DNA from: a virus
Lineage: Duplodnaviria > Caudoviricetes
IMG/VR virus record: IMGVR_UViG_3300032083_001532
Span: 1 to 58,474 of that record
Length of the DNA: 58,474 bases
Direction: 5' to 3' (one strand)
The notes beneath the pieces are model-generated. The model was given only the letters and a program-made list of their open reading frames with translations. It made no database searches and was not told the origin of the DNA. The position numbers and the translations under genes were made by a program. Of this stretch, positions 1 to 58,474 are shown piece by piece (positions within the stretch are counted from its first letter, which is position 1; each line of letters starts with the position of its first letter).

Positions 1-190
1 CACCGCTTCACTCCCAGCACGGATCTGCACTGGTTTAGGTGGGTCAAATTTAGTCAGGGTTTATTTTCCCGTTTGCTTCAAATACGGCTTGCGCCCATCC
101 CTTGCGACGGGCTGGGCGGCTCTACATTCACATAGGCACCGACAGCATCGCCATCTTGGCTCGTTATCTCTACGTACACCTGTTTCATTG

Positions 191-466
191 CTAATCCCTC
201 TTGAATTCCGGCGATCCCAGCACTTCGTCCTCACCGTGCGTAGTGGCCGCTTTGTCTTTTTCCAGTTGTTCGGGACCGTTCTTCGCATAACCATTTCCCG
301 GCTGGTAATATTCCGTAATCACATAGGAGCCGTCAGGCTGTCCCCTGACACGAATGACGCTCCTGTAGAACTCAGCCTTGATATCACGACGAACCTTCTC
401 GGCCTCAGCCTTCGTCAAGACCCGATGCCTAGACCTGATGCCAGTCATCATTATTTTATCACCCAT
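191..466 (-). CDS. hypothetical phage protein
   Basis: 91-aa ORF overlapping the end of the upstream 451-858 gene; no recognised motif. Confidence 0.5.
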   Translation of the reverse strand: MGDKIMMTGIRSRHRVLTKAEAEKVRRDIKAEFYRSVIRVRGQPDGSYVITEYYQPGNGYAKNGPEQLEKDKAATTHGEDEVLGSPEFKRD

Positions 467-858
467 ACAATTTCTGCGTTACCACGCCTGTTTGTTCGTG
501 TTGCTTCGGTTTCTTTTATGTGACCAAGGTCAGCAAGCTCTTTCCTGCGGGTGCGAGCGGTTGATGTGTTCCCCCATTCGGGCCTGAACAAGTCATCAAG
601 TTCCGAAGTAGTAAGTCCGTCGCTGCCAGCATTCCTGAATGCAGCAAGGACTTGTTTCTGCTTTTCTTTTAACTCCACCTTCTTGGCGGCGTCTTTTGAT
701 GTCTGTGGGTCTGCTTTTCGGCTCATGCGACTGAGCTTGTATTTCTCAAACTCTTTTAGTTCGCGCATAGCCCTGTTGACGGCACTGCCCAGCGAATAGT
801 CAGGGTGATTTTTCCACAGGTAATCACGCGCCAGTTCAAGTTTTTTTGTGTCGTCCAT
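451..858 (-). CDS. winged-helix DNA-binding protein (phage type)
   Basis: R..DP.TS..AA motif followed by GLTTSEL...RTRRKEL...G.I...RGNAEIVW, typical of small phage wHTH proteins; RBS GGAAGGGAAGAT before ATG. Confidence 0.6.
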   Translation of the reverse strand: MDDTKKLELARDYLWKNHPDYSLGSAVNRAMRELKEFEKYKLSRMSRKADPQTSKDAAKKVELKEKQKQVLAAFRNAGSDGLTTSELDDLFRPEWGNTSTARTRRKELADLGHIKETEATRTNRRGNAEIVWVIK

Positions 859-1033
859 ATCTTCCCTTCCCTTAGTGGGGCAGGCTGGCGCTTGGCACCC
901 CCATCGCCAGCAAATGAGGTCTCAGGTGAAAGGCTACACCTTGGCGCTTCGCGTTCTGCCCCTGATGAACAGCACTTTCCTTTACCAAGAGAGGTGCTGA
1001 CCATCTGTTTTTTTGATAATAGCGCATTAGCTA

Positions 1034-1062
1034 TTGACCAAAACTGTCCATAAACCTATCAT
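1034..1062 (+). promoter_or_regulatory. sigma70-type promoter
   Basis: TTGACC-17 bp-TATCAT in an intergenic gap upstream of the 1101 ORF. Confidence 0.55.
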
Positions 1063-1100
1063 CTGTTCTTCTGTTGTTCAAGAAAAATATTGAGGGCATC

Positions 1101-1340
1101 ATGGATCATGGTAAGTGGCGACTGGTCACGGGTTCCGAAACCTGCCGGTTAGCGAAAAGCATGGATGGAAAGACAGTGGCTGGTGCCCGGTACGGCGGAC
1201 CCTTCCGCCTACCATACACAAACTGCCCGAGGAAAAAAGAATGCTCCTGCGAGTGGGAAATGGTCAAGCCACCGCTCCCGGCACCAGAGCCGGTAGAGCG
1301 TGAAGTCCCTGTTCTTGACCCATGGGAAATGGAGAACTGA
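1101..1340 (+). CDS. small Cys-containing hypothetical protein
   Basis: ATG at 1101 after GAGGG, downstream of the promoter; C..CP....CSC pattern. Confidence 0.45.
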   Translation: MDHGKWRLVTGSETCRLAKSMDGKTVAGARYGGPFRLPYTNCPRKKECSCEWEMVKPPLPAPEPVEREVPVLDPWEMEN

Positions 1341-1341
1341 C

Positions 1342-1617
1342 ATGAGAAAGTGGGATCGCCTTTACGCTATTGAAGCAAAGAGCCTTCTTGTTGACCTTGG
1401 CTGGTCAAAAGCGCGGCTGGCACGGGAAATGGGACTGCGGGAGGCCACAGTCTACGGGTGGGCTGAGATATGGCCCCTTTACGCGCTCAAGTTTGTAGAA
1501 ATGGCAAAGGCTATAAAAGAGCTAAAACATGCCAATTCAGTCGTGGAAGAGCGCCTTGAGTTCCTGACCAATACACTTCGGTCATCTTTTAAGGACCATG
1601 AAGATTTCAGGCACTAA
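1342..1617 (+). CDS. Cro/XRE-like helix-turn-helix protein
   Basis: LGWSKARLAREMGLREATVYGW HTH signature; GGAG RBS before ATG 1342. Confidence 0.6.
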   Translation: MRKWDRLYAIEAKSLLVDLGWSKARLAREMGLREATVYGWAEIWPLYALKFVEMAKAIKELKHANSVVEERLEFLTNTLRSSFKDHEDFRH

Positions 1618-2146
1618 CAGCTTCCCAAGAGTTTGTAATCGGCTGTCCTGCCTGCGGACGGTAGAAGCTTTCATAGCCCTGCCGTTGCAGTTGCCGGACA
1701 TTAAGCATACCGTCCTGCCGGTTATCCATGCAGCGAATACCCTTGTCGGTTTCAACTGCAAGAACCATGTGCCAGCCACCGGGCGTCAGGCACACCATCG
1801 GGTAAACACTTTTGCGAAGGGATGGCATGTCCTCTTCCAGCATGTTGTAGCAGTAAAGTGCGAAGCCATCACAGTCATCGCGTATCTTGCCGCCTTCAAG
1901 CTCGGGGATACGCCAGTCTTCGACCTTGCCGTAATTGGCCATGTCTGATGTCCATATAAAGTGCCGTCGCATGTGGCGCAGGGCACCGAGTAGGATGTCA
2001 CGGTTACCATCCCAGTTAAGGGGTGTGTATGAAGCTTTGGGGGGAGGAGCCTTGGGAGCCGCCGTCGTTGCCTTGGGGGCTTTTGTTTGGGTGTTCTTCT
2101 TGGTGGCAGGCTTCTTTTTAGCTTTGGTTTCCTTGGGGTTCGCCAT
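1607..2146 (-). CDS. transglutaminase-like cysteine protease (BTLCP/C93-like)
   Basis: DDCDGFAL ... GWHMVLAV ... RCMDNR gives a Cys-His-Asp triad in BTLCP context; GAGGAG RBS before ATG 2146; Lys-rich N-terminus. Confidence 0.7.
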   Translation of the reverse strand: MANPKETKAKKKPATKKNTQTKAPKATTAAPKAPPPKASYTPLNWDGNRDILLGALRHMRRHFIWTSDMANYGKVEDWRIPELEGGKIRDDCDGFALYCYNMLEEDMPSLRKSVYPMVCLTPGGWHMVLAVETDKGIRCMDNRQDGMLNVRQLQRQGYESFYRPQAGQPITNSWEAVSA

Positions 2147-2309
2147 TGTCGTTCTCCTCATAAGTATTGCAAAGGGAGTGTTCAGGATGATCAAGGCAGA
2201 ACTGGTGAGCGCCTGTAGGCGCATCAATGTACGGTTCTTCGATGCCACTCGTGGTTTCTGCACAACTGACAAGAAGAAGGCCGATAAATATAAAAGACAA
2301 CTGCCTCAT
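2118..2309 (-). CDS. small lipoprotein
   Basis: signal peptide with lipobox LVSC; APTGAHQFCLDHPEHSLC motif. Confidence 0.6.
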   Translation of the reverse strand: MRQLSFIFIGLLLVSCAETTSGIEEPYIDAPTGAHQFCLDHPEHSLCNTYEENDNGEPQGNQS

Positions 2310-2329
2310 GGCGGGGAGGATAGCACAAA

Positions 2330-2533
2330 ATGACCGAAGACGAAAAGCAACACCTGTGGACGCTACACACCACCTATGAAAATGCTGTCAAAAAATATGA
2401 CAGCATTCCCATGGTGGAGGGGAACCCCCGGCCAAAGATTGAGGCGCAGTACCAGCGCAAGGCGGCTATTGACAAGCTGACTGGTTATGTAAAGTGGTTA
2501 AAAGGAAAGTACGAAGAAGACCCTTGGGGCTAG
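2330..2533 (+). CDS. hypothetical protein
   Basis: 67-aa ORF with GGGGAGGA RBS. Confidence 0.55.
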   Translation: MTEDEKQHLWTLHTTYENAVKKYDSIPMVEGNPRPKIEAQYQRKAAIDKLTGYVKWLKGKYEEDPWG

Positions 2534-2733
2534 GAAGTGAACCGGCGCTTGCGCCCTTCAATGTTCCAGACTTTCTGATAGGCATTCATCATCTTGTCGG
2601 CATTCTTTTTTTCTTCGGCTTTCTTTGTTTCTGCTGCCCGCAGATGCTCAAGGTATTTTTGAATAGCCACCAAGTTGGCAGTATTCATCTTCCCTTTCTG
2701 GGTGTTTGCAGTTGGCATTGTTGGCTTTTTCAT
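2530..2733 (-). CDS. hypothetical basic protein
   Basis: 67-aa ORF with AAGGAAAG RBS; converges on 2330-2533. Confidence 0.5.
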   Translation of the reverse strand: MKKPTMPTANTQKGKMNTANLVAIQKYLEHLRAAETKKAEEKKNADKMMNAYQKVWNIEGRKRRFTS

Positions 2734-2799
2734 TTTCTTTCCTTGTTCGTAGACTAGAACAACAGTATAACATATTAGGACAAATTGAAAGGTCTTAGT

Positions 2800-3048
2800 G
2801 TGAGTACGCCAGAAGCAAGAAATGAAGATCGCTTCCGCAACAGGCGGAAGATGGCGTGGCAGGCTTGGATTTTTATCCTTCTTGTTGGTGCCATCCTGAC
2901 CGTGTGTGGCATTATGTCTGATAATGTTGCGGCACGTATAGAAAGGTTCTGGCCTGCCGTCGCGTCTTTTGTTGCTACCCCCGGCCTAGTTGTCTTGGCC
3001 TATTACGGAAGTGCTGCTTATGAGCACAAAAAAGAAGATGGTAGATGA
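2800..3048 (+). CDS. two-TM membrane protein, holin candidate
   Basis: two hydrophobic helices, basic N-terminal RRK and charged C-tail; just upstream of the spanin pair; start GTG 2800 or TTG 2785. Confidence 0.5.
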   Translation: MSTPEARNEDRFRNRRKMAWQAWIFILLVGAILTVCGIMSDNVAARIERFWPAVASFVATPGLVVLAYYGSAAYEHKKEDGR

Positions 3049-3440
3049 CAAGGGGCGTGCCAAACGTACTGAATAAGGAACTTATTTGGGACAGGGTTAT
3101 AGTCTGCGGCAGTGGATGCTGGAATTGGACTTCGGCCAAAATGGGTGGGTATGGGTATGTGATGGCGGACGGTGAACGCTGGTACGCACACCGTGCCGCT
3201 TATACTGTGTTCGTCGGCCCTATCCCGGTCGATAAACGAATAAACCACCATTGTGATAACAGGGCCTGCTGCAGCCCGACACATCTTTACACGAGTACTG
3301 CCCAAAAGTTGTCTGAAGCTGACATTCGGTCAATTCGCAATGACCCAAGGCTGCACAAGGTAATAGCCTATGATTACGGCATTCATCTCACGGGAGTGCA
3401 AAAAATCAAATACGGACTTACGTGGAAGCATGTGAAATGA
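3045..3440 (+). CDS. HNH (His-Me finger) endonuclease-like protein, possibly degenerate
   Basis: CWNW...GYG...AHR.AY...G.IP...HHCDNRACCSP.HL plus C-terminal KLSEADIRSIR HTH-like tail. Confidence 0.75.
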   Translation: MTRGVPNVLNKELIWDRVIVCGSGCWNWTSAKMGGYGYVMADGERWYAHRAAYTVFVGPIPVDKRINHHCDNRACCSPTHLYTSTAQKLSEADIRSIRNDPRLHKVIAYDYGIHLTGVQKIKYGLTWKHVK

Positions 3441-3871
3441 ACTATCTGCTAGGGGGGTTGGGAATATTAACGGTCGTTTCTTGGCTCGCCACCTATTTCC
3501 TATGGAACCAGTACGAAGACGAACGGGCTAACCGTGCGGTGGCGGAGGCTACCATAGCGGTTCAGAAAGAAACCATCAGGACTATGGGGGAGCAGGTCAA
3601 TATAGCCAAAGCAACCCTTGCCGAGCAGCGACAGGAAAACACTGAACTTGTCATACAGATGCAGAAACGGGACCGTGACCTAAACCAAATGCGCCTCACG
3701 ATTGAAAGGCAAGCCTATGAAAGCCCTTACCGCAACAGCATTGATACTAATAACTGGTTTGCTGACTGGATGCGGAGCGTCGAAAGTGCCACCGGCTACA
3801 CTCGCCCCGGAACTGATAATAATTCCACCGGAGAAACCAGCACCATTGATGGCACCACTGGAACGGATTAG
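3437..3871 (+). CDS. inner-membrane spanin (Rz-like)
   Basis: N-terminal TM helix followed by long coiled coil; overlapped out of frame by a lipoprotein gene. Confidence 0.65.
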   Translation: MNYLLGGLGILTVVSWLATYFLWNQYEDERANRAVAEATIAVQKETIRTMGEQVNIAKATLAEQRQENTELVIQMQKRDRDLNQMRLTIERQAYESPYRNSIDTNNWFADWMRSVESATGYTRPGTDNNSTGETSTIDGTTGTD

Positions 3872-4145
3872 CGAAGAAGAGTTTGCCCAGACATGGACGA
3901 TTACTGTTACGGAAGAAACATTCGAGCAATACCGCATTCTTTGCGAAGAGGGGATGTCCGACTTCTGCAATGTTGGAGTTCCGGGCTTCACACCCCACGG
4001 CCTGACGAACCTTATGGACTATCTTAACGATATGCTCGCCTATATCCACGCGGCGAACAGCGCGATCAGGTATTATGAGCGCGTACTTGAGAGAGTGGAT
4101 CAACACTTCAAAAAGGAGAATAGGCAATGGAATGGGAAGGACTAA
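3717..4145 (+). CDS. outer-membrane spanin lipoprotein (Rz1-like)
   Basis: MKALTATALILITGLLTGC lipobox then Pro-rich segment; starts inside the i-spanin gene in another frame with GAAAGG RBS. Confidence 0.65.
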   Translation: MKALTATALILITGLLTGCGASKVPPATLAPELIIIPPEKPAPLMAPLERISEEEFAQTWTITVTEETFEQYRILCEEGMSDFCNVGVPGFTPHGLTNLMDYLNDMLAYIHAANSAIRYYERVLERVDQHFKKENRQWNGKD

Positions 4146-4237
4146 TTTGGTTAGCCCTTGTTGCGGTGCTGTTGCTCGGTGGTTATATCGGGTTTCGGTA
4201 CTTCAAGGGCTTGCTTGACAGAAAAAATGGAAAATAA
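4127..4237 (+). CDS. 36-aa single-TM protein (below ORF-track cutoff)
   Basis: AAGGAG RBS; MEWEGLIWLALVAVLLLGGYIGFRYFKGLLDRKNGK; fills the gap between o-spanin and LexA-like gene. Confidence 0.55.
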   Translation: MEWEGLIWLALVAVLLLGGYIGFRYFKGLLDRKNGK

Positions 4238-4238
4238 A

Positions 4239-4472
4239 ATGACCAGCACACAAAGCCGCGTATATCAATTTATTAAGCGGTATTGGAAGCATCATGGTCA
4301 TGGACCGTCTTACCAGAACATTGCGGAGGGAGCTAACCTGTCCTCACGGTCATCGGCGCACTATTGTGTAAACCGCATGATTGAGGCTGGATATCTCACA
4401 AAAGGTTCTGGGAAACGACTGGCTAGGACAATTCGACCAGCGGATATACCGTTGGAGCAATTGATCACTTGA
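4239..4472 (+). CDS. LexA-like DNA-binding domain protein (no peptidase domain)
   Basis: T..Q..VY.FI..Y....G.GPSYQNIA....LSSRSSAH..V..M...GYL....ARTI matches the LexA N-terminal wHTH. Confidence 0.75.
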   Translation: MTSTQSRVYQFIKRYWKHHGHGPSYQNIAEGANLSSRSSAHYCVNRMIEAGYLTKGSGKRLARTIRPADIPLEQLIT

Positions 4473-4497
4473 CGAACAAGGCAAGTTAAGCCAAACT
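4469..4497 (+). promoter_or_regulatory. candidate sigma70-type late promoter
   Basis: TTGACG-17 bp-CAAACT upstream of terL. Confidence 0.4.
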
Positions 4498-4554
4498 GCT
4501 AAAATCAGCGGGTGGTGTCCTTAATACACTTTTCCGACCCGCGCCTTCCAGACT

Positions 4555-4586
4555 AGGCCCTTCCCTTGTGGAGGGGCCTTTTTATT
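4555..4586 (+). terminator. intrinsic terminator immediately upstream of terL
   Basis: AGGCCCTTCC-CTTGT-GGAGGGGCCT stem (one G.U) followed by TTTTATT. Confidence 0.5.
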
Positions 4587-4589
4587 AAG

Positions 4590-6140
4590 GTGGTCGCCAT
4601 AAGTCTTGAGCAATCCCCAGAGTTGCAGCAGATCGTTAAGGCTCTGAGTGCATCCCAAAACCTTCCAGATAAGGACCGCCTAGAACTCTTGGAACTTGTG
4701 GCCAATCTTGGAGAGGCCGCAATCCTAGACAGGGCGCGGCACAACTTTCTGGATTTTGTAAAGCGGGTCTGGCCGATCTTCATTGAGAGTGCCCACCACA
4801 GGAAGGTGGCAGAACTTTTTGATGATGTGATCGAAGGGCGGAAAAAGAGGGTCATTATTAATATGGCCCCCCGTCACACCAAGTCAGAGTTTGCTTCTTG
4901 GTTATTACCGGCCTACACATTGGGCAGGGCACCAAGCAAAAAGATCATTCAGGCATCGCACACGGCAGACCTTGCTGTGGATTTTGGCCGTAAGGTGCGA
5001 AACCTTGTGAACTCCGAAGAATATCACGAGGTATTCCCCGGCACAGAATTGAGTGCAGACAGTAAGTCAGCCGGTCGATGGAAAACAAACCATGCCGGTG
5101 AGTATTACGCTGTTGGTGTTGGTGGCGCTTTGGCGGGTCGCGGTGCCGATCTTCTGGTGATTGACGATCCACACTCCGAACAGGACGCGATGTCCCCGTC
5201 ATTGCTTGAGAGCGCCTATGACTGGTACATGACAGGCCCTCGCCAGCGTTTGCAGCCGGGAGGGTCCATTATTCTGGTGCAAACCCGGTGGGATGAGCGA
5301 GACCTGACAGGCCGCATTCTCAAGGAAAGCATAAAGTCATCCGGTGGTGATGAATGGGAGGTCTTTGAACTGCCAGCCATTCTGGATGAGAACACAGAAA
5401 AAGAGCGCCCAATATGGCCATCCTTCTGGTCCCTTGATGAGCTAAAGGCAACACGGGCTAGTATTTCCCCGCAACGCTGGCAAGCGCAGTACCAGCAGCA
5501 ACCGACCTCAGAAGAGGGCGCTCTGATCAAGCGCGAATGGTGGCGCATGTGGGAACAGAAAGCTCCTCCCCGGTGCAGTTATATCCTGCAATCATGGGAT
5601 ACGGCATTCTTGAAATCGCAAACGGCTGACTTTTCGGCGCTCACGACATGGGGTGTTTTCAACTACGAAGACCCGGAAACCGGCAAATTGTTACCGAACA
5701 TAATTTTGCTGGATGCCGAGCAGGACCGTTGGGAGTTTCCTGAACTCAAGGAAAAGGCTTTACAAGAATACAATCAGTGGAACCCTGACAGCGTGATCAT
5801 TGAAAGCAAGGCTGCGGGACTTCCTCTTATTGCTGAATTGCGCAGGACCGGCGTGCCGGTGGCAGAATTCAGTCCTTCACGGGGCAACGACAAGGTTGCT
5901 CGTGTTAATTCGGTTAGCGACATCTTTTATTCGCAACGGGTTTGGGCACCCGAAGGGAGAAGGTTTGCACAGGATGTAATCAATCAATGTGCAGCGTTTC
6001 CCCACGGCGAACACGACGATTATGTGGATAGCACCACGCAGGCCATCATGCGTTTCAGGCAAGGTGGTCTTATTGCCCTTGAGAATGACTGGGCCGACGA
6101 AGAAACAGTCCGACACAGGAAAACAAGAGCGTATTACTAA
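4590..6140 (+). CDS. terL: terminase large subunit
   Basis: IINMAPRHTKS Walker A, LLVIDDP Walker B, VQTRW coupling motif, SWDTA and HDDYVD RNase H-like nuclease; start uncertain (TTG 4566, GTG 4590 or ATA 4599). Confidence 0.95.
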   Translation: MVAISLEQSPELQQIVKALSASQNLPDKDRLELLELVANLGEAAILDRARHNFLDFVKRVWPIFIESAHHRKVAELFDDVIEGRKKRVIINMAPRHTKSEFASWLLPAYTLGRAPSKKIIQASHTADLAVDFGRKVRNLVNSEEYHEVFPGTELSADSKSAGRWKTNHAGEYYAVGVGGALAGRGADLLVIDDPHSEQDAMSPSLLESAYDWYMTGPRQRLQPGGSIILVQTRWDERDLTGRILKESIKSSGGDEWEVFELPAILDENTEKERPIWPSFWSLDELKATRASISPQRWQAQYQQQPTSEEGALIKREWWRMWEQKAPPRCSYILQSWDTAFLKSQTADFSALTTWGVFNYEDPETGKLLPNIILLDAEQDRWEFPELKEKALQEYNQWNPDSVIIESKAAGLPLIAELRRTGVPVAEFSPSRGNDKVARVNSVSDIFYSQRVWAPEGRRFAQDVINQCAAFPHGEHDDYVDSTTQAIMRFRQGGLIALENDWADEETVRHRKTRAYY

Positions 6141-8716
6141 TGGCTGTAGACAAACCCCTACAATCGCCCCTCTCTGATGACGAGGCGTTGATGGCTGCAA
6201 TGGAGCTTGATGTTCCTATCGACAATACCGAGATTGACGGTATGGTCGTGGCCATTGATGGCTACGATCTACCGCCAGAACTTGACGATGACTTTAACTC
6301 CAACATCGCTGAACAGCTTGACGACAGTGATGCTAGTGAGATTGGAGGCCAACTACTTGCTGACTATGAAGCAGACCTGAACTCCCGTGAAGAATGGGCG
6401 AAAACCCTCAAGCAGGGAATGCAGGAACTGGGACTTAAAATCGAAGAGCGCACCGAGCCATGGGATGGTGCGTCGGGCGTCTTCCACCCCCTTCTTCCCG
6501 AGGCGCTGGTCAGCTTTCAGAGCCAGATTATCCAAGAGGTATTCCCGGCACGAGGGCCAGTCAGATCAAAGCTGATGGGCAAGGAAACCCTGCCCTTGCA
6601 GCGTCAAGCCAAGCGGGTTGAAGATTACATGAACTATACGCTGACAGAGCAGATGTCAGAGTATCGTGCTGAAACTGAGAAGCTTATCTTTAATATGGCC
6701 TTGGCAGGGTCTTCTTTCCGCAAGAACTATCTTGATCCTGTTCTTGGCCGTCCTGCCGCCATGTTCGTTCCGGCAGAAGATTTTGTCGTTGAGTACGGAA
6801 CTGCGGACCTGAGAACATGCGGTCGATACACTCACGTTATGCGTAAATCGCAAAACGAAGTGAAGAAGCTGCAACATGTTGGCTTTTACAAGAAAATGAA
6901 CCTCCCTGTTGGCGTTCCGCGCTACAGCGAAGTTGAAGACGAAAAGGACAGCCTTAGTGGCGTCCGGGCCACCTATGACAAAGACAACCGGCACGAACTG
7001 CTTGAAATGTTCGTGGACTACGAGCTACCGGTTGACGATCCCTTTGCTGGAGATATGGGTGGATTGGCCCTCCCATATGTGATCACGATTGATCGTGCTA
7101 CAGGAAGGGTTCTTTCTATTCGTCGCAATTGGCTGGAAGACGATCCCCATAAGAACCGTCGCCAGCACTTTGTGCATTACTATTATGTGCCGGGAATGGG
7201 TTTCTATGGCTATGGCCTAGCCCACCTGATTGGCTCCACGGCCAAGTCGGCAACATCAATCCTGCGGCAACTTCTTGACGCAGGTACACTTGCCAATGTG
7301 CAGGGCGGGTTTAAGTCTCGCGGCCTCCGAGTTATGGGCGGCGATGACATGCCAGTAGCGCCGGGTGAGTGGCGTGACGTTGAAGTTACCCACGGTTCCA
7401 TTCGGGACAACATTCTCCCACTCCCGATCAAGGAGCCAAGCCCGACGCTACACGCCTTGCTCAAGGACATTGCTGACGATGGTCGTCGGTTTGCCTCGCT
7501 GGCTGACGCAAATATTTCCGAAATGAGCAATCAGGCACCTGTAGGGAGCACATTGGCCATTCTGGAGCGTTCGCTTAAAAACATGAGTGCTGTGCAGGCC
7601 CGGTTCCATGACAGCCAGAAGCAGGAATTCAAGCTTCTCCATGACCTTATTGGTGAAGATGATACGCCTTATCCATACGAGCTTGAGCCGGAAGAAGACG
7701 GTCAGGTGCCGAACAAGCAGCAGGACTTTGATGGCCGTGTTGATGTGATCCCGACAGCCGATCCCAATGCAGCAACGATGGGAATGCGCATCGTGCAGAA
7801 CCAAGCGGCACTCGATTTGGCGAATACTGCACCGCACCTTTACGATCTACCGGAATTGCACCGTCGCTTCCTTTATGCAATGGACATGCGTGATCCTGAG
7901 AAGCTGGTGCCGACCGATGATGAACTCGTTCCGACCGATCCTGTGTCAGAGAACATGAACATCCTGACCAGCAAGCCCGTGCGCGTTCACTCATATCAGG
8001 ACCATGAAGCACATATTTCTGCCCACATGATGGCGTCCCAAGACCCGAAGATTGCGGAAATGGTAAAAGAGCACCCCAACGCTCCGGGTATCATGGCGGC
8101 ACTTGCTGCGCACGTTGTTGAGCATCTTGCTCACAAGTATCGTCAGGAAATCGAAGAAGAAATGGGCACAACGCTACCGCCTTATGGCGAGCCGATCCCG
8201 CCAGAAGTTGAAGTCAGACTGTCCAAGCTTGTTGCCGAGGCTGCTGCTCAACTCTTTAATAAGGACGTGGCAGAAGCCAAGGCTCTTGAAATTGCCCGCT
8301 CTCAGGAAGACCCGGTTATCCAGCAGCAGAACCGGGAACTGGATGTCAAGGAAGGCGAGTTGGCTCGCAAGAAGATGGCCGATGCCGCCAAGACCGAGTT
8401 CCTGTACGAAAACCTTATCAGGGAAATGGAACACAAGAAGGCAGAACTGGCCAGCGAAGAGCGCCAGAAGGGTGCCGAGCTTATGGTTGAAATGCTCAAG
8501 GCGTGGTCTGACGAAAACGAACGCCGTGCGGATCGTGCCAGCAAGGACCAGACAACGGGCGTTGATATGGCTCGTCGCTTCGTGGAAGACCTTGCCCGGA
8601 ACGATGACCTCAAGAAGCAGCGGTTCTTGCAAGAAAAGGACATGGAGTACAAGAAAGCCCTTGAGGCTCGCAAGATTGAGCGGGAAACCCCCTTTACAAG
8701 GGGTGACAGCGAATGA
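6140..8716 (+). CDS. portal protein
   Basis: 858 aa directly after terL; EPWDGASGVFHPLL, GFYGYGL.HLIG and LRQLLDAGTLAN motifs of podovirus-like portals; C-terminal coiled coil. Confidence 0.9.
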   Translation: MAVDKPLQSPLSDDEALMAAMELDVPIDNTEIDGMVVAIDGYDLPPELDDDFNSNIAEQLDDSDASEIGGQLLADYEADLNSREEWAKTLKQGMQELGLKIEERTEPWDGASGVFHPLLPEALVSFQSQIIQEVFPARGPVRSKLMGKETLPLQRQAKRVEDYMNYTLTEQMSEYRAETEKLIFNMALAGSSFRKNYLDPVLGRPAAMFVPAEDFVVEYGTADLRTCGRYTHVMRKSQNEVKKLQHVGFYKKMNLPVGVPRYSEVEDEKDSLSGVRATYDKDNRHELLEMFVDYELPVDDPFAGDMGGLALPYVITIDRATGRVLSIRRNWLEDDPHKNRRQHFVHYYYVPGMGFYGYGLAHLIGSTAKSATSILRQLLDAGTLANVQGGFKSRGLRVMGGDDMPVAPGEWRDVEVTHGSIRDNILPLPIKEPSPTLHALLKDIADDGRRFASLADANISEMSNQAPVGSTLAILERSLKNMSAVQARFHDSQKQEFKLLHDLIGEDDTPYPYELEPEEDGQVPNKQQDFDGRVDVIPTADPNAATMGMRIVQNQAALDLANTAPHLYDLPELHRRFLYAMDMRDPEKLVPTDDELVPTDPVSENMNILTSKPVRVHSYQDHEAHISAHMMASQDPKIAEMVKEHPNAPGIMAALAAHVVEHLAHKYRQEIEEEMGTTLPPYGEPIPPEVEVRLSKLVAEAAAQLFNKDVAEAKALEIARSQEDPVIQQQNRELDVKEGELARKKMADAAKTEFLYENLIREMEHKKAELASEERQKGAELMVEMLKAWSDENERRADRASKDQTTGVDMARRFVEDLARNDDLKKQRFLQEKDMEYKKALEARKIERETPFTRGDSE

Positions 8717-8913
8717 TCCGCAGCATTGAGGAGCTTGTCGAAAAGGCTCTCAATGACATGTTGATGGACCTTGAGGAGGTCGTAAGGACAGGGCGGAACG
8801 TTGAGGACTATGCCCAGTACCAGTTCCTGATCGGCAAGATTGAGGGCATAAGTCGTGCCCGTACCGCAGTTATTGATGTCCTTCATCGCTATGACAGGGG
8901 TGAGGACGACTAA
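8713..8913 (+). CDS. conserved small head-module protein
   Basis: DYAQYQFLIGKIEG motif often seen between portal and co-chaperonin in such phages; ATGA overlap. Confidence 0.65.
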   Translation: MIRSIEELVEKALNDMLMDLEEVVRTGRNVEDYAQYQFLIGKIEGISRARTAVIDVLHRYDRGEDD

Positions 8914-9242
8914 TGAAGGGGTGGAAGATGGCTAGTTTTTATATTGGCGTCATTGTCTCCATCCTGACCTTCTTTGTGCTGATTGATGAGGTTGGAGTTC
9001 CCCGCCCCGTCATGACAGGCGAACACAAAGAGTGGGAAATAGCGGTCATGATCACTCGGGAAGAACAACTCGAAGACAGGATTGACCGAATTCAGAAGCG
9101 GGTGTACGAATTCCAGCGAGAACTTAACGTACAGGGCGAACCGCAGACTGACATACAGAAAGAATACGAACTGCTTCTCCAACGGCAGATCGAACGGGAC
9201 AGGCGTGAACTTGACGCCATCCGTGAACAACAAGCCCAGTAG
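8913..9242 (+). CDS. membrane-anchored coiled-coil protein
   Basis: N-terminal TM helix then charged coiled coil; TAATG coupling. Confidence 0.6.
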   Translation: MKGWKMASFYIGVIVSILTFFVLIDEVGVPRPVMTGEHKEWEIAVMITREEQLEDRIDRIQKRVYEFQRELNVQGEPQTDIQKEYELLLQRQIERDRRELDAIREQQAQ

Positions 9243-9289
9243 TTGGTGCAAAGGGACCGTGGCCCTTCTTCCACGCGCATGGAGACATC

Positions 9290-9742
9290 ATGACTAAAAC
9301 ACAGACGGTAGAGGCCACACCCGTGGCCGAAGCAGGGGCGTCTACAATCCCCGACCCAAAGAACGCCGCTTCGGCACCTTCACCGGATAGTTTGCCGGAA
9401 TGGATGCCAAAGCCCGTTGGGTACTCACTTCTTGTGGCAATGCCGCAAGAGCAGGAAAAAACAGATGGGGGTGTGTACATCCCTGACGAGCTTAAAAAGC
9501 GTGAGCAGTTGCAGTCGCAGGTTGCTTATGTGATGGCATCTGGGGTGGAAGCCTACTGTGATGTTGGTAAGTTTCCATATGGTCCGTGGTGCAAGCCCGG
9601 TGATTGGGTGTTGATCAAGGCATATTCAGGCACTCGCTTCACCATCAAGACGGAAAAGGGCAACCAAGAGTTCCGCTTGATTAACGATGATCAGGTTCAG
9701 GCTGTTTGCCCCGAACCCGGTGTAGTGAAGAGGGCTGCGTAA
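9290..9742 (+). CDS. GroES/Cpn10-like co-chaperonin
   Basis: KPVGYSLLV...EKTDGGVYIP mobile loop, CKPGDWV, YSGT, RLINDDQV; GGAG RBS. Confidence 0.85.
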   Translation: MTKTQTVEATPVAEAGASTIPDPKNAASAPSPDSLPEWMPKPVGYSLLVAMPQEQEKTDGGVYIPDELKKREQLQSQVAYVMASGVEAYCDVGKFPYGPWCKPGDWVLIKAYSGTRFTIKTEKGNQEFRLINDDQVQAVCPEPGVVKRAA

Positions 9743-10734
9743 TGAGTACACAAGTGGAACCTTGGGAAAACGACGAAGAACCTGAACTGGAAATCGAAGT
9801 CGTTGATGACACCCCGGAAGAAGACCAGAACCGGAAGCCGCGTGCCGAAGCCGCTGATGATCAGGATGATCTTGAAAAAGATATCGAAGGCGTCAGCGAA
9901 CGTGTGCAGAAGCGCATTGACCGGCTGAAATACGAATTTCATGAAGAGCGCCGCGCCAAAGAAGGAGCCTTGCGGGAAGCCGCTGCGGCAACTGACTTTG
10001 CAAGGCAGGCACTCGATAAGGCGAATGCAGCGGCACAGAGGTCGCAGCACGCCGAAGAAGGCTTTAACAAGTCCCGTATCGAAGGGGCGCAAGCCAAGCT
10101 ATCTGCTGCAAAGCAAAAGGCCAAAGAGGCATATGATGCCGGTGAGGCTGATGCTTTGATTGAGGCTCAGGAGGAAGTGGCAGCAGCCGCTTATGACCTG
10201 AAAGCAGCACAGGCAGAAAGCGAGCGTTGGGACGCAAGTAAGGCCCAGCGTGAACATGAACAACAGGTGATGGCGCAAGCCGCACAACAAGTCCCACAGC
10301 CAAATGGTGGCGGGGCACAAATTCAGGCACCCGACCCACGGGCTGTTAGCTGGCTGAAAGAAAACCAGTGGTTCGGGTCTGATGAGGAGATGACAGCGTT
10401 TGCCTACGGGCTTCATGAGAAGCTTGTTCGCAATGGCGTCGATCCTCGCTCGGAAGATTACTATCAGCAGATAGACACGCGCATGAGAGAGGTCTTTCGA
10501 GAACACGAATGGGAAGATGGTGGAGCCGCAAGCGCACAGCCAGAGCGTACTGCAACCAGTTCTCCCAAATCATCGACCGTTGTCGCCCCTGCATCGCGTG
10601 GTGGGGGCACGTCACAACGGCGCACAGTGCAGTTGACGGCATCCGAAGTTTCCCTCGCTAAGAAACTTGGGATATCGCCAGAAGGCTATGCCCGTCGAAA
10701 ACTCGAATATCAGGAGCAACAAGCTAATGGCTAA
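9742..10734 (+). CDS. probable scaffolding protein
   Basis: acidic N-terminus, V.KRI..L, long helical region, W...N.WF and LT..E...AKKLGIS.E.YA C-terminus; upstream of capsid genes. Confidence 0.65.
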   Translation: MSTQVEPWENDEEPELEIEVVDDTPEEDQNRKPRAEAADDQDDLEKDIEGVSERVQKRIDRLKYEFHEERRAKEGALREAAAATDFARQALDKANAAAQRSQHAEEGFNKSRIEGAQAKLSAAKQKAKEAYDAGEADALIEAQEEVAAAAYDLKAAQAESERWDASKAQREHEQQVMAQAAQQVPQPNGGGAQIQAPDPRAVSWLKENQWFGSDEEMTAFAYGLHEKLVRNGVDPRSEDYYQQIDTRMREVFREHEWEDGGAASAQPERTATSSPKSSTVVAPASRGGGTSQRRTVQLTASEVSLAKKLGISPEGYARRKLEYQEQQANG

Positions 10735-11206
10735 CAATGAAGAGCGCACATCGCAGGATCGTAAACCACGATCTGGTGAAACTCGTGAAGCGGCAACCCG
10801 CCGTCAAGCGAGTTGGAGGCAACCGGGCGTTTTGCCTGAGCCGGAAGAAGATGACCATTATGACTATCGGTGGATCAGAGCGTCCATGGTTGGACAGGAA
10901 GACCCACGTAATGTGTCTATGAAGCTTCGGGAAGGTTGGGAAATCGTTGATCCGAAAGAACAACCTGACATGGACTTAGGTCCAGCTATTCCGGGCCAGC
11001 AAAGCGACAGCGGAACAATCGCAATCGGTGGCCTCATCTTGTGTAAAATGCCGAAAGAATTCACGGCACAGCGACAGGAGCATTACGACCGGCAAAACCG
11101 GGCGCAATTGCAGGCAGTCGATCAAAACCTGATGAATGAACAGCAGGATGAACGAATGCCGATCCTCAAGCCAAAGCGTGAAACCTCCTTCGGCCCTCGT
11201 GACTAA
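10727..11206 (+). CDS. conserved head-module protein
   Basis: YRWIR...NVS.KLREGWE...GGL.LCKMP motif; CAGGAG RBS. Confidence 0.7.
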   Translation: MANNEERTSQDRKPRSGETREAATRRQASWRQPGVLPEPEEDDHYDYRWIRASMVGQEDPRNVSMKLREGWEIVDPKEQPDMDLGPAIPGQQSDSGTIAIGGLILCKMPKEFTAQRQEHYDRQNRAQLQAVDQNLMNEQQDERMPILKPKRETSFGPRD

Positions 11207-11230
11207 CCTTAACCACTAAGGAGAAAGAGT

Positions 11231-11809
11231 ATGTCTTCGACTGCTACTCCCTACGGGATGGTTCCCGTAAAAATGCTTGGTGGCCAGTATCACACGGGCG
11301 CTTTTCGTAAAATCCCAATTGCCAGCGGATATGGCACCAGCATCTTTACTGGTGATCTTGTGAAGCTGGTTGCAGCAGGCGGCGTCGAAAAAGATGTCGG
11401 CACTGACGCTGCTACGCCAGTTGGGATTTTCGTCGGGTGCGAATATACTGACCCAAGTTCCAGCCAATTCCTGCAACGCCAGTATTTCCCTGCCAGCACG
11501 GCAGCGGATGATATTATGGCGTTTGTTGTTGATGACCCTGATGTTATCTTCAAAATTCAGGCTGATGGCTCTATCACCGCCGCTGATGTTGGTGAAAATG
11601 CTGCTCTGGTTCAGACAGCAGGCTCCACATCTACTGGCAATTCCAAGGTTGCGCTTGACGCATCCTCAACCGCAACGACCAACACGCTTCCTGTTCGGAT
11701 CGTCGGCCTCTATGCCGACCCGGAAAATGCGTTCGGTGATGCCTACACTGATGTCCTCGTTAAATGGAACGCTGGCCACCAGTACGGTAACACCACAGGT
11801 CTAGGCTAG
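11231..11809 (+). CDS. capsid decoration/minor capsid protein
   Basis: IFTGDLV, GIFVGCEY and VVDDP motifs; Ala/Thr-rich; directly before the major capsid gene; AAGGAG RBS. Confidence 0.65.
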   Translation: MSSTATPYGMVPVKMLGGQYHTGAFRKIPIASGYGTSIFTGDLVKLVAAGGVEKDVGTDAATPVGIFVGCEYTDPSSSQFLQRQYFPASTAADDIMAFVVDDPDVIFKIQADGSITAADVGENAALVQTAGSTSTGNSKVALDASSTATTNTLPVRIVGLYADPENAFGDAYTDVLVKWNAGHQYGNTTGLG

Positions 11810-11821
11810 GGAGAACCAGTA

Positions 11822-12736
11822 ATGGCTATTTCACGCGCAAACCAACTCAAGCAGTTGGTTCCCGGCCTCAATGAATTGTTCGGTCAGGAGTATGATGCAT
11901 ACGAAAACGAACATCTTGAAATCTATGAGGTCGAGAATTCAGACCGGTCTTTTGAAGAAGAGACCAAATTGTCAGCATTTGGTGCTGCCCCAGTGAAGGA
12001 AGAAGGCGATAGCGTAGCTTACGATAACGCCCAAGAACACTTCACTGCCCGGTATGTACATGAAACAATTGCGTTGGCTTTTGGCATCACCGAAGAGGCG
12101 ATGGAAGACAATCTTTATGAAAGTATTTCCGCCCGGTACACCAAGGCTCTCGCCCGTTCCATGGCTTATACCAAGCAGATCAAGGGTGCCGCTTGGCTGA
12201 ACAACGGTTTCACATCCTCGGACTACAACTCCGGCGATGGTGTAACCCTGTTCAACACGGCACACCCACTGGTCAGTGGCGGAACCAATTCAAATCGCCC
12301 CACCACGGGTGCTGACTTGAACGAAACCTCCCTTGAAAATGCTGTAATTGACATTTCCGGGTGGACCGATGAGCGTGGCTTGCTGATTTCAGCGATGCCC
12401 CGCAAGCTCGTTGTCCCACCTGCGCTGATGTTTGTTGCTACGCGAATTCTGGAAAGCGAACTGCGCCCCGGAACCGCTGACAACGACACCAACGCCATGC
12501 GGAAGATGTCCAGCATTCCTGAAGGTTTCTGCGTCAATCATTACCTGACTGATGCAGACGCATGGTTCCTGTTGACGAATGTGCCTAACGGCATGAAGCA
12601 TTTCGTCCGCGTTGCCATGTCGAACAACATGGATGGGGACTTCGATACCGGCAATGTAAGGTACCGCGCAAGGGAGCGTTATTCGTTTGGCGTTTCCGAT
12701 CCGCTCGGCATCTACGGCTCGCCCGGAGCGGCCTAA
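11822..12736 (+). CDS. major capsid protein (Mu gpT-like, HK97 fold)
   Basis: MAISRA...PGLN.LFG.EY, S.RSFEEE, ARY.HETIAL.F.ITEEA.EDNLY, GDFDTGN.RY.ARERYSFG. Confidence 0.9.
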   Translation: MAISRANQLKQLVPGLNELFGQEYDAYENEHLEIYEVENSDRSFEEETKLSAFGAAPVKEEGDSVAYDNAQEHFTARYVHETIALAFGITEEAMEDNLYESISARYTKALARSMAYTKQIKGAAWLNNGFTSSDYNSGDGVTLFNTAHPLVSGGTNSNRPTTGADLNETSLENAVIDISGWTDERGLLISAMPRKLVVPPALMFVATRILESELRPGTADNDTNAMRKMSSIPEGFCVNHYLTDADAWFLLTNVPNGMKHFVRVAMSNNMDGDFDTGNVRYRARERYSFGVSDPLGIYGSPGAA

Positions 12737-12808
12737 CCAAGCGTTCTGGCCGGGGGCGCGTGTTCCCGGCCAGTAACCTACCCGATTAGATAGTTTTGGG
12801 AGCATCCT

Positions 12809-13138
12809 ATGTCATCTACTGTAGGGGAACCGGACAACGTAGGCCCCGTTTCCATAAAAACTATGCATATCCTCATTGTATTGGCTCAAGTCTTTGTCGT
12901 TCCGTCTGTCGGATGGATGATCAGCACAATCTGGGACATGCAGAAACAGATGGTTGAGGTCAACACAAAGCTGGAAACAACCCTTGGCTCCATGAACTTG
13001 AGCGACAGTTATACCAGCAGCCAAGCCACCCAAGACCAGCAAATTATTCACAACCGTATTCAGCAGCTTGAGAACCGCGTGACACGTAATGAGGGCTGGA
13101 TACGTGACAACAGCGACAACCTGAGCAAGCGCAACTGA
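12809..13138 (+). CDS. single-TM coiled-coil protein (holin/antiholin-like)
   Basis: one TM helix plus coiled coil, immediately upstream of the endolysin. Confidence 0.5.
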   Translation: MSSTVGEPDNVGPVSIKTMHILIVLAQVFVVPSVGWMISTIWDMQKQMVEVNTKLETTLGSMNLSDSYTSSQATQDQQIIHNRIQQLENRVTRNEGWIRDNSDNLSKRN

Positions 13139-13197
13139 TGCCCCTTTTCGGGAAACGACAGCCTGACGGAAAACAACAGACTGAACGGGAGCAACTG

Positions 13198-13599
13198 ATG
13201 GCTACTTTCGGAATTCGTTCGGCAGCTAATCTGGCTACGGCACATCCCTCCCTTCAAAGGTTGTTCAGGGAAGTGATCAAGCATTTTGATTGTTCTGTAA
13301 TTTGTGGGCACCGTACCGAAGAGGAGCAGAACAAAGTCTTCCACGAAGGCAAATCCAAGGTTCAATGGCCCCGCAGCAAGCACAACAGGTTGCCATCTAT
13401 CGCTGTTGATGTTGTGCCATATCCGGTGGACTGGAAAGATACAAACCGGTTCTACTACTTTGCCGGTGTTGTCAAAGGCATCGCCTCCAGTATGGACATC
13501 GACATTCGATGGGGCGGTGACTGGGATGGTGATACGGAAGTGTCTGACCAATCATTTAACGATTTACTTCACTTTGAGTTAGTTCTGAATGACGACTAA
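13198..13599 (+). CDS. endolysin, M15 family L-Ala-D-Glu peptidase
   Basis: FG.RS..NL..AHP.L, GHRT.EEQ, SKHN...AVD, RWGGDW, D..HFEL; GGGAG RBS before ATG 13198 (in-frame ATG also at 13138). Confidence 0.9.
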   Translation: MATFGIRSAANLATAHPSLQRLFREVIKHFDCSVICGHRTEEEQNKVFHEGKSKVQWPRSKHNRLPSIAVDVVPYPVDWKDTNRFYYFAGVVKGIASSMDIDIRWGGDWDGDTEVSDQSFNDLLHFELVLNDD

Positions 13600-14245
13600 G
13601 GTGACGGTCGCCATACCGACCATCGACTTTAATGTTGATATTCGCCTTGCTGGATCGCTTGTAAGTGCAAGTCATATGCTCATGGCATCAGGTAATGAAA
13701 TGGCCTTAACGGGCTTGGGGGGTTGCTCAGTTCTTCCCAAGGCACGGAATAAGTTGGTGGCTGATTTCTTGGAAACAGAAGCTGATGCGCTCATGTTTAT
13801 TGATGCAGACACGGTGTTTCCTCCTGAGAATATTTTCAGGGCTGTTAAATTTAGCGAAGGCAAGGATATCGTTGCTGGGGTGTGCCCCCTTAAACGGGAT
13901 GACGTAAGGTTCCGGGTAAGCATCAAAGAGCCATACGTGGTTGATGATGGGCTTCTTGAAGTGGAGCGTGCCGGAACAGCGTTCATGTTGATCCGCAGGC
14001 ATGTTCTTGAAGAAATGATCAAGCACTATCCTACGGCATATGATAGCGACACTGACCGCGACCATCATGTCTTGTTCGACTTCCAAGTCACTGAGGAAGG
14101 GTATCTTGGGGAAGATTACACTTTCTGTGACCGGGCAAGGAAACATGGGTTCAGGATATGGGTTGACCCTCTTATGCAATTCGATCACATCGGGCCAAAG
14201 TCTTATTCTGGACGCTTGGCTGATCACTTGGAGATTATAGAGTAA
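13589..14245 (+). CDS. GT-A fold glycosyltransferase-like protein
   Basis: ARNKLV..FL....LMFIDAD (DxD), GTAFMLI.R, GEDYTFC, IWVDP...HIG. Confidence 0.75.
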   Translation: MTTKVTVAIPTIDFNVDIRLAGSLVSASHMLMASGNEMALTGLGGCSVLPKARNKLVADFLETEADALMFIDADTVFPPENIFRAVKFSEGKDIVAGVCPLKRDDVRFRVSIKEPYVVDDGLLEVERAGTAFMLIRRHVLEEMIKHYPTAYDSDTDRDHHVLFDFQVTEEGYLGEDYTFCDRARKHGFRIWVDPLMQFDHIGPKSYSGRLADHLEIIE

Positions 14246-14317
14246 ATTTTATTTGTTAGGTCATTTGACCGCATGAATGTGGCAATCCTGCCATGGTCTG
14301 ACTAAAGGAGACTGTTC

Positions 14318-15028
14318 ATGCCTACTCACTTTACAAATGGTGTCAGCAACACGGCTGTCGGTGATCCCCTCTATGAATGGGGAATGCTTGACCCGACCAA
14401 GTGGCACACCTACTTCAACGACTTCCACACCTATGTTGCAGGTGATTGGACCATCACCACGACCGAAGCTGGTGCAGGCAGTGCGACCGAAGCACTGGCT
14501 GACGAAGCCTTTGGTGCCTTGCTGCTGACCAATGCAGCCGGTGATAACGATCTGGATTTCCTCCAGAAAGTTGGTGAAAGCTATCAGTTCGTCGCAACCA
14601 AGAAGCTGTTCTTCAAGGCCCGCTTCAAGGTTTCTGATGCCACCCAGTCCGACTGGATCATGGGTCTGCAAATCACTGACACCACACCCCTTGATGTAAC
14701 TGACGGTATCTTCTTCCAGAAAGATGATGGCGACACGAACATCGACTTCCACGTTGAAAAGAACAACACTGCGACTTCTTCTGCTGCTGTCGGCACCAAT
14801 GCCGATGACACTTATGTCACGCTTGCATTTGCCTATGAACCGGGCGGCAAGGACGGCAAGACAGAAAGCCAGTTCCACGTTTTTGTTGATGGCAATCGCG
14901 TTGCTTCTGTGGCCAACACCAATGCGCCGGATGATGAACTGCTGACTGTCAGCTTTGGCATCCAGAATGGTGAGGCTGTTGCGAAGACGATGACGATTGA
15001 TTACATCCTTGCGTCCATCGAACGCTAA
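14318..15028 (+). CDS. virion structural protein (beta-sandwich/lectin-like)
   Basis: MPTHFTNGVSN start, beta-rich, ends IDYILASIER; AAAGGAG RBS. Confidence 0.65.
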   Translation: MPTHFTNGVSNTAVGDPLYEWGMLDPTKWHTYFNDFHTYVAGDWTITTTEAGAGSATEALADEAFGALLLTNAAGDNDLDFLQKVGESYQFVATKKLFFKARFKVSDATQSDWIMGLQITDTTPLDVTDGIFFQKDDGDTNIDFHVEKNNTATSSAAVGTNADDTYVTLAFAYEPGGKDGKTESQFHVFVDGNRVASVANTNAPDDELLTVSFGIQNGEAVAKTMTIDYILASIER

Positions 15029-15039
15029 GGAGGTTAATC

Positions 15040-15693
15040 ATGCCCCGTCAATATCGCAGGACATTTACACCATCCGCAGCCGATGCGGATGGTATCTGCG
15101 CGTCCCAGACACCCGCCGCTGGCGGTGAGCAATCCCTTACCATTGGTGGGGCGCTCGCTTCTGGCGGGGCTGTGACCCTTGGAACTGCGCAGCATGTCAC
15201 CATCACAGCGGTTGGCAATGAAAGTGCCCGCACCTTCACTGTGACCGGCACCGACAGGGAGAGCCAAGCTCTCACGGAGACCATCACAGGCCCGAACGCA
15301 ACAACTGCTGCTTCCTCAAACAATTTTGCTACCGTAACCGCCGTCACAGTTGATGACGATACTGCCGGTGCGGTTACCGTTGGCGTCAATGGGTTGTTTG
15401 AAAGCGGCTGGTATTGCGCCAATCCGCGTGACCATGAAAGTAGCATCGGGTTGGCCGTTGATCTTAACGGGTCTGCTGCATACACCTTCACGGTGCAGCA
15501 TACATATGATGATATCTATGCCTCCGGCTTTGATGAAACCGCAGCAAAAACTTTTAACAGCGCTGATATCGCTGGTGCCACGGCTGATGCCGAAGGCAAT
15601 TATACAGCGCCAATTTCTGCTTTGCGTCTTGCTGTAACAACCGAAACCACTGCGGGGTCTCTTGACTTCACAGTCTTGATGGAAGGGCGTTAA
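15040..15693 (+). CDS. virion structural protein
   Basis: DGICASQ, FTVTGTD, ETITGPNA and FATVTAV motifs; AAGGAGG RBS. Confidence 0.65.
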   Translation: MPRQYRRTFTPSAADADGICASQTPAAGGEQSLTIGGALASGGAVTLGTAQHVTITAVGNESARTFTVTGTDRESQALTETITGPNATTAASSNNFATVTAVTVDDDTAGAVTVGVNGLFESGWYCANPRDHESSIGLAVDLNGSAAYTFTVQHTYDDIYASGFDETAAKTFNSADIAGATADAEGNYTAPISALRLAVTTETTAGSLDFTVLMEGR

Positions 15694-15694
15694 G

Positions 15695-16405
15695 ATGGCC
15701 TCATCTGGAACTTCAACTTTTAACCTAGATATCATCGACCTCTGCGAGGAGGCGTTTGAACGGGCTGGCATTGAAATGAGGACAGCTTACGATCTTCGCA
15801 CTGCTCGCAGGGCGCTTGATATCATGATGCTTGAGTGGCAGAACAAGGGCGTCAATCTATGGTGCACCGAAGAGGCTAATTTCTCAACGGTCCAGTCTCA
15901 AGCTGAATACAGCATTGATACTGACACAATTGATGTTCTTGAGCATGTGGTTCGCGTTAATGATGGCCTGTCCAATCAGGCTGATTATTGGCTCGACCGG
16001 ATCAGCCTTACCCGTTACGCAGCAATCACCGACAAAACCACAGAGGGTCGCCCGACCATGTGCTGGTTTGACCGCCAGATTGCCCCGAAGCTGGTACTGT
16101 ATCCTGTCCCCGACGCAGCCACGTACAAGATTTACTACTGGAAAGCTCGCCGGATTGAAGATGTTGGTGCTGATGGCTCCAATAACATGGATATCCCAGA
16201 GCGTTTCATCCCGGCCATCGTCACTGGTCTGGCTTACCAGATTGGTGTGCGCAAGCGGATGGAGGTTCCGGGGATCACGGAAACGCTTCCCTTCCTCAAG
16301 GAAGACGCGATGGAACAGTTCACGCTGGCCACGCAGGAAGATCGTGAGAAAGTGTCGCTTCGGGTCAGGCCCATGCGGTATGACCGGGGCACCACTAGCG
16401 GATAA
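15695..16405 (+). CDS. head-tail adaptor / tail tubular protein A-like
   Basis: SGTSTFNLD...EEAFER.G...YDLRTARR, EW.N.G.NLW, GRP, YPVPD, P.RF..A...GLAY. Confidence 0.7.
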   Translation: MASSGTSTFNLDIIDLCEEAFERAGIEMRTAYDLRTARRALDIMMLEWQNKGVNLWCTEEANFSTVQSQAEYSIDTDTIDVLEHVVRVNDGLSNQADYWLDRISLTRYAAITDKTTEGRPTMCWFDRQIAPKLVLYPVPDAATYKIYYWKARRIEDVGADGSNNMDIPERFIPAIVTGLAYQIGVRKRMEVPGITETLPFLKEDAMEQFTLATQEDREKVSLRVRPMRYDRGTTSG

Positions 16406-16423
16406 TTATGGCTGGTCACTATT

Positions 16424-16756
16424 GTGGGAACCTATTCCAGAGGTAAAGAAGCTTACGGATTTTGCGACCGCTGCGGGTTCAGGTACTCATATCATGAGCT
16501 TGCTCCCGAGTATTACAATCGCAATATAGTCCATAACAAGGTCTGCCCTGACTGCCGTGATCCAGATCACCCGCAGCTTCGGGTGGGCCTTGAGATTATT
16601 GATGATCCCAAGCCCCTGCAAAATCCACGCCCGGATCGCTCTCTTACAAAAAGCCGCAGCTTTTCAGGCTGGAACCCTGTCGGTGACGCTGGCGGGTACA
16701 CAACAACAACCGAGCTAACGGTGTCGCTTGGCACGGTTACGGTTTCCACGAGCTAG
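16424..16756 (+). CDS. Zn-ribbon-containing virion-module protein
   Basis: CDRCGFRY ... VCPDC.DPDHPQ ... DP.PL.NPRPD. Confidence 0.7.
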   Translation: MGTYSRGKEAYGFCDRCGFRYSYHELAPEYYNRNIVHNKVCPDCRDPDHPQLRVGLEIIDDPKPLQNPRPDRSLTKSRSFSGWNPVGDAGGYTTTTELTVSLGTVTVSTS

Positions 16757-16759
16757 AGC

Positions 16760-17413
16760 ATGGCACTCACCTATACCCAGTTAAAACAGGCAATGCAGGA
16801 CTATCTTGAGAATGATGAAACGTCATTCACGGGTAACCTTGATGTCTTCATCCGTCAGGCGGAAGACCGCATCCTTAAAGAAGTCCAGCTTCCCGTGTTC
16901 CGCAAGATCGCCACATCGGCCCTTGCCTCTGGGAACAAGTACCTGTCTTTGCCTGATGACTTCATCGTTCACTATGCGCTTGCCGCCATCAATGCCTCAA
17001 GCTCATACACTTGGCTGATCCAGAAAGAACCCGAGTTTATCAAGGAAGCCTATCCTGATGACAGCGGCTCATCGACTGGCTCCCCAAAGGTTTATGGTGT
17101 CTGGGACCACGATACAATCATCATTGGTCCTGTACTTGATGCCACTTACACTTTTGAACTTCACTACATCCATCGGCCAACAAGCATCATTGACAGTGGA
17201 GACGGAACAAGCTGGCTTGGCACCAATGCTGAGATGGCGTTGTTGAATGCCTGCCTTGTGGAAGCTTACACATATCTCAAGGGTGAAGGCGAATTGTTAG
17301 CGATTTACAATCAGCGATATGAGAGCGCCCGTGATCGTCTGAAAACTTTTGGTGAAGGCTTGCGCCAGCAAGATACTGTCCGGCGCGGCATGTTCACCAT
17401 TCAAGTGACGTAG
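16760..17413 (+). CDS. phage adaptor/connector protein
   Basis: TY.QL...QDY.EN, FI.QAE.RI, G.PK.Y, ELHY..RP.S, WLG.NA..ALL..CLVEAY..LKGE. Confidence 0.7.
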   Translation: MALTYTQLKQAMQDYLENDETSFTGNLDVFIRQAEDRILKEVQLPVFRKIATSALASGNKYLSLPDDFIVHYALAAINASSSYTWLIQKEPEFIKEAYPDDSGSSTGSPKVYGVWDHDTIIIGPVLDATYTFELHYIHRPTSIIDSGDGTSWLGTNAEMALLNACLVEAYTYLKGEGELLAIYNQRYESARDRLKTFGEGLRQQDTVRRGMFTIQVT

Positions 17414-17423
17414 GAGCGGGTTC

Positions 17424-17852
17424 TTGGCTATCATTCAAGGTACGTGTGTATCCTTCAAGGTTGAGTTGCTGAAAGCCATCCATGACTTTCAGGCGGCGGG
17501 CGATACATTCAAGATCGCCCTGTATGACGCTGACGCAAACCTGAGTGAAAACACCACGGCCTACAGCACAACCAACGAAATCTCGGGGACGGGATATTCC
17601 GCTGGCGGGGAAACCCTTACCAGTGTGGACCCGACCTCATCCGGCACCGTGGCCTATGGCGATTTTGAGAACGTAACGTGGTCATCTTCCAATTTTACGG
17701 CTCGCGGTGCGCTTATTTATAACAGCAGCAAAGCCAACAGGGCTGTTGCCGTTCTCGATTTTGGCACAAACAAAACGTCCGGGGCGACTGGCGAGTTCAC
17801 AGTTACATTCCCCGTGGCCAACAGGGAAAGTGCCATTGTCAGGGTATCCTAA
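17424..17852 (+). CDS. tail-associated structural protein
   Basis: SFK.ELL..HDF...FKIALY, TT.YS.TNE.SGTGY.AGG, TARGALIYN, VLDFG; TAGGAG RBS with TTG start. Confidence 0.75.
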   Translation: MAIIQGTCVSFKVELLKAIHDFQAAGDTFKIALYDADANLSENTTAYSTTNEISGTGYSAGGETLTSVDPTSSGTVAYGDFENVTWSSSNFTARGALIYNSSKANRAVAVLDFGTNKTSGATGEFTVTFPVANRESAIVRVS

Positions 17853-17936
17853 ACCCAAGCAGGGAGTTTCTTCGGCGCTCACTACCTAATCCAAAGCCGA
17901 TGCAGATAACTTCACCTTCAATCTTCGGAGACTAGG

Positions 17937-18359
17937 ATGGCTTCCTATAACAAATTCCAACAGTTTGTAGAGGACGTAGCCCACAAGGCTCACGATCTGG
18001 AAACAGATCAATTCACTGTAGCATTGACAGCCTCTGCCAATCCGCCGGTTGCCACCAATTCTGTACTGGCTGACCTGACAGAGATTTCCTACACAAACCT
18101 TTCTTCCCGCGACATCACCACAACATCATCTGCCCAAACTTCCGGCACCTATAAACTGACGCTGACAGACCTTGTTCTGACGGCATCGGGTGGTGCCGTT
18201 GCTGCGTTCAGGTATGTGGTGATATACAACAACACCCCAACATCGCCGCTCGACCCGCTGATCGGTTGGTATGACTATGGTTCGGACCTGACCCTTCAAG
18301 ATGGTGAAACCCTCACTATCGACTTTGATGGTTCGGCTGGCTTTATCACCATTGGATAA
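17937..18359 (+). CDS. tail-associated structural protein (distant paralog of 17424-17852)
   Basis: HDL.TD.F.VAL, YVVIYN and LIGWYDYG mirror the preceding gene's motifs. Confidence 0.7.
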   Translation: MASYNKFQQFVEDVAHKAHDLETDQFTVALTASANPPVATNSVLADLTEISYTNLSSRDITTTSSAQTSGTYKLTLTDLVLTASGGAVAAFRYVVIYNNTPTSPLDPLIGWYDYGSDLTLQDGETLTIDFDGSAGFITIG

Positions 18360-18368
18360 GGATAAATC

Positions 18369-18605
18369 ATGAGTAATCGTGAAGAAATCATGCGCCTGAT
18401 TGACGAGCGTGACGCGCTACGCGCCAAGGTTGACCTGATCAGGAAGGAGTATGATGCAGTCAATGCAGAGATTGCTCCCCTTGAAGAAAGGAGGCAGGAA
18501 ATCAGGAAACGCCTGATTGCGGCCAAGGGCGATAAACTGGTTGATGTTGAAAAAAAATTGGCGGCGCTGGCTCGCGCTACCGGTGGGCACGTTCTCTCAA
18601 GGTAA
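18369..18605 (+). CDS. small coiled-coil protein
   Basis: AAGGA RBS; heptad-like charged sequence. Confidence 0.6.
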   Translation: MSNREEIMRLIDERDALRAKVDLIRKEYDAVNAEIAPLEERRQEIRKRLIAAKGDKLVDVEKKLAALARATGGHVLSR

Positions 18606-18642
18606 CTATGCCAGCAGGGAATTTGACTTCGGAGTTTGATTA

Positions 18643-18957
18643 ATGAGCTTTCACGCACGATTGGTTGGTAGTACGCCAACACAGCACCGTATCCACATTA
18701 ACGCCTTGGTGGCGGCTATGGAGTTGTTCAGCTTGATTGGGCATCCGTCGGTGGCGCAGATAGAGGAGGGGTTTGATCTTGACCCGTCTGATGCGGAATG
18801 GGTGCAATTCAAGCAGATGTATGACGGAGCAACGAACAAGCGCCGTTTTTTGGCGATTGCGGCGAATTCGATGCGTTTGGCGGAAGGCGCTCATTTTGGG
18901 ATGGATGACAGCACGACCTTCTTTTCTAGGCTTACGAGCGCGACCAGCGGGGCTTAG
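18643..18957 (+). CDS. hypothetical protein
   Basis: GGAG RBS; in line with flanking + strand genes. Confidence 0.55.
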   Translation: MSFHARLVGSTPTQHRIHINALVAAMELFSLIGHPSVAQIEEGFDLDPSDAEWVQFKQMYDGATNKRRFLAIAANSMRLAEGAHFGMDDSTTFFSRLTSATSGA

Positions 18958-18960
18958 GTT

Positions 18961-20277
18961 ATGAGCCTCTATGCTTCTGTTGTCGGGTTTCAGGCTAAGA
19001 CGACGACGGGTACGCTTGACATTACAGGCAGCCTTGGTGGTGAGAACCCGAAGGCAGCATTGTTTTTTATGACTGAAGAAACCACCTTATCCAACACGCC
19101 TTTGACGCCCTTTCATTTCACGATGGGCATGACGGACGGGACGAACGAGTTTTATTCAGTGGTTCACTCGGAAACGGGTGTTACAACGACGGACGACTAC
19201 AGTGCGGCCTATACCGATGCTGTTTTGAGGGGCTTGGATGGTTCTGGTTCGCAGACATACAAGGCTGCTTTTGATAGCTGGATAACAGACGGTGTGCGGA
19301 TTGACTGGACTGATGCTGCGCCTTCTGCCTTTCAAGGGTTTGTTGTGCTGCTTGGCGGCTCTGATCTTGCGAATGCCTATGTTGGTACGTGTGGCACGGG
19401 TGCCACGGTTACTGATCCGGGTTTCTCGGTAAATCAGGTAATTATGGCGGCGATTGGCACGGGTATTGCCAGCGGCACGGTTGCTAACGGCGCACATATG
19501 ATGTTTGGCATGGGGCTTGATACCAGCACGTTCAGTAATAGCACGTCTTCGAATTTGGGTTGGTCGTTTCTAATGCGGGATGGATTGTCAACATCATCAC
19601 CGAGTTCTGTTTGGGAAGATGCTTGCGTGATTTCAAAAATCACCGATAGCGGTACAACCGGATTTGATTATAACATGACTGTTGGCACATGGAGCGCCAG
19701 CGGTTTTACGACGACGAGCGACAATAGCAACTCGGACAAGGTTGGCTATCTGGCGCTGGAATGGAACAGCAGTTGTGATGTTCGTTTAGAGCCATTTGAC
19801 AACAACAATTATACATCCACAGGCGTGACCAAGCACGATTACGGTGTGACATTTGGCGGCACTGGAACGCCGGTTCTTAATATGTTGTCTGGTAGCCTTT
19901 CAAGGCGAGACACTGGTCTCCGAGATAATAATGACGCTGGTGGTATGCACATTGCAGCGACGGATGGTACGACAGACAAAGCTGTCGGCGGCGGTGTAGA
20001 TGATGGGGTGTCAACAACGGCGACTGGCTCCAATGCCTCATCTAAGTCTCTCGCTATCCCTAATCCTTTTGCGCCACATAGCAGCAGTGCATGGATCAGG
20101 GCAACATTTGATAGCTGGGCCACAGATGGTGTGAACCATAATTATGACGCGGTAGCCGGTGGCTCGAATTATCACTATCTTGGTTGGGTTGTCGTTCCGT
20201 CTGGTTTGACGGCTAATGTCGTCGGGACCGGCTTACTGGATAGTCAGAAACTGTCACGAATGAGGTTGGCACGATGA
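18961..20277 (+). CDS. Thr/Ser/Gly-rich putative receptor-binding or tail protein
   Basis: 438 aa, beta-rich with internal repetition (e.g. A.FDSW.TDGV twice); in the tail module. Confidence 0.65.
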   Translation: MSLYASVVGFQAKTTTGTLDITGSLGGENPKAALFFMTEETTLSNTPLTPFHFTMGMTDGTNEFYSVVHSETGVTTTDDYSAAYTDAVLRGLDGSGSQTYKAAFDSWITDGVRIDWTDAAPSAFQGFVVLLGGSDLANAYVGTCGTGATVTDPGFSVNQVIMAAIGTGIASGTVANGAHMMFGMGLDTSTFSNSTSSNLGWSFLMRDGLSTSSPSSVWEDACVISKITDSGTTGFDYNMTVGTWSASGFTTTSDNSNSDKVGYLALEWNSSCDVRLEPFDNNNYTSTGVTKHDYGVTFGGTGTPVLNMLSGSLSRRDTGLRDNNDAGGMHIAATDGTTDKAVGGGVDDGVSTTATGSNASSKSLAIPNPFAPHSSSAWIRATFDSWATDGVNHNYDAVAGGSNYHYLGWVVVPSGLTANVVGTGLLDSQKLSRMRLAR

Positions 20278-21377
20278 ATTATGTAGGCGACTTTGCCGCA
20301 GACGAAACGGTATATCTGAATTTCGCCAGCTACGACAGCAACGGCGCGTCTGTGACGTTGACCGGCTTTGCAACCAGCGATATTCAGATTTACAAGAACG
20401 GTGGCACGACCCAGCGCAGCAGCAATGCCGGGTACACGGTATCCACGGACTTCGACGCGATTACCGGCATTCACGCTATTTCGATTGATACCAGCAATAA
20501 CACGGACGCAGGCTTCTTTGCCGCAGGCAATGATTACGTTGTGATTGTGTCCAGCGTCACTATTGACAGCCAGACGGTTAGCCTTGTTGCTGGTTCGTTC
20601 TCGATTGAAAACAGGTTCATGCGGGGGACAGATAGTGCTGCCTTGGCTACAGATTTAGCCACGGTCGATACGAATGTAGACGCCATTCTTGTGGATACTG
20701 GCACGACAATTCCCGCACAGATTACGGGGTTGAATGACCTGTCAGCCGCCCAAGTCAATGCCGAAGTTGACACTGCAATTTCTGATGCGGCATTGGCGAC
20801 GGCAGCGAACTTGGCGACGGTTGACACGAATGTCGATGCTATTCTTGTGGACACGGGCACGACTATTCCGGCGCAGATCAGCGGGTTGAATGATATTTCA
20901 GCAGCCGAAGTAAACGCCGAAGTTGACACCGCGTTGCTGGATTATGATGGCCCGACGAAAGCCGAACTCGACGCTGGTCTGGCGGCGCTGAATGATCCGA
21001 CTGCGGCAGCGATTGCCGATGCGGTGCTAGACGAGGCAACAGCAGGCCACACAACACCGGGAACCGTTGGCGCAGCCATTGTGGATATACTGGCAGACAC
21101 GAACGAGTTACAGGCCGATGATGTGCCCGGCCTGATCGCGGCGCTAAATGACGTATCAATTGGTGATATACTGCAAACGCAGTTGACAGAAAGCTATGCC
21201 ACAGATGGCGTTGCGCCAACGCTGACGCAGGCTGTGATGCTTATTCAGCAGATATTGACTGAATTGAATATAAGCGGCCTGACAGGCACGATTAAGAAGC
21301 TGGACGGCAGCACGACGGCGGCAACATTGACATATGATAGCGCGACACAACCGACTAGCGTAACGCGGAGCGGCTAA
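20274..21377 (+). CDS. putative tail fibre/spike protein with internal repeat
   Basis: tandem ~52-aa repeat LATVDTNVDAILVDTGTTIPAQI.GLND.SAA.VNAEVDTA; ATGA overlap. Confidence 0.7.
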   Translation: MNYVGDFAADETVYLNFASYDSNGASVTLTGFATSDIQIYKNGGTTQRSSNAGYTVSTDFDAITGIHAISIDTSNNTDAGFFAAGNDYVVIVSSVTIDSQTVSLVAGSFSIENRFMRGTDSAALATDLATVDTNVDAILVDTGTTIPAQITGLNDLSAAQVNAEVDTAISDAALATAANLATVDTNVDAILVDTGTTIPAQISGLNDISAAEVNAEVDTALLDYDGPTKAELDAGLAALNDPTAAAIADAVLDEATAGHTTPGTVGAAIVDILADTNELQADDVPGLIAALNDVSIGDILQTQLTESYATDGVAPTLTQAVMLIQQILTELNISGLTGTIKKLDGSTTAATLTYDSATQPTSVTRSG

Positions 21378-22159
21378 TGACCTTATCGGTCGTTACCCGT
21401 GGCTTCGGCCCAGCGGGGAGTATTAATCGCGTCGTGACGATGGGCTTTGGCCCTGAGTTCATTGAGGCCAATACCGGGGCCTATACGCTTACGGGCAACG
21501 CTGCAAACCTGATCAAGGGCAGCACCATTGGTGCGGTCAAGGGGACATACTCCCTGACGGGCCTGCCTGCCGCATTAAGTCGTGGCTACTACATAAGCCC
21601 AGAAGACAATGCGTTCAATCTTGTGGGGGCTGCGGTTGGTTTATTAAAGGCCAGCGTTGTTGATGCCGACACAGGGGCGTACACCCTAACAGGGATCAGT
21701 GCTGATCTTGACCATGCGGCGGTCATTGGTGCTGGTACTGGCGCATACACCCTGACAGGAAACGATGTTGCCCTTAACTGGGGCACATTGATTGAGCCGG
21801 TTGTTGGTGCTTATACCCTTGTTGGCCAAGATGCCACCCTGACAAAAGCATCAACGATTAGCCTGACCGTTGGGGCCTACACCCTTACGGGCATTGACGT
21901 TGGATTAAAGCGAGGGCTTGTCCTTGGCGGTGCGGTTGGTGCCTATACCCTGACAGGGCAGGATATAACGCTCAAATATTCCAAGCTGTACGCTGATGCC
22001 GGAACCTACACATTGACGGGTGGTGATATCGGGTTGGCGTCAAGCGCATGGGTGGAAGTTCCTGATACAGACGGAACATGGACAGAGGTATCGGACACAG
22101 ACAACACATGGGTCGAAGTATCAGACACAGACAACACATGGACGGAAACGGTGACTTAA
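21377..22159 (+). CDS. repeat-rich tail fibre-like protein
   Basis: multiple GAYTLTG repeats about 30 aa apart; C-terminal W.EV.DTD.T repeats. Confidence 0.7.
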   Translation: MTLSVVTRGFGPAGSINRVVTMGFGPEFIEANTGAYTLTGNAANLIKGSTIGAVKGTYSLTGLPAALSRGYYISPEDNAFNLVGAAVGLLKASVVDADTGAYTLTGISADLDHAAVIGAGTGAYTLTGNDVALNWGTLIEPVVGAYTLVGQDATLTKASTISLTVGAYTLTGIDVGLKRGLVLGGAVGAYTLTGQDITLKYSKLYADAGTYTLTGGDIGLASSAWVEVPDTDGTWTEVSDTDNTWVEVSDTDNTWTETVT

Positions 22160-22951
22160 ATGGCAAGCACGTACACAACATTAGGATTTGAGGACCAAGC
22201 AACCGGGGAGAACTCCGGCACTTGGGGAACAAAGGCCGATGTGATCTTTCTTCAAATTGAAGAGCTTCTTGGTGTCAACACTTATGAATGGGCATCAGAC
22301 GCCAACCAGACCCTGAACCTCAGCGACGGGGCAACGGGCGAAGACGCTCGCGCCCAAGCCCTGATCCTGACAGCAGGAACAATTACTGCGGCACGCGACT
22401 TGACGCTTGGCCCAAATGATGTGGAAAAAACTTACATCATCCAGAATGACACAGGTTACACGATCACTGTAAAGCAGGGATCAGGTGCCTCTGTTGCTGT
22501 TCCTACGGGTCAGCGCAGCATGGTCTACATGGATGGTGGCGGGGCCACTGCTGCTGTCTATTCTGTATTTGACAACGTGGCTCTGGAACGACCACGGATG
22601 CAAAGCTACACAGAAGCGGTCAACGCTATTGGCACCACGTCTTCTGCTACATGTGATATGTCGGCCTATTCAATGTTTACCCTGACAGCCAGCGGATCAA
22701 CAACGATCAACCTGACGAACGCCCCCACATCTGGCGAGGCCGGGTTCGCCACTATTATTGTTACCAATGATGCGACACCGCAGTCGTCTTACACTTGGCA
22801 GTACGGAGGGAGCGCCATGACAATCCTTTCTACTGGCGGTGTTGACCCGGCTCCAACTGCATCAAATGGCGCGGTCGATGTGTTTACGTTCTTCACCCTT
22901 GATGGCGGCACCAATTTCTACGCAACCGAAAGCATACTGAACGCAACGTAA
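22160..22951 (+). CDS. tail fibre protein
   Basis: MASTY...ATGENSGTWG N-terminal anchor typical of this phage type; C-terminal AVDVFTFFTLDGGTNFY. Confidence 0.7.
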   Translation: MASTYTTLGFEDQATGENSGTWGTKADVIFLQIEELLGVNTYEWASDANQTLNLSDGATGEDARAQALILTAGTITAARDLTLGPNDVEKTYIIQNDTGYTITVKQGSGASVAVPTGQRSMVYMDGGGATAAVYSVFDNVALERPRMQSYTEAVNAIGTTSSATCDMSAYSMFTLTASGSTTINLTNAPTSGEAGFATIIVTNDATPQSSYTWQYGGSAMTILSTGGVDPAPTASNGAVDVFTFFTLDGGTNFYATESILNAT

Positions 22952-23265
22952 TGACTACGGTAGTCACAGAAATAGTCTTGATCAGCGTGACCGAGCAGCA
23001 GGACTTGGCTTCCTGTCCGTGGCGCGAGTTCCTTGATGTGAAAGGGCTTCCTTACAAGGACTTGAATTATGTAAATTGTGACGAGGCACAATTACGTAAC
23101 GCTCTTTATCCCATTGAGACGTGGTTAGATAATGAAGTCATCAAACGGTCAGACCTTCCTGTCATTGTGTATCAGTATGCTGAGACAATGAACCCGGTGA
23201 GGTCTGTCATTCTCAGGACTGTGGTTGAGGCTAAAAAAGATAACCGCCTGAAAGGAATGGCCTGA
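22951..23265 (+). CDS. hypothetical protein (weak glutaredoxin-like)
   Basis: translationally coupled at both ends; SCPWREFL..KGLPY..LNY. Confidence 0.55.
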   Translation: MTTVVTEIVLISVTEQQDLASCPWREFLDVKGLPYKDLNYVNCDEAQLRNALYPIETWLDNEVIKRSDLPVIVYQYAETMNPVRSVILRTVVEAKKDNRLKGMA

Positions 23266-24398
23266 TGCCGGGAGCAAAGCACCTTCTGCTTAGGGATTAT
23301 GTGCCCGCAGGCAGCGCAAACTTTACGTCACCGGGAAACTGGACGGCTCCTCCGGGCGTCACGTCCATTACTATTACCGGCACAGGAGCTACAGGCAACT
23401 CAGGTAATCCCGGTAATGTGGGTGCGGGTGGCGCAGGGGGTGCGGCTGGCAACCCCGGCAACGCAGGTACGGCAGGTACAGGCGGCGCAGGGGGTACCGG
23501 TGGGGCCGCAGGTGGCGGTGGTGATGCAGGCGGTGTTTCCCCCAACCCGGCAGGGTCTCCTGACGCAGAAAGCGCAAACCCGACAAACAAAGCCAATGGG
23601 GCAACCTACACTGCCTTTGGACCTAATCCGGGTGGCACAGGCGGTGGATACACAAATACTCTGGATGGCTATGGCGGTCCCGGCGCAGCAGGTCTCACGG
23701 GGACAAGCAATCCTTTTTCCATTCCGGGTAATGTTGGTGGTTCTGGTGGTGGTCGTGGTGTTGCTGGTAATCCGGGCGGATCAGGCAATGCTGGCGCTGC
23801 TGGCACGGCAGGTGATAGCGCGGGAACAGGCAGTCCCGGTGGCACAGGGTCCGCAGGCACAAATGGCAATACAGGTGATAGCTCAACAGTAACGCCGACA
23901 TCTCCTTCTGCCCCAGCCATCTTTACAGCGCTGGGTGGCGCTGGCGGCAACGCGGGCAACGCTGGCAATCCCGGCAACGCAGGTAGCCCCGGTACGGCAG
24001 GGACTGGTGGTAACGCGGGTAATCCGGGGAACCCCGGTGGCGCAGGTAGTCGAGGCGGTGGCGGCGGTGGCGGCGGTGGGCTGTCTATTGCTGGTACGGC
24101 TGGCGATCCGGCCACAGGCGGTGGTGCTGGTGGCGCTGGTGGCAATTATCCATCTGGGGGAGGTAGTCCCGGCAATCCCGGCAACGCAGGTAGCCCCGGT
24201 ACTTCTGGAACGGGTGGTAATCCCGGCAATGATGGTGCTGCTGGTGCGGCTGGCAATCCCGGCAACGAAGCCAATCCCGGCAACGCAGGTAGCGCGGCCA
24301 GCCCAACAAACAACAACCACACTGTCCCAGCGGCCAGCACGCATTCAGTAGTTGTCCCGACCAATGGAAGTGTTACGATTAGCTGGGCGCAACAATAA
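23265..24398 (+). CDS. glycine-rich (G-N-P/G-N-A repeat) protein
   Basis: FTSPGNWTAPPGVTSITITG.GA.G start; long Gly-X-Y runs (GNPGNAGSPGTAG). Confidence 0.8.
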   Translation: MPGAKHLLLRDYVPAGSANFTSPGNWTAPPGVTSITITGTGATGNSGNPGNVGAGGAGGAAGNPGNAGTAGTGGAGGTGGAAGGGGDAGGVSPNPAGSPDAESANPTNKANGATYTAFGPNPGGTGGGYTNTLDGYGGPGAAGLTGTSNPFSIPGNVGGSGGGRGVAGNPGGSGNAGAAGTAGDSAGTGSPGGTGSAGTNGNTGDSSTVTPTSPSAPAIFTALGGAGGNAGNAGNPGNAGSPGTAGTGGNAGNPGNPGGAGSRGGGGGGGGGLSIAGTAGDPATGGGAGGAGGNYPSGGGSPGNPGNAGSPGTSGTGGNPGNDGAAGAAGNPGNEANPGNAGSAASPTNNNHTVPAASTHSVVVPTNGSVTISWAQQ

Positions 24399-24413
24399 TG
24401 ACTGGACACCATT

Positions 24414-25145
24414 GTGTGGAAATCATTCTCTGGCGGGAAGGGCATTTCTTTTCGTTGTTATGAAGGCCATTGGGATGTAATTCCAAAGCCTTATCCGGCC
24501 AGATACGACAAGCCGGACTGGTATAAAAAAATACCAGCCCGCATCAAGGAAAACCCGGACAAGAAGGGGCCGGGGAATATCAGGCGCTCGACCATAAGAC
24601 GCTGCACACCAGTTCAGGATGCAATGGAAGTAGGGTGGATCATCCCTCTCGCGGCAGATGTCTCATTTACCTCCAATGAGGACGCTAGTGAAGTCAGCTA
24701 TGAATGGGCCTTCGGGTCACCCATGGTGGAAAATCACTCAGCGGAGCAGATAGGCGGTGAAAACCACCCGGATTATCCCAAGCCGCCATTGAAGTTCCTA
24801 AACTGGTGGCAGATCAAGGTGCCGGACGATTACTCCGTACTTTTTGTCCCACCCCTCAACAGGCCGAACCCATGGTTCACTTGTATGTCGGGGTTTGTTG
24901 ATTGTGACAGGTACGATGAGTTCATCAATTTTCCGTTTATTTGGCACGCGGAAAATTATGAAGGGCACATCCCGGCAGGAACGCCACTCGTTCAAGCCAT
25001 ACCGATCAAGCGTAAGTCATTGATAAAAAAAGGTTCTATTGAACCAATGACTGTTGATCAATTTGAGGATTTGGAGAAGCTTCGTCGCAGGCGATCCTCC
25101 CATGAGAGCCTGTATCGCGACACGATGCGCGAAAGGAAATGGTGA
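24414..25145 (+). CDS. DUF6065-like protein
   Basis: P.WYK, TIRRC.P..DAM..GWIIPL, KFLN.W.I..P..YSVLF.PP.N, G.VD.D, NFPF, AGTPLVQ.IP.KR. Confidence 0.65.
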   Translation: MWKSFSGGKGISFRCYEGHWDVIPKPYPARYDKPDWYKKIPARIKENPDKKGPGNIRRSTIRRCTPVQDAMEVGWIIPLAADVSFTSNEDASEVSYEWAFGSPMVENHSAEQIGGENHPDYPKPPLKFLNWWQIKVPDDYSVLFVPPLNRPNPWFTCMSGFVDCDRYDEFINFPFIWHAENYEGHIPAGTPLVQAIPIKRKSLIKKGSIEPMTVDQFEDLEKLRRRRSSHESLYRDTMRERKW

Positions 25146-25151
25146 CTGGTC

Positions 25152-25769
25152 ATGTTTCCATTCGCCCCCAGCCCGGAGCATATAGCATTTGGCCATCATC
25201 CATTTGCTTATTGGGATGAAGGCTTCTCGGAAGAAGCTTTGCAGGAACTCAGTGAAGCTGTCGATGATGTGGACCCGCAAGACGCTGTTGTCGGCAAAGG
25301 GGTAAAGAACGCCGAATACAGGTCCAGCACTGTCAGGTGGTTAAACCCCCACGCCGTGCCGATGTTCAGTTCCATTCTGGCTGACATTGTTCGCAAGTTG
25401 AACGGCGAGTGTTACGGCTTTGACCTGTGGGGATTTGGTGAGGCTTTGCAGCACACCACATACGAAGCGCCAGAGGGTTTCGGGCGGATGAAGATATCTG
25501 TCCCAGAGGCTTACGGGCACTATGATTGGCATATGGACATAGGCGACAACACTGACATGTGCCGGAAATTGTCAGCCGTTACCTTCCTTAATGACGATTA
25601 TGAGGGTGGCGACCTGCAAGTCATGATGGCTGCGGAGCCAATAACCATTGAGAAGAAGCCCGGTCGGGTAATTGTTTTCCCGTCCTATCATCTTCACAGG
25701 GTTACGCCGGTAACAAAGGGGACAAGGAAAACCTTGGTGTCTTGGGTATCAGGACCAAAGTTCAGGTAA
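25152..25769 (+). CDS. 2OG-Fe(II) oxygenase (prolyl-hydroxylase/PKHD-like)
   Basis: YDWHMD (HxD), RKLS, YEGGDL, IVFPSY.LHRVTPVTKG.RK.LV.W. Confidence 0.9.
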   Translation: MFPFAPSPEHIAFGHHPFAYWDEGFSEEALQELSEAVDDVDPQDAVVGKGVKNAEYRSSTVRWLNPHAVPMFSSILADIVRKLNGECYGFDLWGFGEALQHTTYEAPEGFGRMKISVPEAYGHYDWHMDIGDNTDMCRKLSAVTFLNDDYEGGDLQVMMAAEPITIEKKPGRVIVFPSYHLHRVTPVTKGTRKTLVSWVSGPKFR

Positions 25770-25781
25770 TGAGAGAGCGAA

Positions 25782-27620
25782 ATGACACTTATTTCACTGG
25801 AATTCCAACCGGGAATTAACAAGGAATGGACCGACTATGCAGCCGAGGGAGGCTGGGTAGACGGTGATAAAGTGCGTTTTCGCAAAGGGCGTCCAGAAAA
25901 AATTGGTGGCTGGGGTAAGGTTACCTCAAATACTTTTCTTGGCGTATGCCGTGCGATCCATACGTGGTCTGATTTGTCGTCGGCCATTCGTGGCGGGCTT
26001 GGCACCCACCTGAAATATTATATCGAAGAGGGGGGCGTGTTTTATGACGTTACCCCCATTCGCAGCGATGTCACGCTGGGCACTGATCCAATCACGACAG
26101 ATGCCGCTGCATCAGGAATAATTACGGTTACCCATGCCAGCCATGGCGCAATCCTGAATGATTACGTCACGTTCTCCGGCGCAACGGCTGTGGACGGGAT
26201 TACCGCCGACGAAATTAACACCGAACACCAGATCACAGAGATTGTGAATGCCAACTCATACAAGGTGGACACGGGTGGCTCTGCCTCTGCTGGCTCTGTT
26301 TCCGGTGGCGGGGCTTCGGTTGACGCTGAATACCAGATCAACACTGGCAGCATTGATTTTGTTGCCGGTCAGGGTTGGGGTGCTGGTACATGGTCCAACT
26401 CAGATGTTGGTTGGGGTGAAGCCAACACAGCCGCATCTATTGGCGGCACTGCGATCCGGCTTTGGACGCATGATAATTTTGGCGAAGACCTGATCATCAA
26501 CCCCCGTGGCAGTGAGGTTTATTATTGGGATACAAGCAACGGTACTTCTACTCGTGCTGTTGCCTTGAGTACCCTTGGCGGGGCCAGCGATACACCAACG
26601 AACTGCAATATTGTTCTGGTGAGTGAGAACCGGCAGGTTATTGGATACGGCACCAACAGCATTGGAACCTCAACGCAAGACCCTATGCTTGTTCGCTGGA
26701 CCGATGAAGAAGACGCTACAAACTGGACGCCATCACCCTCCAATTCTGCTGGCGGGTATCGTCTTGGCGTTGGGTCGGGGATTGTGGCGGCAGAGAAGGC
26801 CAGACAGGAAATCCTTATTTGGACGACAAGCGCCATTTATTCCCAGAGATTTACTGGTGCCCCGTATTACTGGGGCTTTTCGCTCCTGAGCCAGAATGTG
26901 TCGATCATTTCCCCGAGCGCCGCAATCATGGCGGATAGCATTATGTACTGGATGGATAACGGAACGTTCTATCGGTACACAGGGCGGGTTGAAGTGGTTC
27001 CCTGTTCAGTGCTTTCTTATGTGTTTGATGACCTGAATTATGACCAGTCATATAAGGTTGTGGCTGGCGGCAACTCAGCCTATGGCGAAGTATGGTGGTT
27101 CTATCCGTCAGTGTCTGGCGGCACCGATGAAATCGACCGCTACGTGATGTACAACTACAAAGAAAACTCTTGGAGTATCGGCACGCTTGTCAGGACTGCG
27201 TGGGAAGAAAGCCGCTTGAGGAGCAATCCTATTGCGGCTGGCACGGATAATTACCTGTGGAACCATGAACTGGGCGAGAACGCTGATGGCGCAGCAATGG
27301 CTTCGTATATCCAGAGCGCAGATATGGATATGACGGGGCGCGATGGTGGTGAGGGGGATAGACTTTACTTTGCCCACCGGCTTATTCCCGACATGAAAAT
27401 GTCCAATGGTGAGGTCACTATCAAACTGAACATGAAGAACTACCCGCAGGACACAGAACGCACCCCTGTATCTGTGACAGTCCTGCCTTCTGATACAAAG
27501 AAAAGCATCCGCGCAAGAGGCAGGCATATGAACGTCCGGGTGGAGAGCGACTTCATTAACACTGACTGGCGACTTGGCAATACAAGGGTTGATGTCAGGG
27601 CAGACGGGCGAAGAGAATGA
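25782..27620 (+). CDS. tail nozzle / stabilisation protein (P22 gp10/T7 gp12-like)
   Basis: PGIN...T.Y..EGGW.D.DKVRFR.G.PEKIGGW start, W..DNFGEDL, EVWWFYPS, W..G.L.RTAW, WRLG..R.D...DGRR end. Confidence 0.75.
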   Translation: MTLISLEFQPGINKEWTDYAAEGGWVDGDKVRFRKGRPEKIGGWGKVTSNTFLGVCRAIHTWSDLSSAIRGGLGTHLKYYIEEGGVFYDVTPIRSDVTLGTDPITTDAAASGIITVTHASHGAILNDYVTFSGATAVDGITADEINTEHQITEIVNANSYKVDTGGSASAGSVSGGGASVDAEYQINTGSIDFVAGQGWGAGTWSNSDVGWGEANTAASIGGTAIRLWTHDNFGEDLIINPRGSEVYYWDTSNGTSTRAVALSTLGGASDTPTNCNIVLVSENRQVIGYGTNSIGTSTQDPMLVRWTDEEDATNWTPSPSNSAGGYRLGVGSGIVAAEKARQEILIWTTSAIYSQRFTGAPYYWGFSLLSQNVSIISPSAAIMADSIMYWMDNGTFYRYTGRVEVVPCSVLSYVFDDLNYDQSYKVVAGGNSAYGEVWWFYPSVSGGTDEIDRYVMYNYKENSWSIGTLVRTAWEESRLRSNPIAAGTDNYLWNHELGENADGAAMASYIQSADMDMTGRDGGEGDRLYFAHRLIPDMKMSNGEVTIKLNMKNYPQDTERTPVSVTVLPSDTKKSIRARGRHMNVRVESDFINTDWRLGNTRVDVRADGRRE

Positions 27621-27829
27621 CAAGCGAAACAAGCTTCTTTGAGAACTTTCAGATTGCTCCCCCGGAGTATGACACAATGGAAGAGCAGCAGTTCAGGCAA
27701 CAGTTGGAGCGAGTAATCGAATTACTTCACTCTGACATTCTTGCGCTTGCCAACTTTACTGGTTCACAGGAAACTAACGCGATCAAGAAGTACCAGTTCT
27801 TGTCGCGCATTACCGGTGAGGTTGGTTAA
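27617..27829 (+). CDS. small virion-module protein
   Basis: APPEYD motif; ATGA overlap. Confidence 0.6.
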   Translation: MTSETSFFENFQIAPPEYDTMEEQQFRQQLERVIELLHSDILALANFTGSQETNAIKKYQFLSRITGEVG

Positions 27830-28173
27830 TGGCAGAGATCATCAAGGTTCTTGGTCAGGTAGATGTTGATGCCACGACAGAGGCAACGCTTTACACAGTG
27901 CCGAGCTATTCAACGGCGGTAATTTCTTCGATTTCTGTTTGTGAACGGAACAATGCGGCGGCAACATTCAGGATATCAGTGTCTGTGGCCGGGGCGGCAA
28001 CAGCGACCAAGGATTACATTTATTACGACCACACCCTTGGAGCGAACGACACCATTCATGTCTGCACAGGCATTACCCTGAATGAAACAGATGTGGTGCG
28101 CGTTTACGCCAGCACCACAGACGTAAGCTTTTCAATCTTCGGCGTAGAAACCACAAGAGAACAATCCACTTAG
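27829..28173 (+). CDS. virion structural protein
   Basis: KVLGQ...TLYTVP...SSI.VC...FRI...YIYYD...GITL...DVVRVYAS...SFS.FGVE. Confidence 0.7.
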   Translation: MAEIIKVLGQVDVDATTEATLYTVPSYSTAVISSISVCERNNAAATFRISVSVAGAATATKDYIYYDHTLGANDTIHVCTGITLNETDVVRVYASTTDVSFSIFGVETTREQST

Positions 28174-28179
28174 GAGCGG

Positions 28180-29856
28180 ATGATGGAATATCCCCTATCA
28201 CAAGAAGCACAAAAACTCGCATCGGCTGGCCGGTTCGGGGATACGATGCTTGTACACATGAACCCCGCCGAAGTGGCGGGGCTGGCATCGCTTCCCGGTG
28301 GCCTCACGATTAATCCTGATACAGGACAGCCGGAAGCGTTCCTTCAATTCCTGCTTCCTTTGCTTGGTAGCGTTGGAGCCACCGCCTTGGCCCCAACCCT
28401 TGGTATCACATCTGCACTTGGTACAGCGGCCCTTGGCGGTCTTGGGTCCGCAGTTGGTACAGTGGCTGGTGGCGGCAACCTTCAGCAGGGACTGTTGTCC
28501 GGCCTTCTTGGCTTCGGGCTTGGCGGTTTGGGCAATGGTGGCTTCAAGGGCCTGTTTGGCGGGGCTGACCCAACCATTACGCTGCCAAGCGGCGGGGCCG
28601 CAGATGCTATAACCTCAGCGACTGGTTCACTACCGGGCGCTACGCCATTAACCATTCCAGCAGGCTCCGTTCCTGCGCAGTCTGCTGGTGCCGCAGGCAT
28701 TACGGTTTCCCCAAGCGGGGCCATTACCCCTATCATTCCAACGCCACCGCCCACAGCACCGGGTCCATTTTCCAGCCTGAAAAACTTTGGCAAGGCGGCA
28801 ATCCAGATGGAGAATATAGCTCCGGCCCTGTATTCGGGTTCTCTCCCAAAAAGCGTGAAGAGCGTCGATGAAGAAGAATACGAAATGCCCCCGGCCAACT
28901 ATCCTCAGTTTATTCGTGAGGGCATGGCTCCGTCCACTCCGGGTGCCCCTGCCTTTGGCGGCGAAGAAATGCTAATCAGGGAAGTGCCAAATCCCATTTA
29001 CAGTGATGATCCGTATGATCGCTATCCAAAGAACCCGATTGCAATTAGCGGCTACCGGGGCTTTGAAGATGGCGGTGAAGTCCAGACCATTACGGCATAC
29101 GATCCGATGTCCTATATCAGCGATGTAGACATGAATGCTATTCCTTCTGTTGATGTCACGAGCATGTCAACGAATTCAATCGGCATTCCTACTGGTGAGA
29201 TTGGCAAGACCTACTCCTATGAACGGCAACCTGTGACCAGTTATGGTTTGGGTGGTCTGGGTCGCGGCATCACTCTTCCAGATGGGCAGCAGATTGATCT
29301 GAGAACACTCAATCCCTACACCGGTCATGCTGGTCGTGGCTTCTCCGGCTTTGAAGAAGGTGGCATGGTAAAGGACGACCCGGCATATAAAAATTATGCC
29401 GCTGGCGGTCAGGTTCCAGCAGATTATGCCGCTGGTGGTCAGGTTGCAGCAGATAATCAAGCCAACAAGATGATTGAGCAGGGTGCCGTTGCTGCCTTGA
29501 CGGGGCAGCACCCCGAACCAGAAAAGGCTCTTGCTCTCTACCAGCAAGCGTTTGGTCAAGAGGCTTTGCAGGGCCTAATGACGGCTGTCCGGCAGCAGAT
29601 GGAAGGCCGTCTTGTTGAGGGAGCAGGGGCGGGACAAGACGATGCAATTCCTGCTATGATAGACGGGCAAGAACCAGCCGCCCTTTCCAGCGGTGAGTTT
29701 GTGGTACCGGCTGATGTGGTGAGCCACCTTGGCGATGGTGACACTGGCGAAGGAGCAGACCGATTACAACAGATGATGGCACAAATCCGGCAGCAGAAGA
29801 CTGGCAAGAAGTCGCAGCCGAAGAAGATCGACCCGCAGCAAGTGATGCCGGGATAG
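28180..29856 (+). CDS. internal virion / DNA ejection protein
   Basis: GRFGDTMLVHMNP.EVAGL...LTINPDTG.PEAF, Gly-rich hydrophobic segment, [FY]..GG.V repeats, D.IPA.I...AALS.GEFVVPADVVSHLG.G. Confidence 0.7.
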   Translation: MMEYPLSQEAQKLASAGRFGDTMLVHMNPAEVAGLASLPGGLTINPDTGQPEAFLQFLLPLLGSVGATALAPTLGITSALGTAALGGLGSAVGTVAGGGNLQQGLLSGLLGFGLGGLGNGGFKGLFGGADPTITLPSGGAADAITSATGSLPGATPLTIPAGSVPAQSAGAAGITVSPSGAITPIIPTPPPTAPGPFSSLKNFGKAAIQMENIAPALYSGSLPKSVKSVDEEEYEMPPANYPQFIREGMAPSTPGAPAFGGEEMLIREVPNPIYSDDPYDRYPKNPIAISGYRGFEDGGEVQTITAYDPMSYISDVDMNAIPSVDVTSMSTNSIGIPTGEIGKTYSYERQPVTSYGLGGLGRGITLPDGQQIDLRTLNPYTGHAGRGFSGFEEGGMVKDDPAYKNYAAGGQVPADYAAGGQVAADNQANKMIEQGAVAALTGQHPEPEKALALYQQAFGQEALQGLMTAVRQQMEGRLVEGAGAGQDDAIPAMIDGQEPAALSSGEFVVPADVVSHLGDGDTGEGADRLQQMMAQIRQQKTGKKSQPKKIDPQQVMPG

Positions 29857-30272
29857 AAATCAGCGCAGTTCCTCCCGCTGAAATAAAAGCGGTTTGGGAT
29901 GTCGTTGAGCCAATGCTTGAAAAAGCAACACGGCGGTCTGGTGACCGCTATACCACAATGGATATCCTGCTTGATATTCTTGAGGACAAAGAGACCTTGT
30001 GGATCGCCTTTGAGGGACAGAAGATACTCGGGGCACTAACCACAGGCATCGTACCATACCCACACAGGCTCATGCTTGTAGGCCAGTTCCTTGGCGGTGA
30101 ACGCATTATGGACTGGCGAAAGCCCATGCTTGAGACCCTTGATAAATTCGCCAAGGATCAAGGGTGTACGGGGTTTGAAATGGCTGGACGGGAAGGCTTC
30201 TTGAAAGTCTTGGGGCCGTTCGGATGGCGCAAAAAATATACAGTTTTTGAAAAGGACTACCGCGATGGGTAA
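29853..30272 (+). CDS. GNAT-like (acetyltransferase-fold) phage protein
   Basis: LWIAF...GA.TT...YP..L...FLGG...W...L..FAK..GC...E..GR.G..KVL...GW; first ATG at 29913 but the frame extends to ATA 29853 overlapping the upstream stop. Confidence 0.6.
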   Translation: MEISAVPPAEIKAVWDVVEPMLEKATRRSGDRYTTMDILLDILEDKETLWIAFEGQKILGALTTGIVPYPHRLMLVGQFLGGERIMDWRKPMLETLDKFAKDQGCTGFEMAGREGFLKVLGPFGWRKKYTVFEKDYRDG

Positions 30273-31314
30273 GCCAAGCGCTCCAAGCGAGCAAAAATCA
30301 ACTGTCTACCAGAGTTCCCTTCCTGAATACGCAAGGCCGTATTACACACGGCTTATGCAGCGTGCGGAAAGCGAAACCCTGCAACCATATACCCGGTATC
30401 CCGGTGCCCGACTTGCTGGCTTTACACCTGATGAGCAGACCGGCTTTGATATGTCTCGGGCTTACGGGACGAGCGGAACCAGTGACCCATACAACTTGGC
30501 CATGGGATCGCTTGGTATGGCTCAGGGCGTGGCTGGCGCAGAGACAGACTTTAATTACGCACCCGGTGCCATCCGTGGGGACTACGCCGCAGACATCAAC
30601 CGGTTCACCGATCCGGGGGTCGCCGGTAGTTATATGGACCCTTACATCGGCAATGTGCTGGACGCACAGACGCGGGAGATTGCCCGTCAGGGAGACATAG
30701 GCAGGCAGCGCATCCAGAGCGATGCGGCACGAGCAGGTGCTTTTGGTGGTTATCGTCAGGCCATAGAAGAAAGCGAACTGCAACGGAACACAGACCGCCT
30801 GATGGCGGACACGCGGGCCAAAGGATACTCGGCGGCTTATGACCGGGCTGCTGATGCTTTCATGGCTGACGAACAGCGAAGAGAAGCTTCACGCCAATTT
30901 GGGGCGCAGTATGGCCAGCTTGCAGACCTTGAAGGTGGCAAGCTTGGCCTGTCTGCTGCGATTGACAGCGCCCGAACAAGGCTTGGTGCAGGCGAGATGT
31001 ATGGCAATGTGGCGCAGTCAGCTACCGGGCTGGCGCAGCTTTATGATGCCATTGAACGTGGCAAGATTGATCAAATCCTTGGCACAGGATACCAGCAGCG
31101 ACAGCTTGGCCAGTCTGCTCTGGATATTGCAAATCAAGATTTCGTCAACCAGCGTGACTACGAGCGTCAGAACATTGCGTTCCTGTCAGGCATTCTTCAT
31201 GGCGTTCCGGTTAATCCTCAGTCGGAAGTCATTACCGAAACCGCCGCGCCATCCGGCTTGTCCCAGATGCTTGGGGCAGGCATCGGCAGCGTTGGCCTAG
31301 CCGGGTTATCCTAA
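30265..31314 (+). CDS. internal virion / ejection protein
   Basis: LPEYARPY, PY..Y.G.RLAGF, YMDPY..NV, A.RAGAFGGYR, G.QQ..L.Q..LD; GAAAAGGA RBS. Confidence 0.7.
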   Translation: MGKPSAPSEQKSTVYQSSLPEYARPYYTRLMQRAESETLQPYTRYPGARLAGFTPDEQTGFDMSRAYGTSGTSDPYNLAMGSLGMAQGVAGAETDFNYAPGAIRGDYAADINRFTDPGVAGSYMDPYIGNVLDAQTREIARQGDIGRQRIQSDAARAGAFGGYRQAIEESELQRNTDRLMADTRAKGYSAAYDRAADAFMADEQRREASRQFGAQYGQLADLEGGKLGLSAAIDSARTRLGAGEMYGNVAQSATGLAQLYDAIERGKIDQILGTGYQQRQLGQSALDIANQDFVNQRDYERQNIAFLSGILHGVPVNPQSEVITETAAPSGLSQMLGAGIGSVGLAGLS

Positions 31315-33134
31315 TGCAGAACATTGTCCAGCTACAAAAATCGCTTGAGAACTACAGTGATGAAGACCTGATGCGGGAAGCACAGGCACCATCTGGTCGG
31401 GTTCCCCAATACCTGACGATCACTGAATTGAAGCGCCGTAAAGACTTGCGCGACAGCTATGCCGGTGAAGTGGCCGCACGTCAGGCACCAAAGGAAACTG
31501 TGGCTGATCGCTATTTGGCTGATGCGACACAAGGACTGAACCGTCAACAGGGTATTATGGGCCTGAACGGAAAGTCTACTTCTTCCCCGGTGCCGACAGA
31601 CTATGCCGGTGGGCAGGTCACCGCCAACAGGGGGTATGCCGATGGCGGTCTTGTTTCTCAGGAATACGCCAGCCGTCAAGGCCGCTTCCCGATACAGACA
31701 AGGCGTCCTTCTGATTTTGCTCTGTGGTGGCAAGGCGTGCAGCAACAGCTTGGCGAGGATTGGGATGACCTTTCCTATGAAGTCTCTCGCGCTTCAGGCG
31801 ATGTTGGGGATGCCGTCAGTGGCGCTGTTGGCCCTCGTCTCCAGAATGCTCAGGACTATATGTCTGCAACAGCTGATTATATGCAGAACAATCCAGCTAT
31901 TTCTGACCCCAACGGTCTTTCTCTGGAGAATGTTCCGGGCAACTTGGAGCGCATAAAAGGCGGGTTCAGGGAGGGCCTTCCGCAGGGGATCGCAGAGCTT
32001 TTTGGCCCCGCTTACAATGCTGCATATGATGTCGTCAAGCCTGCCGTTGGGTATTTCGGTGAAGGGGTTTATGATGTTGGCAAGTGGGCTACTGGTACAA
32101 AAGATGTTCTTCCAGAGAACTTTGTTTACAACAGTGAGGCCGGTGAGTTCTTCCCGGTATCCCCGGAGGAAAAGGCAGCAAGAGAAGTTGAAAGCTTCCG
32201 CGATGAAATTAGGGGTGCCCCCATTGGGGCCGACACCTATACTGGCGGAACCCCCACCCTGTCAGCAGAGGCTGCTGCTGCCCGGAACAGGGCCGTTGAA
32301 GCCGCCGATCTCAGGAATGCCGCTGCGGCTACTGCCGAAGCCAATAAAAAGTCTGTCGTTGAAACAGCAACCCGCCCAGCGAAGGTTGGCGTCGAACAGT
32401 CTGCCGCAGTTGCTGCGGCCAATGACCACCTGAGTGAATATGACAAGCTGGCAAAGCGCGTTGAGGAGCGCATGGCCAAGCTTGATCAAAATCAAGGGCT
32501 GGCTTCTTTTAGTCAGGGTATTCCCGACAACAAGTATGCCAAGAACATGGCGCTTCTTGCTGCTGGTGCCGCCATGATGGGTGGTCGCTCTCCCAATGCT
32601 GGGGTCAATATCGGCGAAGGTATCGCTGCCGGTCTTGGCACGTATGGAAACATCCGTAACCAGTCCCAGACACAACGCGCAGAAGCCGCCAAGCTTGGCC
32701 TTGCCGCAGATCAAGCTGCTCTTGGAGGTCTTGGTGGCTTGGCTAAAGATCGCGCATCCATGTGGGCATCCGAACAGTCAAGGGCAAACAGCCAAACATC
32801 AATCTTGCAGATTGCCAATGCCTATATGCAGCGGGGCGTCCCGTTCCAGCAGGCAATGAGCAGGGCCGTCAACGATGTCCAGCAGTCGTCTATGTATGCA
32901 ACATCAGCAAGGCAGGGCAATTATCTTCGAGCCGCCCTTGCGGACGACACGAGATACATGTTGGCACAAATAAATAAAGATGCGCAGGGTATGTTAGATA
33001 TTGAAAACGAGTATAGAGAACAGCTTGATATGCCCTTGCGTGGCGCTGCCCCCGCCAGCCCAACAGGCGGCGGTGCAGGGTCAAGGAGCACGGTTGTAGA
33101 AGAGTTTGATATTAGCGACACAGCACCACGGTAA
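31314..33134 (+). CDS. internal virion / ejection protein
   Basis: PSG.VPQYL...EL.RR N-terminus, YADGGLV, AL..AGAAMM.G.SP.A..NIGEG. Confidence 0.7.
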   Translation: MQNIVQLQKSLENYSDEDLMREAQAPSGRVPQYLTITELKRRKDLRDSYAGEVAARQAPKETVADRYLADATQGLNRQQGIMGLNGKSTSSPVPTDYAGGQVTANRGYADGGLVSQEYASRQGRFPIQTRRPSDFALWWQGVQQQLGEDWDDLSYEVSRASGDVGDAVSGAVGPRLQNAQDYMSATADYMQNNPAISDPNGLSLENVPGNLERIKGGFREGLPQGIAELFGPAYNAAYDVVKPAVGYFGEGVYDVGKWATGTKDVLPENFVYNSEAGEFFPVSPEEKAAREVESFRDEIRGAPIGADTYTGGTPTLSAEAAAARNRAVEAADLRNAAAATAEANKKSVVETATRPAKVGVEQSAAVAAANDHLSEYDKLAKRVEERMAKLDQNQGLASFSQGIPDNKYAKNMALLAAGAAMMGGRSPNAGVNIGEGIAAGLGTYGNIRNQSQTQRAEAAKLGLAADQAALGGLGGLAKDRASMWASEQSRANSQTSILQIANAYMQRGVPFQQAMSRAVNDVQQSSMYATSARQGNYLRAALADDTRYMLAQINKDAQGMLDIENEYREQLDMPLRGAAPASPTGGGAGSRSTVVEEFDISDTAPR

Positions 33135-33138
33135 AATC

Positions 33139-36100
33139 ATGGCAAATGTTATTCGGGTAAACGCACCCGACAAGTCTTACGACTTCAAGATTGCTGGCGA
33201 TAAGCCAACCGAAGAAGAATATCAGCGAATGGACGCGTTCCTTATGGACCGCTACCCGGACTATCAAGGCCGTCCACCAGAGCCTGATCTTCTTGACTAT
33301 CCCGGTGAGTTCTTTACCGCCATCGGGCGTGGTGCGCTTGATATGGGGGCGACCACACTCAGGGGCATGGGTGCCGAAGAGTTGTCAGATGATTTGCGTG
33401 AGTTCACAGCGAAGAACCTTGCACGCGACCCTTCCTTTGAAGACAGCACAGCAATCACCCTTGGCGAAGGCTTAGGCTCAACCATCCCGTTCCTTGCCAC
33501 AGCTACGGCACCCGGTCGTCTTGCTAAGGTTGGCCTTGGTTTTGGCCTTGGTGGCTTTGCTGGTTCCGGTGAACAAGCTGAACGCATTGAAGCCTATGAA
33601 GAGCGTACTGGCGAAGACGTTCCCAAGTGGAAGGAGTATCTTTCCCGCAGTCTCGGTTTTGGTGTGGGCCTTACAGAAATGCTCCCGCCCTTCCGCATCC
33701 TTAAAGGCATTCCCAGAAACATTCCTAACAGCGCCAAAGAATTTGTTGGCCAATCCATTATGGATGTCATTAAGGGCGGTGGTGAAGAAGGCTTGCAGGA
33801 AGCAGCATCTGGCCTTTTGCAGGACTTCATTGAAGCCGGGATTTATAATCCTGACCTTAATGTTGGCGAAAGCATGTGGGAAGAGTTCACCTTGGGTGCC
33901 GGTGTTGGTGGCATTCTTACCGGCGCAGTTAATACCTATGCCCTTCCGGGCCGCATCCGCAAAGCACGACAGCAGGAACGCGACCTGCGTGCGGGCGAGC
34001 AGAAAGAGCAAGAAAAAGTTCAGGTTCTTACCGAAGCTCAAATCGACGCAGCAAACGCTCCCAACGTATTGCAACCCGACATGCAGATGCAGCCTAATGA
34101 AAGCCCCGGTGACTTTGCTCGTCGCCAGATGGAGGCCGAGTATGGGCCAGCACCCAAAAACGTGCCGAATGTGCAATACAACCCCTTGCAGCGTCAGGAT
34201 GGTTTCTGGGAGATATTGAACGATAATGGCGTGGCCATGGGCGCTCCCGCCCGCACAGAGGCCGAGGCAAAAGAACGAATTGATGTCTATTCACAATTTG
34301 CTTATCAAGCCCGCGTTGCCGAGGAATTGGCGAACGTAACAGGTGGTGCCGACAGCACTACTGGCCAGCCCACAACGGCAACTGCCGGGGACATTCACCA
34401 GATGCTTGATGAAAAGAACATCAAGTGGGATGAAGACCCGGACTTCATGGCCTTCACCAAGACCATCACCGGCAAAGAAAGACTTGATGATCTAACCTCT
34501 TATGAACTTGGCAACCTGAAAAACACGTTGGCACCCCTGCCAACCCAGCCCTCACTGCGCTCCTTTGGCGATGTGCAGAATGATTTCCGCCAGAACAGCG
34601 AAGGTACTGATGGCGATGCCGCCAAGTATTCCCTCCCCGACATAGACCCGGCTACTGTTCAACCCGGTCAGACCGTTACCTTGTTTGATCCCATGGGAAC
34701 CCCGGTTGATGTTCAGGCCGAGGCCGTCAGTGAGGCGGGCAGCATTATCTATACGCACCCGGAGACGGGCGAGAGCAATATTGCTGACGCTTCTGAGTTT
34801 GGAACGAAAGACCCGACATCCCCGCTTTTTGTTATTGAAAGTATGCCCAAGAAGCCAGAGGTTCGGGAAATCCCCGATAACACATTGGCTTGGTTGGACC
34901 GTCGTCTTTCTGAAAAAATTGACGCTCACCTTAATGCTGACCGTGATGCAGTTTCTAGCGAGATTTTTCATTTTATGCGTCAGCAGAATGCAGTTCGCGC
35001 AGAGAAGAGCAGGCGCGAGACAAGTGCTGACAGCATCGAAGCACGGTCCATGAACGAACAGGCGCGATCAACAGAGCGCGTTCCCCCAACTGTAGAAGAC
35101 ACAGAAAATGCCGTGGAGAGGTCCGCTGACACCAACAGCGAACAGATGGATCAGCGGCACCCGGAAAAGAAGGATGAGCCTAGCGGACCTGCTGTGCCCG
35201 AAGAAGCCCAGCGTGAGGTCGAGGGTATTCCTGCGCCTGATGAAAAGGATGCGGTGCCACCCGAACAACGCAAGCGACAGAAAATGAAAAAGGGCAAGCC
35301 TGCAAAGAACGCAGGCAAGCAAACGCCTGAACCCGTTGAAGTTCCAGAACCAGAAGTGCGGCCCGAACAAGAGGTCGCCACACCCATGGTTCGGTTCAAT
35401 GAAGACTTCGAGGCTGATACGGTTAAGCTGGAAAAGGAATTCCAAGAAAAGCTCAACAAGCTTGGAGCTTCCAGCGTTATGGTGCGGCTGGCCAAGACTT
35501 TGTTCACTAACAAGTCCGGCACCCGTGGAGCGCATGGCGTCTTCGCCAACAAACTAATCGGTCTGTCGCTTGGTCACACTGATCCCAACGCTTCTTATGA
35601 CAAGAAGATGGAAGCACTCACGCCTCACTTCTATCATGAATATACCCATTGGCTTCGGACCAACGACAAGTTCAAGCCCAGTGAGTGGCGTGGTTTGGTT
35701 GCTTACTCCAAGCGCAACAAGATGCCCGGTCAAAACCTGTCTATCTATGAGGCGGCTCGCAAGGTTTACACGGACGGGGGCACGGACCTGCGTAGAGACA
35801 GCAAGGCGCGTGACAGGGTTGAAGAAGAGGCTGTTGCTAAAATCTTTGAACTTGCAACAGCGGGCACCATTAAACTTAATGGCGGGCCAAAGGCGCAACA
35901 CAAAGAGGTTATGGGTTTCATTGAGAAACTTGGAGACACCCTTCGTGGCCGCAATCGAAATAGTGTCCAGTCAATATTTGAGCGGTTCAACGCTGGTCAA
36001 ATTGCTGCTCGCCCTGACAAGATCAGGACATTCCAAGCGTTGCGCCGTCATGGATACCCGCCTATTTCAAAGCCGCCGAGCGATGCAGCAGACGAAGAGC

Positions 36101-39100
36101 GGCGTCGGGAGGAAGGTCGTGACGTAAAGACGGTCAGGGAAAGCAACCTGACCGACAAGGCCAAATACTCTTTTGACTACATGTTTGAGCCTGATGAGGC
36201 TCAACCCACCATGGCGTTCAGTGGTTCAGATGAAGACCTGAATGTTGATGAGCTACCAAGGGAACTTAACGGGTGGTCACTTGAAAAGATCGCCCCCGGA
36301 GACAAGGAATGGGCCGCGTATGAAGACACGCCCATTATGAATGAGCCGCCATTGCCGGACCTTGATGGCAAAACATTGTCTACTGGCATGGTTATGATTG
36401 AGCCGGATGGTCGTGTGTGGATTACCGAGCCAACAAATCATTTTGGTGGATATGAACACACCTTCCCGAAGGGTGGTATGGCGGAGGGGCTAACCCTACA
36501 ACAAAACGCCCGCAAGGAAGTCTATGAGGAGACTGGTCTTCTTGCGCGTGCTGCTAGTTGGCTTGGTGATTATGAGGGTGATAAGTCAGTCACCCGTTAT
36601 TACATTGGGATGCGCCATTCAGGAAGTCCCTTGGATCATGGTTTGGAAACCCAATCCGTCAAGCTTGTGGACTTCAAGGAGCTTGATAGCTTCCTGAACA
36701 AAAAGCGGGACAAAAATATCTCCGGGGATATTTTCAGCCTCATGAATTATGGCGATAGCACGCTCAACGCTACGTATAACAACTTCTATGGTAAAGACGT
36801 TAATACCTTCCAGCCATTTGACGAAACAATGGACGCTGGAGATTTGGAAGACCTCTTTAATAGCGCCCTTGGCGCAGTTACAAAAGACAGCGAGCCACAG
36901 AACACGGAACCTTCTGTAATTAACGCCCACCATAATGTTCTTGCTGATGGTGATCCCCTGACAGGGGCACCAACCAATATCTTTGAATATGAAATGTTTA
37001 ATCCCACGCAGCGCGGGTCAAACCTTGGCGCAACGTTCACAGACAGCCAAGGAAACAGGTTCTATATCAAGGCGTATGAGAACCCGGAACAGGCACGGCA
37101 AGAGGTTGTTGCGTCTCGCCTTTATCAGGCCGCAGGCATCCCCGCGCCCCGCGCCTTTCTTGTTTCAACACTTGATCCCAATACCGCTGACCCATTTGTA
37201 TTCCCCGGTGGCATGGCACCAAGCGAAACAGCCGTGGCAACCAGATGGGTAGAGGGCTATTCACAAAACTCGACTGTGTTACAGAACCAGACAGCTTCTC
37301 TTACCGATGTCCATGATGGATTTGTGGTGGATGCTTGGCTGGGGAACTGGGATGTGGTTGGTCTGGACTTTGACAACATGCTTGTCGGGGAAGAGGCCGG
37401 TGCCGTCATTCGCATCGACCAAGGCGGCACCCTACAATTCCGGGCGCAGGGTGGCAGCAAACCGTTCACCGATGAAGTTCTGGAACTGGACACCATGCGT
37501 GATCCACAGATGGCACCCCAAGCAACCCGAGTTTTTGAGGGTGTAACCGATGAAGATTTGCGTACTGGTGCGCAGCGGATCATGGCTATTCCTGACGATG
37601 TTATCTATGACATCGTAAACCAAGCGGGTGCCGACCCTTCTTTGGTCGATACCCTTATTGCCCGTAAAGCGTACATTGCTGACAAGGTTGGCGTTATCAA
37701 GAACAGCGGTGTTATTGTGCCAGACTTGGGGGCCAATGTTATTTCCTTTGGGGATTTGAAGGAAATCGGCATGGATTGGAAGGCTTCTCATCGAGAGGCT
37801 TTTGATGCTTGGGAGGGGAATATACAGGGTCCGGGCAACGCCCGCGCCATGGATGCGTGGATCAAAAATAACTCGGAAACATGGCAAGCGTCTTTAGATT
37901 TCATTCATTCCCGGCTTCGGAAGCTGGCTCCGAGTGGAAAAATCTTTTTGTTCCGTGATCCCGGTGGGTGGGGAAGTTACTCAGGCCCTGACAGGGCGGG
38001 AATGAATTGGCGGTTCAGCGAAGAACACCCATACATGTCCATGTCCATAAATCATAAATTTGGCAGCAGTGGCATCACTGGTCGCTTTGCAGCAACAGTT
38101 GATATTGAAGACACCATTGGCGTGACCGCAGGGGCATGGGCTGATGAGGCTGAAATAACCGTCAAGCGCAGCGGCATCGAGCAAACCCCTTTCGTTACCA
38201 TCCTGAACGGGGATTATGGTTCTGCTATAGTTAATCCACAGTCTGCAAAAGCGGCCCTTGCCGGGGCAGCAAAAACCGCGCAAGAAATTCCCGGCATAGC
38301 GTACCCAGTCTATGAGGGTGGCGCAAAATATGACCAGCCATCATTGGTTCATCAGGAAGAAACATATCAGTCTCACAGTGATTACGGGAGAAACTTCCAG
38401 CACTATACAGGCTCCATGCTCACAGCAAACTTTGGTGGTGCCGTCATGCAACGGGCCATCAATGATGTTGTTGCCGATGGGATCGCGGGAGCGCGGGCTG
38501 AAAACATGCCGTTCTTTATGGCTATGGAGCGTATCGCTGACAAAGACATTGACGCTTTTTATAAAGAACACGGTCGATTGCCAGACTTCGTTCGCCCCGG
38601 TGTAGATATCAGCCTTCGCCCTGCTCGTATTCAGGGCAAGAAGGGGATGAATGAACAAGCATCCCAAGGGGAGATGAACCGGACGCTTTCTAGGCTTCTT
38701 GCTGGCGCGGGGCGTGAAGTTGAGGTCGCCCTCTTTAATCAGAATGACGGCAGCAGCTTAAAGACAAATGCTGCACGCATTATGTGGACGCCTGAAACCC
38801 AGATGGAAGTGAAAAACCTTGCTAACGCAAAGTCCTTGGAAGAGTTCAGCGAAGAGGTTCAAAAGCGCCAGTACGAAATGCACCGTAAAATGAGTGGGCT
38901 TGTTCGCTCTATTGTTTCATCCAAGGTCACCGTACAAATACCTGCAAATATTACTGGAAAGCAAATCAGTGAGTTTTGGCGGATTGCTGAAGAGGTGGGC
39001 AGCGCCAAAGAAGATGTTAAGCAGGCAGATGAAGCGTTTCCTGTCGCCACTAAGAACAACCCGTTTACCTATCTGGAGCAACAGGTAGGTGACAAGCCTT

Positions 39101-42100
39101 ACATTGAGATTGTCTTTGAGGGCGTTGGTCGGAATGAAGATGTCGCATCAAAATCGGCACAGCTATGGTACTATGATGCCATCACAGCAGGCAAAGGAGA
39201 GATGGATGCCACAGAAAGATACCTCCGGGGGCAGTTCTTCCCCGAAGAATTCGAGGTCACAGTCGGGGAAGACGGCTCTGTCGAAGCGCCGTTCGCCAAT
39301 GAGCCACACGCAGCATGGAGAAGGCCGGTCGCGCACGCCATACTCCGACGACTGGCAGTGGATGACGGAACATGGGGCAGAAACCTCTCCGACGCAGATC
39401 GTGCTGGGGTTCAGAAAAATCTGAACAAGATTTTCACCGAAGAAGCTATGCCTTTTGAACATCAAAAGGATAGCAAGCTTCGGAACGTTGCTGAATACAA
39501 CGCACAGTTTGCCAGCCAATCAGATCGCTTGGCTGACCTGCGCAAGTGGTCAAAGGTTGAAGACCTAAAGACCCTGCGGGAAGAACTGGAAATAGACCCT
39601 GACACAAAGCGGTTCTATTCACAGCCTTACGACGACAACCTGACCGAAGAGATGAATGCCGTGATGAACAAGCATTCCCCTCATCGTAAGCAGGCCACAG
39701 TCGGGCAAAGCATTCTTGATAGCTTACAGCAAAGGGGTGATTGGCTTACCGCCCTGCGTCAAAAGTTCATAGACAAGTACGACAAGATCGCCAAGAACAG
39801 CCAGCTTATTGCCCAGATGATGGGCGACGAAAAGATGTTGTACGCTGATAGCTCCGCAGCAGCAGCAGCTTACCTGTCTGATCGCGCCCGTGGCATCTTT
39901 GCTTCGGTGATCAAGGCTGGCGTACCCACTTATATAAATGGCGGGTTCAAGGTCGTTACGGAAATCGGTGGCCAGAAAGTCGGGGGTCTACTTGATATTC
40001 TGCAACCCCTTTACCAGAACGGATATAACACCAACCTTGTCCGGCAGTGGCAGACATATGGTATTGCACGTCGTGAGCAACAAATCCTGATAGATCAGGC
40101 GGCGGACCCTGACTACAAACCTGACTACGTTTTCCAGATGAGCAATGCCGAGCGCACAGCGGCACTCAATATTGCCAACGCCTACCCGGAAGTTCAGGTG
40201 GTGTTTGAAGCCTACAATGAATGGAACGGGCACACCGTCAAGTTCATGCGGGACACCGGTGTTATTGATGATGCCGCAGCAGATGAATGGATGCGTGGCT
40301 CATCATACATCCCGTTCTACCGGGAACTGGACGGAGAAGGTCCGCAAGGCCCCGTTGGCGTGCTTAGTGGTCTGGCAGACATTCCTACTCCGCGCAAACT
40401 AAAAGGCTCCACCGAGCGCCGTGTTGGCGACCCCATTGAGAACCTTGCCCGTAACGCTCAGGCGGCTATCACAGCAGGCATGAAGAATGTTGCTATGCAG
40501 AGGGCAATGCGTGACGCATACACGCTAGGGCAGGCTCGCAACCTGACGGCGGCAGTTGAAGCTGGTGAAATCTCCCGCGAACAGATGGAGAAGGACAGCA
40601 CCCACACCTACCGGCAGGACGGCAAGACGATCAACGTAGCAATATATGACCCGCTATTATTTGATGCAGTCAGTTCGGTTCATGAAGGTCGGCTCCCCGG
40701 CTGGGCTTCTATTCTGGCGGCACCATCAACCCTGTTGCGGGAAACGGTTACCCGTGATCCCGGCTTCATGCTGGCCAACATGCTTCGTGATACAGCCTCT
40801 GTCTGGGTCACGTCCGGTGCCAACATCACTCCGGTGGTTTCCACACTTAATAACTTTGTTCGGGAGAGCAAAGACTTCTTGGCTGGAAAGCAGGATGAAA
40901 ACCCGCTTGCGCTGGGCGGTGTTATTGGTGGTTATGACTTTTCTCAAGACCCCAAGAACATCAAGAAATGGATGGAACGGACCATGCGTGAGAAGGGCAT
41001 GTCCAAGAAAACCAACTGGGACTATTTCCGTCTTGTGTGGGATAAGGCAGGCGACCTAACTACAGCATCTGACGCAGCTACACGCATGGCTGTCTACAAC
41101 GATGTCCTCAAGGACACGGGCAACGAATACCAAGCCATGTATCAGGCGCTGGAAGTAATCAACTTCTCCCGGCGCGGATCGTCCCCCGTCATGCGGGTGA
41201 TGACTGCCATGATCCCGTTCCTGAACGCACGTATCCAAGGTCTGGATGTGCTGGCGCGGGCCATGGCTGGCACCTATTCAGCAAAAGATGTAAACAACCG
41301 GTCGGCTGCGACCATGCGCTTCCTGCTTCGTGGTGCCACCCTGACGGGCTTGTCTCTAGCATACTATGCGCTGATGTATGACGATGATGACTACCTGTCC
41401 AAGGGCATGGCCGAACGTGACGATCACTGGATTGTCCCTGTCGGTGAGGGTTTGCCCCCGGTCATGATCCCCATCCCGTTTGAAGTGGGCTTTATGTTCA
41501 AGGTTATCCCAGAGCGTCTTGCCGCCATGTTCGCAGGTGAAGACCTGCCACGCGATGTGTCCGCATCAATCCTTCGCGGGATTGGCACTACGCTTGAAAT
41601 GAACCCGGTGCCGCAGTTTGCCATGCCAGTGCTGGAAGCCACGATGAACTATTCTTTCTTCAAGCAGAAAGACATCGTGCCCTATTACATGGAGAACCTT
41701 GACCCGACCCTTGAAGCTCGCACCACCACGTCTGACACAGCCCGTCGCCTAGCCATGGGGGTGGATGCGGTGGCTCGTGGGCTTGGCCTTGCCAGCCCCG
41801 GTGAAGAAGCCGGTATGCTGGAGAGCTTCCGGTCGCCGCTCAAGATGGAGCAGATCATCAAGGGCTATACCGGCACCATCGGGACATACATTCTTGAAAC
41901 AACAGACGCGCTTGTGCGTATGGTTGAAGGTGCCCCCGAGCGTCCGGGCCGCAGGCTTGATCAGCAGCCCATCCTGAAAAGGTTCTTGTCTGCAAACACT
42001 GGCTCTGGCCAGTTGGAACAGTTTTATGAAATGCGTTCAGCAGTAAGGGAAGTGGCTGGAAGCATTCGTGAGCTTGAGGCGCGTGGTCGGTTTGATGATA

Positions 42101-42357
42101 TGGCTGAATATTACCAGACCTATGGCTGGCTGTTGCAGATGGACAATGCGCTGTCCAATATCGACGATACGCTGGGCAAATATCGAGACCTCATTGAGCT
42201 AATCTTCCGCGATCCAAACATGAGCGCGGAGGAAAAAGAAGGGTATCTTGAAGATATCATATCCGCCCGTTCAGAGGTTGTTAGCGTTGTCCCTGAACTG
42301 CGCAAGTTCCTTTACAAAGACATGAAGGAAGAATGGAAAAAATCCATGAACCCCTAG
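33139..42357 (+). CDS. giant polyvalent internal virion protein (HExxH peptidase, NUDIX, kinase-like, probable ADP-ribosyltransferase, LPD38-like)
   Basis: ~3070 aa; HEYTH at 35635; NUDIX box G.....LTLQQNARKEVYEETGL at ~36475; YIK...E...WD....DNML...IDQG kinase-like at ~37015-37690; LFR/SMS/EAE at ~37950-38155; IPIPFEVG...NPVP...NYSFF...IVP...SP...IKGYTG LPD38-like C-terminus. Confidence 0.85.
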   Translation: MANVIRVNAPDKSYDFKIAGDKPTEEEYQRMDAFLMDRYPDYQGRPPEPDLLDYPGEFFTAIGRGALDMGATTLRGMGAEELSDDLREFTAKNLARDPSFEDSTAITLGEGLGSTIPFLATATAPGRLAKVGLGFGLGGFAGSGEQAERIEAYEERTGEDVPKWKEYLSRSLGFGVGLTEMLPPFRILKGIPRNIPNSAKEFVGQSIMDVIKGGGEEGLQEAASGLLQDFIEAGIYNPDLNVGESMWEEFTLGAGVGGILTGAVNTYALPGRIRKARQQERDLRAGEQKEQEKVQVLTEAQIDAANAPNVLQPDMQMQPNESPGDFARRQMEAEYGPAPKNVPNVQYNPLQRQDGFWEILNDNGVAMGAPARTEAEAKERIDVYSQFAYQARVAEELANVTGGADSTTGQPTTATAGDIHQMLDEKNIKWDEDPDFMAFTKTITGKERLDDLTSYELGNLKNTLAPLPTQPSLRSFGDVQNDFRQNSEGTDGDAAKYSLPDIDPATVQPGQTVTLFDPMGTPVDVQAEAVSEAGSIIYTHPETGESNIADASEFGTKDPTSPLFVIESMPKKPEVREIPDNTLAWLDRRLSEKIDAHLNADRDAVSSEIFHFMRQQNAVRAEKSRRETSADSIEARSMNEQARSTERVPPTVEDTENAVERSADTNSEQMDQRHPEKKDEPSGPAVPEEAQREVEGIPAPDEKDAVPPEQRKRQKMKKGKPAKNAGKQTPEPVEVPEPEVRPEQEVATPMVRFNEDFEADTVKLEKEFQEKLNKLGASSVMVRLAKTLFTNKSGTRGAHGVFANKLIGLSLGHTDPNASYDKKMEALTPHFYHEYTHWLRTNDKFKPSEWRGLVAYSKRNKMPGQNLSIYEAARKVYTDGGTDLRRDSKARDRVEEEAVAKIFELATAGTIKLNGGPKAQHKEVMGFIEKLGDTLRGRNRNSVQSIFERFNAGQIAARPDKIRTFQALRRHGYPPISKPPSDAADEERRREEGRDVKTVRESNLTDKAKYSFDYMFEPDEAQPTMAFSGSDEDLNVDELPRELNGWSLEKIAPGDKEWAAYEDTPIMNEPPLPDLDGKTLSTGMVMIEPDGRVWITEPTNHFGGYEHTFPKGGMAEGLTLQQNARKEVYEETGLLARAASWLGDYEGDKSVTRYYIGMRHSGSPLDHGLETQSVKLVDFKELDSFLNKKRDKNISGDIFSLMNYGDSTLNATYNNFYGKDVNTFQPFDETMDAGDLEDLFNSALGAVTKDSEPQNTEPSVINAHHNVLADGDPLTGAPTNIFEYEMFNPTQRGSNLGATFTDSQGNRFYIKAYENPEQARQEVVASRLYQAAGIPAPRAFLVSTLDPNTADPFVFPGGMAPSETAVATRWVEGYSQNSTVLQNQTASLTDVHDGFVVDAWLGNWDVVGLDFDNMLVGEEAGAVIRIDQGGTLQFRAQGGSKPFTDEVLELDTMRDPQMAPQATRVFEGVTDEDLRTGAQRIMAIPDDVIYDIVNQAGADPSLVDTLIARKAYIADKVGVIKNSGVIVPDLGANVISFGDLKEIGMDWKASHREAFDAWEGNIQGPGNARAMDAWIKNNSETWQASLDFIHSRLRKLAPSGKIFLFRDPGGWGSYSGPDRAGMNWRFSEEHPYMSMSINHKFGSSGITGRFAATVDIEDTIGVTAGAWADEAEITVKRSGIEQTPFVTILNGDYGSAIVNPQSAKAALAGAAKTAQEIPGIAYPVYEGGAKYDQPSLVHQEETYQSHSDYGRNFQHYTGSMLTANFGGAVMQRAINDVVADGIAGARAENMPFFMAMERIADKDIDAFYKEHGRLPDFVRPGVDISLRPARIQGKKGMNEQASQGEMNRTLSRLLAGAGREVEVALFNQNDGSSLKTNAARIMWTPETQMEVKNLANAKSLEEFSEEVQKRQYEMHRKMSGLVRSIVSSKVTVQIPANITGKQISEFWRIAEEVGSAKEDVKQADEAFPVATKNNPFTYLEQQVGDKPYIEIVFEGVGRNEDVASKSAQLWYYDAITAGKGEMDATERYLRGQFFPEEFEVTVGEDGSVEAPFANEPHAAWRRPVAHAILRRLAVDDGTWGRNLSDADRAGVQKNLNKIFTEEAMPFEHQKDSKLRNVAEYNAQFASQSDRLADLRKWSKVEDLKTLREELEIDPDTKRFYSQPYDDNLTEEMNAVMNKHSPHRKQATVGQSILDSLQQRGDWLTALRQKFIDKYDKIAKNSQLIAQMMGDEKMLYADSSAAAAAYLSDRARGIFASVIKAGVPTYINGGFKVVTEIGGQKVGGLLDILQPLYQNGYNTNLVRQWQTYGIARREQQILIDQAADPDYKPDYVFQMSNAERTAALNIANAYPEVQVVFEAYNEWNGHTVKFMRDTGVIDDAAADEWMRGSSYIPFYRELDGEGPQGPVGVLSGLADIPTPRKLKGSTERRVGDPIENLARNAQAAITAGMKNVAMQRAMRDAYTLGQARNLTAAVEAGEISREQMEKDSTHTYRQDGKTINVAIYDPLLFDAVSSVHEGRLPGWASILAAPSTLLRETVTRDPGFMLANMLRDTASVWVTSGANITPVVSTLNNFVRESKDFLAGKQDENPLALGGVIGGYDFSQDPKNIKKWMERTMREKGMSKKTNWDYFRLVWDKAGDLTTASDAATRMAVYNDVLKDTGNEYQAMYQALEVINFSRRGSSPVMRVMTAMIPFLNARIQGLDVLARAMAGTYSAKDVNNRSAATMRFLLRGATLTGLSLAYYALMYDDDDYLSKGMAERDDHWIVPVGEGLPPVMIPIPFEVGFMFKVIPERLAAMFAGEDLPRDVSASILRGIGTTLEMNPVPQFAMPVLEATMNYSFFKQKDIVPYYMENLDPTLEARTTTSDTARRLAMGVDAVARGLGLASPGEEAGMLESFRSPLKMEQIIKGYTGTIGTYILETTDALVRMVEGAPERPGRRLDQQPILKRFLSANTGSGQLEQFYEMRSAVREVAGSIRELEARGRFDDMAEYYQTYGWLLQMDNALSNIDDTLGKYRDLIELIFRDPNMSAEEKEGYLEDIISARSEVVSVVPELRKFLYKDMKEEWKKSMNP

Positions 42358-42367
42358 ACCGGAACGC

Positions 42368-42871
42368 CTAAAAGGCGTATCCGTGTTCTTCTGAAAAGGC
42401 TCCACGCAACTCAACAAACCTCTTCCTTACATCGGCATCAGTGGCGATTTCACGCCTGCTCTCCGCGCCAATCAATTGAAGCATCGCTTCCTTGGCGGCA
42501 TCCTCACCCAACTCATCACAGTATCCCTTGCTGTTCAGCCAGACTTGGAACTCTTCGTTCTTGCACAGCATTGCCGCTGACGTAACAAGCTTCTGCCCCT
42601 CTGACTTGGGGGCAGACGTGTTGCCCATGTGGTTGCGTCGGTCGTATGGCCTGCCCTCATCATCCATTCGCACCATTGCGACTTGGTACCGGGCACCCAC
42701 ATAGTCCCTGAACAAATCTTCTGGAACATCGTCAGGATGAATGGCCAATGTCAAATTGTGACCATCCTTAGTTTGCCGGATGGCTGTCTTGATCGCCTCA
42801 AACGTCAGCGCCTTTGACCGCACATCATCTTCATCATGCTCTACGAAATCCCAAGGGTTTTCATTGCTCAT
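42368..42871 (-). CDS. conserved hypothetical phage protein
   Basis: FEA.K.A..Q.KDG..L.L.IHPDD.P....RD.VGARY...MV pattern. Confidence 0.7.
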   Translation of the reverse strand: MSNENPWDFVEHDEDDVRSKALTFEAIKTAIRQTKDGHNLTLAIHPDDVPEDLFRDYVGARYQVAMVRMDDEGRPYDRRNHMGNTSAPKSEGQKLVTSAAMLCKNEEFQVWLNSKGYCDELGEDAAKEAMLQLIGAESRREIATDADVRKRFVELRGAFSEEHGYAF

Positions 42872-43154
42872 GTCTTATTTCCTTCCATCTTTTGTATGCT
42901 TCCCTACACCATTCGGCAGCATCTTTTCCTTGCAGCGCCCAGAACGTTCCTTCTCTCCCAGAATAGCGAAGGTGGATCGTTTCGTGGCATGGCTGGCATA
43001 TCGGCACCACCCACTGGTCTCCTGCGCGTAGCCCCATACCCCGTGTATTCGGTATGAAAGTCAGGTGATGGGCTTGACCGCCGCCACGCCCACAAGACAG
43101 GCAGCGCATACCCCTCACTTTTATCAACCAATTTTTGTCTTGGTATCGTGCCAT
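42861..43154 (-). CDS. DUF968/Ref-like HNH nuclease
   Basis: CLSCG...AHHL.......GMG....D.WVVPIC..CH..IH. Confidence 0.7.
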   Translation of the reverse strand: MARYQDKNWLIKVRGMRCLSCGRGGGQAHHLTFIPNTRGMGLRAGDQWVVPICQPCHETIHLRYSGREGTFWALQGKDAAEWCREAYKRWKEIRHEQ

Positions 43155-43206
43155 ATCTACGTTATATTGACGCTATTGAAAGACGCCCCAGATTGTCTTT
43201 CTTGTT

Positions 43207-43258
43207 AGCGGGGTGGTGTTTGGGTTCCCTTCCAGTGACACCGCCCCGCTCTTTTTTT
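43207..43258 (+). terminator. + strand hairpin-terminator with a 16-nt loop antisense to the early-gene RBS motif (possible sRNA)
   Basis: 14-bp stem AGCGGGGTGGTGTT/GACACCGCCCCGCT with two G.U pairs (favouring + strand folding), loop TGGGTTCCCTTCCAGT, then C-T7. Confidence 0.7.
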
Positions 43259-43325
43259 GATCAGGGGCTTCGTCTCATTTGATTGTTACCCTGCTCCGCA
43301 CCTTACGGAAAGCAGCAGGCAGGGG

Positions 43326-43667
43326 TCAATCAAAAGGGATTTCATCGTCCAGATCAGGATCAAACCCACCAGCATCACCGAGCGAAAAGTCTTCGCCCCC
43401 GCCACCGTTGCGGGAGTTTTCGTATTCTTTCCTTTCGGTCTCACTCTGGACGTTGATGGCAAGCCCAACATAGGGTGTGCCCTTCTTGGACTTGTTCTTC
43501 CACCCGGACACCCGGATTTCATAGTCTTCACCCTTTTTGACAAGACCAATAATCTTTTTCAGGTCGTCCATTGATAGCGTGATGTTCCCTGAAAAGTCAG
43601 GCGACTTGTCGCTACGTCGGTTTTGCGGGATGAAAAGCGCCCCACCAGATTTATCATCATAAGCCAT
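43326..43667 (-). CDS. single-stranded DNA-binding protein (DUF736-like)
   Basis: GALF......KSPDFSG.I, VSGW...SKKG..Y, acidic tail ending DDEIPFD. Confidence 0.75.
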   Translation of the reverse strand: MAYDDKSGGALFIPQNRRSDKSPDFSGNITLSMDDLKKIIGLVKKGEDYEIRVSGWKNKSKKGTPYVGLAINVQSETERKEYENSRNGGGGEDFSLGDAGGFDPDLDDEIPFD

Positions 43668-43688
43668 TTGTCTTTCCTTTCTTGGCTA

Positions 43689-44510
43689 TTACGCCGCCTC
43701 TTCAAGTGAGGCGGTTCGTTCTTTGAACATGTTTGTGATTTCTTCAAGCAACGAGCTATTGCTTTCGGAGTAATATTCAAGGCGTGCCTTGTTGTCCTTC
43801 CAAATTTGACGAAGGTCAGCCTTGTTATCAACGCCCTCAATAAAGACAGCAAAGGCTTCAAGAACATCTTCATTATCTGTGGCGCTTTTGCTGATTTCAT
43901 AACCGGCAGGCTCCGGCTCGGCCTTGTCTTCAACATCGAGTTCATCAGTAACATCAAGGTCATCAATGTTCCCAACGGGCGGCTCTTCCTTTTCCAAGGG
44001 CGGCAGGCCAAACGCATCGTCGGTTTCCTTGGCGTCATCCATGGCAAATGGATCAGGCGCTTCGGTCGTTTCCTGATGGCCTTCAAAGGCGTCATGCCCT
44101 TCCGGGTCATCACCTGTTGAAAGCTGCAACAGCTTGAGGATCATGTACTTGTTAGCCCCGGTGATCGCCTTGTACAGGCCCTTGTCCCCAACACCGTTCC
44201 TGTGCCTGTCATTCCCGGCACCACCACCACCGAAGACAACTTCACTGCCACTGGCTACATGGTGAACCTTGTATTCCATGCGGACAAAGACGTTACCAAA
44301 CTTGTCGATGGGGGTGATGTCATTGACGGAAGAAATTATGACCAGCCCATATTTAAGCATCGTCGGCCTTACAGCTTCGATAACATCGGCCTCTCCGGCG
44401 AATTTATATCCGTGGAAGTCGTTGGTTCCTTTCTTTTCAACGTGGCCTATTTCACGAGCCACATGGAGTAATGCGTCATAGACGTTTGCTGTCTGTATTT
44501 CTTCGCTCAT
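43689..44510 (-). CDS. ERF-family single-strand annealing protein
   Basis: K.G.N.FHGYKFA.E.DV...VRP.M..YGL, GDK.LYKAITGA.KY......TGDDPE. Confidence 0.85.
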   Translation of the reverse strand: MSEEIQTANVYDALLHVAREIGHVEKKGTNDFHGYKFAGEADVIEAVRPTMLKYGLVIISSVNDITPIDKFGNVFVRMEYKVHHVASGSEVVFGGGGAGNDRHRNGVGDKGLYKAITGANKYMILKLLQLSTGDDPEGHDAFEGHQETTEAPDPFAMDDAKETDDAFGLPPLEKEEPPVGNIDDLDVTDELDVEDKAEPEPAGYEISKSATDNEDVLEAFAVFIEGVDNKADLRQIWKDNKARLEYYSESNSSLLEEITNMFKERTASLEEAA

Positions 44511-44752
44511 TCTTCTCTCCAGCATCGAATGCCGCCGTCAATAACACGGGTCGTGAACCTCTTGTTGTGCTTGCGTCCGTAATAGGATGCAGCGGCCCTT
44601 AGCCGAATAGCGTCCTTTGACTGACTACTACGGCATGGCAAATCAAAGTGATCGCCCACATTCATGATGTGAAACGGCCATCGTCGCCGCCTACTGGTCT
44701 CAACAGACGGAAGTGGCACGCCACTCTTGATTTCAAATTCAGTGTCATTCAT
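44507..44752 (-). CDS. small DNA-binding protein
   Basis: FEI..GVPLP......WPF..M.VGD.F.....L..AA..YG....F.TR....GIRCWR motif common in phages. Confidence 0.7.
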   Translation of the reverse strand: MNDTEFEIKSGVPLPSVETSRRRRWPFHIMNVGDHFDLPCRSSQSKDAIRLRAAASYYGRKHNKRFTTRVIDGGIRCWREE

Positions 44753-45725
44753 CGTTTCCCTTCTCTCTTTCTGGGTATAATTCCGGGTTTTCTTTCTTGT
44801 ATTGGGCGTATTGCCCACACCACCGCGACACCCGGCAGTAATCACCATCGCAGCGTGCCGGGGTTCCCGGCCTGTGTTTCAATTCGTACTGCTGGTCCTT
44901 CATGTTTTCTTCAATCCAGTCCAGCGCCTCTTTCTCTGTTTGTGCCGCCTTTGATGGCACCTTCGCCAGAGGTCCGGCCTTTGTGTAGCGGAACACCGCC
45001 CAGTCACCAGCCCGTAGCCAACGCTCTTCATCGGAGCAGGGGGGCAGCATATCCGGTTCATCAGCATAGGTTTCGTGGTCGTTATGAACATCCATATGCA
45101 TCTTCATGCGCGTGCGTATGAAGTCGGCAGTTTCTGCCATTGGCCATTTCTTGATATCCACCATGTGGACCGCAGCCTTTGGATATGTCTTTTTGGTATC
45201 GACCCGGCTTTGTTGCCAGTCACGCAGGATCGCGCAGATGCGAAGCCTTCGCACTTTATAGTTTGTGCAGGCTTCCACCAAGGCCCCGTAAACATTCAAT
45301 TGTTTGGCCCAGTCTTCCTTGTCTTTGTCTTGGTCTGCTGAAATTATGACTGACCACACAGAGGTAAACTTGTAGTCAATGATATCAACAACCGGTGTCC
45401 CGTCATCCGCCTCACCAACGTGCTGTACATCAATGGCACCCGACAAAACATAATCACCCACTTTCATGAACAGGCGTTGTTCTGTAAGATGTTCGTTATC
45501 GCCCCCGCTTTCGAGGACGTAATGGATCGCAGACCCGAACAACATCCAGACCGCTTCGGACACGTCCTGTTCGATTTCATCGTTGTGCATACGGCGCAAC
45601 GCTTTCACCTTCGGCGCATCAATAATATCGGTCACGGATTTATCGGCGGCACCCCGGCTATATTCGCGGCGTTCAAGCGCATTGATCAGTGGCGCAGGCA
45701 AGTTGAATTTGTTCGTGAATTTCAT
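44745..45725 (-). CDS. PD-(D/E)XK exonuclease (Cas4/RecB-like)
   Basis: MK.TNK.NLP, SVT.I, G.AIH, TEQRL, LSG.ID, IDYK.TSVW, QLNVY, C...E.W, RC..YC.V..WC. Confidence 0.85.
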   Translation of the reverse strand: MKFTNKFNLPAPLINALERREYSRGAADKSVTDIIDAPKVKALRRMHNDEIEQDVSEAVWMLFGSAIHYVLESGGDNEHLTEQRLFMKVGDYVLSGAIDVQHVGEADDGTPVVDIIDYKFTSVWSVIISADQDKDKEDWAKQLNVYGALVEACTNYKVRRLRICAILRDWQQSRVDTKKTYPKAAVHMVDIKKWPMAETADFIRTRMKMHMDVHNDHETYADEPDMLPPCSDEERWLRAGDWAVFRYTKAGPLAKVPSKAAQTEKEALDWIEENMKDQQYELKHRPGTPARCDGDYCRVSRWCGQYAQYKKENPELYPEREKGNDE

Positions 45726-45766
45726 GTCGGTTCCCTTCTACTGATTGGCAATTTAACAGCAATACG

Positions 45767-46141
45767 ATGAGTGGTCAAGTGTTCGAAAAGGCGTTAGCCG
45801 AATTTGTTATCATAGGGGAGCCATGTTCAAAGGCAAACAGCCGTAAGATTGTGAAGATAAAGGGAAAAACACGATCCATAAAATCAGACAAGGCGCTGGC
45901 CTATGAGAGAGACTTCCACAGTCAGTGCCCCAACCTTGATGAGGTCATCGAAGATGATGTTTGGGTAGACATAAGGATTTGGTACGCATCACGGCGTCCT
46001 GATCTGGATGAGAGCATTATACTGGATGCCATGCAAGGTCATATTTACAAAAATGACCGGCAGGTAAAGCTCAAACTGATTGTTCACAAGGGCGTGGACA
46101 AGGTAAATCCAAGAGCAGCAATAAGAGTTGGAACCCTTTGA
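45767..46141 (+). CDS. RusA-like Holliday junction resolvase
   Basis: GEP.SKANSR, SRRPDLDES.ILD.MQG.IY.NDRQV, DK.NPRA. Confidence 0.85.
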   Translation: MSGQVFEKALAEFVIIGEPCSKANSRKIVKIKGKTRSIKSDKALAYERDFHSQCPNLDEVIEDDVWVDIRIWYASRRPDLDESIILDAMQGHIYKNDRQVKLKLIVHKGVDKVNPRAAIRVGTL

Positions 46142-46142
46142 A

Positions 46143-46382
46143 ATGAAAGAACTATATCGGTCCATCATCAAGCAGGCAGCAAAAGACCTTTGCGGCAAAA
46201 ACGACAAAGACAGAATGGAGGTTGTTCGGTGGATGACCGGAGAGGATTTTGAGGAAACCTGCGTTGGTGCCGACGTAAAACCTGAACTGCTGAAAAAGTT
46301 TTTTGTGGCTATGGTGAAGGTGCCGTTGGATGAACGGAAGAGTTATTCCCAGTCACTAATCAGCGTTTTGGATGCATCGTAA
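46143..46382 (+). CDS. hypothetical protein
   Basis: LYRSII.QA..D...W...DFEE.C..A pattern; follows RusA. Confidence 0.6.
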   Translation: MKELYRSIIKQAAKDLCGKNDKDRMEVVRWMTGEDFEETCVGADVKPELLKKFFVAMVKVPLDERKSYSQSLISVLDAS

Positions 46383-46590
46383 CCCCGCCCGAAAAAAAAT
46401 CGGGCGGGTTATATATATAATAATATTATTATCTCTTACTGTAGATGATAATAATCTCTATCAGACTGTATTTATTATAAGCCCTTCACTTTATGTGAAG
46501 GGCTAATATAAGATATCTCATACTGTAGTTATCCCCATACTATATAATCTACTGTTATATATATAATAATATTATTTATATAACACGCGT
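46381..46590 (+). other. AT-rich putative replication origin
   Basis: extremely AT-rich island with 23-bp direct repeat GTTATATATATAATAATATTATT (46408-46430, 46554-46576), central inverted repeat AGCCCTTCAC/GTGAAGGGCT (46480-46504), repeated ACTGTA, GC hairpin at 46384-46408; just upstream of primase-helicase. Confidence 0.55.
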
Positions 46591-46711
46591 GCGTAGCAAA
46601 AATCGGGCCAAAAATAATTGCGGCACTACCTCAATTTTTCCTTGCAACGGACAGGCCCCTAGTGACAGGATCGCAGATGCGGCTTGGACTGATTAACTGG
46701 AAGGGAAAAAC

Positions 46712-48595
46712 TTGTCTACTACTTCACACGACAGCACACTTAACGACTTTGCTGAAACTTCACTACGCGATACAATTGTCTCAAAAGATTTGAGGCAAGG
46801 CCAGCATCGGCTCATCTGCCCGAACTGCTCACCGGGGCGAAAAAAATCATGGGAGCAATGCCTTTCCGTCTACATTGAACCGCACCGGGCGATGTATTCC
46901 TGCAAGCACTGCGCGTGGGAAGGCTCTGTGCCGCTGCGGGATAACATCGTTAATTTCAGGCCCAAGCAGCCGAAGGAAGAGGATGAAAAGGCGCTTGATC
47001 TGGGCTTCGACATCAGCCCACCCACGGAAAAACAATACCAGTACATGGAAAGCGTCAGGCATATACCGCGCACCACCGTCGATCACTACGAGCTATGCTC
47101 TGCCCAAAAATGGTTCCGGGCACACAAAGAAGAACGAGAGGCGTTAGGGTTCCCTTACCGTTCATCAGCAGCATCAGAGTTTCACGCCATCAAGTGGCGC
47201 AGCGACAAGAAGCAGTGGACACAGGATGGGGGTGCAAAAAGCTTCTTCGGCCTCAAGCAGTTTGAGCGGTCAGCATCCGGCCCCACCGAGGAAGACCCGC
47301 TCATCATCACGGAGGGTGAATTCGATGCGCTGGCAGCGCACGCAAGCGGATACCATCACGCCCTAAGCGTACCGAACGGGGCACCCATGAAACTAAGCAC
47401 ACAGAAGAAGGCTCCCGGCGACGACCGGAAATACCATTTCTTGTGGGCTGCTAGGAACTTGCTGGAAAATTGTGACAGGGCATATATTGCTTGTGATGCT
47501 GACGACCAAGGGGAAATCCTTGCGGAGGAACTGGGGCGCAGGATTGGCAAGATTAAATGCTGGCGCGTTAAGTACCCAGAGGACTGCAAAGACCTGAACG
47601 ATGTGCTGGTCAAGCACGGGAAGGATGAGGTCCAGAAGTGCATAAAGGATGCGGAACCCTTCCCGGTGTCAGGGCTTTACACGGTTGATGATTACCGTGA
47701 TCAGGTTAATGATCTTTATGAGAATGGCTTTGCCAAAGGGGCCACTATTGGCATTCCCGAAGTTGATGAGTTGATGACGATTGTTCCCGGCATGATGACG
47801 GTCGTGACCGGGGTGCCTTCGCACGGCAAATCAACTTTTGTGGACTACATGATGTTCCGTCTGGCTCGGGACCATGGGTGGCGGCACGCGGTCTGTTCAT
47901 TCGAGAACCCGCCATCCTTGCACATCGCAAAGCTGGCGCAGACGTTTACGCGCAAGCCTTTCTTCGATGGGCCGAACGAGCGAATGTCCCAATACGAAAA
48001 GGCGCTGGCTTTGGATTGGGTCAAGGATCGCTTTGTGTTCATCAGCGAGAGCGACGGGACGCCGCCTACGGTCGATAGCGTGCTTGAGCGTGCGAAGACT
48101 GCGGTCATGCGTTACGGGATAAACGGTCTGGTGATTGATCCGTATTCGCGCCTGAACGTCAAGGGCGAAGACGACACAGCAGGGATCGGTGACATGCTCA
48201 CGAAGGTGCAGGCGTTCGCAGCAGCGCACAGCGTCCATGTGTGGTTCGTGGCACACCCGAAGAAGCCGCAGTTTCCTGATGGGTATGTGCCAGCAGGCTA
48301 TGATATATCGGGGTCGGCCCACTGGTACAATCACACTGATTTTGGGGTTACCGTTCATCGCCCGGACAGGGAGAGCGCCAACGTAGAGGTACACGTTTGG
48401 AAGGTACGATGGGCAAACCTGCTTGGTAAACAGGGGCAAGCTGATATAAGATACGAACCTGTGACCAATCACTATTCGCAAAGGAATGGGTATGGCTACC
48501 AAGCGGAAGAGGAAGCGCAAAGTCCAGAGGAAGCCTTACGGCAGCGCGTCATCGACGGGGAGGCGCTCGAAGACCTCCCAGCATATCTCACTTGA
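46712..48595 (+). CDS. T7 gp4/Twinkle-type primase-helicase
   Basis: Zn finger CPNC...CKHC, TOPRIM ITEGEFDAL / D.D.QG / KDLND, Walker A TGVPSHGKST, VIDPY, VAHPKK, YDISGSAHW; TTG start after ACTGGAAGGGAAAAAC. Confidence 0.93.
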   Translation: MSTTSHDSTLNDFAETSLRDTIVSKDLRQGQHRLICPNCSPGRKKSWEQCLSVYIEPHRAMYSCKHCAWEGSVPLRDNIVNFRPKQPKEEDEKALDLGFDISPPTEKQYQYMESVRHIPRTTVDHYELCSAQKWFRAHKEEREALGFPYRSSAASEFHAIKWRSDKKQWTQDGGAKSFFGLKQFERSASGPTEEDPLIITEGEFDALAAHASGYHHALSVPNGAPMKLSTQKKAPGDDRKYHFLWAARNLLENCDRAYIACDADDQGEILAEELGRRIGKIKCWRVKYPEDCKDLNDVLVKHGKDEVQKCIKDAEPFPVSGLYTVDDYRDQVNDLYENGFAKGATIGIPEVDELMTIVPGMMTVVTGVPSHGKSTFVDYMMFRLARDHGWRHAVCSFENPPSLHIAKLAQTFTRKPFFDGPNERMSQYEKALALDWVKDRFVFISESDGTPPTVDSVLERAKTAVMRYGINGLVIDPYSRLNVKGEDDTAGIGDMLTKVQAFAAAHSVHVWFVAHPKKPQFPDGYVPAGYDISGSAHWYNHTDFGVTVHRPDRESANVEVHVWKVRWANLLGKQGQADIRYEPVTNHYSQRNGYGYQAEEEAQSPEEALRQRVIDGEALEDLPAYLT

Positions 48596-49088
48596 CTTCG
48601 GCACCCCAGAGGCTCGCAATCACAACACGATGCGTGTTGAGAATGTTGACCCCAAGGGCAACATTGTTCGGATCAGGAACCTAGATCAGACAGAATTTGA
48701 CAGGCTGGCCCTTGTTGGGGATATAACGCCAGACCAGTTTCAAGCGGGTCAGCAGTTCTCAAGCGCGTGTTGGAAGGCAGGGGGTTTTGTGAAGGCTGTG
48801 AATTGGGGGCGCACAGGTGGGAGCGCAGGTAACAGCCACGAAAGGCGAGCGGTCTTGTCGGCTATGGCGGCAGCAGAACCGCTTCACTACATGCAGAAGA
48901 ATTGCGGCAGGGATGTCGCGGGGTTGGTCGTTCGGGTGGCTATAGACCAAGAGCGATGCACGGGTAAGGCGCTGCAAGATTTACGGGGGGGGTTGGATGC
49001 GTTGGTGCGGTACTATTCCGCAGCCATAAAACGCAAACAAAAAAAGAGGGCGGCTGCTTTCGCAGCCGCCCTTTCTTCGGTCGGTTGA
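48492..49088 (+). CDS. DUF6456-like (GafA C-terminal-like) putative transcription regulator
   Basis: DRL...G.IT..QFQAG..F ... W ... LR.GLD.L..YY pattern; overlaps helicase 3' end; AAGGAA RBS. Confidence 0.55.
   Translation: MATKRKRKRKVQRKPYGSASSTGRRSKTSQHISLDFGTPEARNHNTMRVENVDPKGNIVRIRNLDQTEFDRLALVGDITPDQFQAGQQFSSACWKAGGFVKAVNWGRTGGSAGNSHERRAVLSAMAAAEPLHYMQKNCGRDVAGLVVRVAIDQERCTGKALQDLRGGLDALVRYYSAAIKRKQKKRAAAFAAALSSVG
49036..49078 (-). terminator. intrinsic terminator ending the early (- strand) region
   Basis: perfect AGGGCGGCTGC-TTTC-GCAGCCGCCCT stem; A-run on its left (U-tract on - strand), TTCTT on its right. Confidence 0.75.
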
Positions 49089-49131
49089 GTAACCTGCTAT
49101 TCAGGAAGTGCAATCCACCATGTAGTTGGGT

Positions 49132-49503
49132 TTATCCCCCATAGTTTTTTCCTTCCATTTCCTGAACGTCATCCTGTGCTTCGTACATGCTGTTCCATAC
49201 TTGGTGCAACATGCGCATCCGGTAATGATGGTCATCATCAAATTGGGACGCTTTGGCGACACGGTTCTTGAAGTTGGTGTAAGTGATGTTGTTGATTTCC
49301 TTTGTCAGTTCTTCAACAACGATTGGCTTGTCGATAAAGGCGCGGAACCGATAGTCCGTCCCGGCACCCTCAATTACATTTGCGTTTGTGTGCCCAAAGA
49401 TACTTTCGATGTCTCCGGGGAACCGGGCGCGGACGCAGAAGCGTTCGCTGTTATTCTTGTCTTCGACAACAGACAAGACTGCGTTTTCAGTAAATAACCA
49501 CAT
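49132..49503 (-). CDS. conserved hypothetical phage protein
   Basis: MW.F.....SVV.........VRAR..GDIE.....TDYRFRA......I.Y.NFK pattern. Confidence 0.75.
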   Translation of the reverse strand: MWLFTENAVLSVVEDKNNSERFCVRARFPGDIESIFGHTNANVIEGAGTDYRFRAFIDKPIVVEELTKEINNITYTNFKNRVAKASQFDDDHHYRMRMLHQVWNSMYEAQDDVQEMEGKNYGG

Positions 49504-49529
49504 ATGTTTTTCCTTCCAGTGATTTGACG

Positions 49530-49558
49530 TTTGTATAGTAAAGTAGTAGCCGTGTCAA
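49530..49558 (-). promoter_or_regulatory. sigma70-type promoter
   Basis: TTGACA-17 bp-TACAAA on - strand upstream of the 49503 ATG. Confidence 0.55.
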
Positions 49559-49718
49559 GGGCTATACGCAAAGGCGTGCTAAAGTTTTATTGGTTTTCCC
49601 TTCCAAGTTAATAGTGATTGGTCACAAATAACCTAACGAATAAATGGCAGGGACCGGGATTAGCGGTAGCGAACCGCCTACCCGGCTTACGACACCCAGT
49701 TGCCGACACCGCGCAGTG

Positions 49719-49895
49719 TTAGCGTTTCATGTTCATGTCTACCTGATCTTGTTCAGTGCGTGACAGGGACACCTTTAGTTTGTTGTTGCTGGCTTCGACA
49801 GTTACGCTCCAACCATCTTGGCGCAACTCATCAATTGCTTGCCCAAAGGGTTCTAGCGCGGCGTTTACTTTGTCTACCGCCTCTTGCCTGTTCAT
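49719..49895 (-). CDS. small hypothetical protein
   Basis: GGAG RBS then MNRQEAVDKVNAALEPFG; 58 aa. Confidence 0.55.
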   Translation of the reverse strand: MNRQEAVDKVNAALEPFGQAIDELRQDGWSVTVEASNNKLKVSLSRTEQDQVDMNMKR

Positions 49896-50139
49896 TGGTT
49901 TTTCTCCATCCCAACAGAATGTTGGTGCTATAGAAGTCTCTGGAACGACCGTCTCTCTCGTACAATAGCGCAACTCTAGCGCACGGCACCACACGAAAGC
50001 GAGCGCCAAATACACGAAAGCGCATATTGGTGAAACGTTCGCCGGGACATGCTCGTGCTAGTCGTTTCAGTTCATCAAGGGTGATTGGCCTGCCCCTTTT
50101 GGGGACAGGCTTTTCAAGGATGCGATTATACATCCTCAT
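49831..50139 (-). CDS. Arg-rich hypothetical protein
   Basis: ATGA-coupled to the 50136 stop; 3' end overlaps the next gene. Confidence 0.45.
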   Translation of the reverse strand: MRMYNRILEKPVPKRGRPITLDELKRLARACPGERFTNMRFRVFGARFRVVPCARVALLYERDGRSRDFYSTNILLGWRKTNEQARGGRQSKRRARTLWASN

Positions 50140-50804
50140 TGTGATCCCACAGCGTCAAGCAGGGCTTTATCGGGAAGCGGCGCACCCCAGACAGTTTCTG
50201 GTTTTGTTCCAGACGTGGTTAGTTCTTTTATTAAGGCGTATGTGGCTTGACCGCGCAGGTCCATCAGCCAATCATAGGCTTTGCTGTTTCGCCAGCCGAC
50301 ATCATTACAGGCTTGATATTCAAAGCAATTTACGCTTGAGATAACCTGAGTTGGTTCAAATGCTGGCCAGTAATTATTTTCAAGAACGCTTATAGCGGCT
50401 TCCTTGTAGTTCGCTGAAGCAACTTCATCCTGTCCGTACCGGGCCTGCATGGAAAGCTGATTGCTTTCGATTAGCATGTCCAGAATTCTGTGAATGCTTT
50501 CCCCTGTATAGGGGCGATCAGAATAGCTTTCGGACGCCCGGACAAGGTACGCCAGATGGTGCGGGTCTACATAAAATGCGAATGGTTTGATCTCCTCTTT
50601 ACTCTCCACAACTTTCCAGTTTTTATCAGTGATGACGTAGGGCCTCTCAAAGCCATCCAGCGCCTCAAAGGTTTCTTTGAGTGTTGGGAACCCATCCCAT
50701 ACTTGTGGCGTGCCGCCCCACCTTTTCAGGTAGCGCAAGTGGTCGTTTACGGAGCCTTGCTCGTAATCTCCATCAGACCAGAACACAAAATAGTTCAAGT
50801 TCAT
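50136..50804 (-). CDS. hypothetical phage early protein
   Basis: repeat-element RBS; N..S..ARY ... C.EYQAC...W..S.A pattern. Confidence 0.7.
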   Translation of the reverse strand: MNLNYFVFWSDGDYEQGSVNDHLRYLKRWGGTPQVWDGFPTLKETFEALDGFERPYVITDKNWKVVESKEEIKPFAFYVDPHHLAYLVRASESYSDRPYTGESIHRILDMLIESNQLSMQARYGQDEVASANYKEAAISVLENNYWPAFEPTQVISSVNCFEYQACNDVGWRNSKAYDWLMDLRGQATYALIKELTTSGTKPETVWGAPLPDKALLDAVGSQ

Positions 50805-50914
50805 GGTTCTTCCTTCCAGTTAAAATGTTATCAGTCACAATTTGCGACTAGGGTTATTGAAAATAACCTAACGAATGGGGTGGTGCGCAGTAGATGTACC
50901 GCGCACCACCAGCG

Positions 50915-51154
50915 TTACCCGATCCCCAAAGCGTCAGCAACCTTGTCTTTGTTCATAACGTCGGTGCGGCTCATGTAGACAGCGGGACCGTCCAATACGG
51001 CCTTAAAGCCTTCGCCGTGGGCACGCTGGGCGTACCATTGGCCATGGTCGTTGCAGTTGATATAGGCCACTAGGTTCGACATTGAGCCAGTGTGACCCGC
51101 ATACATGTGGTGCTGATTGCGGTGGCTGTTCAGGATTATGTAGTTCGTGTCCAT
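50915..51154 (-). CDS. small early protein
   Basis: ATG directly after ACTGGAAGGAAAACCA. Confidence 0.65.
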   Translation of the reverse strand: MDTNYIILNSHRNQHHMYAGHTGSMSNLVAYINCNDHGQWYAQRAHGEGFKAVLDGPAVYMSRTDVMNKDKVADALGIG

Positions 51155-51249
51155 TGGTTTTCCTTCCAGTTGATAGTGATTGGTCATAAATAACCTAACC
51201 GGGTAGCAGTTAGATCACTTACGTTCTCTAACTGCGTCCCCGAATGATT

Positions 51250-51828
51250 TTAGTTCATGCCAAGTTTGTCTTTGGCGTCATGGATGGTGGAAATCAGGCG
51301 TTGTCTTAGGGCCTTGTCGCCACGGTCCATAACCGCCGCAAGTTGCTCTGCCTCTGGCAGATAGACCTTCGCAAAGTCAGGGTCGTGATCGGCAATATCA
51401 AGTGTGTTGTCTATCAAGTCAGCATACTTGATGGTTTGTGTCGCATAGCCTTGAGAAGAGGCTCGGACAGCTTCGGCAGCTTTACGGGCGGGCCTGTTCA
51501 TGTCAGGATACGCTTCGTGTGTGTAACGATCCGTCAGATCATCCACCCATTCAGCCACAATCGGCCCAAATTGTTCATCAATTTCACGCCTTGTCACTCC
51601 GCAATCTTCGATTGTGTCATGCAAGACTGCGGCACAAAGCATAGCTTGGTTTGCCAAAGCTATGTGCTTCATGTCGTGGCCTGAGTTTATAAGCGTGTGT
51701 GCCACGTTCAGCGGATGCTGAATATATGGCGTGTCTGTGTATTTGCGGACTTGCCCATCATGGACTTCGGTCGCAAAATCAATAGCACGCTTAAATCCCG
51801 GCGAAGCCGTTATAGGATATGTCGTCAT
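51250..51828 (-). CDS. HD-domain hydrolase, SpoT/Mesh1-like small alarmone hydrolase
   Basis: A..FA...H.GQ.RK....PYI.HP..VA, AAVLHDTIEDC, V..LTD, IK.AD..DN. Confidence 0.85.
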   Translation of the reverse strand: MTTYPITASPGFKRAIDFATEVHDGQVRKYTDTPYIQHPLNVAHTLINSGHDMKHIALANQAMLCAAVLHDTIEDCGVTRREIDEQFGPIVAEWVDDLTDRYTHEAYPDMNRPARKAAEAVRASSQGYATQTIKYADLIDNTLDIADHDPDFAKVYLPEAEQLAAVMDRGDKALRQRLISTIHDAKDKLGMN

Positions 51829-51907
51829 GGTGTTTTCCCTTCCAAGTAAATAGTGATTTGTCATAAATTGACTAACGGGGACAGGGTGTTAGCCCTGCCC
51901 CCAATGC

Positions 51908-53437
51908 TTAGGCAGCGATTTGTGAGACATCTTCCTCGAAGAGGATGATCTGGCCAAAAGGCACCGGGTACTGGCCAGCCTTCAAGGCTTTGCCATAGCA
52001 CCCATGATGCTTGCGCCAGTTGACGCCGTTTCGATCAGACATCCAGTAGACTGGATAGTCTGGAGCGTCCCCAAAGTCACCATCGTATGCTATCAGGTCA
52101 GTGAAGTAGATTGCGCCCTTGATGTTGGCGCATTCTTCGTTGAGGTAATCGAACCCCGGATAAAACCGGGTGCCACCACCGCCAACGGGGTTGAATTTGA
52201 TTTCTTCACCAAGGGTGAAGGTATCAACCCCCTTCACGTCATAATCCACGTAGAGAACGTGGACAGTCTGTGGCGCAGCTTCTTCGACAAGTTCGTTGAG
52301 CTTTTCTTCGAAAAGCGCAAGCAAGTCTTCGTTGATAGATGCCGACGTGTCGATCAGCACTGCCAGTTCGCCTGCGTCTTCCTTCACAATGGAAGGAAGA
52401 TATACGTCACTGGCAATCCGGCGACGATTGGGACGGTTCCAAGTCGTAGACTTGGGGAACATCTGCGAGAATGCTTCCTGCAACTCGTCGCGCCAGTCGA
52501 TGGTCTTGACCTTCAACGCCTCATTAACGATGCGTTGAATGCCGCCATCACCGGCACCCTTGGTTGCGTTCTGCACTTGCGCAGCCTGCACCACGTTGAT
52601 CTGGGTGTCTTTTTCAAGCTTGTCCAGATCAGCCTGTGAAAACGGTTTACCGTCGTCATCGCATGGTGGCAGGATGTCCCCAAAGAAGTCGTCGTCTCCA
52701 AAGGTAACATCGTCACCTTCGGTGTCGTCGTCACCATTGCCGCCACTGTCACTGTCGTCACCTTCGGTGTCGTCGTCACCGGAGCCACCGTTACCTTCGG
52801 TATCGGCGTCTTCGCTGTCGTCGTCATCGTTGCCGGGATCATTACTGTTACCAGTAATATCTTCGTCGTCTTGGTCGTCACCTTCGGTGTCGCGATCACC
52901 AGACGGCTTGCCGTGGTAGCCACCTTCGCCATCTTCGCAACCTTCGCCATCTTCGCCATCTTCGCGCGGCTTGCCCCACGGTTCGGCAATAGGCTCTTTA
53001 GCCTTCCACAAGATACTATAAGTATCTTCTGCGGAACCGTTCAGTTCAGGGTCGTAAAGGCCCTTGCCGTGGGGGAATTCAAACAGCGGCTTACCCTTGC
53101 TATCTCTGGCATCCACAAGGATGCTGTTGATAGAGTAGTCCGTTGCCTCACCCCATGTGTCACGATCACGATTGCCCATCCGCACAGAGTGCAGGCAGGC
53201 AATATGTGACAGTTCATGTGCTGCCAGAGTAACAACCTCACCGATGGTGAGGATGTCGAGAAAATCCGGGTTGTAGTATACCCGGACGCCATCAGTCGCC
53301 GCTGTTTTGATAGGAAAACCGCCAAGGGTTTTCTTTGCTATCACATACGGCACCTTGACAGCCAAGGTTCCATAGAATGGCGAATGACGGAGCAAGCGAG
53401 TGTAAGCTTCGCTTAATTTTGCTTCTGGTGTCATCAT
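51908..53437 (-). CDS. DUF2201-type metallopeptidase + vWA domain protein
   Basis: TAATDG..VYYNP.F, AHELSH (HExxH), A.D..IN, acidic linker, W.RPNRR, IDTSASI (MIDAS), GGGGT.F, YFTD. Confidence 0.9.
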   Translation of the reverse strand: MMTPEAKLSEAYTRLLRHSPFYGTLAVKVPYVIAKKTLGGFPIKTAATDGVRVYYNPDFLDILTIGEVVTLAAHELSHIACLHSVRMGNRDRDTWGEATDYSINSILVDARDSKGKPLFEFPHGKGLYDPELNGSAEDTYSILWKAKEPIAEPWGKPREDGEDGEGCEDGEGGYHGKPSGDRDTEGDDQDDEDITGNSNDPGNDDDDSEDADTEGNGGSGDDDTEGDDSDSGGNGDDDTEGDDVTFGDDDFFGDILPPCDDDGKPFSQADLDKLEKDTQINVVQAAQVQNATKGAGDGGIQRIVNEALKVKTIDWRDELQEAFSQMFPKSTTWNRPNRRRIASDVYLPSIVKEDAGELAVLIDTSASINEDLLALFEEKLNELVEEAAPQTVHVLYVDYDVKGVDTFTLGEEIKFNPVGGGGTRFYPGFDYLNEECANIKGAIYFTDLIAYDGDFGDAPDYPVYWMSDRNGVNWRKHHGCYGKALKAGQYPVPFGQIILFEEDVSQIAA

Positions 53438-53558
53438 GGTTGATGTTTCCCTTCCAGTAATTGTTACCAGTCACAATTTGTGACCGGGGCTATTGAAAAT
53501 AACCTAACCGGGATGCGGTTGGATCACTTACGTTCTCCAACCACAGCCCGAATGATTT

Positions 53559-54452
53559 TTAGGTGGATTTGCCGCCACCCGACAAAAAGATGCTTGCCAT
53601 TTCGGCAACATCTTCTGCGGCATCAGCCGCTTTGTCACGAAGATCAGGATCGGATTTCAATTGATCCCTAGAATAGGGAGCAATGTCATCCATGATCCGC
53701 TTTGCGGCCCTTGTCAGGGCCGGGTCGTTGGTCAGGTTCAGATGGGGCAGGGCTTCGGCCAGATCAACCACATGGTTGATTGTGGCGTTGTAGATGTCCC
53801 GCTTGCCACCGTTGCCGGTGTCCTGCCCATAATTGCGCAGGGCGTCGGCAAGATTGCCGACCAGATCGACCACCTTTGTGGCAGGCTCCAAAACAGCGTC
53901 GTTCAGACGCTGGTTCAGCTTTTCGTTCACCGATGCTTCGATAGCGGCGAGAGCATCCTTGGATGCTTTCACGCGGATGTCGTCGGTGTCTGGCACGGCT
54001 TGGTATTCGACTTCACAGACAAATTTGTCCCGAATGTCATCCTTTGAAGGATAGTCCCCTTCATTAAACGCGGTATTCAAGATCAATCTTGCTTCGTCAA
54101 CGGCTTCGCCGTACCCGACTACGAACTGGTCAGCAGCACTATCAAATGCCAGTTTGGCATCCTTGATTGCTTCGTCGCATTTGGTGAATGCGGACATCGG
54201 CAATAGCCGCCAACCACTTTCGTCCCATGGCAGGGTCCATTCTTTCATGGCACGCCGGACATGTTCGCTATGCGTTTTCATGTCCTTGAGTGATTGCACA
54301 TCGACCAGCGGCTTACTGACTTTGAAGTCAGCGCTTGACTGGTGTTTGCTCTGCACTTCCGTGGCAAGCTGGTCATCCAGCTTGCGACCAGACCATTTTT
54401 TGATAGTCACCTTTACCAAGGTGCATCGTTGAGATAAGTCTTTCACGATCAT
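53559..54452 (-). CDS. DUF3150-like protein
   Basis: LV.V.I..WSG.KLD, SK.L, TLPW...G.RLLP, F...DYP, LNLT.DP.L; sits between AAA and vWA genes. Confidence 0.7.
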   Translation of the reverse strand: MIVKDLSQRCTLVKVTIKKWSGRKLDDQLATEVQSKHQSSADFKVSKPLVDVQSLKDMKTHSEHVRRAMKEWTLPWDESGWRLLPMSAFTKCDEAIKDAKLAFDSAADQFVVGYGEAVDEARLILNTAFNEGDYPSKDDIRDKFVCEVEYQAVPDTDDIRVKASKDALAAIEASVNEKLNQRLNDAVLEPATKVVDLVGNLADALRNYGQDTGNGGKRDIYNATINHVVDLAEALPHLNLTNDPALTRAAKRIMDDIAPYSRDQLKSDPDLRDKAADAAEDVAEMASIFLSGGGKST

Positions 54453-54559
54453 GGTTTTTTCCCTTCCAGTTTAGTGACCAGTCACAGTTTGTGACCGGGA
54501 CCAGTGTAAATGGCCTAACCGGGACAATGCTAATGCATTGCCCCGAATACCTTCAAATA

Positions 54560-55582
54560 TTATTGGTTGCCGAATTCGTTCCGCATTTTGACGCCCCAGT
54601 CACTTTCAAGAATTGAAGCATTCAATGCTTCAATCATTTCGACAGTGACCGATTGGAATTCACGGGGAAGACGTTCCACGTATGCTCCGAATGCGTCAAC
54701 TGTTTCGTCTTTGATTGCGTTAGCAATCAAGCCGGTAACAGCATAGAGTGCCGATGGGTCCGTTGGAACCAAGGCACCCTGCGGGTTGTTGCGAATTTCA
54801 GCCGGTGTTGGCAAGCTATCAATGGTCCGTAGGAACCCAATGAATTCCTTGCTTGCGGCTTCGCCAAGATAGCCAAGAATACCCTCTTCGAGTTCATTCT
54901 GTGGCATATCAAGCTGCATAATGTCAGAGACATTATGCCATGTCCGCAATGTCGGGAATGTGTCAGCTTTCGGATCGAAATCCACCAGCAATTCCGGGCG
55001 ACCTTCGGTGAACACCAGCACTTCCGGCACCAAGTTTAACTTGGTAGCCAGTGCCCGGAAACAATCGGTAGAGGCGACCACATCAATGTGGTTCCACCGG
55101 GTTTTGACCTGTGTACCCATTTCATGGGTGCCTGCCTTGTGTTCCCGTTTGTTGGATGCTCCAACAAATGACACGCCTTTAGGCAGCGGATATTGGCCGA
55201 TACGACGATCCATCACCATCGTGCCAGCCGCATTCTGCGTCATCTGGAACGCTTGCGAGAATTCATCCATAAAGATGATGCCCTGCCAGTCAGGCTCTTT
55301 GTGGAGTTCCACAAAGCGACCGTTTAGTTCATCCCAAAAGGCAGGTGGATACCACCTAGTGGTGCCATCTTCGACCTTTGGCGTGCCGTTGAAGTCAACA
55401 GCGTCCATCATGGACAGATCGCAAACGATCAGTCCATAATCGGGGATGTGGTGCGTCCTGATGTGCTTCGCCACATTGCGAACAGTCGTCGTTTTCCCGA
55501 TACCGGGAGCCGACCACATAAAGACGTTCTTGCGAGCAAGAACCATGGCCGTGATGTAGTTTTGTGTTTGGCTAATAAGCAT
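54560..55582 (-). CDS. MoxR/AAA_5-type AAA+ ATPase
   Basis: WSAPGIGKT Walker A, D..D..G.P, IIFMDE Walker B, ASN, R..H, FPT.RTW. Confidence 0.9.
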   Translation of the reverse strand: MLISQTQNYITAMVLARKNVFMWSAPGIGKTTTVRNVAKHIRTHHIPDYGLIVCDLSMMDAVDFNGTPKVEDGTTRWYPPAFWDELNGRFVELHKEPDWQGIIFMDEFSQAFQMTQNAAGTMVMDRRIGQYPLPKGVSFVGASNKREHKAGTHEMGTQVKTRWNHIDVVASTDCFRALATKLNLVPEVLVFTEGRPELLVDFDPKADTFPTLRTWHNVSDIMQLDMPQNELEEGILGYLGEAASKEFIGFLRTIDSLPTPAEIRNNPQGALVPTDPSALYAVTGLIANAIKDETVDAFGAYVERLPREFQSVTVEMIEALNASILESDWGVKMRNEFGNQ

Positions 55583-55744
55583 GGCTTATTTTTCCCTTCC
55601 AGTAGTAGTGACCAGTCACAATTTGAGACTGGGGTTATTGAAAATAACCTAACGAATAACTTAACAAAATCAGTGACCTAGCCCCCTATCACCGTAAGGT
55701 TCTAGGGGGCGTAGGCACTGGAAGGGCACCATTGCCCAACGTTA

Positions 55745-56035
55745 CTAGCCTACGGCTAGTTCAGCCTGTCGCCGTGAGGCTCTGGCCTTGTTCAGGTTTT
55801 CAGCCGATACGATAGAGTATCGGCGCTGATGCACTTCGCCTTCGGAGCCAAGCACCGGGAACTTGATTGTTCCATTCTTTTCCATCTGGAAAAGAACGCG
55901 CATGGCACCCTTGGTGGTTCGGTATGGCTCATTATCCAAGTGTAACGCCCATTCAAAAGCCTTGGCTTTGCGGTTGTAGCACTTGAACTTGCCGGAGTTC
56001 CAGCCGCCAAATCCATGCTCAACAATGTAGAACAT
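55745..56035 (-). CDS. small early protein
   Basis: GGGAG RBS before ATG 56035. Confidence 0.6.
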   Translation of the reverse strand: MFYIVEHGFGGWNSGKFKCYNRKAKAFEWALHLDNEPYRTTKGAMRVLFQMEKNGTIKFPVLGSEGEVHQRRYSIVSAENLNKARASRRQAELAVG

Positions 56036-56045
56036 TGTGTTCTCC

Positions 56046-56231
56046 CTATCTGTTGATAAAGTCGTTGATTGAGGCACCTTCTTCGGAGAAGAAGCCTACG
56101 TTCATCACGTCAACACCGCCAAGCCAAGCCCCAAACAATGAGGCGGTCAGGCCCAAGAGGATAAACAAGTTTATCCCGCATAGGACCGCAAGCGTTGTTG
56201 CCAGTGGTGTGACATATTTAATGTTTTTCAC
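56046..56231 (-). CDS. small membrane protein
   Basis: GTG start after repeat-element RBS; long hydrophobic stretch. Confidence 0.6.
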   Translation of the reverse strand: MKNIKYVTPLATTLAVLCGINLFILLGLTASLFGAWLGGVDVMNVGFFSEEGASINDFINR

Positions 56232-56298
56232 GGTTTGTTCCTTCCAGTTGGTAATAACCTAACCGGAACAAGGCGTTAGCCTTGTCCCGAATGCAGTA

Positions 56299-56550
56299 TT
56301 AGTGGGCTGGCAGCACTTCGGCTACCACATCGACCACTTCGGCACCCTTATAGGGTGAGCCGTAGAGGTCGGCACAGCCGCTAAAGCGGCCTTCAAAATC
56401 ACCGTCTTCGTCACGGACAACATCAATTACCCGCAGGCCAGCAAGATAGACTTCTATCTTGCTAATCTCATTAACGGTTAAGCCTTCGGCGTCACCGTTA
56501 ATCAGGTAGCAGATTGTTGCCATAGGTACTGTCACTTCAGTGGTGTTCAT
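56299..56550 (-). CDS. small early protein
   Basis: repeat-element RBS; P...CYLINGD..GL...E pattern. Confidence 0.7.
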   Translation of the reverse strand: MNTTEVTVPMATICYLINGDAEGLTVNEISKIEVYLAGLRVIDVVRDEDGDFEGRFSGCADLYGSPYKGAEVVDVVAEVLPAH

Positions 56551-56617
56551 GGTGTTTTCCTTCCAGTTGGTAATAACCTAACCGGAACAACACGTTAGTG
56601 TTGTCCCGAATGCAGTA

Positions 56618-56827
56618 TTAGTCTATCCAAGGGGTGAACTCTCGTTCACCAGCAAAGATCAGCAGGTACTGTTCCCTGTAAGGGGACAGATTGAGCAGGG
56701 CACCAAATTCAAATCCAAGGATGTTGAATTTGAGTGTGCGAGTGGTCTCATAGACCAGTTCCTTAGTGTTGTTTCCCTGTTCGTCAGTATCCTTACGGAT
56801 AAAGTGTTGAGTATGTTTGTTGTACAT
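56618..56827 (-). CDS. small early protein
   Basis: AAGGGAG RBS before ATG 56827; flanked by repeat elements. Confidence 0.6.
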   Translation of the reverse strand: MYNKHTQHFIRKDTDEQGNNTKELVYETTRTLKFNILGFEFGALLNLSPYREQYLLIFAGEREFTPWID

Positions 56828-56884
56828 TCTATGTACTCCCTTTTGTTTGAAATAACTAAACCGGAACAAGGGGTTACAAGTAAC

Positions 56885-57315
56885 CCCCTGTTCCGAATAA
56901 ACAGCGTTTAACAGCCTGAAAAATAGGCTACGCTGTCCTTTTCTGGAAAAGGAAAGGATTGCACTTCCTGCCATGCCTCCGGCATTATTGGGATTGTCTT
57001 TGCTGCGCACAGTCCAGAGGACCATGCGAGGCAAAGCCAGCGCCCACACGGAGCATGTGTCGTCACGCACAGCAGGTTACTCGAACGGGCCGAGGTCCAA
57101 CTTCCGTCCGGCACCCTTTAGGGTAACCGACAGACAAGGCTTCACACGAAGCAGTCAATGTCCCACTTTGGAATGGTCTTTGGCCTCTCTCTCATGTGAA
57201 TACCAGAGGTATCGTGTAAGAGACAAACCGCATCAGCAATCGCCGCGGACCGAAGGTATTTATGCCGTGGCCCCTTCGGAGGGCCGTGGCTCTCGACGTT
57301 GCCGCCGAAAGCCCC
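56885..57315 (-). ncRNA. long structured leader / candidate ncRNA
   Basis: no credible ORF; successive stems with GCAA and cUUCGg tetraloops and G.U pairs on the - strand; begins just after a TTGACA promoter. Confidence 0.55.
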
Positions 57316-57318
57316 ATT

Positions 57319-57347
57319 ACTAAACCAAACGGTAAAGCATTTGTCAA
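57319..57347 (-). promoter_or_regulatory. candidate early promoter
   Basis: TTGACA-17 bp-TTTAGT on - strand; -35 overlapped by inverted repeat CAAGCCC-TTTA-GGGCTTG (57345-57362). Confidence 0.5.
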
Positions 57348-57560
57348 GCCCTTTAGGGCTTGTTTGATTGCCAAGCCTTAAAAATGGCGATTTTTGTGGT
57401 CCTTGCGGGATCATGATGGTTTCCTGCGACAATGCGTGAAAAACCTCTGGTTTTCGCACGTTGTCATGTGAACCGTGGTGCAGGATTGGTGACGGGTCAC
57501 AATTCGTTGCCGTTCTTGGTGGTTGGGGTTGAGGTTTTGGGCCTTTCACACGGGTCTGCC

Positions 57561-57623
57561 TAGGCGTGCACACGTAGGCAGAGGCGTGCAGGCGCGTGAT
57601 GCGTAGGCAGAGGCGTGCACACA
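57561..57623 (+). repeat. short direct repeats upstream of terS
   Basis: CGTAGGCAGAGGCGTGCA at 57573-57590 and 57602-57619; AGGCGTGCA three times (57562, 57582, 57611). Confidence 0.7.
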
Positions 57624-57764
57624 AGGGGGGATTGCAGCGGGAAGAATAGGGGGTTAAGATTGGTGCGCGGTAAGTAAACGCGAAATCTTGTGCGCGGGAT
57701 TGGAACTCGATCATATGTTGCTTCGGTGTCCAGTGTGCCCGCATAACCCCGAAGGGGCGGTTTT

Positions 57765-58358
57765 ATGGATGACATCCAAGACAAAGCATACAGGGCTTTA
57801 GAAGACATAGAGATAGTAAGAGCAGATAGTAATCCACCAGAGGTGGACGCTGAAAAGCTCAATAGTTCCACGGCACTACCCCCGAAGGGGAAGGGTAGAA
57901 AGAGACTAACTAAGCAGATGAACGACTTCGCAGGCAACATCCTTAAAGGGATGAGCCAGAGTGAAGCCTACAAAGCTGCATATAATGCAGAGAACATGAA
58001 GAAAGCTTCGATTGCGACTGAGGCTTGGAAGCTCATGCGACATCCTGAGGTGGCCCAGATCATAGGGGCAGGGATGGAGAAGAAGAGGGAGGTTAATAGC
58101 ATCAGCGGGGATATGATGCGCTCTAAGGTGTTGGAACGCTTATGGTTTGAGGCAACCGAAGCCCGCAATGATGGTGCACGTATCAGAGCACTGGAGCTAC
58201 TAGGTAAGGTGCCAGAAGTCGGACTGTTCACTGCAAGTGAAAAGGAAAAGCCCAACGATATCAAGGCATTGGAGCGCATTGTCGGAGACAAGCTGAAAGC
58301 ATTAGGGCTGGATGCTACTATCGTGGACAGCAATAACCCTTCTAAATCAAAGATTTAG
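57765..58358 (+). CDS. terS: terminase small subunit
   Basis: LT.QM..FA..I..G.SQSEAYK.AY........A.KL...P.V, then VL..L..EA......RIRALELLGK...VGLF. Confidence 0.85.
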   Translation: MDDIQDKAYRALEDIEIVRADSNPPEVDAEKLNSSTALPPKGKGRKRLTKQMNDFAGNILKGMSQSEAYKAAYNAENMKKASIATEAWKLMRHPEVAQIIGAGMEKKREVNSISGDMMRSKVLERLWFEATEARNDGARIRALELLGKVPEVGLFTASEKEKPNDIKALERIVGDKLKALGLDATIVDSNNPSKSKI

Positions 58359-58474
58359 CGAACATATGACTGGTCACCATATATGTAGCGCGGTCCCTAC
58401 GGGACTATGCGCGTTGTGCTGCCCCCACCCCCCCCTGCTGCCAGCGATCACCTGCCCCCTCAACTGAGTTGGAT

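What the first reader, a model, noticed from the sequence alone, without database searches (positions are those of the whole stretch)
56885..57315. ~430-nt multi-branched RNA at the head of the early transcript
Directly after a TTGACA promoter the - strand reads as consecutive stems: GGCUUUCGGCG-GCAA-CGUCGAGAGCC, GGCCCU/GGGGCC, AC-CUUCGG-U, GGUUAC/GUAACC enclosing two hairpins, UGCUGUGC/GCGCAGCA, GCAUGGUCC/GGACUGUGC, possible long-range UUGUCU/AGACAA, CCUUUUC/GAAAAGG and ACAGCGU/ACGCUGU. No convincing ORF is present. I could not match it to tRNA, tmRNA, RNase P, group I/II intron or known small ribozyme cores. It could be a new large phage ncRNA or an RNA-mediated antiterminator for a hairpin-rich 8-kb operon.
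Basis: partly seen in the sequence, partly recalled or inferred. Interest (0 to 1): 0.75.

Follow-up and report, generated by a model that had tools for sequence, protein, structure and literature searches.

The report
Conserved pseudoknot leader RNA of phages
The first ~450 bases made from this marine phage's early promoter are a non-coding, folded RNA whose first ~70 bases (a hairpin and a pseudoknot) recur at the head of early operons in otherwise unrelated marine phages, so it looks like a new RNA family of unknown function.

Summary
Window 57315-56861 (- strand) is ORF-less, lies behind a sigma70-like promoter, and folds far better than shuffles (z -6.6).

Better evidence comes from variation. 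In environmental contigs laid on it, 19 variant sites include 4 G-C/A-U double changes at predicted partners (P about 1e-4 to 5e-4). One contig's 10 of 10 differences are structure-neutral.

I found homologs in 9 further loci, making 7 lineages with the window. They share a 5' hairpin (P1) followed by CACGGCC-X-GGCCACGGCAUA-(A-rich)-X'. X/X' covaries at 6 of 7 pairs. This fits an H-type pseudoknot.

The carriers are HTVC023P-type podoviruses, a T7-like phage and an integrase islet in an alphaproteobacterial MAG. In each, the module sits just behind an early promoter.

Three relative loci (L093, L167, L165; L166 by eye only) end the leader with a type III hammerhead just before the first gene. 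The window has a 16-bp hairpin there.

Rfam 15 has no match. Function is not shown. My best guess is a host-machinery-binding module, possibly put-like. Rivals are a released trans-acting RNA or a cis stabiliser. High fold z-scores are common across this early operon, so z alone proves little.

The parts
57319..57347 (-). sigma70-like early promoter: TTGACA (57347-57342), 17 nt, TTTAGT (57324-57319); inferred start near 57313
   Evidence: Read. The -10 matches 4 of 6 and is not listed by the scan rule. Relatives carry TTGNNA-17-TAnAnT/A boxes in front of their P1 (by eye; L354 TTGACC-17-TACATT is listed).
57288..57313 (-). P1: 5'-terminal hairpin GGCUUUCGGCG-GCAA-CGUCGAGAGCC, 11 bp with two G.U pairs
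   Evidence: In the MFE and constrained folds. All 7 lineages have a hairpin of different sequence that abuts CACGG (by eye).
57250..57288 (-). Conserved module, proposed H-type pseudoknot: CAC-GGCC(57285-57282)-CU-X CCGAAGG(57279-57273)-GGCC(57272-57269)-L3 ACGGCAUAAAUA(57268-57257)-X' CCUUCGG(57256-57250)
   Evidence: CM R1, built without the window, hits it at 50.3 bits, E 7.5e-8. In 8 sequences X/X' has 6 of 7 pairs changed on both sides and 96% of cells paired, with 0 of 500 shuffles reaching the score. Forcing X/X' costs 4 kcal/mol. S1 and L3 are invariant, but the search patterns required them.
57080..57249 (-). Lineage-specific middle domain: long hairpin 57229-57182, hairpins 57176-57163, 57162-57129 (with 57152-57139 inside) and 57128-57110; CAUUGACUGC at 57160-57151 is shared with L093
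   Evidence: Hairpin 57152-57139 has a compensatory G-C to A-U change (57152/57139) in one contig. Variant 57165 breaks a predicted A-U pair of hairpin 57176-57163.
56967..57076 (-). 3' domain: long irregular hairpin. Helices 57076-57067/56976-56967, 57053-57046/56983-56977, 57045-57043/56992-56990, 57039-57031/57003-56995 and apical 57028-57019/57015-57006, plus side hairpin 57066-57057
   Evidence: One DNA contig (56945-57138) differs at 10 sites. Three are compensatory pairs (56979/57051, 56991/57044, 57059/57064), two turn G.U into A-U, and two lie in a tetraloop.
56901..56952 (-). Two further hairpins, 56952-56937 and 56936-56901
   Evidence: Variants 56934, 56935 and 56939 keep their pairs through G.U. 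Variant 56937 breaks a pair in a helix of probability 0.5.
56851..56896 (-). 3' boundary: 16-bp hairpin (56896-56861) followed by CCGGUUUAGUUAUU. It is one copy of a module repeated before 9 early genes. It is terminator-like or a processing site, and it sits where relatives have a hammerhead
   Evidence: Hammerhead_3 in relatives: L093 437-493 and L167 629-685 (41.7 bits, E 4e-6), L165 335-407 (31.9 bits).
56618..56844 (-). RBS (AAAAGGGAG) and the first early ORF (69 aa, ATG at 56827), of no known family

Best explanation
WHAT IT IS (shown; about 0.85). Host RNA polymerase starts at the sigma70-like promoter and first makes a ~455-nt untranslated, highly folded leader. Its first ~70 nt are a 5'-terminal hairpin (P1) abutting a conserved element that fits an H-type pseudoknot. 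The element has stem 1 GGCC/GGCC, a 1-3 nt loop, a covarying 5-7 bp stem 2 (X/X'), and an invariant A-rich loop 3 (ACGGCAUA-A-A). This module defines a new RNA family. It is found at the head of the early operon in at least three unrelated kinds of marine mobile element. The remaining ~380 nt are a lineage-specific folded body kept by compensatory substitutions. A strong hairpin marks the 3' end in the window, and a self-cleaving hammerhead does so in relatives. These separate the leader from the first mRNA.

HOW IT WORKS (inferred; about 0.3-0.35). The carrier phages share almost no early proteins, yet the module's single-stranded letters are invariant. Its partner is therefore most likely a conserved host component met at the very start of transcription. 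I commit to RNA polymerase. The nascent P1 and pseudoknot would bind the elongation complex, as the ~70-nt HK022 put RNA does, and make early transcription resistant to pausing and termination through the hairpin-studded ~8-kb operon. Cutting the leader off would not undo this, because put action does not need tethering (PMC9378689, passages). The cut would give the mRNA a clean, structured 5' end.

The confidence given (0.35) is for the whole statement including the mechanism.
For: Non-coding. There is no Pfam or PHROG family for any frame, and no RBS. Natural variants are 11 non-synonymous against 3 synonymous in the 68-aa frame and include a stop.

Structure under selection. Of 19 variant sites, 8 form 4 double changes at MFE partners, 5 keep or improve their pair through a G.U wobble (two turn G.U into A-U), 4 are unpaired and 2 break a pair. 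Chance of 4 or more partner pairs is 1e-4, or 5e-4 with clustered shifts.

Strand. The - strand folds 20 kcal/mol better than the + strand, and the wobble changes only make sense on the - strand.

Family. Pattern scans and CM R1 give the window, L093, L167, L165, L166, L351, L353, L322 (=L335), L352 and L354. X/X' covaries.

Contexts. L167 has TerL 57%, portal 50% and capsid 70% identical to the window. L353 has TerL 41%. L354 has a T7-type terminase, an integrase and a T7-like RNAP, and L322 is an integrase islet between host genes.

Position. A promoter-like box pair lies directly in front of P1 (by eye, 114).

Core constraint. L093 and L167 differ at 40 of 529 positions, but at none in positions 18-220.

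Size and place match put. [quoted passage not shown]

RNA libraries. Contigs from two metatranscriptome runs cover 56896-57046, 57127-57277 and 56979-57129. This is weak, because DNA carry-over is not excluded.
Against: - No experiment or RNA-end data. The transcription start is inferred.
- The -10 box is poor.
- Stem 1 and loop 3 invariance is partly an artefact, because every homolog was found with patterns that required those letters.
- Only 7 lineages are known.
- The pseudoknot (stem 1 and stem 2 together) is a topological inference. RNAalifold preferred the simple GGCCCU/GGGGCC hairpin.
- For the put-like step: there is no sequence or structure likeness to put. Put is two stem-loops, while this is a hairpin plus a pseudoknot.
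- Terminator-like sites are not enriched in the window's operon (15 against 10.2 +/- 3.6) or in relatives.
- The module tails (UUAGGUUAUUU) are weak U-tracts.
- High fold z-scores extend over the coding early operon, so some structure may reflect a general property of this region.
- L007, a TerS relative (44% identical) with a similar promoter and a ~400-nt leader, has no module and z of only -1.4.
Confidence: 0.35

Rival explanations
1. Stand-alone, trans-acting early ncRNA. The leader is cut off (by a hammerhead in relatives, by the hairpin, a terminator or an RNase in the window) and accumulates. Its invariant pseudoknot loop binds and blocks a conserved host protein, such as an RNase, Rho, an RNA chaperone or a defence nuclease. 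This would be an RNA counterpart of the first-expressed anti-host proteins of T7-like phages.
For: Three relative loci (L093, L167, L165) have a hammerhead exactly at the leader/mRNA junction, and L166 has one by eye. The window's 16-bp hairpin with a U-rich tail is listed as terminator-like. The 5' hairpin and compact folding suit a stable RNA. Contigs from two RNA libraries lie on the leader (weak). The partner must be conserved across hosts, which is the same argument as for RNAP.
Against: Only ~70 nt are conserved, while the released RNAs would be 250-600 nt of unrelated sequence. L353 and L354 have no clear terminator and no ribozyme hit at the junction (by eye). No abundance data are available. 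No candidate partner is known.
Confidence: 0.25
2. Cis-acting 5' UTR with an ordinary role. It would protect the early mRNA from 5'-end-dependent decay and from Rho, or tune translation of the first gene. This could be riboswitch-like, with alternative pairings of X and X' to distal segments.
For: P1 starts within a few nt of the inferred 5' end, as in known 5' stabilisers (recalled: ompA, T4 gene 32). A heavily paired, untranslated leader leaves little room for Rho. The MFE pairs X and X' with distal partners (57278-57269/57091-57082 and 57255-57247/57109-57101) at only 4 kcal/mol below the pseudoknot-compatible fold, so a switch is conceivable.
Against: In the hammerhead lineages the leader is severed from the mRNA, so it cannot stabilise or regulate that mRNA after cleavage. 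A simple stabiliser does not need invariant loop letters across unrelated phages. No riboswitch family matches. The distal partners are not conserved in relatives (by eye).
Confidence: 0.15
3. DNA-level element. This would be a spacer at the leading end of the genome that carries promoters for transcription-driven DNA entry, a packaging or replication site next to terS, or hairpin promoters for a virion RNA polymerase. On this view the RNA fold is incidental.
For: The region lies next to terS and, in the T7-like L354, just after the terminase gene, which is near the genome end. The ATPase is N4 gp24-like. CACGGC occurs twice in the module. An 18-nt direct repeat occurs three times just upstream. 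The + strand also folds well (z -3.6).
Against: G.U-to-A-U and A-U-to-G.U changes, and the 20 kcal/mol strand asymmetry, fit an RNA of the - strand rather than duplex DNA or the other strand. Long-range compensatory pairs 53-72 nt apart are not expected for protein-binding DNA sites. The 3083-aa virion-block ORF shows no match to solved N4 RNAP chains.
Confidence: 0.05
4. No discrete function. The leader would simply share the general excess of secondary structure of this phage's early region, and the conserved 40 nt would be a small regulatory motif unrelated to the rest.
For: The early operon has mean z of -3.2 in 42 windows, with several coding windows below -5. The two leader windows are ordinary among them.
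Against: In one contig, 10 of 10 differences are structure-neutral, including three long-range compensatory pairs. Relatives keep long ORF-less leaders of 250-600 nt with compensatory changes of their own: 5 pairs between L093 and L167.
Confidence: 0.1

Closest known systems
HK022 put RNAs (putL, putR), protein-independent processive antiterminators
   Same: A compact element of about 70 nt, transcribed right behind an early phage promoter by host RNAP. Put carries an RNA triplex, and the A-rich loop 3 here could form one (inference). Put acts without tethering, so cleavage of the leader would be tolerated (PMC9378689, passages).
   Different: Put is two stem-loops in a V shape, not a hairpin plus a pseudoknot. 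There is no sequence likeness. Put is known from lambdoid phages of enterics, while this occurs in marine podoviruses and an alphaproteobacterial islet. Binding to RNAP and read-through are untested here.
Hammerhead in front of the first early gene of haloviruses HF1/HF2 (Perreault et al. 2011)
   Same: That hammerhead lies 13 nt upstream of the start codon of the first ORF of the early polycistronic transcript, and the mapped 5' end lies at the cleavage site (PMC3088659, passages). L093, L167 and L165 have the same layout.
   Different: The window itself has no hammerhead. It has a hairpin module there instead. The archaeal viruses are not reported, in the passages I saw, to have a conserved leader upstream.
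T4 gene 32 mRNA leader pseudoknot (recalled, not checked in a call)
   Same: An H-type pseudoknot at the 5' end of a phage mRNA leader that serves as a protein-binding nucleation site and goes with mRNA stability.
   Different: That one is bound by the phage's own gp32 and is restricted to T-even phages. Here the carriers share no obvious early protein, so a host partner is more likely.
T7 early leader with RNase III sites (recalled)
   Same: A long untranslated head of a host-RNAP early transcript at the leading genome end, with conserved hairpins between early genes that separate the mRNAs. L354 is a T7-like phage.
   Different: The T7 leader mainly holds three tandem promoters and has no conserved pseudoknot module. 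RNase III cutting of the window's modules is untested.
phi29 pRNA (recalled)
   Same: A structured RNA transcribed from an early promoter at the genome end, next to the packaging functions.
   Different: pRNA is part of a packaging motor that lacks TerS and TerL. There is no likeness in fold or sequence. It is listed only as a position analogy.

Membership tests
Any Rfam 15 family | Covariance-model score at or above the family's gathering score | tested here: not met
   0 matches over the whole window. At E up to 10 on 56500-57900 there were only 6 weak hits, the best being CyVA-1 at 18.6 bits against 41.4. Relatives give only hammerhead hits.
Hammerhead ribozyme | Core CUGANGA ... GAAA with three stems and a cleavage site, in the window's leader or modules | tested here: not met
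   No hit in the window at gathering scores or at E up to 1-10. The feature is met in relatives: L093 and L167 at 41.7 bits and L165 at 31.9 bits, all below the gathering score of 48.5 but with the full core. L166 is by eye only and has an extra U. L351 has a type II hit at 37.7 bits, at or above the gathering score of 37.
tRNA / tmRNA (including two-piece) | ARAGORN or Rfam tmRNA model match; acceptor stem and T-arm | tested here: not met
   ARAGORN finds 0 genes in the window, and there are no tmRNA hits. A recurring GGYUCGAR motif in several leaders was seen by eye only.
HK022 put-type antiterminator RNA | About 70 nt, directly downstream of an early promoter transcribed by host RNAP | tested here: met
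   P1 and the pseudoknot span 57313-57250, which is 64 nt, starting at the inferred transcription start. The position is the same in relatives (by eye).
HK022 put-type antiterminator RNA | Two stem-loops with put-like sequence | tested here: not met
   The architecture is a hairpin plus a pseudoknot. The put features are taken from PMC9378689 passages. No put sequence was compared directly.
HK022 put-type antiterminator RNA | Binds the RNAP beta' zinc-binding domain and suppresses terminators far downstream | not testable with these tools
   This needs transcription assays. Terminator-like sites in the operon are not enriched.
H-type pseudoknot (structural class) | Stem 2 formed between the loop of stem 1 and downstream sequence, supported by covariation | tested here: met
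   Stem 2 has 6 of 7 pairs with changes on both sides and 96.4% of cells paired, and the slid controls collapse.
H-type pseudoknot (structural class) | Stem 1 forms at the same time as stem 2 | tested here: inconclusive
   GGCC/GGCC can pair in 8 of 8 sequences but never varies, and the search patterns required it. Loop lengths (L1 of 1-3 nt, L3 of 12-14 nt) are compatible.
Riboswitch | Conserved aptamer with an expression platform next to the regulated gene | tested here: inconclusive
   The pocket-like element is conserved, but it lies 250-600 nt from the first gene and is severed from it by a hammerhead in relatives. No known class matches.
Intrinsic terminator (3' hairpin 56896-56861) | G+C-rich stem followed by a U-tract | tested here: inconclusive
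   The scan lists it, with 16 pairs of which 8 are G-C, and tail TTTAGTTATT. The U-tract is interrupted, and the same module precedes 9 genes.

The most novel reading that the evidence does not exclude
The P1 and pseudoknot module is a second, structurally unrelated class of protein-independent RNA that reprograms host RNA polymerase (put-like). It would have spread by horizontal transfer among unrelated marine phage families and an integrative islet. It would be coupled to ribozyme or hairpin release, so that the modifier stays on the polymerase while the mRNA gets its own 5' end. This would make RNA-only antitermination, or anti-pausing during transcription-driven genome entry, a general phage strategy rather than an HK022 curiosity.
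Probability: 0.25. Interest if true: 0.85.

Novelty: new variant of a known kind. Interest (0 to 1): 0.62.

Why it matters
Structured leader RNAs at the head of phage early operons are known in only a few model phages. This module has invariant single-stranded letters and a covarying pseudoknot stem. It is shared by HTVC023P-type podoviruses (a widespread group of marine pelagiphage relatives, PMC9599517 abstract), a T7-like phage and a chromosomal islet. It is absent from Rfam 15.

Conservation of this kind, in carriers that share few or no detectable proteins with the window, points to a direct interaction with conserved host machinery in the first seconds of infection. The juxtaposition with hammerheads gives a natural experiment on why phages sever their leaders.

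The module is short enough (~70 nt) for direct biochemical tests with RNAP, RNases or cell extracts.

Tried and rejected
Searches that found nothing or only chance hits:
- DNA similarity of the leader to 50,697 phage records: no match. The same held for the L354 and L353 leaders.
- Close protein relatives of the ATPase in viral contigs: none.
- The window's module motif in viral contigs: none.
- blastn and nhmmer of the leader against 160 loci: only one weak hit, E 0.12, which led to L093.
- CM R1 found nothing in 160 TerS, TerL and ATPase loci, nor in Pag-Yong1, DSL-LC04, HTVC027P, HTVC023P and CRP-902. Hammerhead_3 in those five: one hit at E 0.09, and the 14 control genomes ring similarly.
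- The scan gave L162 and L163, which are chance hits in coding DNA.
- L164 is a CRISPR array whose repeat shares 13 nt with the module. I take this as chance.
- The scan gave 96 genome loci, of which only L322 and L335 are members. L278 scores 21 bits with no promoter or P1 and was rejected.
- The scan added 59 new loci, and 0 of them are members.

Alignment and folding:
- MAFFT misaligned the window against L093 and shifted the window row in A7. R1 was therefore built without the window.
- RNAalifold on 4 relatives gave a poor consensus.
- The L007 leader has z of -1.4.

Ideas dropped:
- tmRNA or a T-loop reading, because no model hits.
- Loop 3 pairing with AUGCCG at 56985-56980, because that segment sits in a variant-supported helix.
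- The long-range MFE pairing of X with 57091-57082, because it is not conserved in relatives.
- An RNA anti-CRISPR reading.

Literature. Searches found no description of this RNA. PMC9599517 holds none of the words noncoding, intergenic, promoter, ribozyme or 'RNA polymerase'. Supplements were not seen and might list intergenic features.

Read cover. No contig of runs X12 or X14 lay on 56500-56895 or on 57278-57800.

Full report
SETTING. The window is a whole IMG/VR virus record of 58,474 bases, judged 96% complete. Genes on the + strand (1-42357) are structural. They include terL (4566-6140), the portal, a major capsid protein 60-70% identical to those of Pelagibacter phages HTVC023P and HTVC027P, Planktothrix phage Pag-Yong1 and phage DSL-LC04, and a 3083-aa ORF with NUDIX and LPD38 domains. 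terS (57765-58358, +) faces away from a - strand operon that runs from about 57315 to a strong terminator at 49072-49047. That operon encodes small proteins, an N4 gp24-like MoxR ATPase, DUF3150, a DUF2201/VWA protein and an HD hydrolase. The finding is the untranslated head of this operon.

THE OBSERVATION. On the - strand, TTGACA (57347-57342), 17 nt and TTTAGT (57324-57319) are followed by about 455 nt with no credible ORF, up to the RBS and the ATG at 56827. The stretch folds at -200.1 kcal/mol, z -6.6 against 100 shuffles. Without the last hairpin z is -5.4 on the - strand and -3.6 on the + strand, with a 20 kcal/mol advantage for the - strand. This phage's whole early operon is unusually structured. 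Mean z is -3.2 in 42 windows of 200 nt on the - strand and -2.4 in 41 windows on the + strand. It is -0.6 for late genes on either strand (200 windows antisense, 38 sense). The two leader windows are unremarkable among the early ones. Fold energy therefore confirms that the stems exist, but it does not single out the leader.

NATURAL VARIATION. Runs holding near-identical DNA were found, and four were laid on 56500-57800 at 80% likeness or more. Nineteen variant sites fall in 56934-57246. Mapped on the MFE structure, they sort as follows:
- Eight sites form four double changes at predicted partners, each G-C to A-U or the reverse: 56979/57051, 56991/57044, 57059/57064 and 57139/57152.
- Two sites turn G.U into A-U (56972, 57070).
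- Three sites keep the pair through G.U (56934, 56935, 56939).
- Four sites are unpaired.
- Two sites break a predicted pair (56937, in a helix of probability 0.5, and 57165).

One DNA contig (56945-57138) carries ten differences, and all ten are structure-neutral. Random placement of 19 sites gives four or more partner pairs with P = 1e-4. Shifting the four contig-wise clusters gives 5e-4. The same variants are mostly non-synonymous in every overlapping frame. In the 68-aa frame they are 11 against 3 and include a stop. The wobble changes make sense only on the - strand. This supports an RNA of the - strand, above all the long irregular hairpin 57076-56967 and the hairpin 57152-57139.

HOMOLOGS.
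- Sequence searches of phage records and of loci around ATPase, TerS and TerL relatives gave nothing except one weak blastn hit (E 0.12). That hit lies beside a TerS homolog in L093, in the same divergent layout.
- The shared letters were CACGGCCCU-N5-GGGGCCACGGCAUA, plus CAUUGACUGC about 110 nt further on.
- Pattern scans then found L165, L166 and L167 in metagenome contigs. They also found L351/L353 and L352/L354 in viral contigs, and L322 (identical to L335 over the 1000 nt printed) in a Thalassobaculaceae MAG chromosome.
- Chance hits were recognised and dropped: L162, L163, the CRISPR array L164, L278, 94 of 96 genome loci, and 59 of 59 new loci.
- A covariance model built from four relatives without the window hits the window at 57293-57245 with 50.3 bits (E 7.5e-8). 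It hits nothing else in 160 other loci or in five cultured relatives.
- Every member was found through patterns derived from the window and L093, so the invariance of the required letters is not independent evidence.

THE CONSERVED MODULE. In all seven lineages a hairpin of unrelated sequence (P1) ends directly at CACGG (by eye). Then come GGCC, 1-3 nt, a 5-7-nt segment X, GGCC, ACGGCAUA plus an A-rich run, and X', the complement of X. The X/X' pairs are:

| Lineage | X | X' |
|---|---|---|
| window | CCGAAGG | CCUUCGG |
| L093/L167 | GCAGGG | CCCUGC |
| L165 | GGCAGGG | CCCUGCC |
| L166 | ACCGAGG | CCUCGGU |
| L351/L353 | GCUCUGG | CCAGAGC |
| L322 | GGGAUCG | CGAUCCC |
| L352/L354 | GGUUC | GAACC |

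On the CM alignment of eight sequences, six of seven X/X' pairs change on both sides and 96% of cells pair. None of 500 shuffles reaches the covariation score, and sliding the partner collapses pairing. That alignment is fitted to the model, which is a caveat. X lies between two self-complementary GGCC blocks, so the layout is that of an H-type pseudoknot. Stem 1 would be GGCC/GGCC, with a short loop 1, stem 2 formed by X/X', and a 12-14-nt A-rich loop 3. Stem 1 never varies, so its formation remains an inference. Forcing X/X' in the window costs 4 kcal/mol before any gain from stem 1. P1 and the module span 57313-57250, about 64 nt.

THE REST OF THE LEADER. Leaders are 250-600 nt long and hardly alignable between lineages, although a few short motifs recur by eye (GGNGAAUGGCAGG-like and GGYUCGAR). 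They are nevertheless constrained. L093 and L167 differ at 40 of 529 positions, with none in positions 18-220 and five compensatory pairs further on. Eleven differences break the L093 MFE, partly because P1 is replaced wholesale. L352 and L354 show further compensated helices by eye.

At the 3' end, L093, L167 and L165 have a full-core type III hammerhead 10-25 nt before the first start codon (41.7, 41.7 and 31.9 bits, below the gathering score of 48.5). L166 has a hammerhead-like sequence with an extra U that Rfam did not list (by eye). L351 has a type II hammerhead further inside its operon. The window, L322 and L353 have a strong hairpin at the junction instead.

The window's junction hairpin (56896-56861 plus CCGGUUUAGUUAUU) is one copy of a module that precedes nine early genes. 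The scan gave 16 matches against 2.9 expected, ten of them on the - strand in 49627-56864, nine of which are module copies.

CONTEXTS. L167 is a true relative of the window phage, with TerL 57%, portal 50% and capsid 70% identical, and with terS divergent from the leader. L353 is more distant, with TerL 41% and portal 39%. L351 has HD and DNA polymerase homologs downstream. L354 is a T7-like phage. It has a T7-type terminase, then the promoter TTGACC-17-TACATT, then the leader, early genes, an integrase and a T7-like RNAP. L322 is a ~3-kb islet with an integrase, lying between two-component genes and an ABC transporter. The module therefore travels among elements that share little else, and it always sits at the start of a host-RNAP early unit.

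EXPRESSION. Two metatranscriptome runs from two studies hold contigs on 56896-57046, 57127-57277 and 56979-57129. Depth is 2, the contigs carry no strand, and DNA carry-over cannot be excluded. This is a weak hint only.

WHAT IT IS AND HOW IT MAY WORK. Shown: this is a non-coding, - strand, structure-constrained RNA element with a conserved 5' module that has no match in Rfam 15. The rest is inferred.
- The carriers share few or no detectable proteins with the window, yet the loop letters are invariant. The partner is therefore probably a conserved host component.
- In the hammerhead lineages the leader is cut from the mRNA, so it must act during transcription or as a free RNA, not as an mRNA stabiliser.
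- The ~70-nt put RNAs of HK022 offer the nearest working model. putL lies just behind the early promoter PL. The put RNA contains a triplex and binds the beta' zinc-binding domain. It suppresses pausing and termination over 10 kb or more without needing to stay tethered (PMC9378689, passages).
- I commit to this as the most likely mechanism, at about 0.3.
- Against it: the fold is different, and terminator-like sites are not enriched in the operons.
- A released trans-acting RNA is nearly as likely (0.25). A cis stabiliser or switch (0.15), a DNA-level role (0.05) and no discrete function (0.1) follow.
- Hammerheads directly before the first early gene have a precedent in haloviruses HF1/HF2 (PMC3088659, passages).

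NOVELTY AND VERDICT. I found no description of this RNA. The evidence is Rfam 15, four literature searches and a word search of the HTVC023P-type genome paper. Supplements were closed. It is a new RNA family within the known kind 'structured phage early leader RNAs', possibly a new structural class of polymerase-modifying RNA. Function remains open.

Noticed in passing
window 49627-56864, - strand (sites 49627, 50862, 51189, 53498, 54509, 55643, 56253, 56572, 56851): A repeated intergenic module lies before nine early genes: AUUCGG, a hairpin of variable sequence, CCGGUUAGGUUAUU, an operator-like palindrome GGUCACAAAUUGUGACUGG in four copies, then AACUGGAAGGAA and the start codon. Three copies lack the hairpin and read UUAUUCGUUAGGUUAUU, as if the hairpin were inserted into a fixed motif. 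It could be a processing site, a weak terminator or a phage-specific promoter. L351/L353 share the AACUGGAAGGAA context.
   Followed up: partly
window 49100-57320, - strand: The whole early operon, coding parts included, folds much better than shuffles. Mean z is -3.2 in 42 windows of 200 nt, with several below -5 (for example 56316-56515 and 50716-50915). The same DNA on the + strand gives -2.4, and late genes give -0.6 (with only 12 shuffles per window).
   Followed up: partly
window 57553-57619 (+): There are three copies of an 18-nt direct repeat (CGTAGGCAGAGGCGTGCA, two exact and one 72% identical) and a second 21-nt pair at 57663-57710. They lie between terS and the early promoter and may be protein-binding sites, such as a pac site, an origin or a regulator site.
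   Followed up: no
window 57345-57362: A 7-bp hairpin CAAGCCC-UAAA-GGGCUUG overlaps the -35 box. The scan lists it as terminator-like on the + strand.
   Followed up: no
window 49031-49209 (-): A weak CsrC-family match (30.7 bits, E 2.4e-6, gathering score 61) lies at the end of the early operon and overlaps the strong terminator 49072-49047. The terminator may be driving the match.
   Followed up: no
window 33106-42357 (+): A 3083-aa ORF at the end of the structural block has a NUDIX domain (residues 1090-1199) and LPD38 (2760-2957). It has no sequence match to solved N4 virion RNAP chains. If this protein is injected, a NUDIX hydrolase might act on host RNA 5' ends. Ribozyme-made 5'-OH ends would escape that (speculation).
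   Followed up: no
L351 5788-5854 (+): A type II hammerhead (37.7 bits, gathering score 37) lies inside the early operon of a relative that also carries the 5' module.
   Followed up: no
L322 2600-5100 (= L335): The module, a ~250-nt leader, small ORFs, an XRE-like protein (by eye) and an integrase form a ~3-kb islet. It lies between two-component genes and an ABC transporter in a Thalassobaculaceae MAG chromosome. It may be a prophage remnant or a satellite.
   Followed up: partly
L164 (metagenome contig, CRISPR array): A 36-nt CRISPR repeat shares 13 letters (GGGGCCACGGCAU) with the pseudoknot. About three chance hits were expected for that scan by my own estimate, so I take this as chance.
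   Followed up: no
L167 2-610 (-), L093 139-420 (-), L166 2-136 (-): The first early protein behind the hammerhead in three relatives begins M-x-(I/L)-Y-R-x-P-x-D-x-TSGPNCGPT and later has GGHAQAC. That looks like a Cys/His peptidase-like fold to me, but Pfam finds no family. L093 appears to be cut short relative to L167.
   Followed up: no
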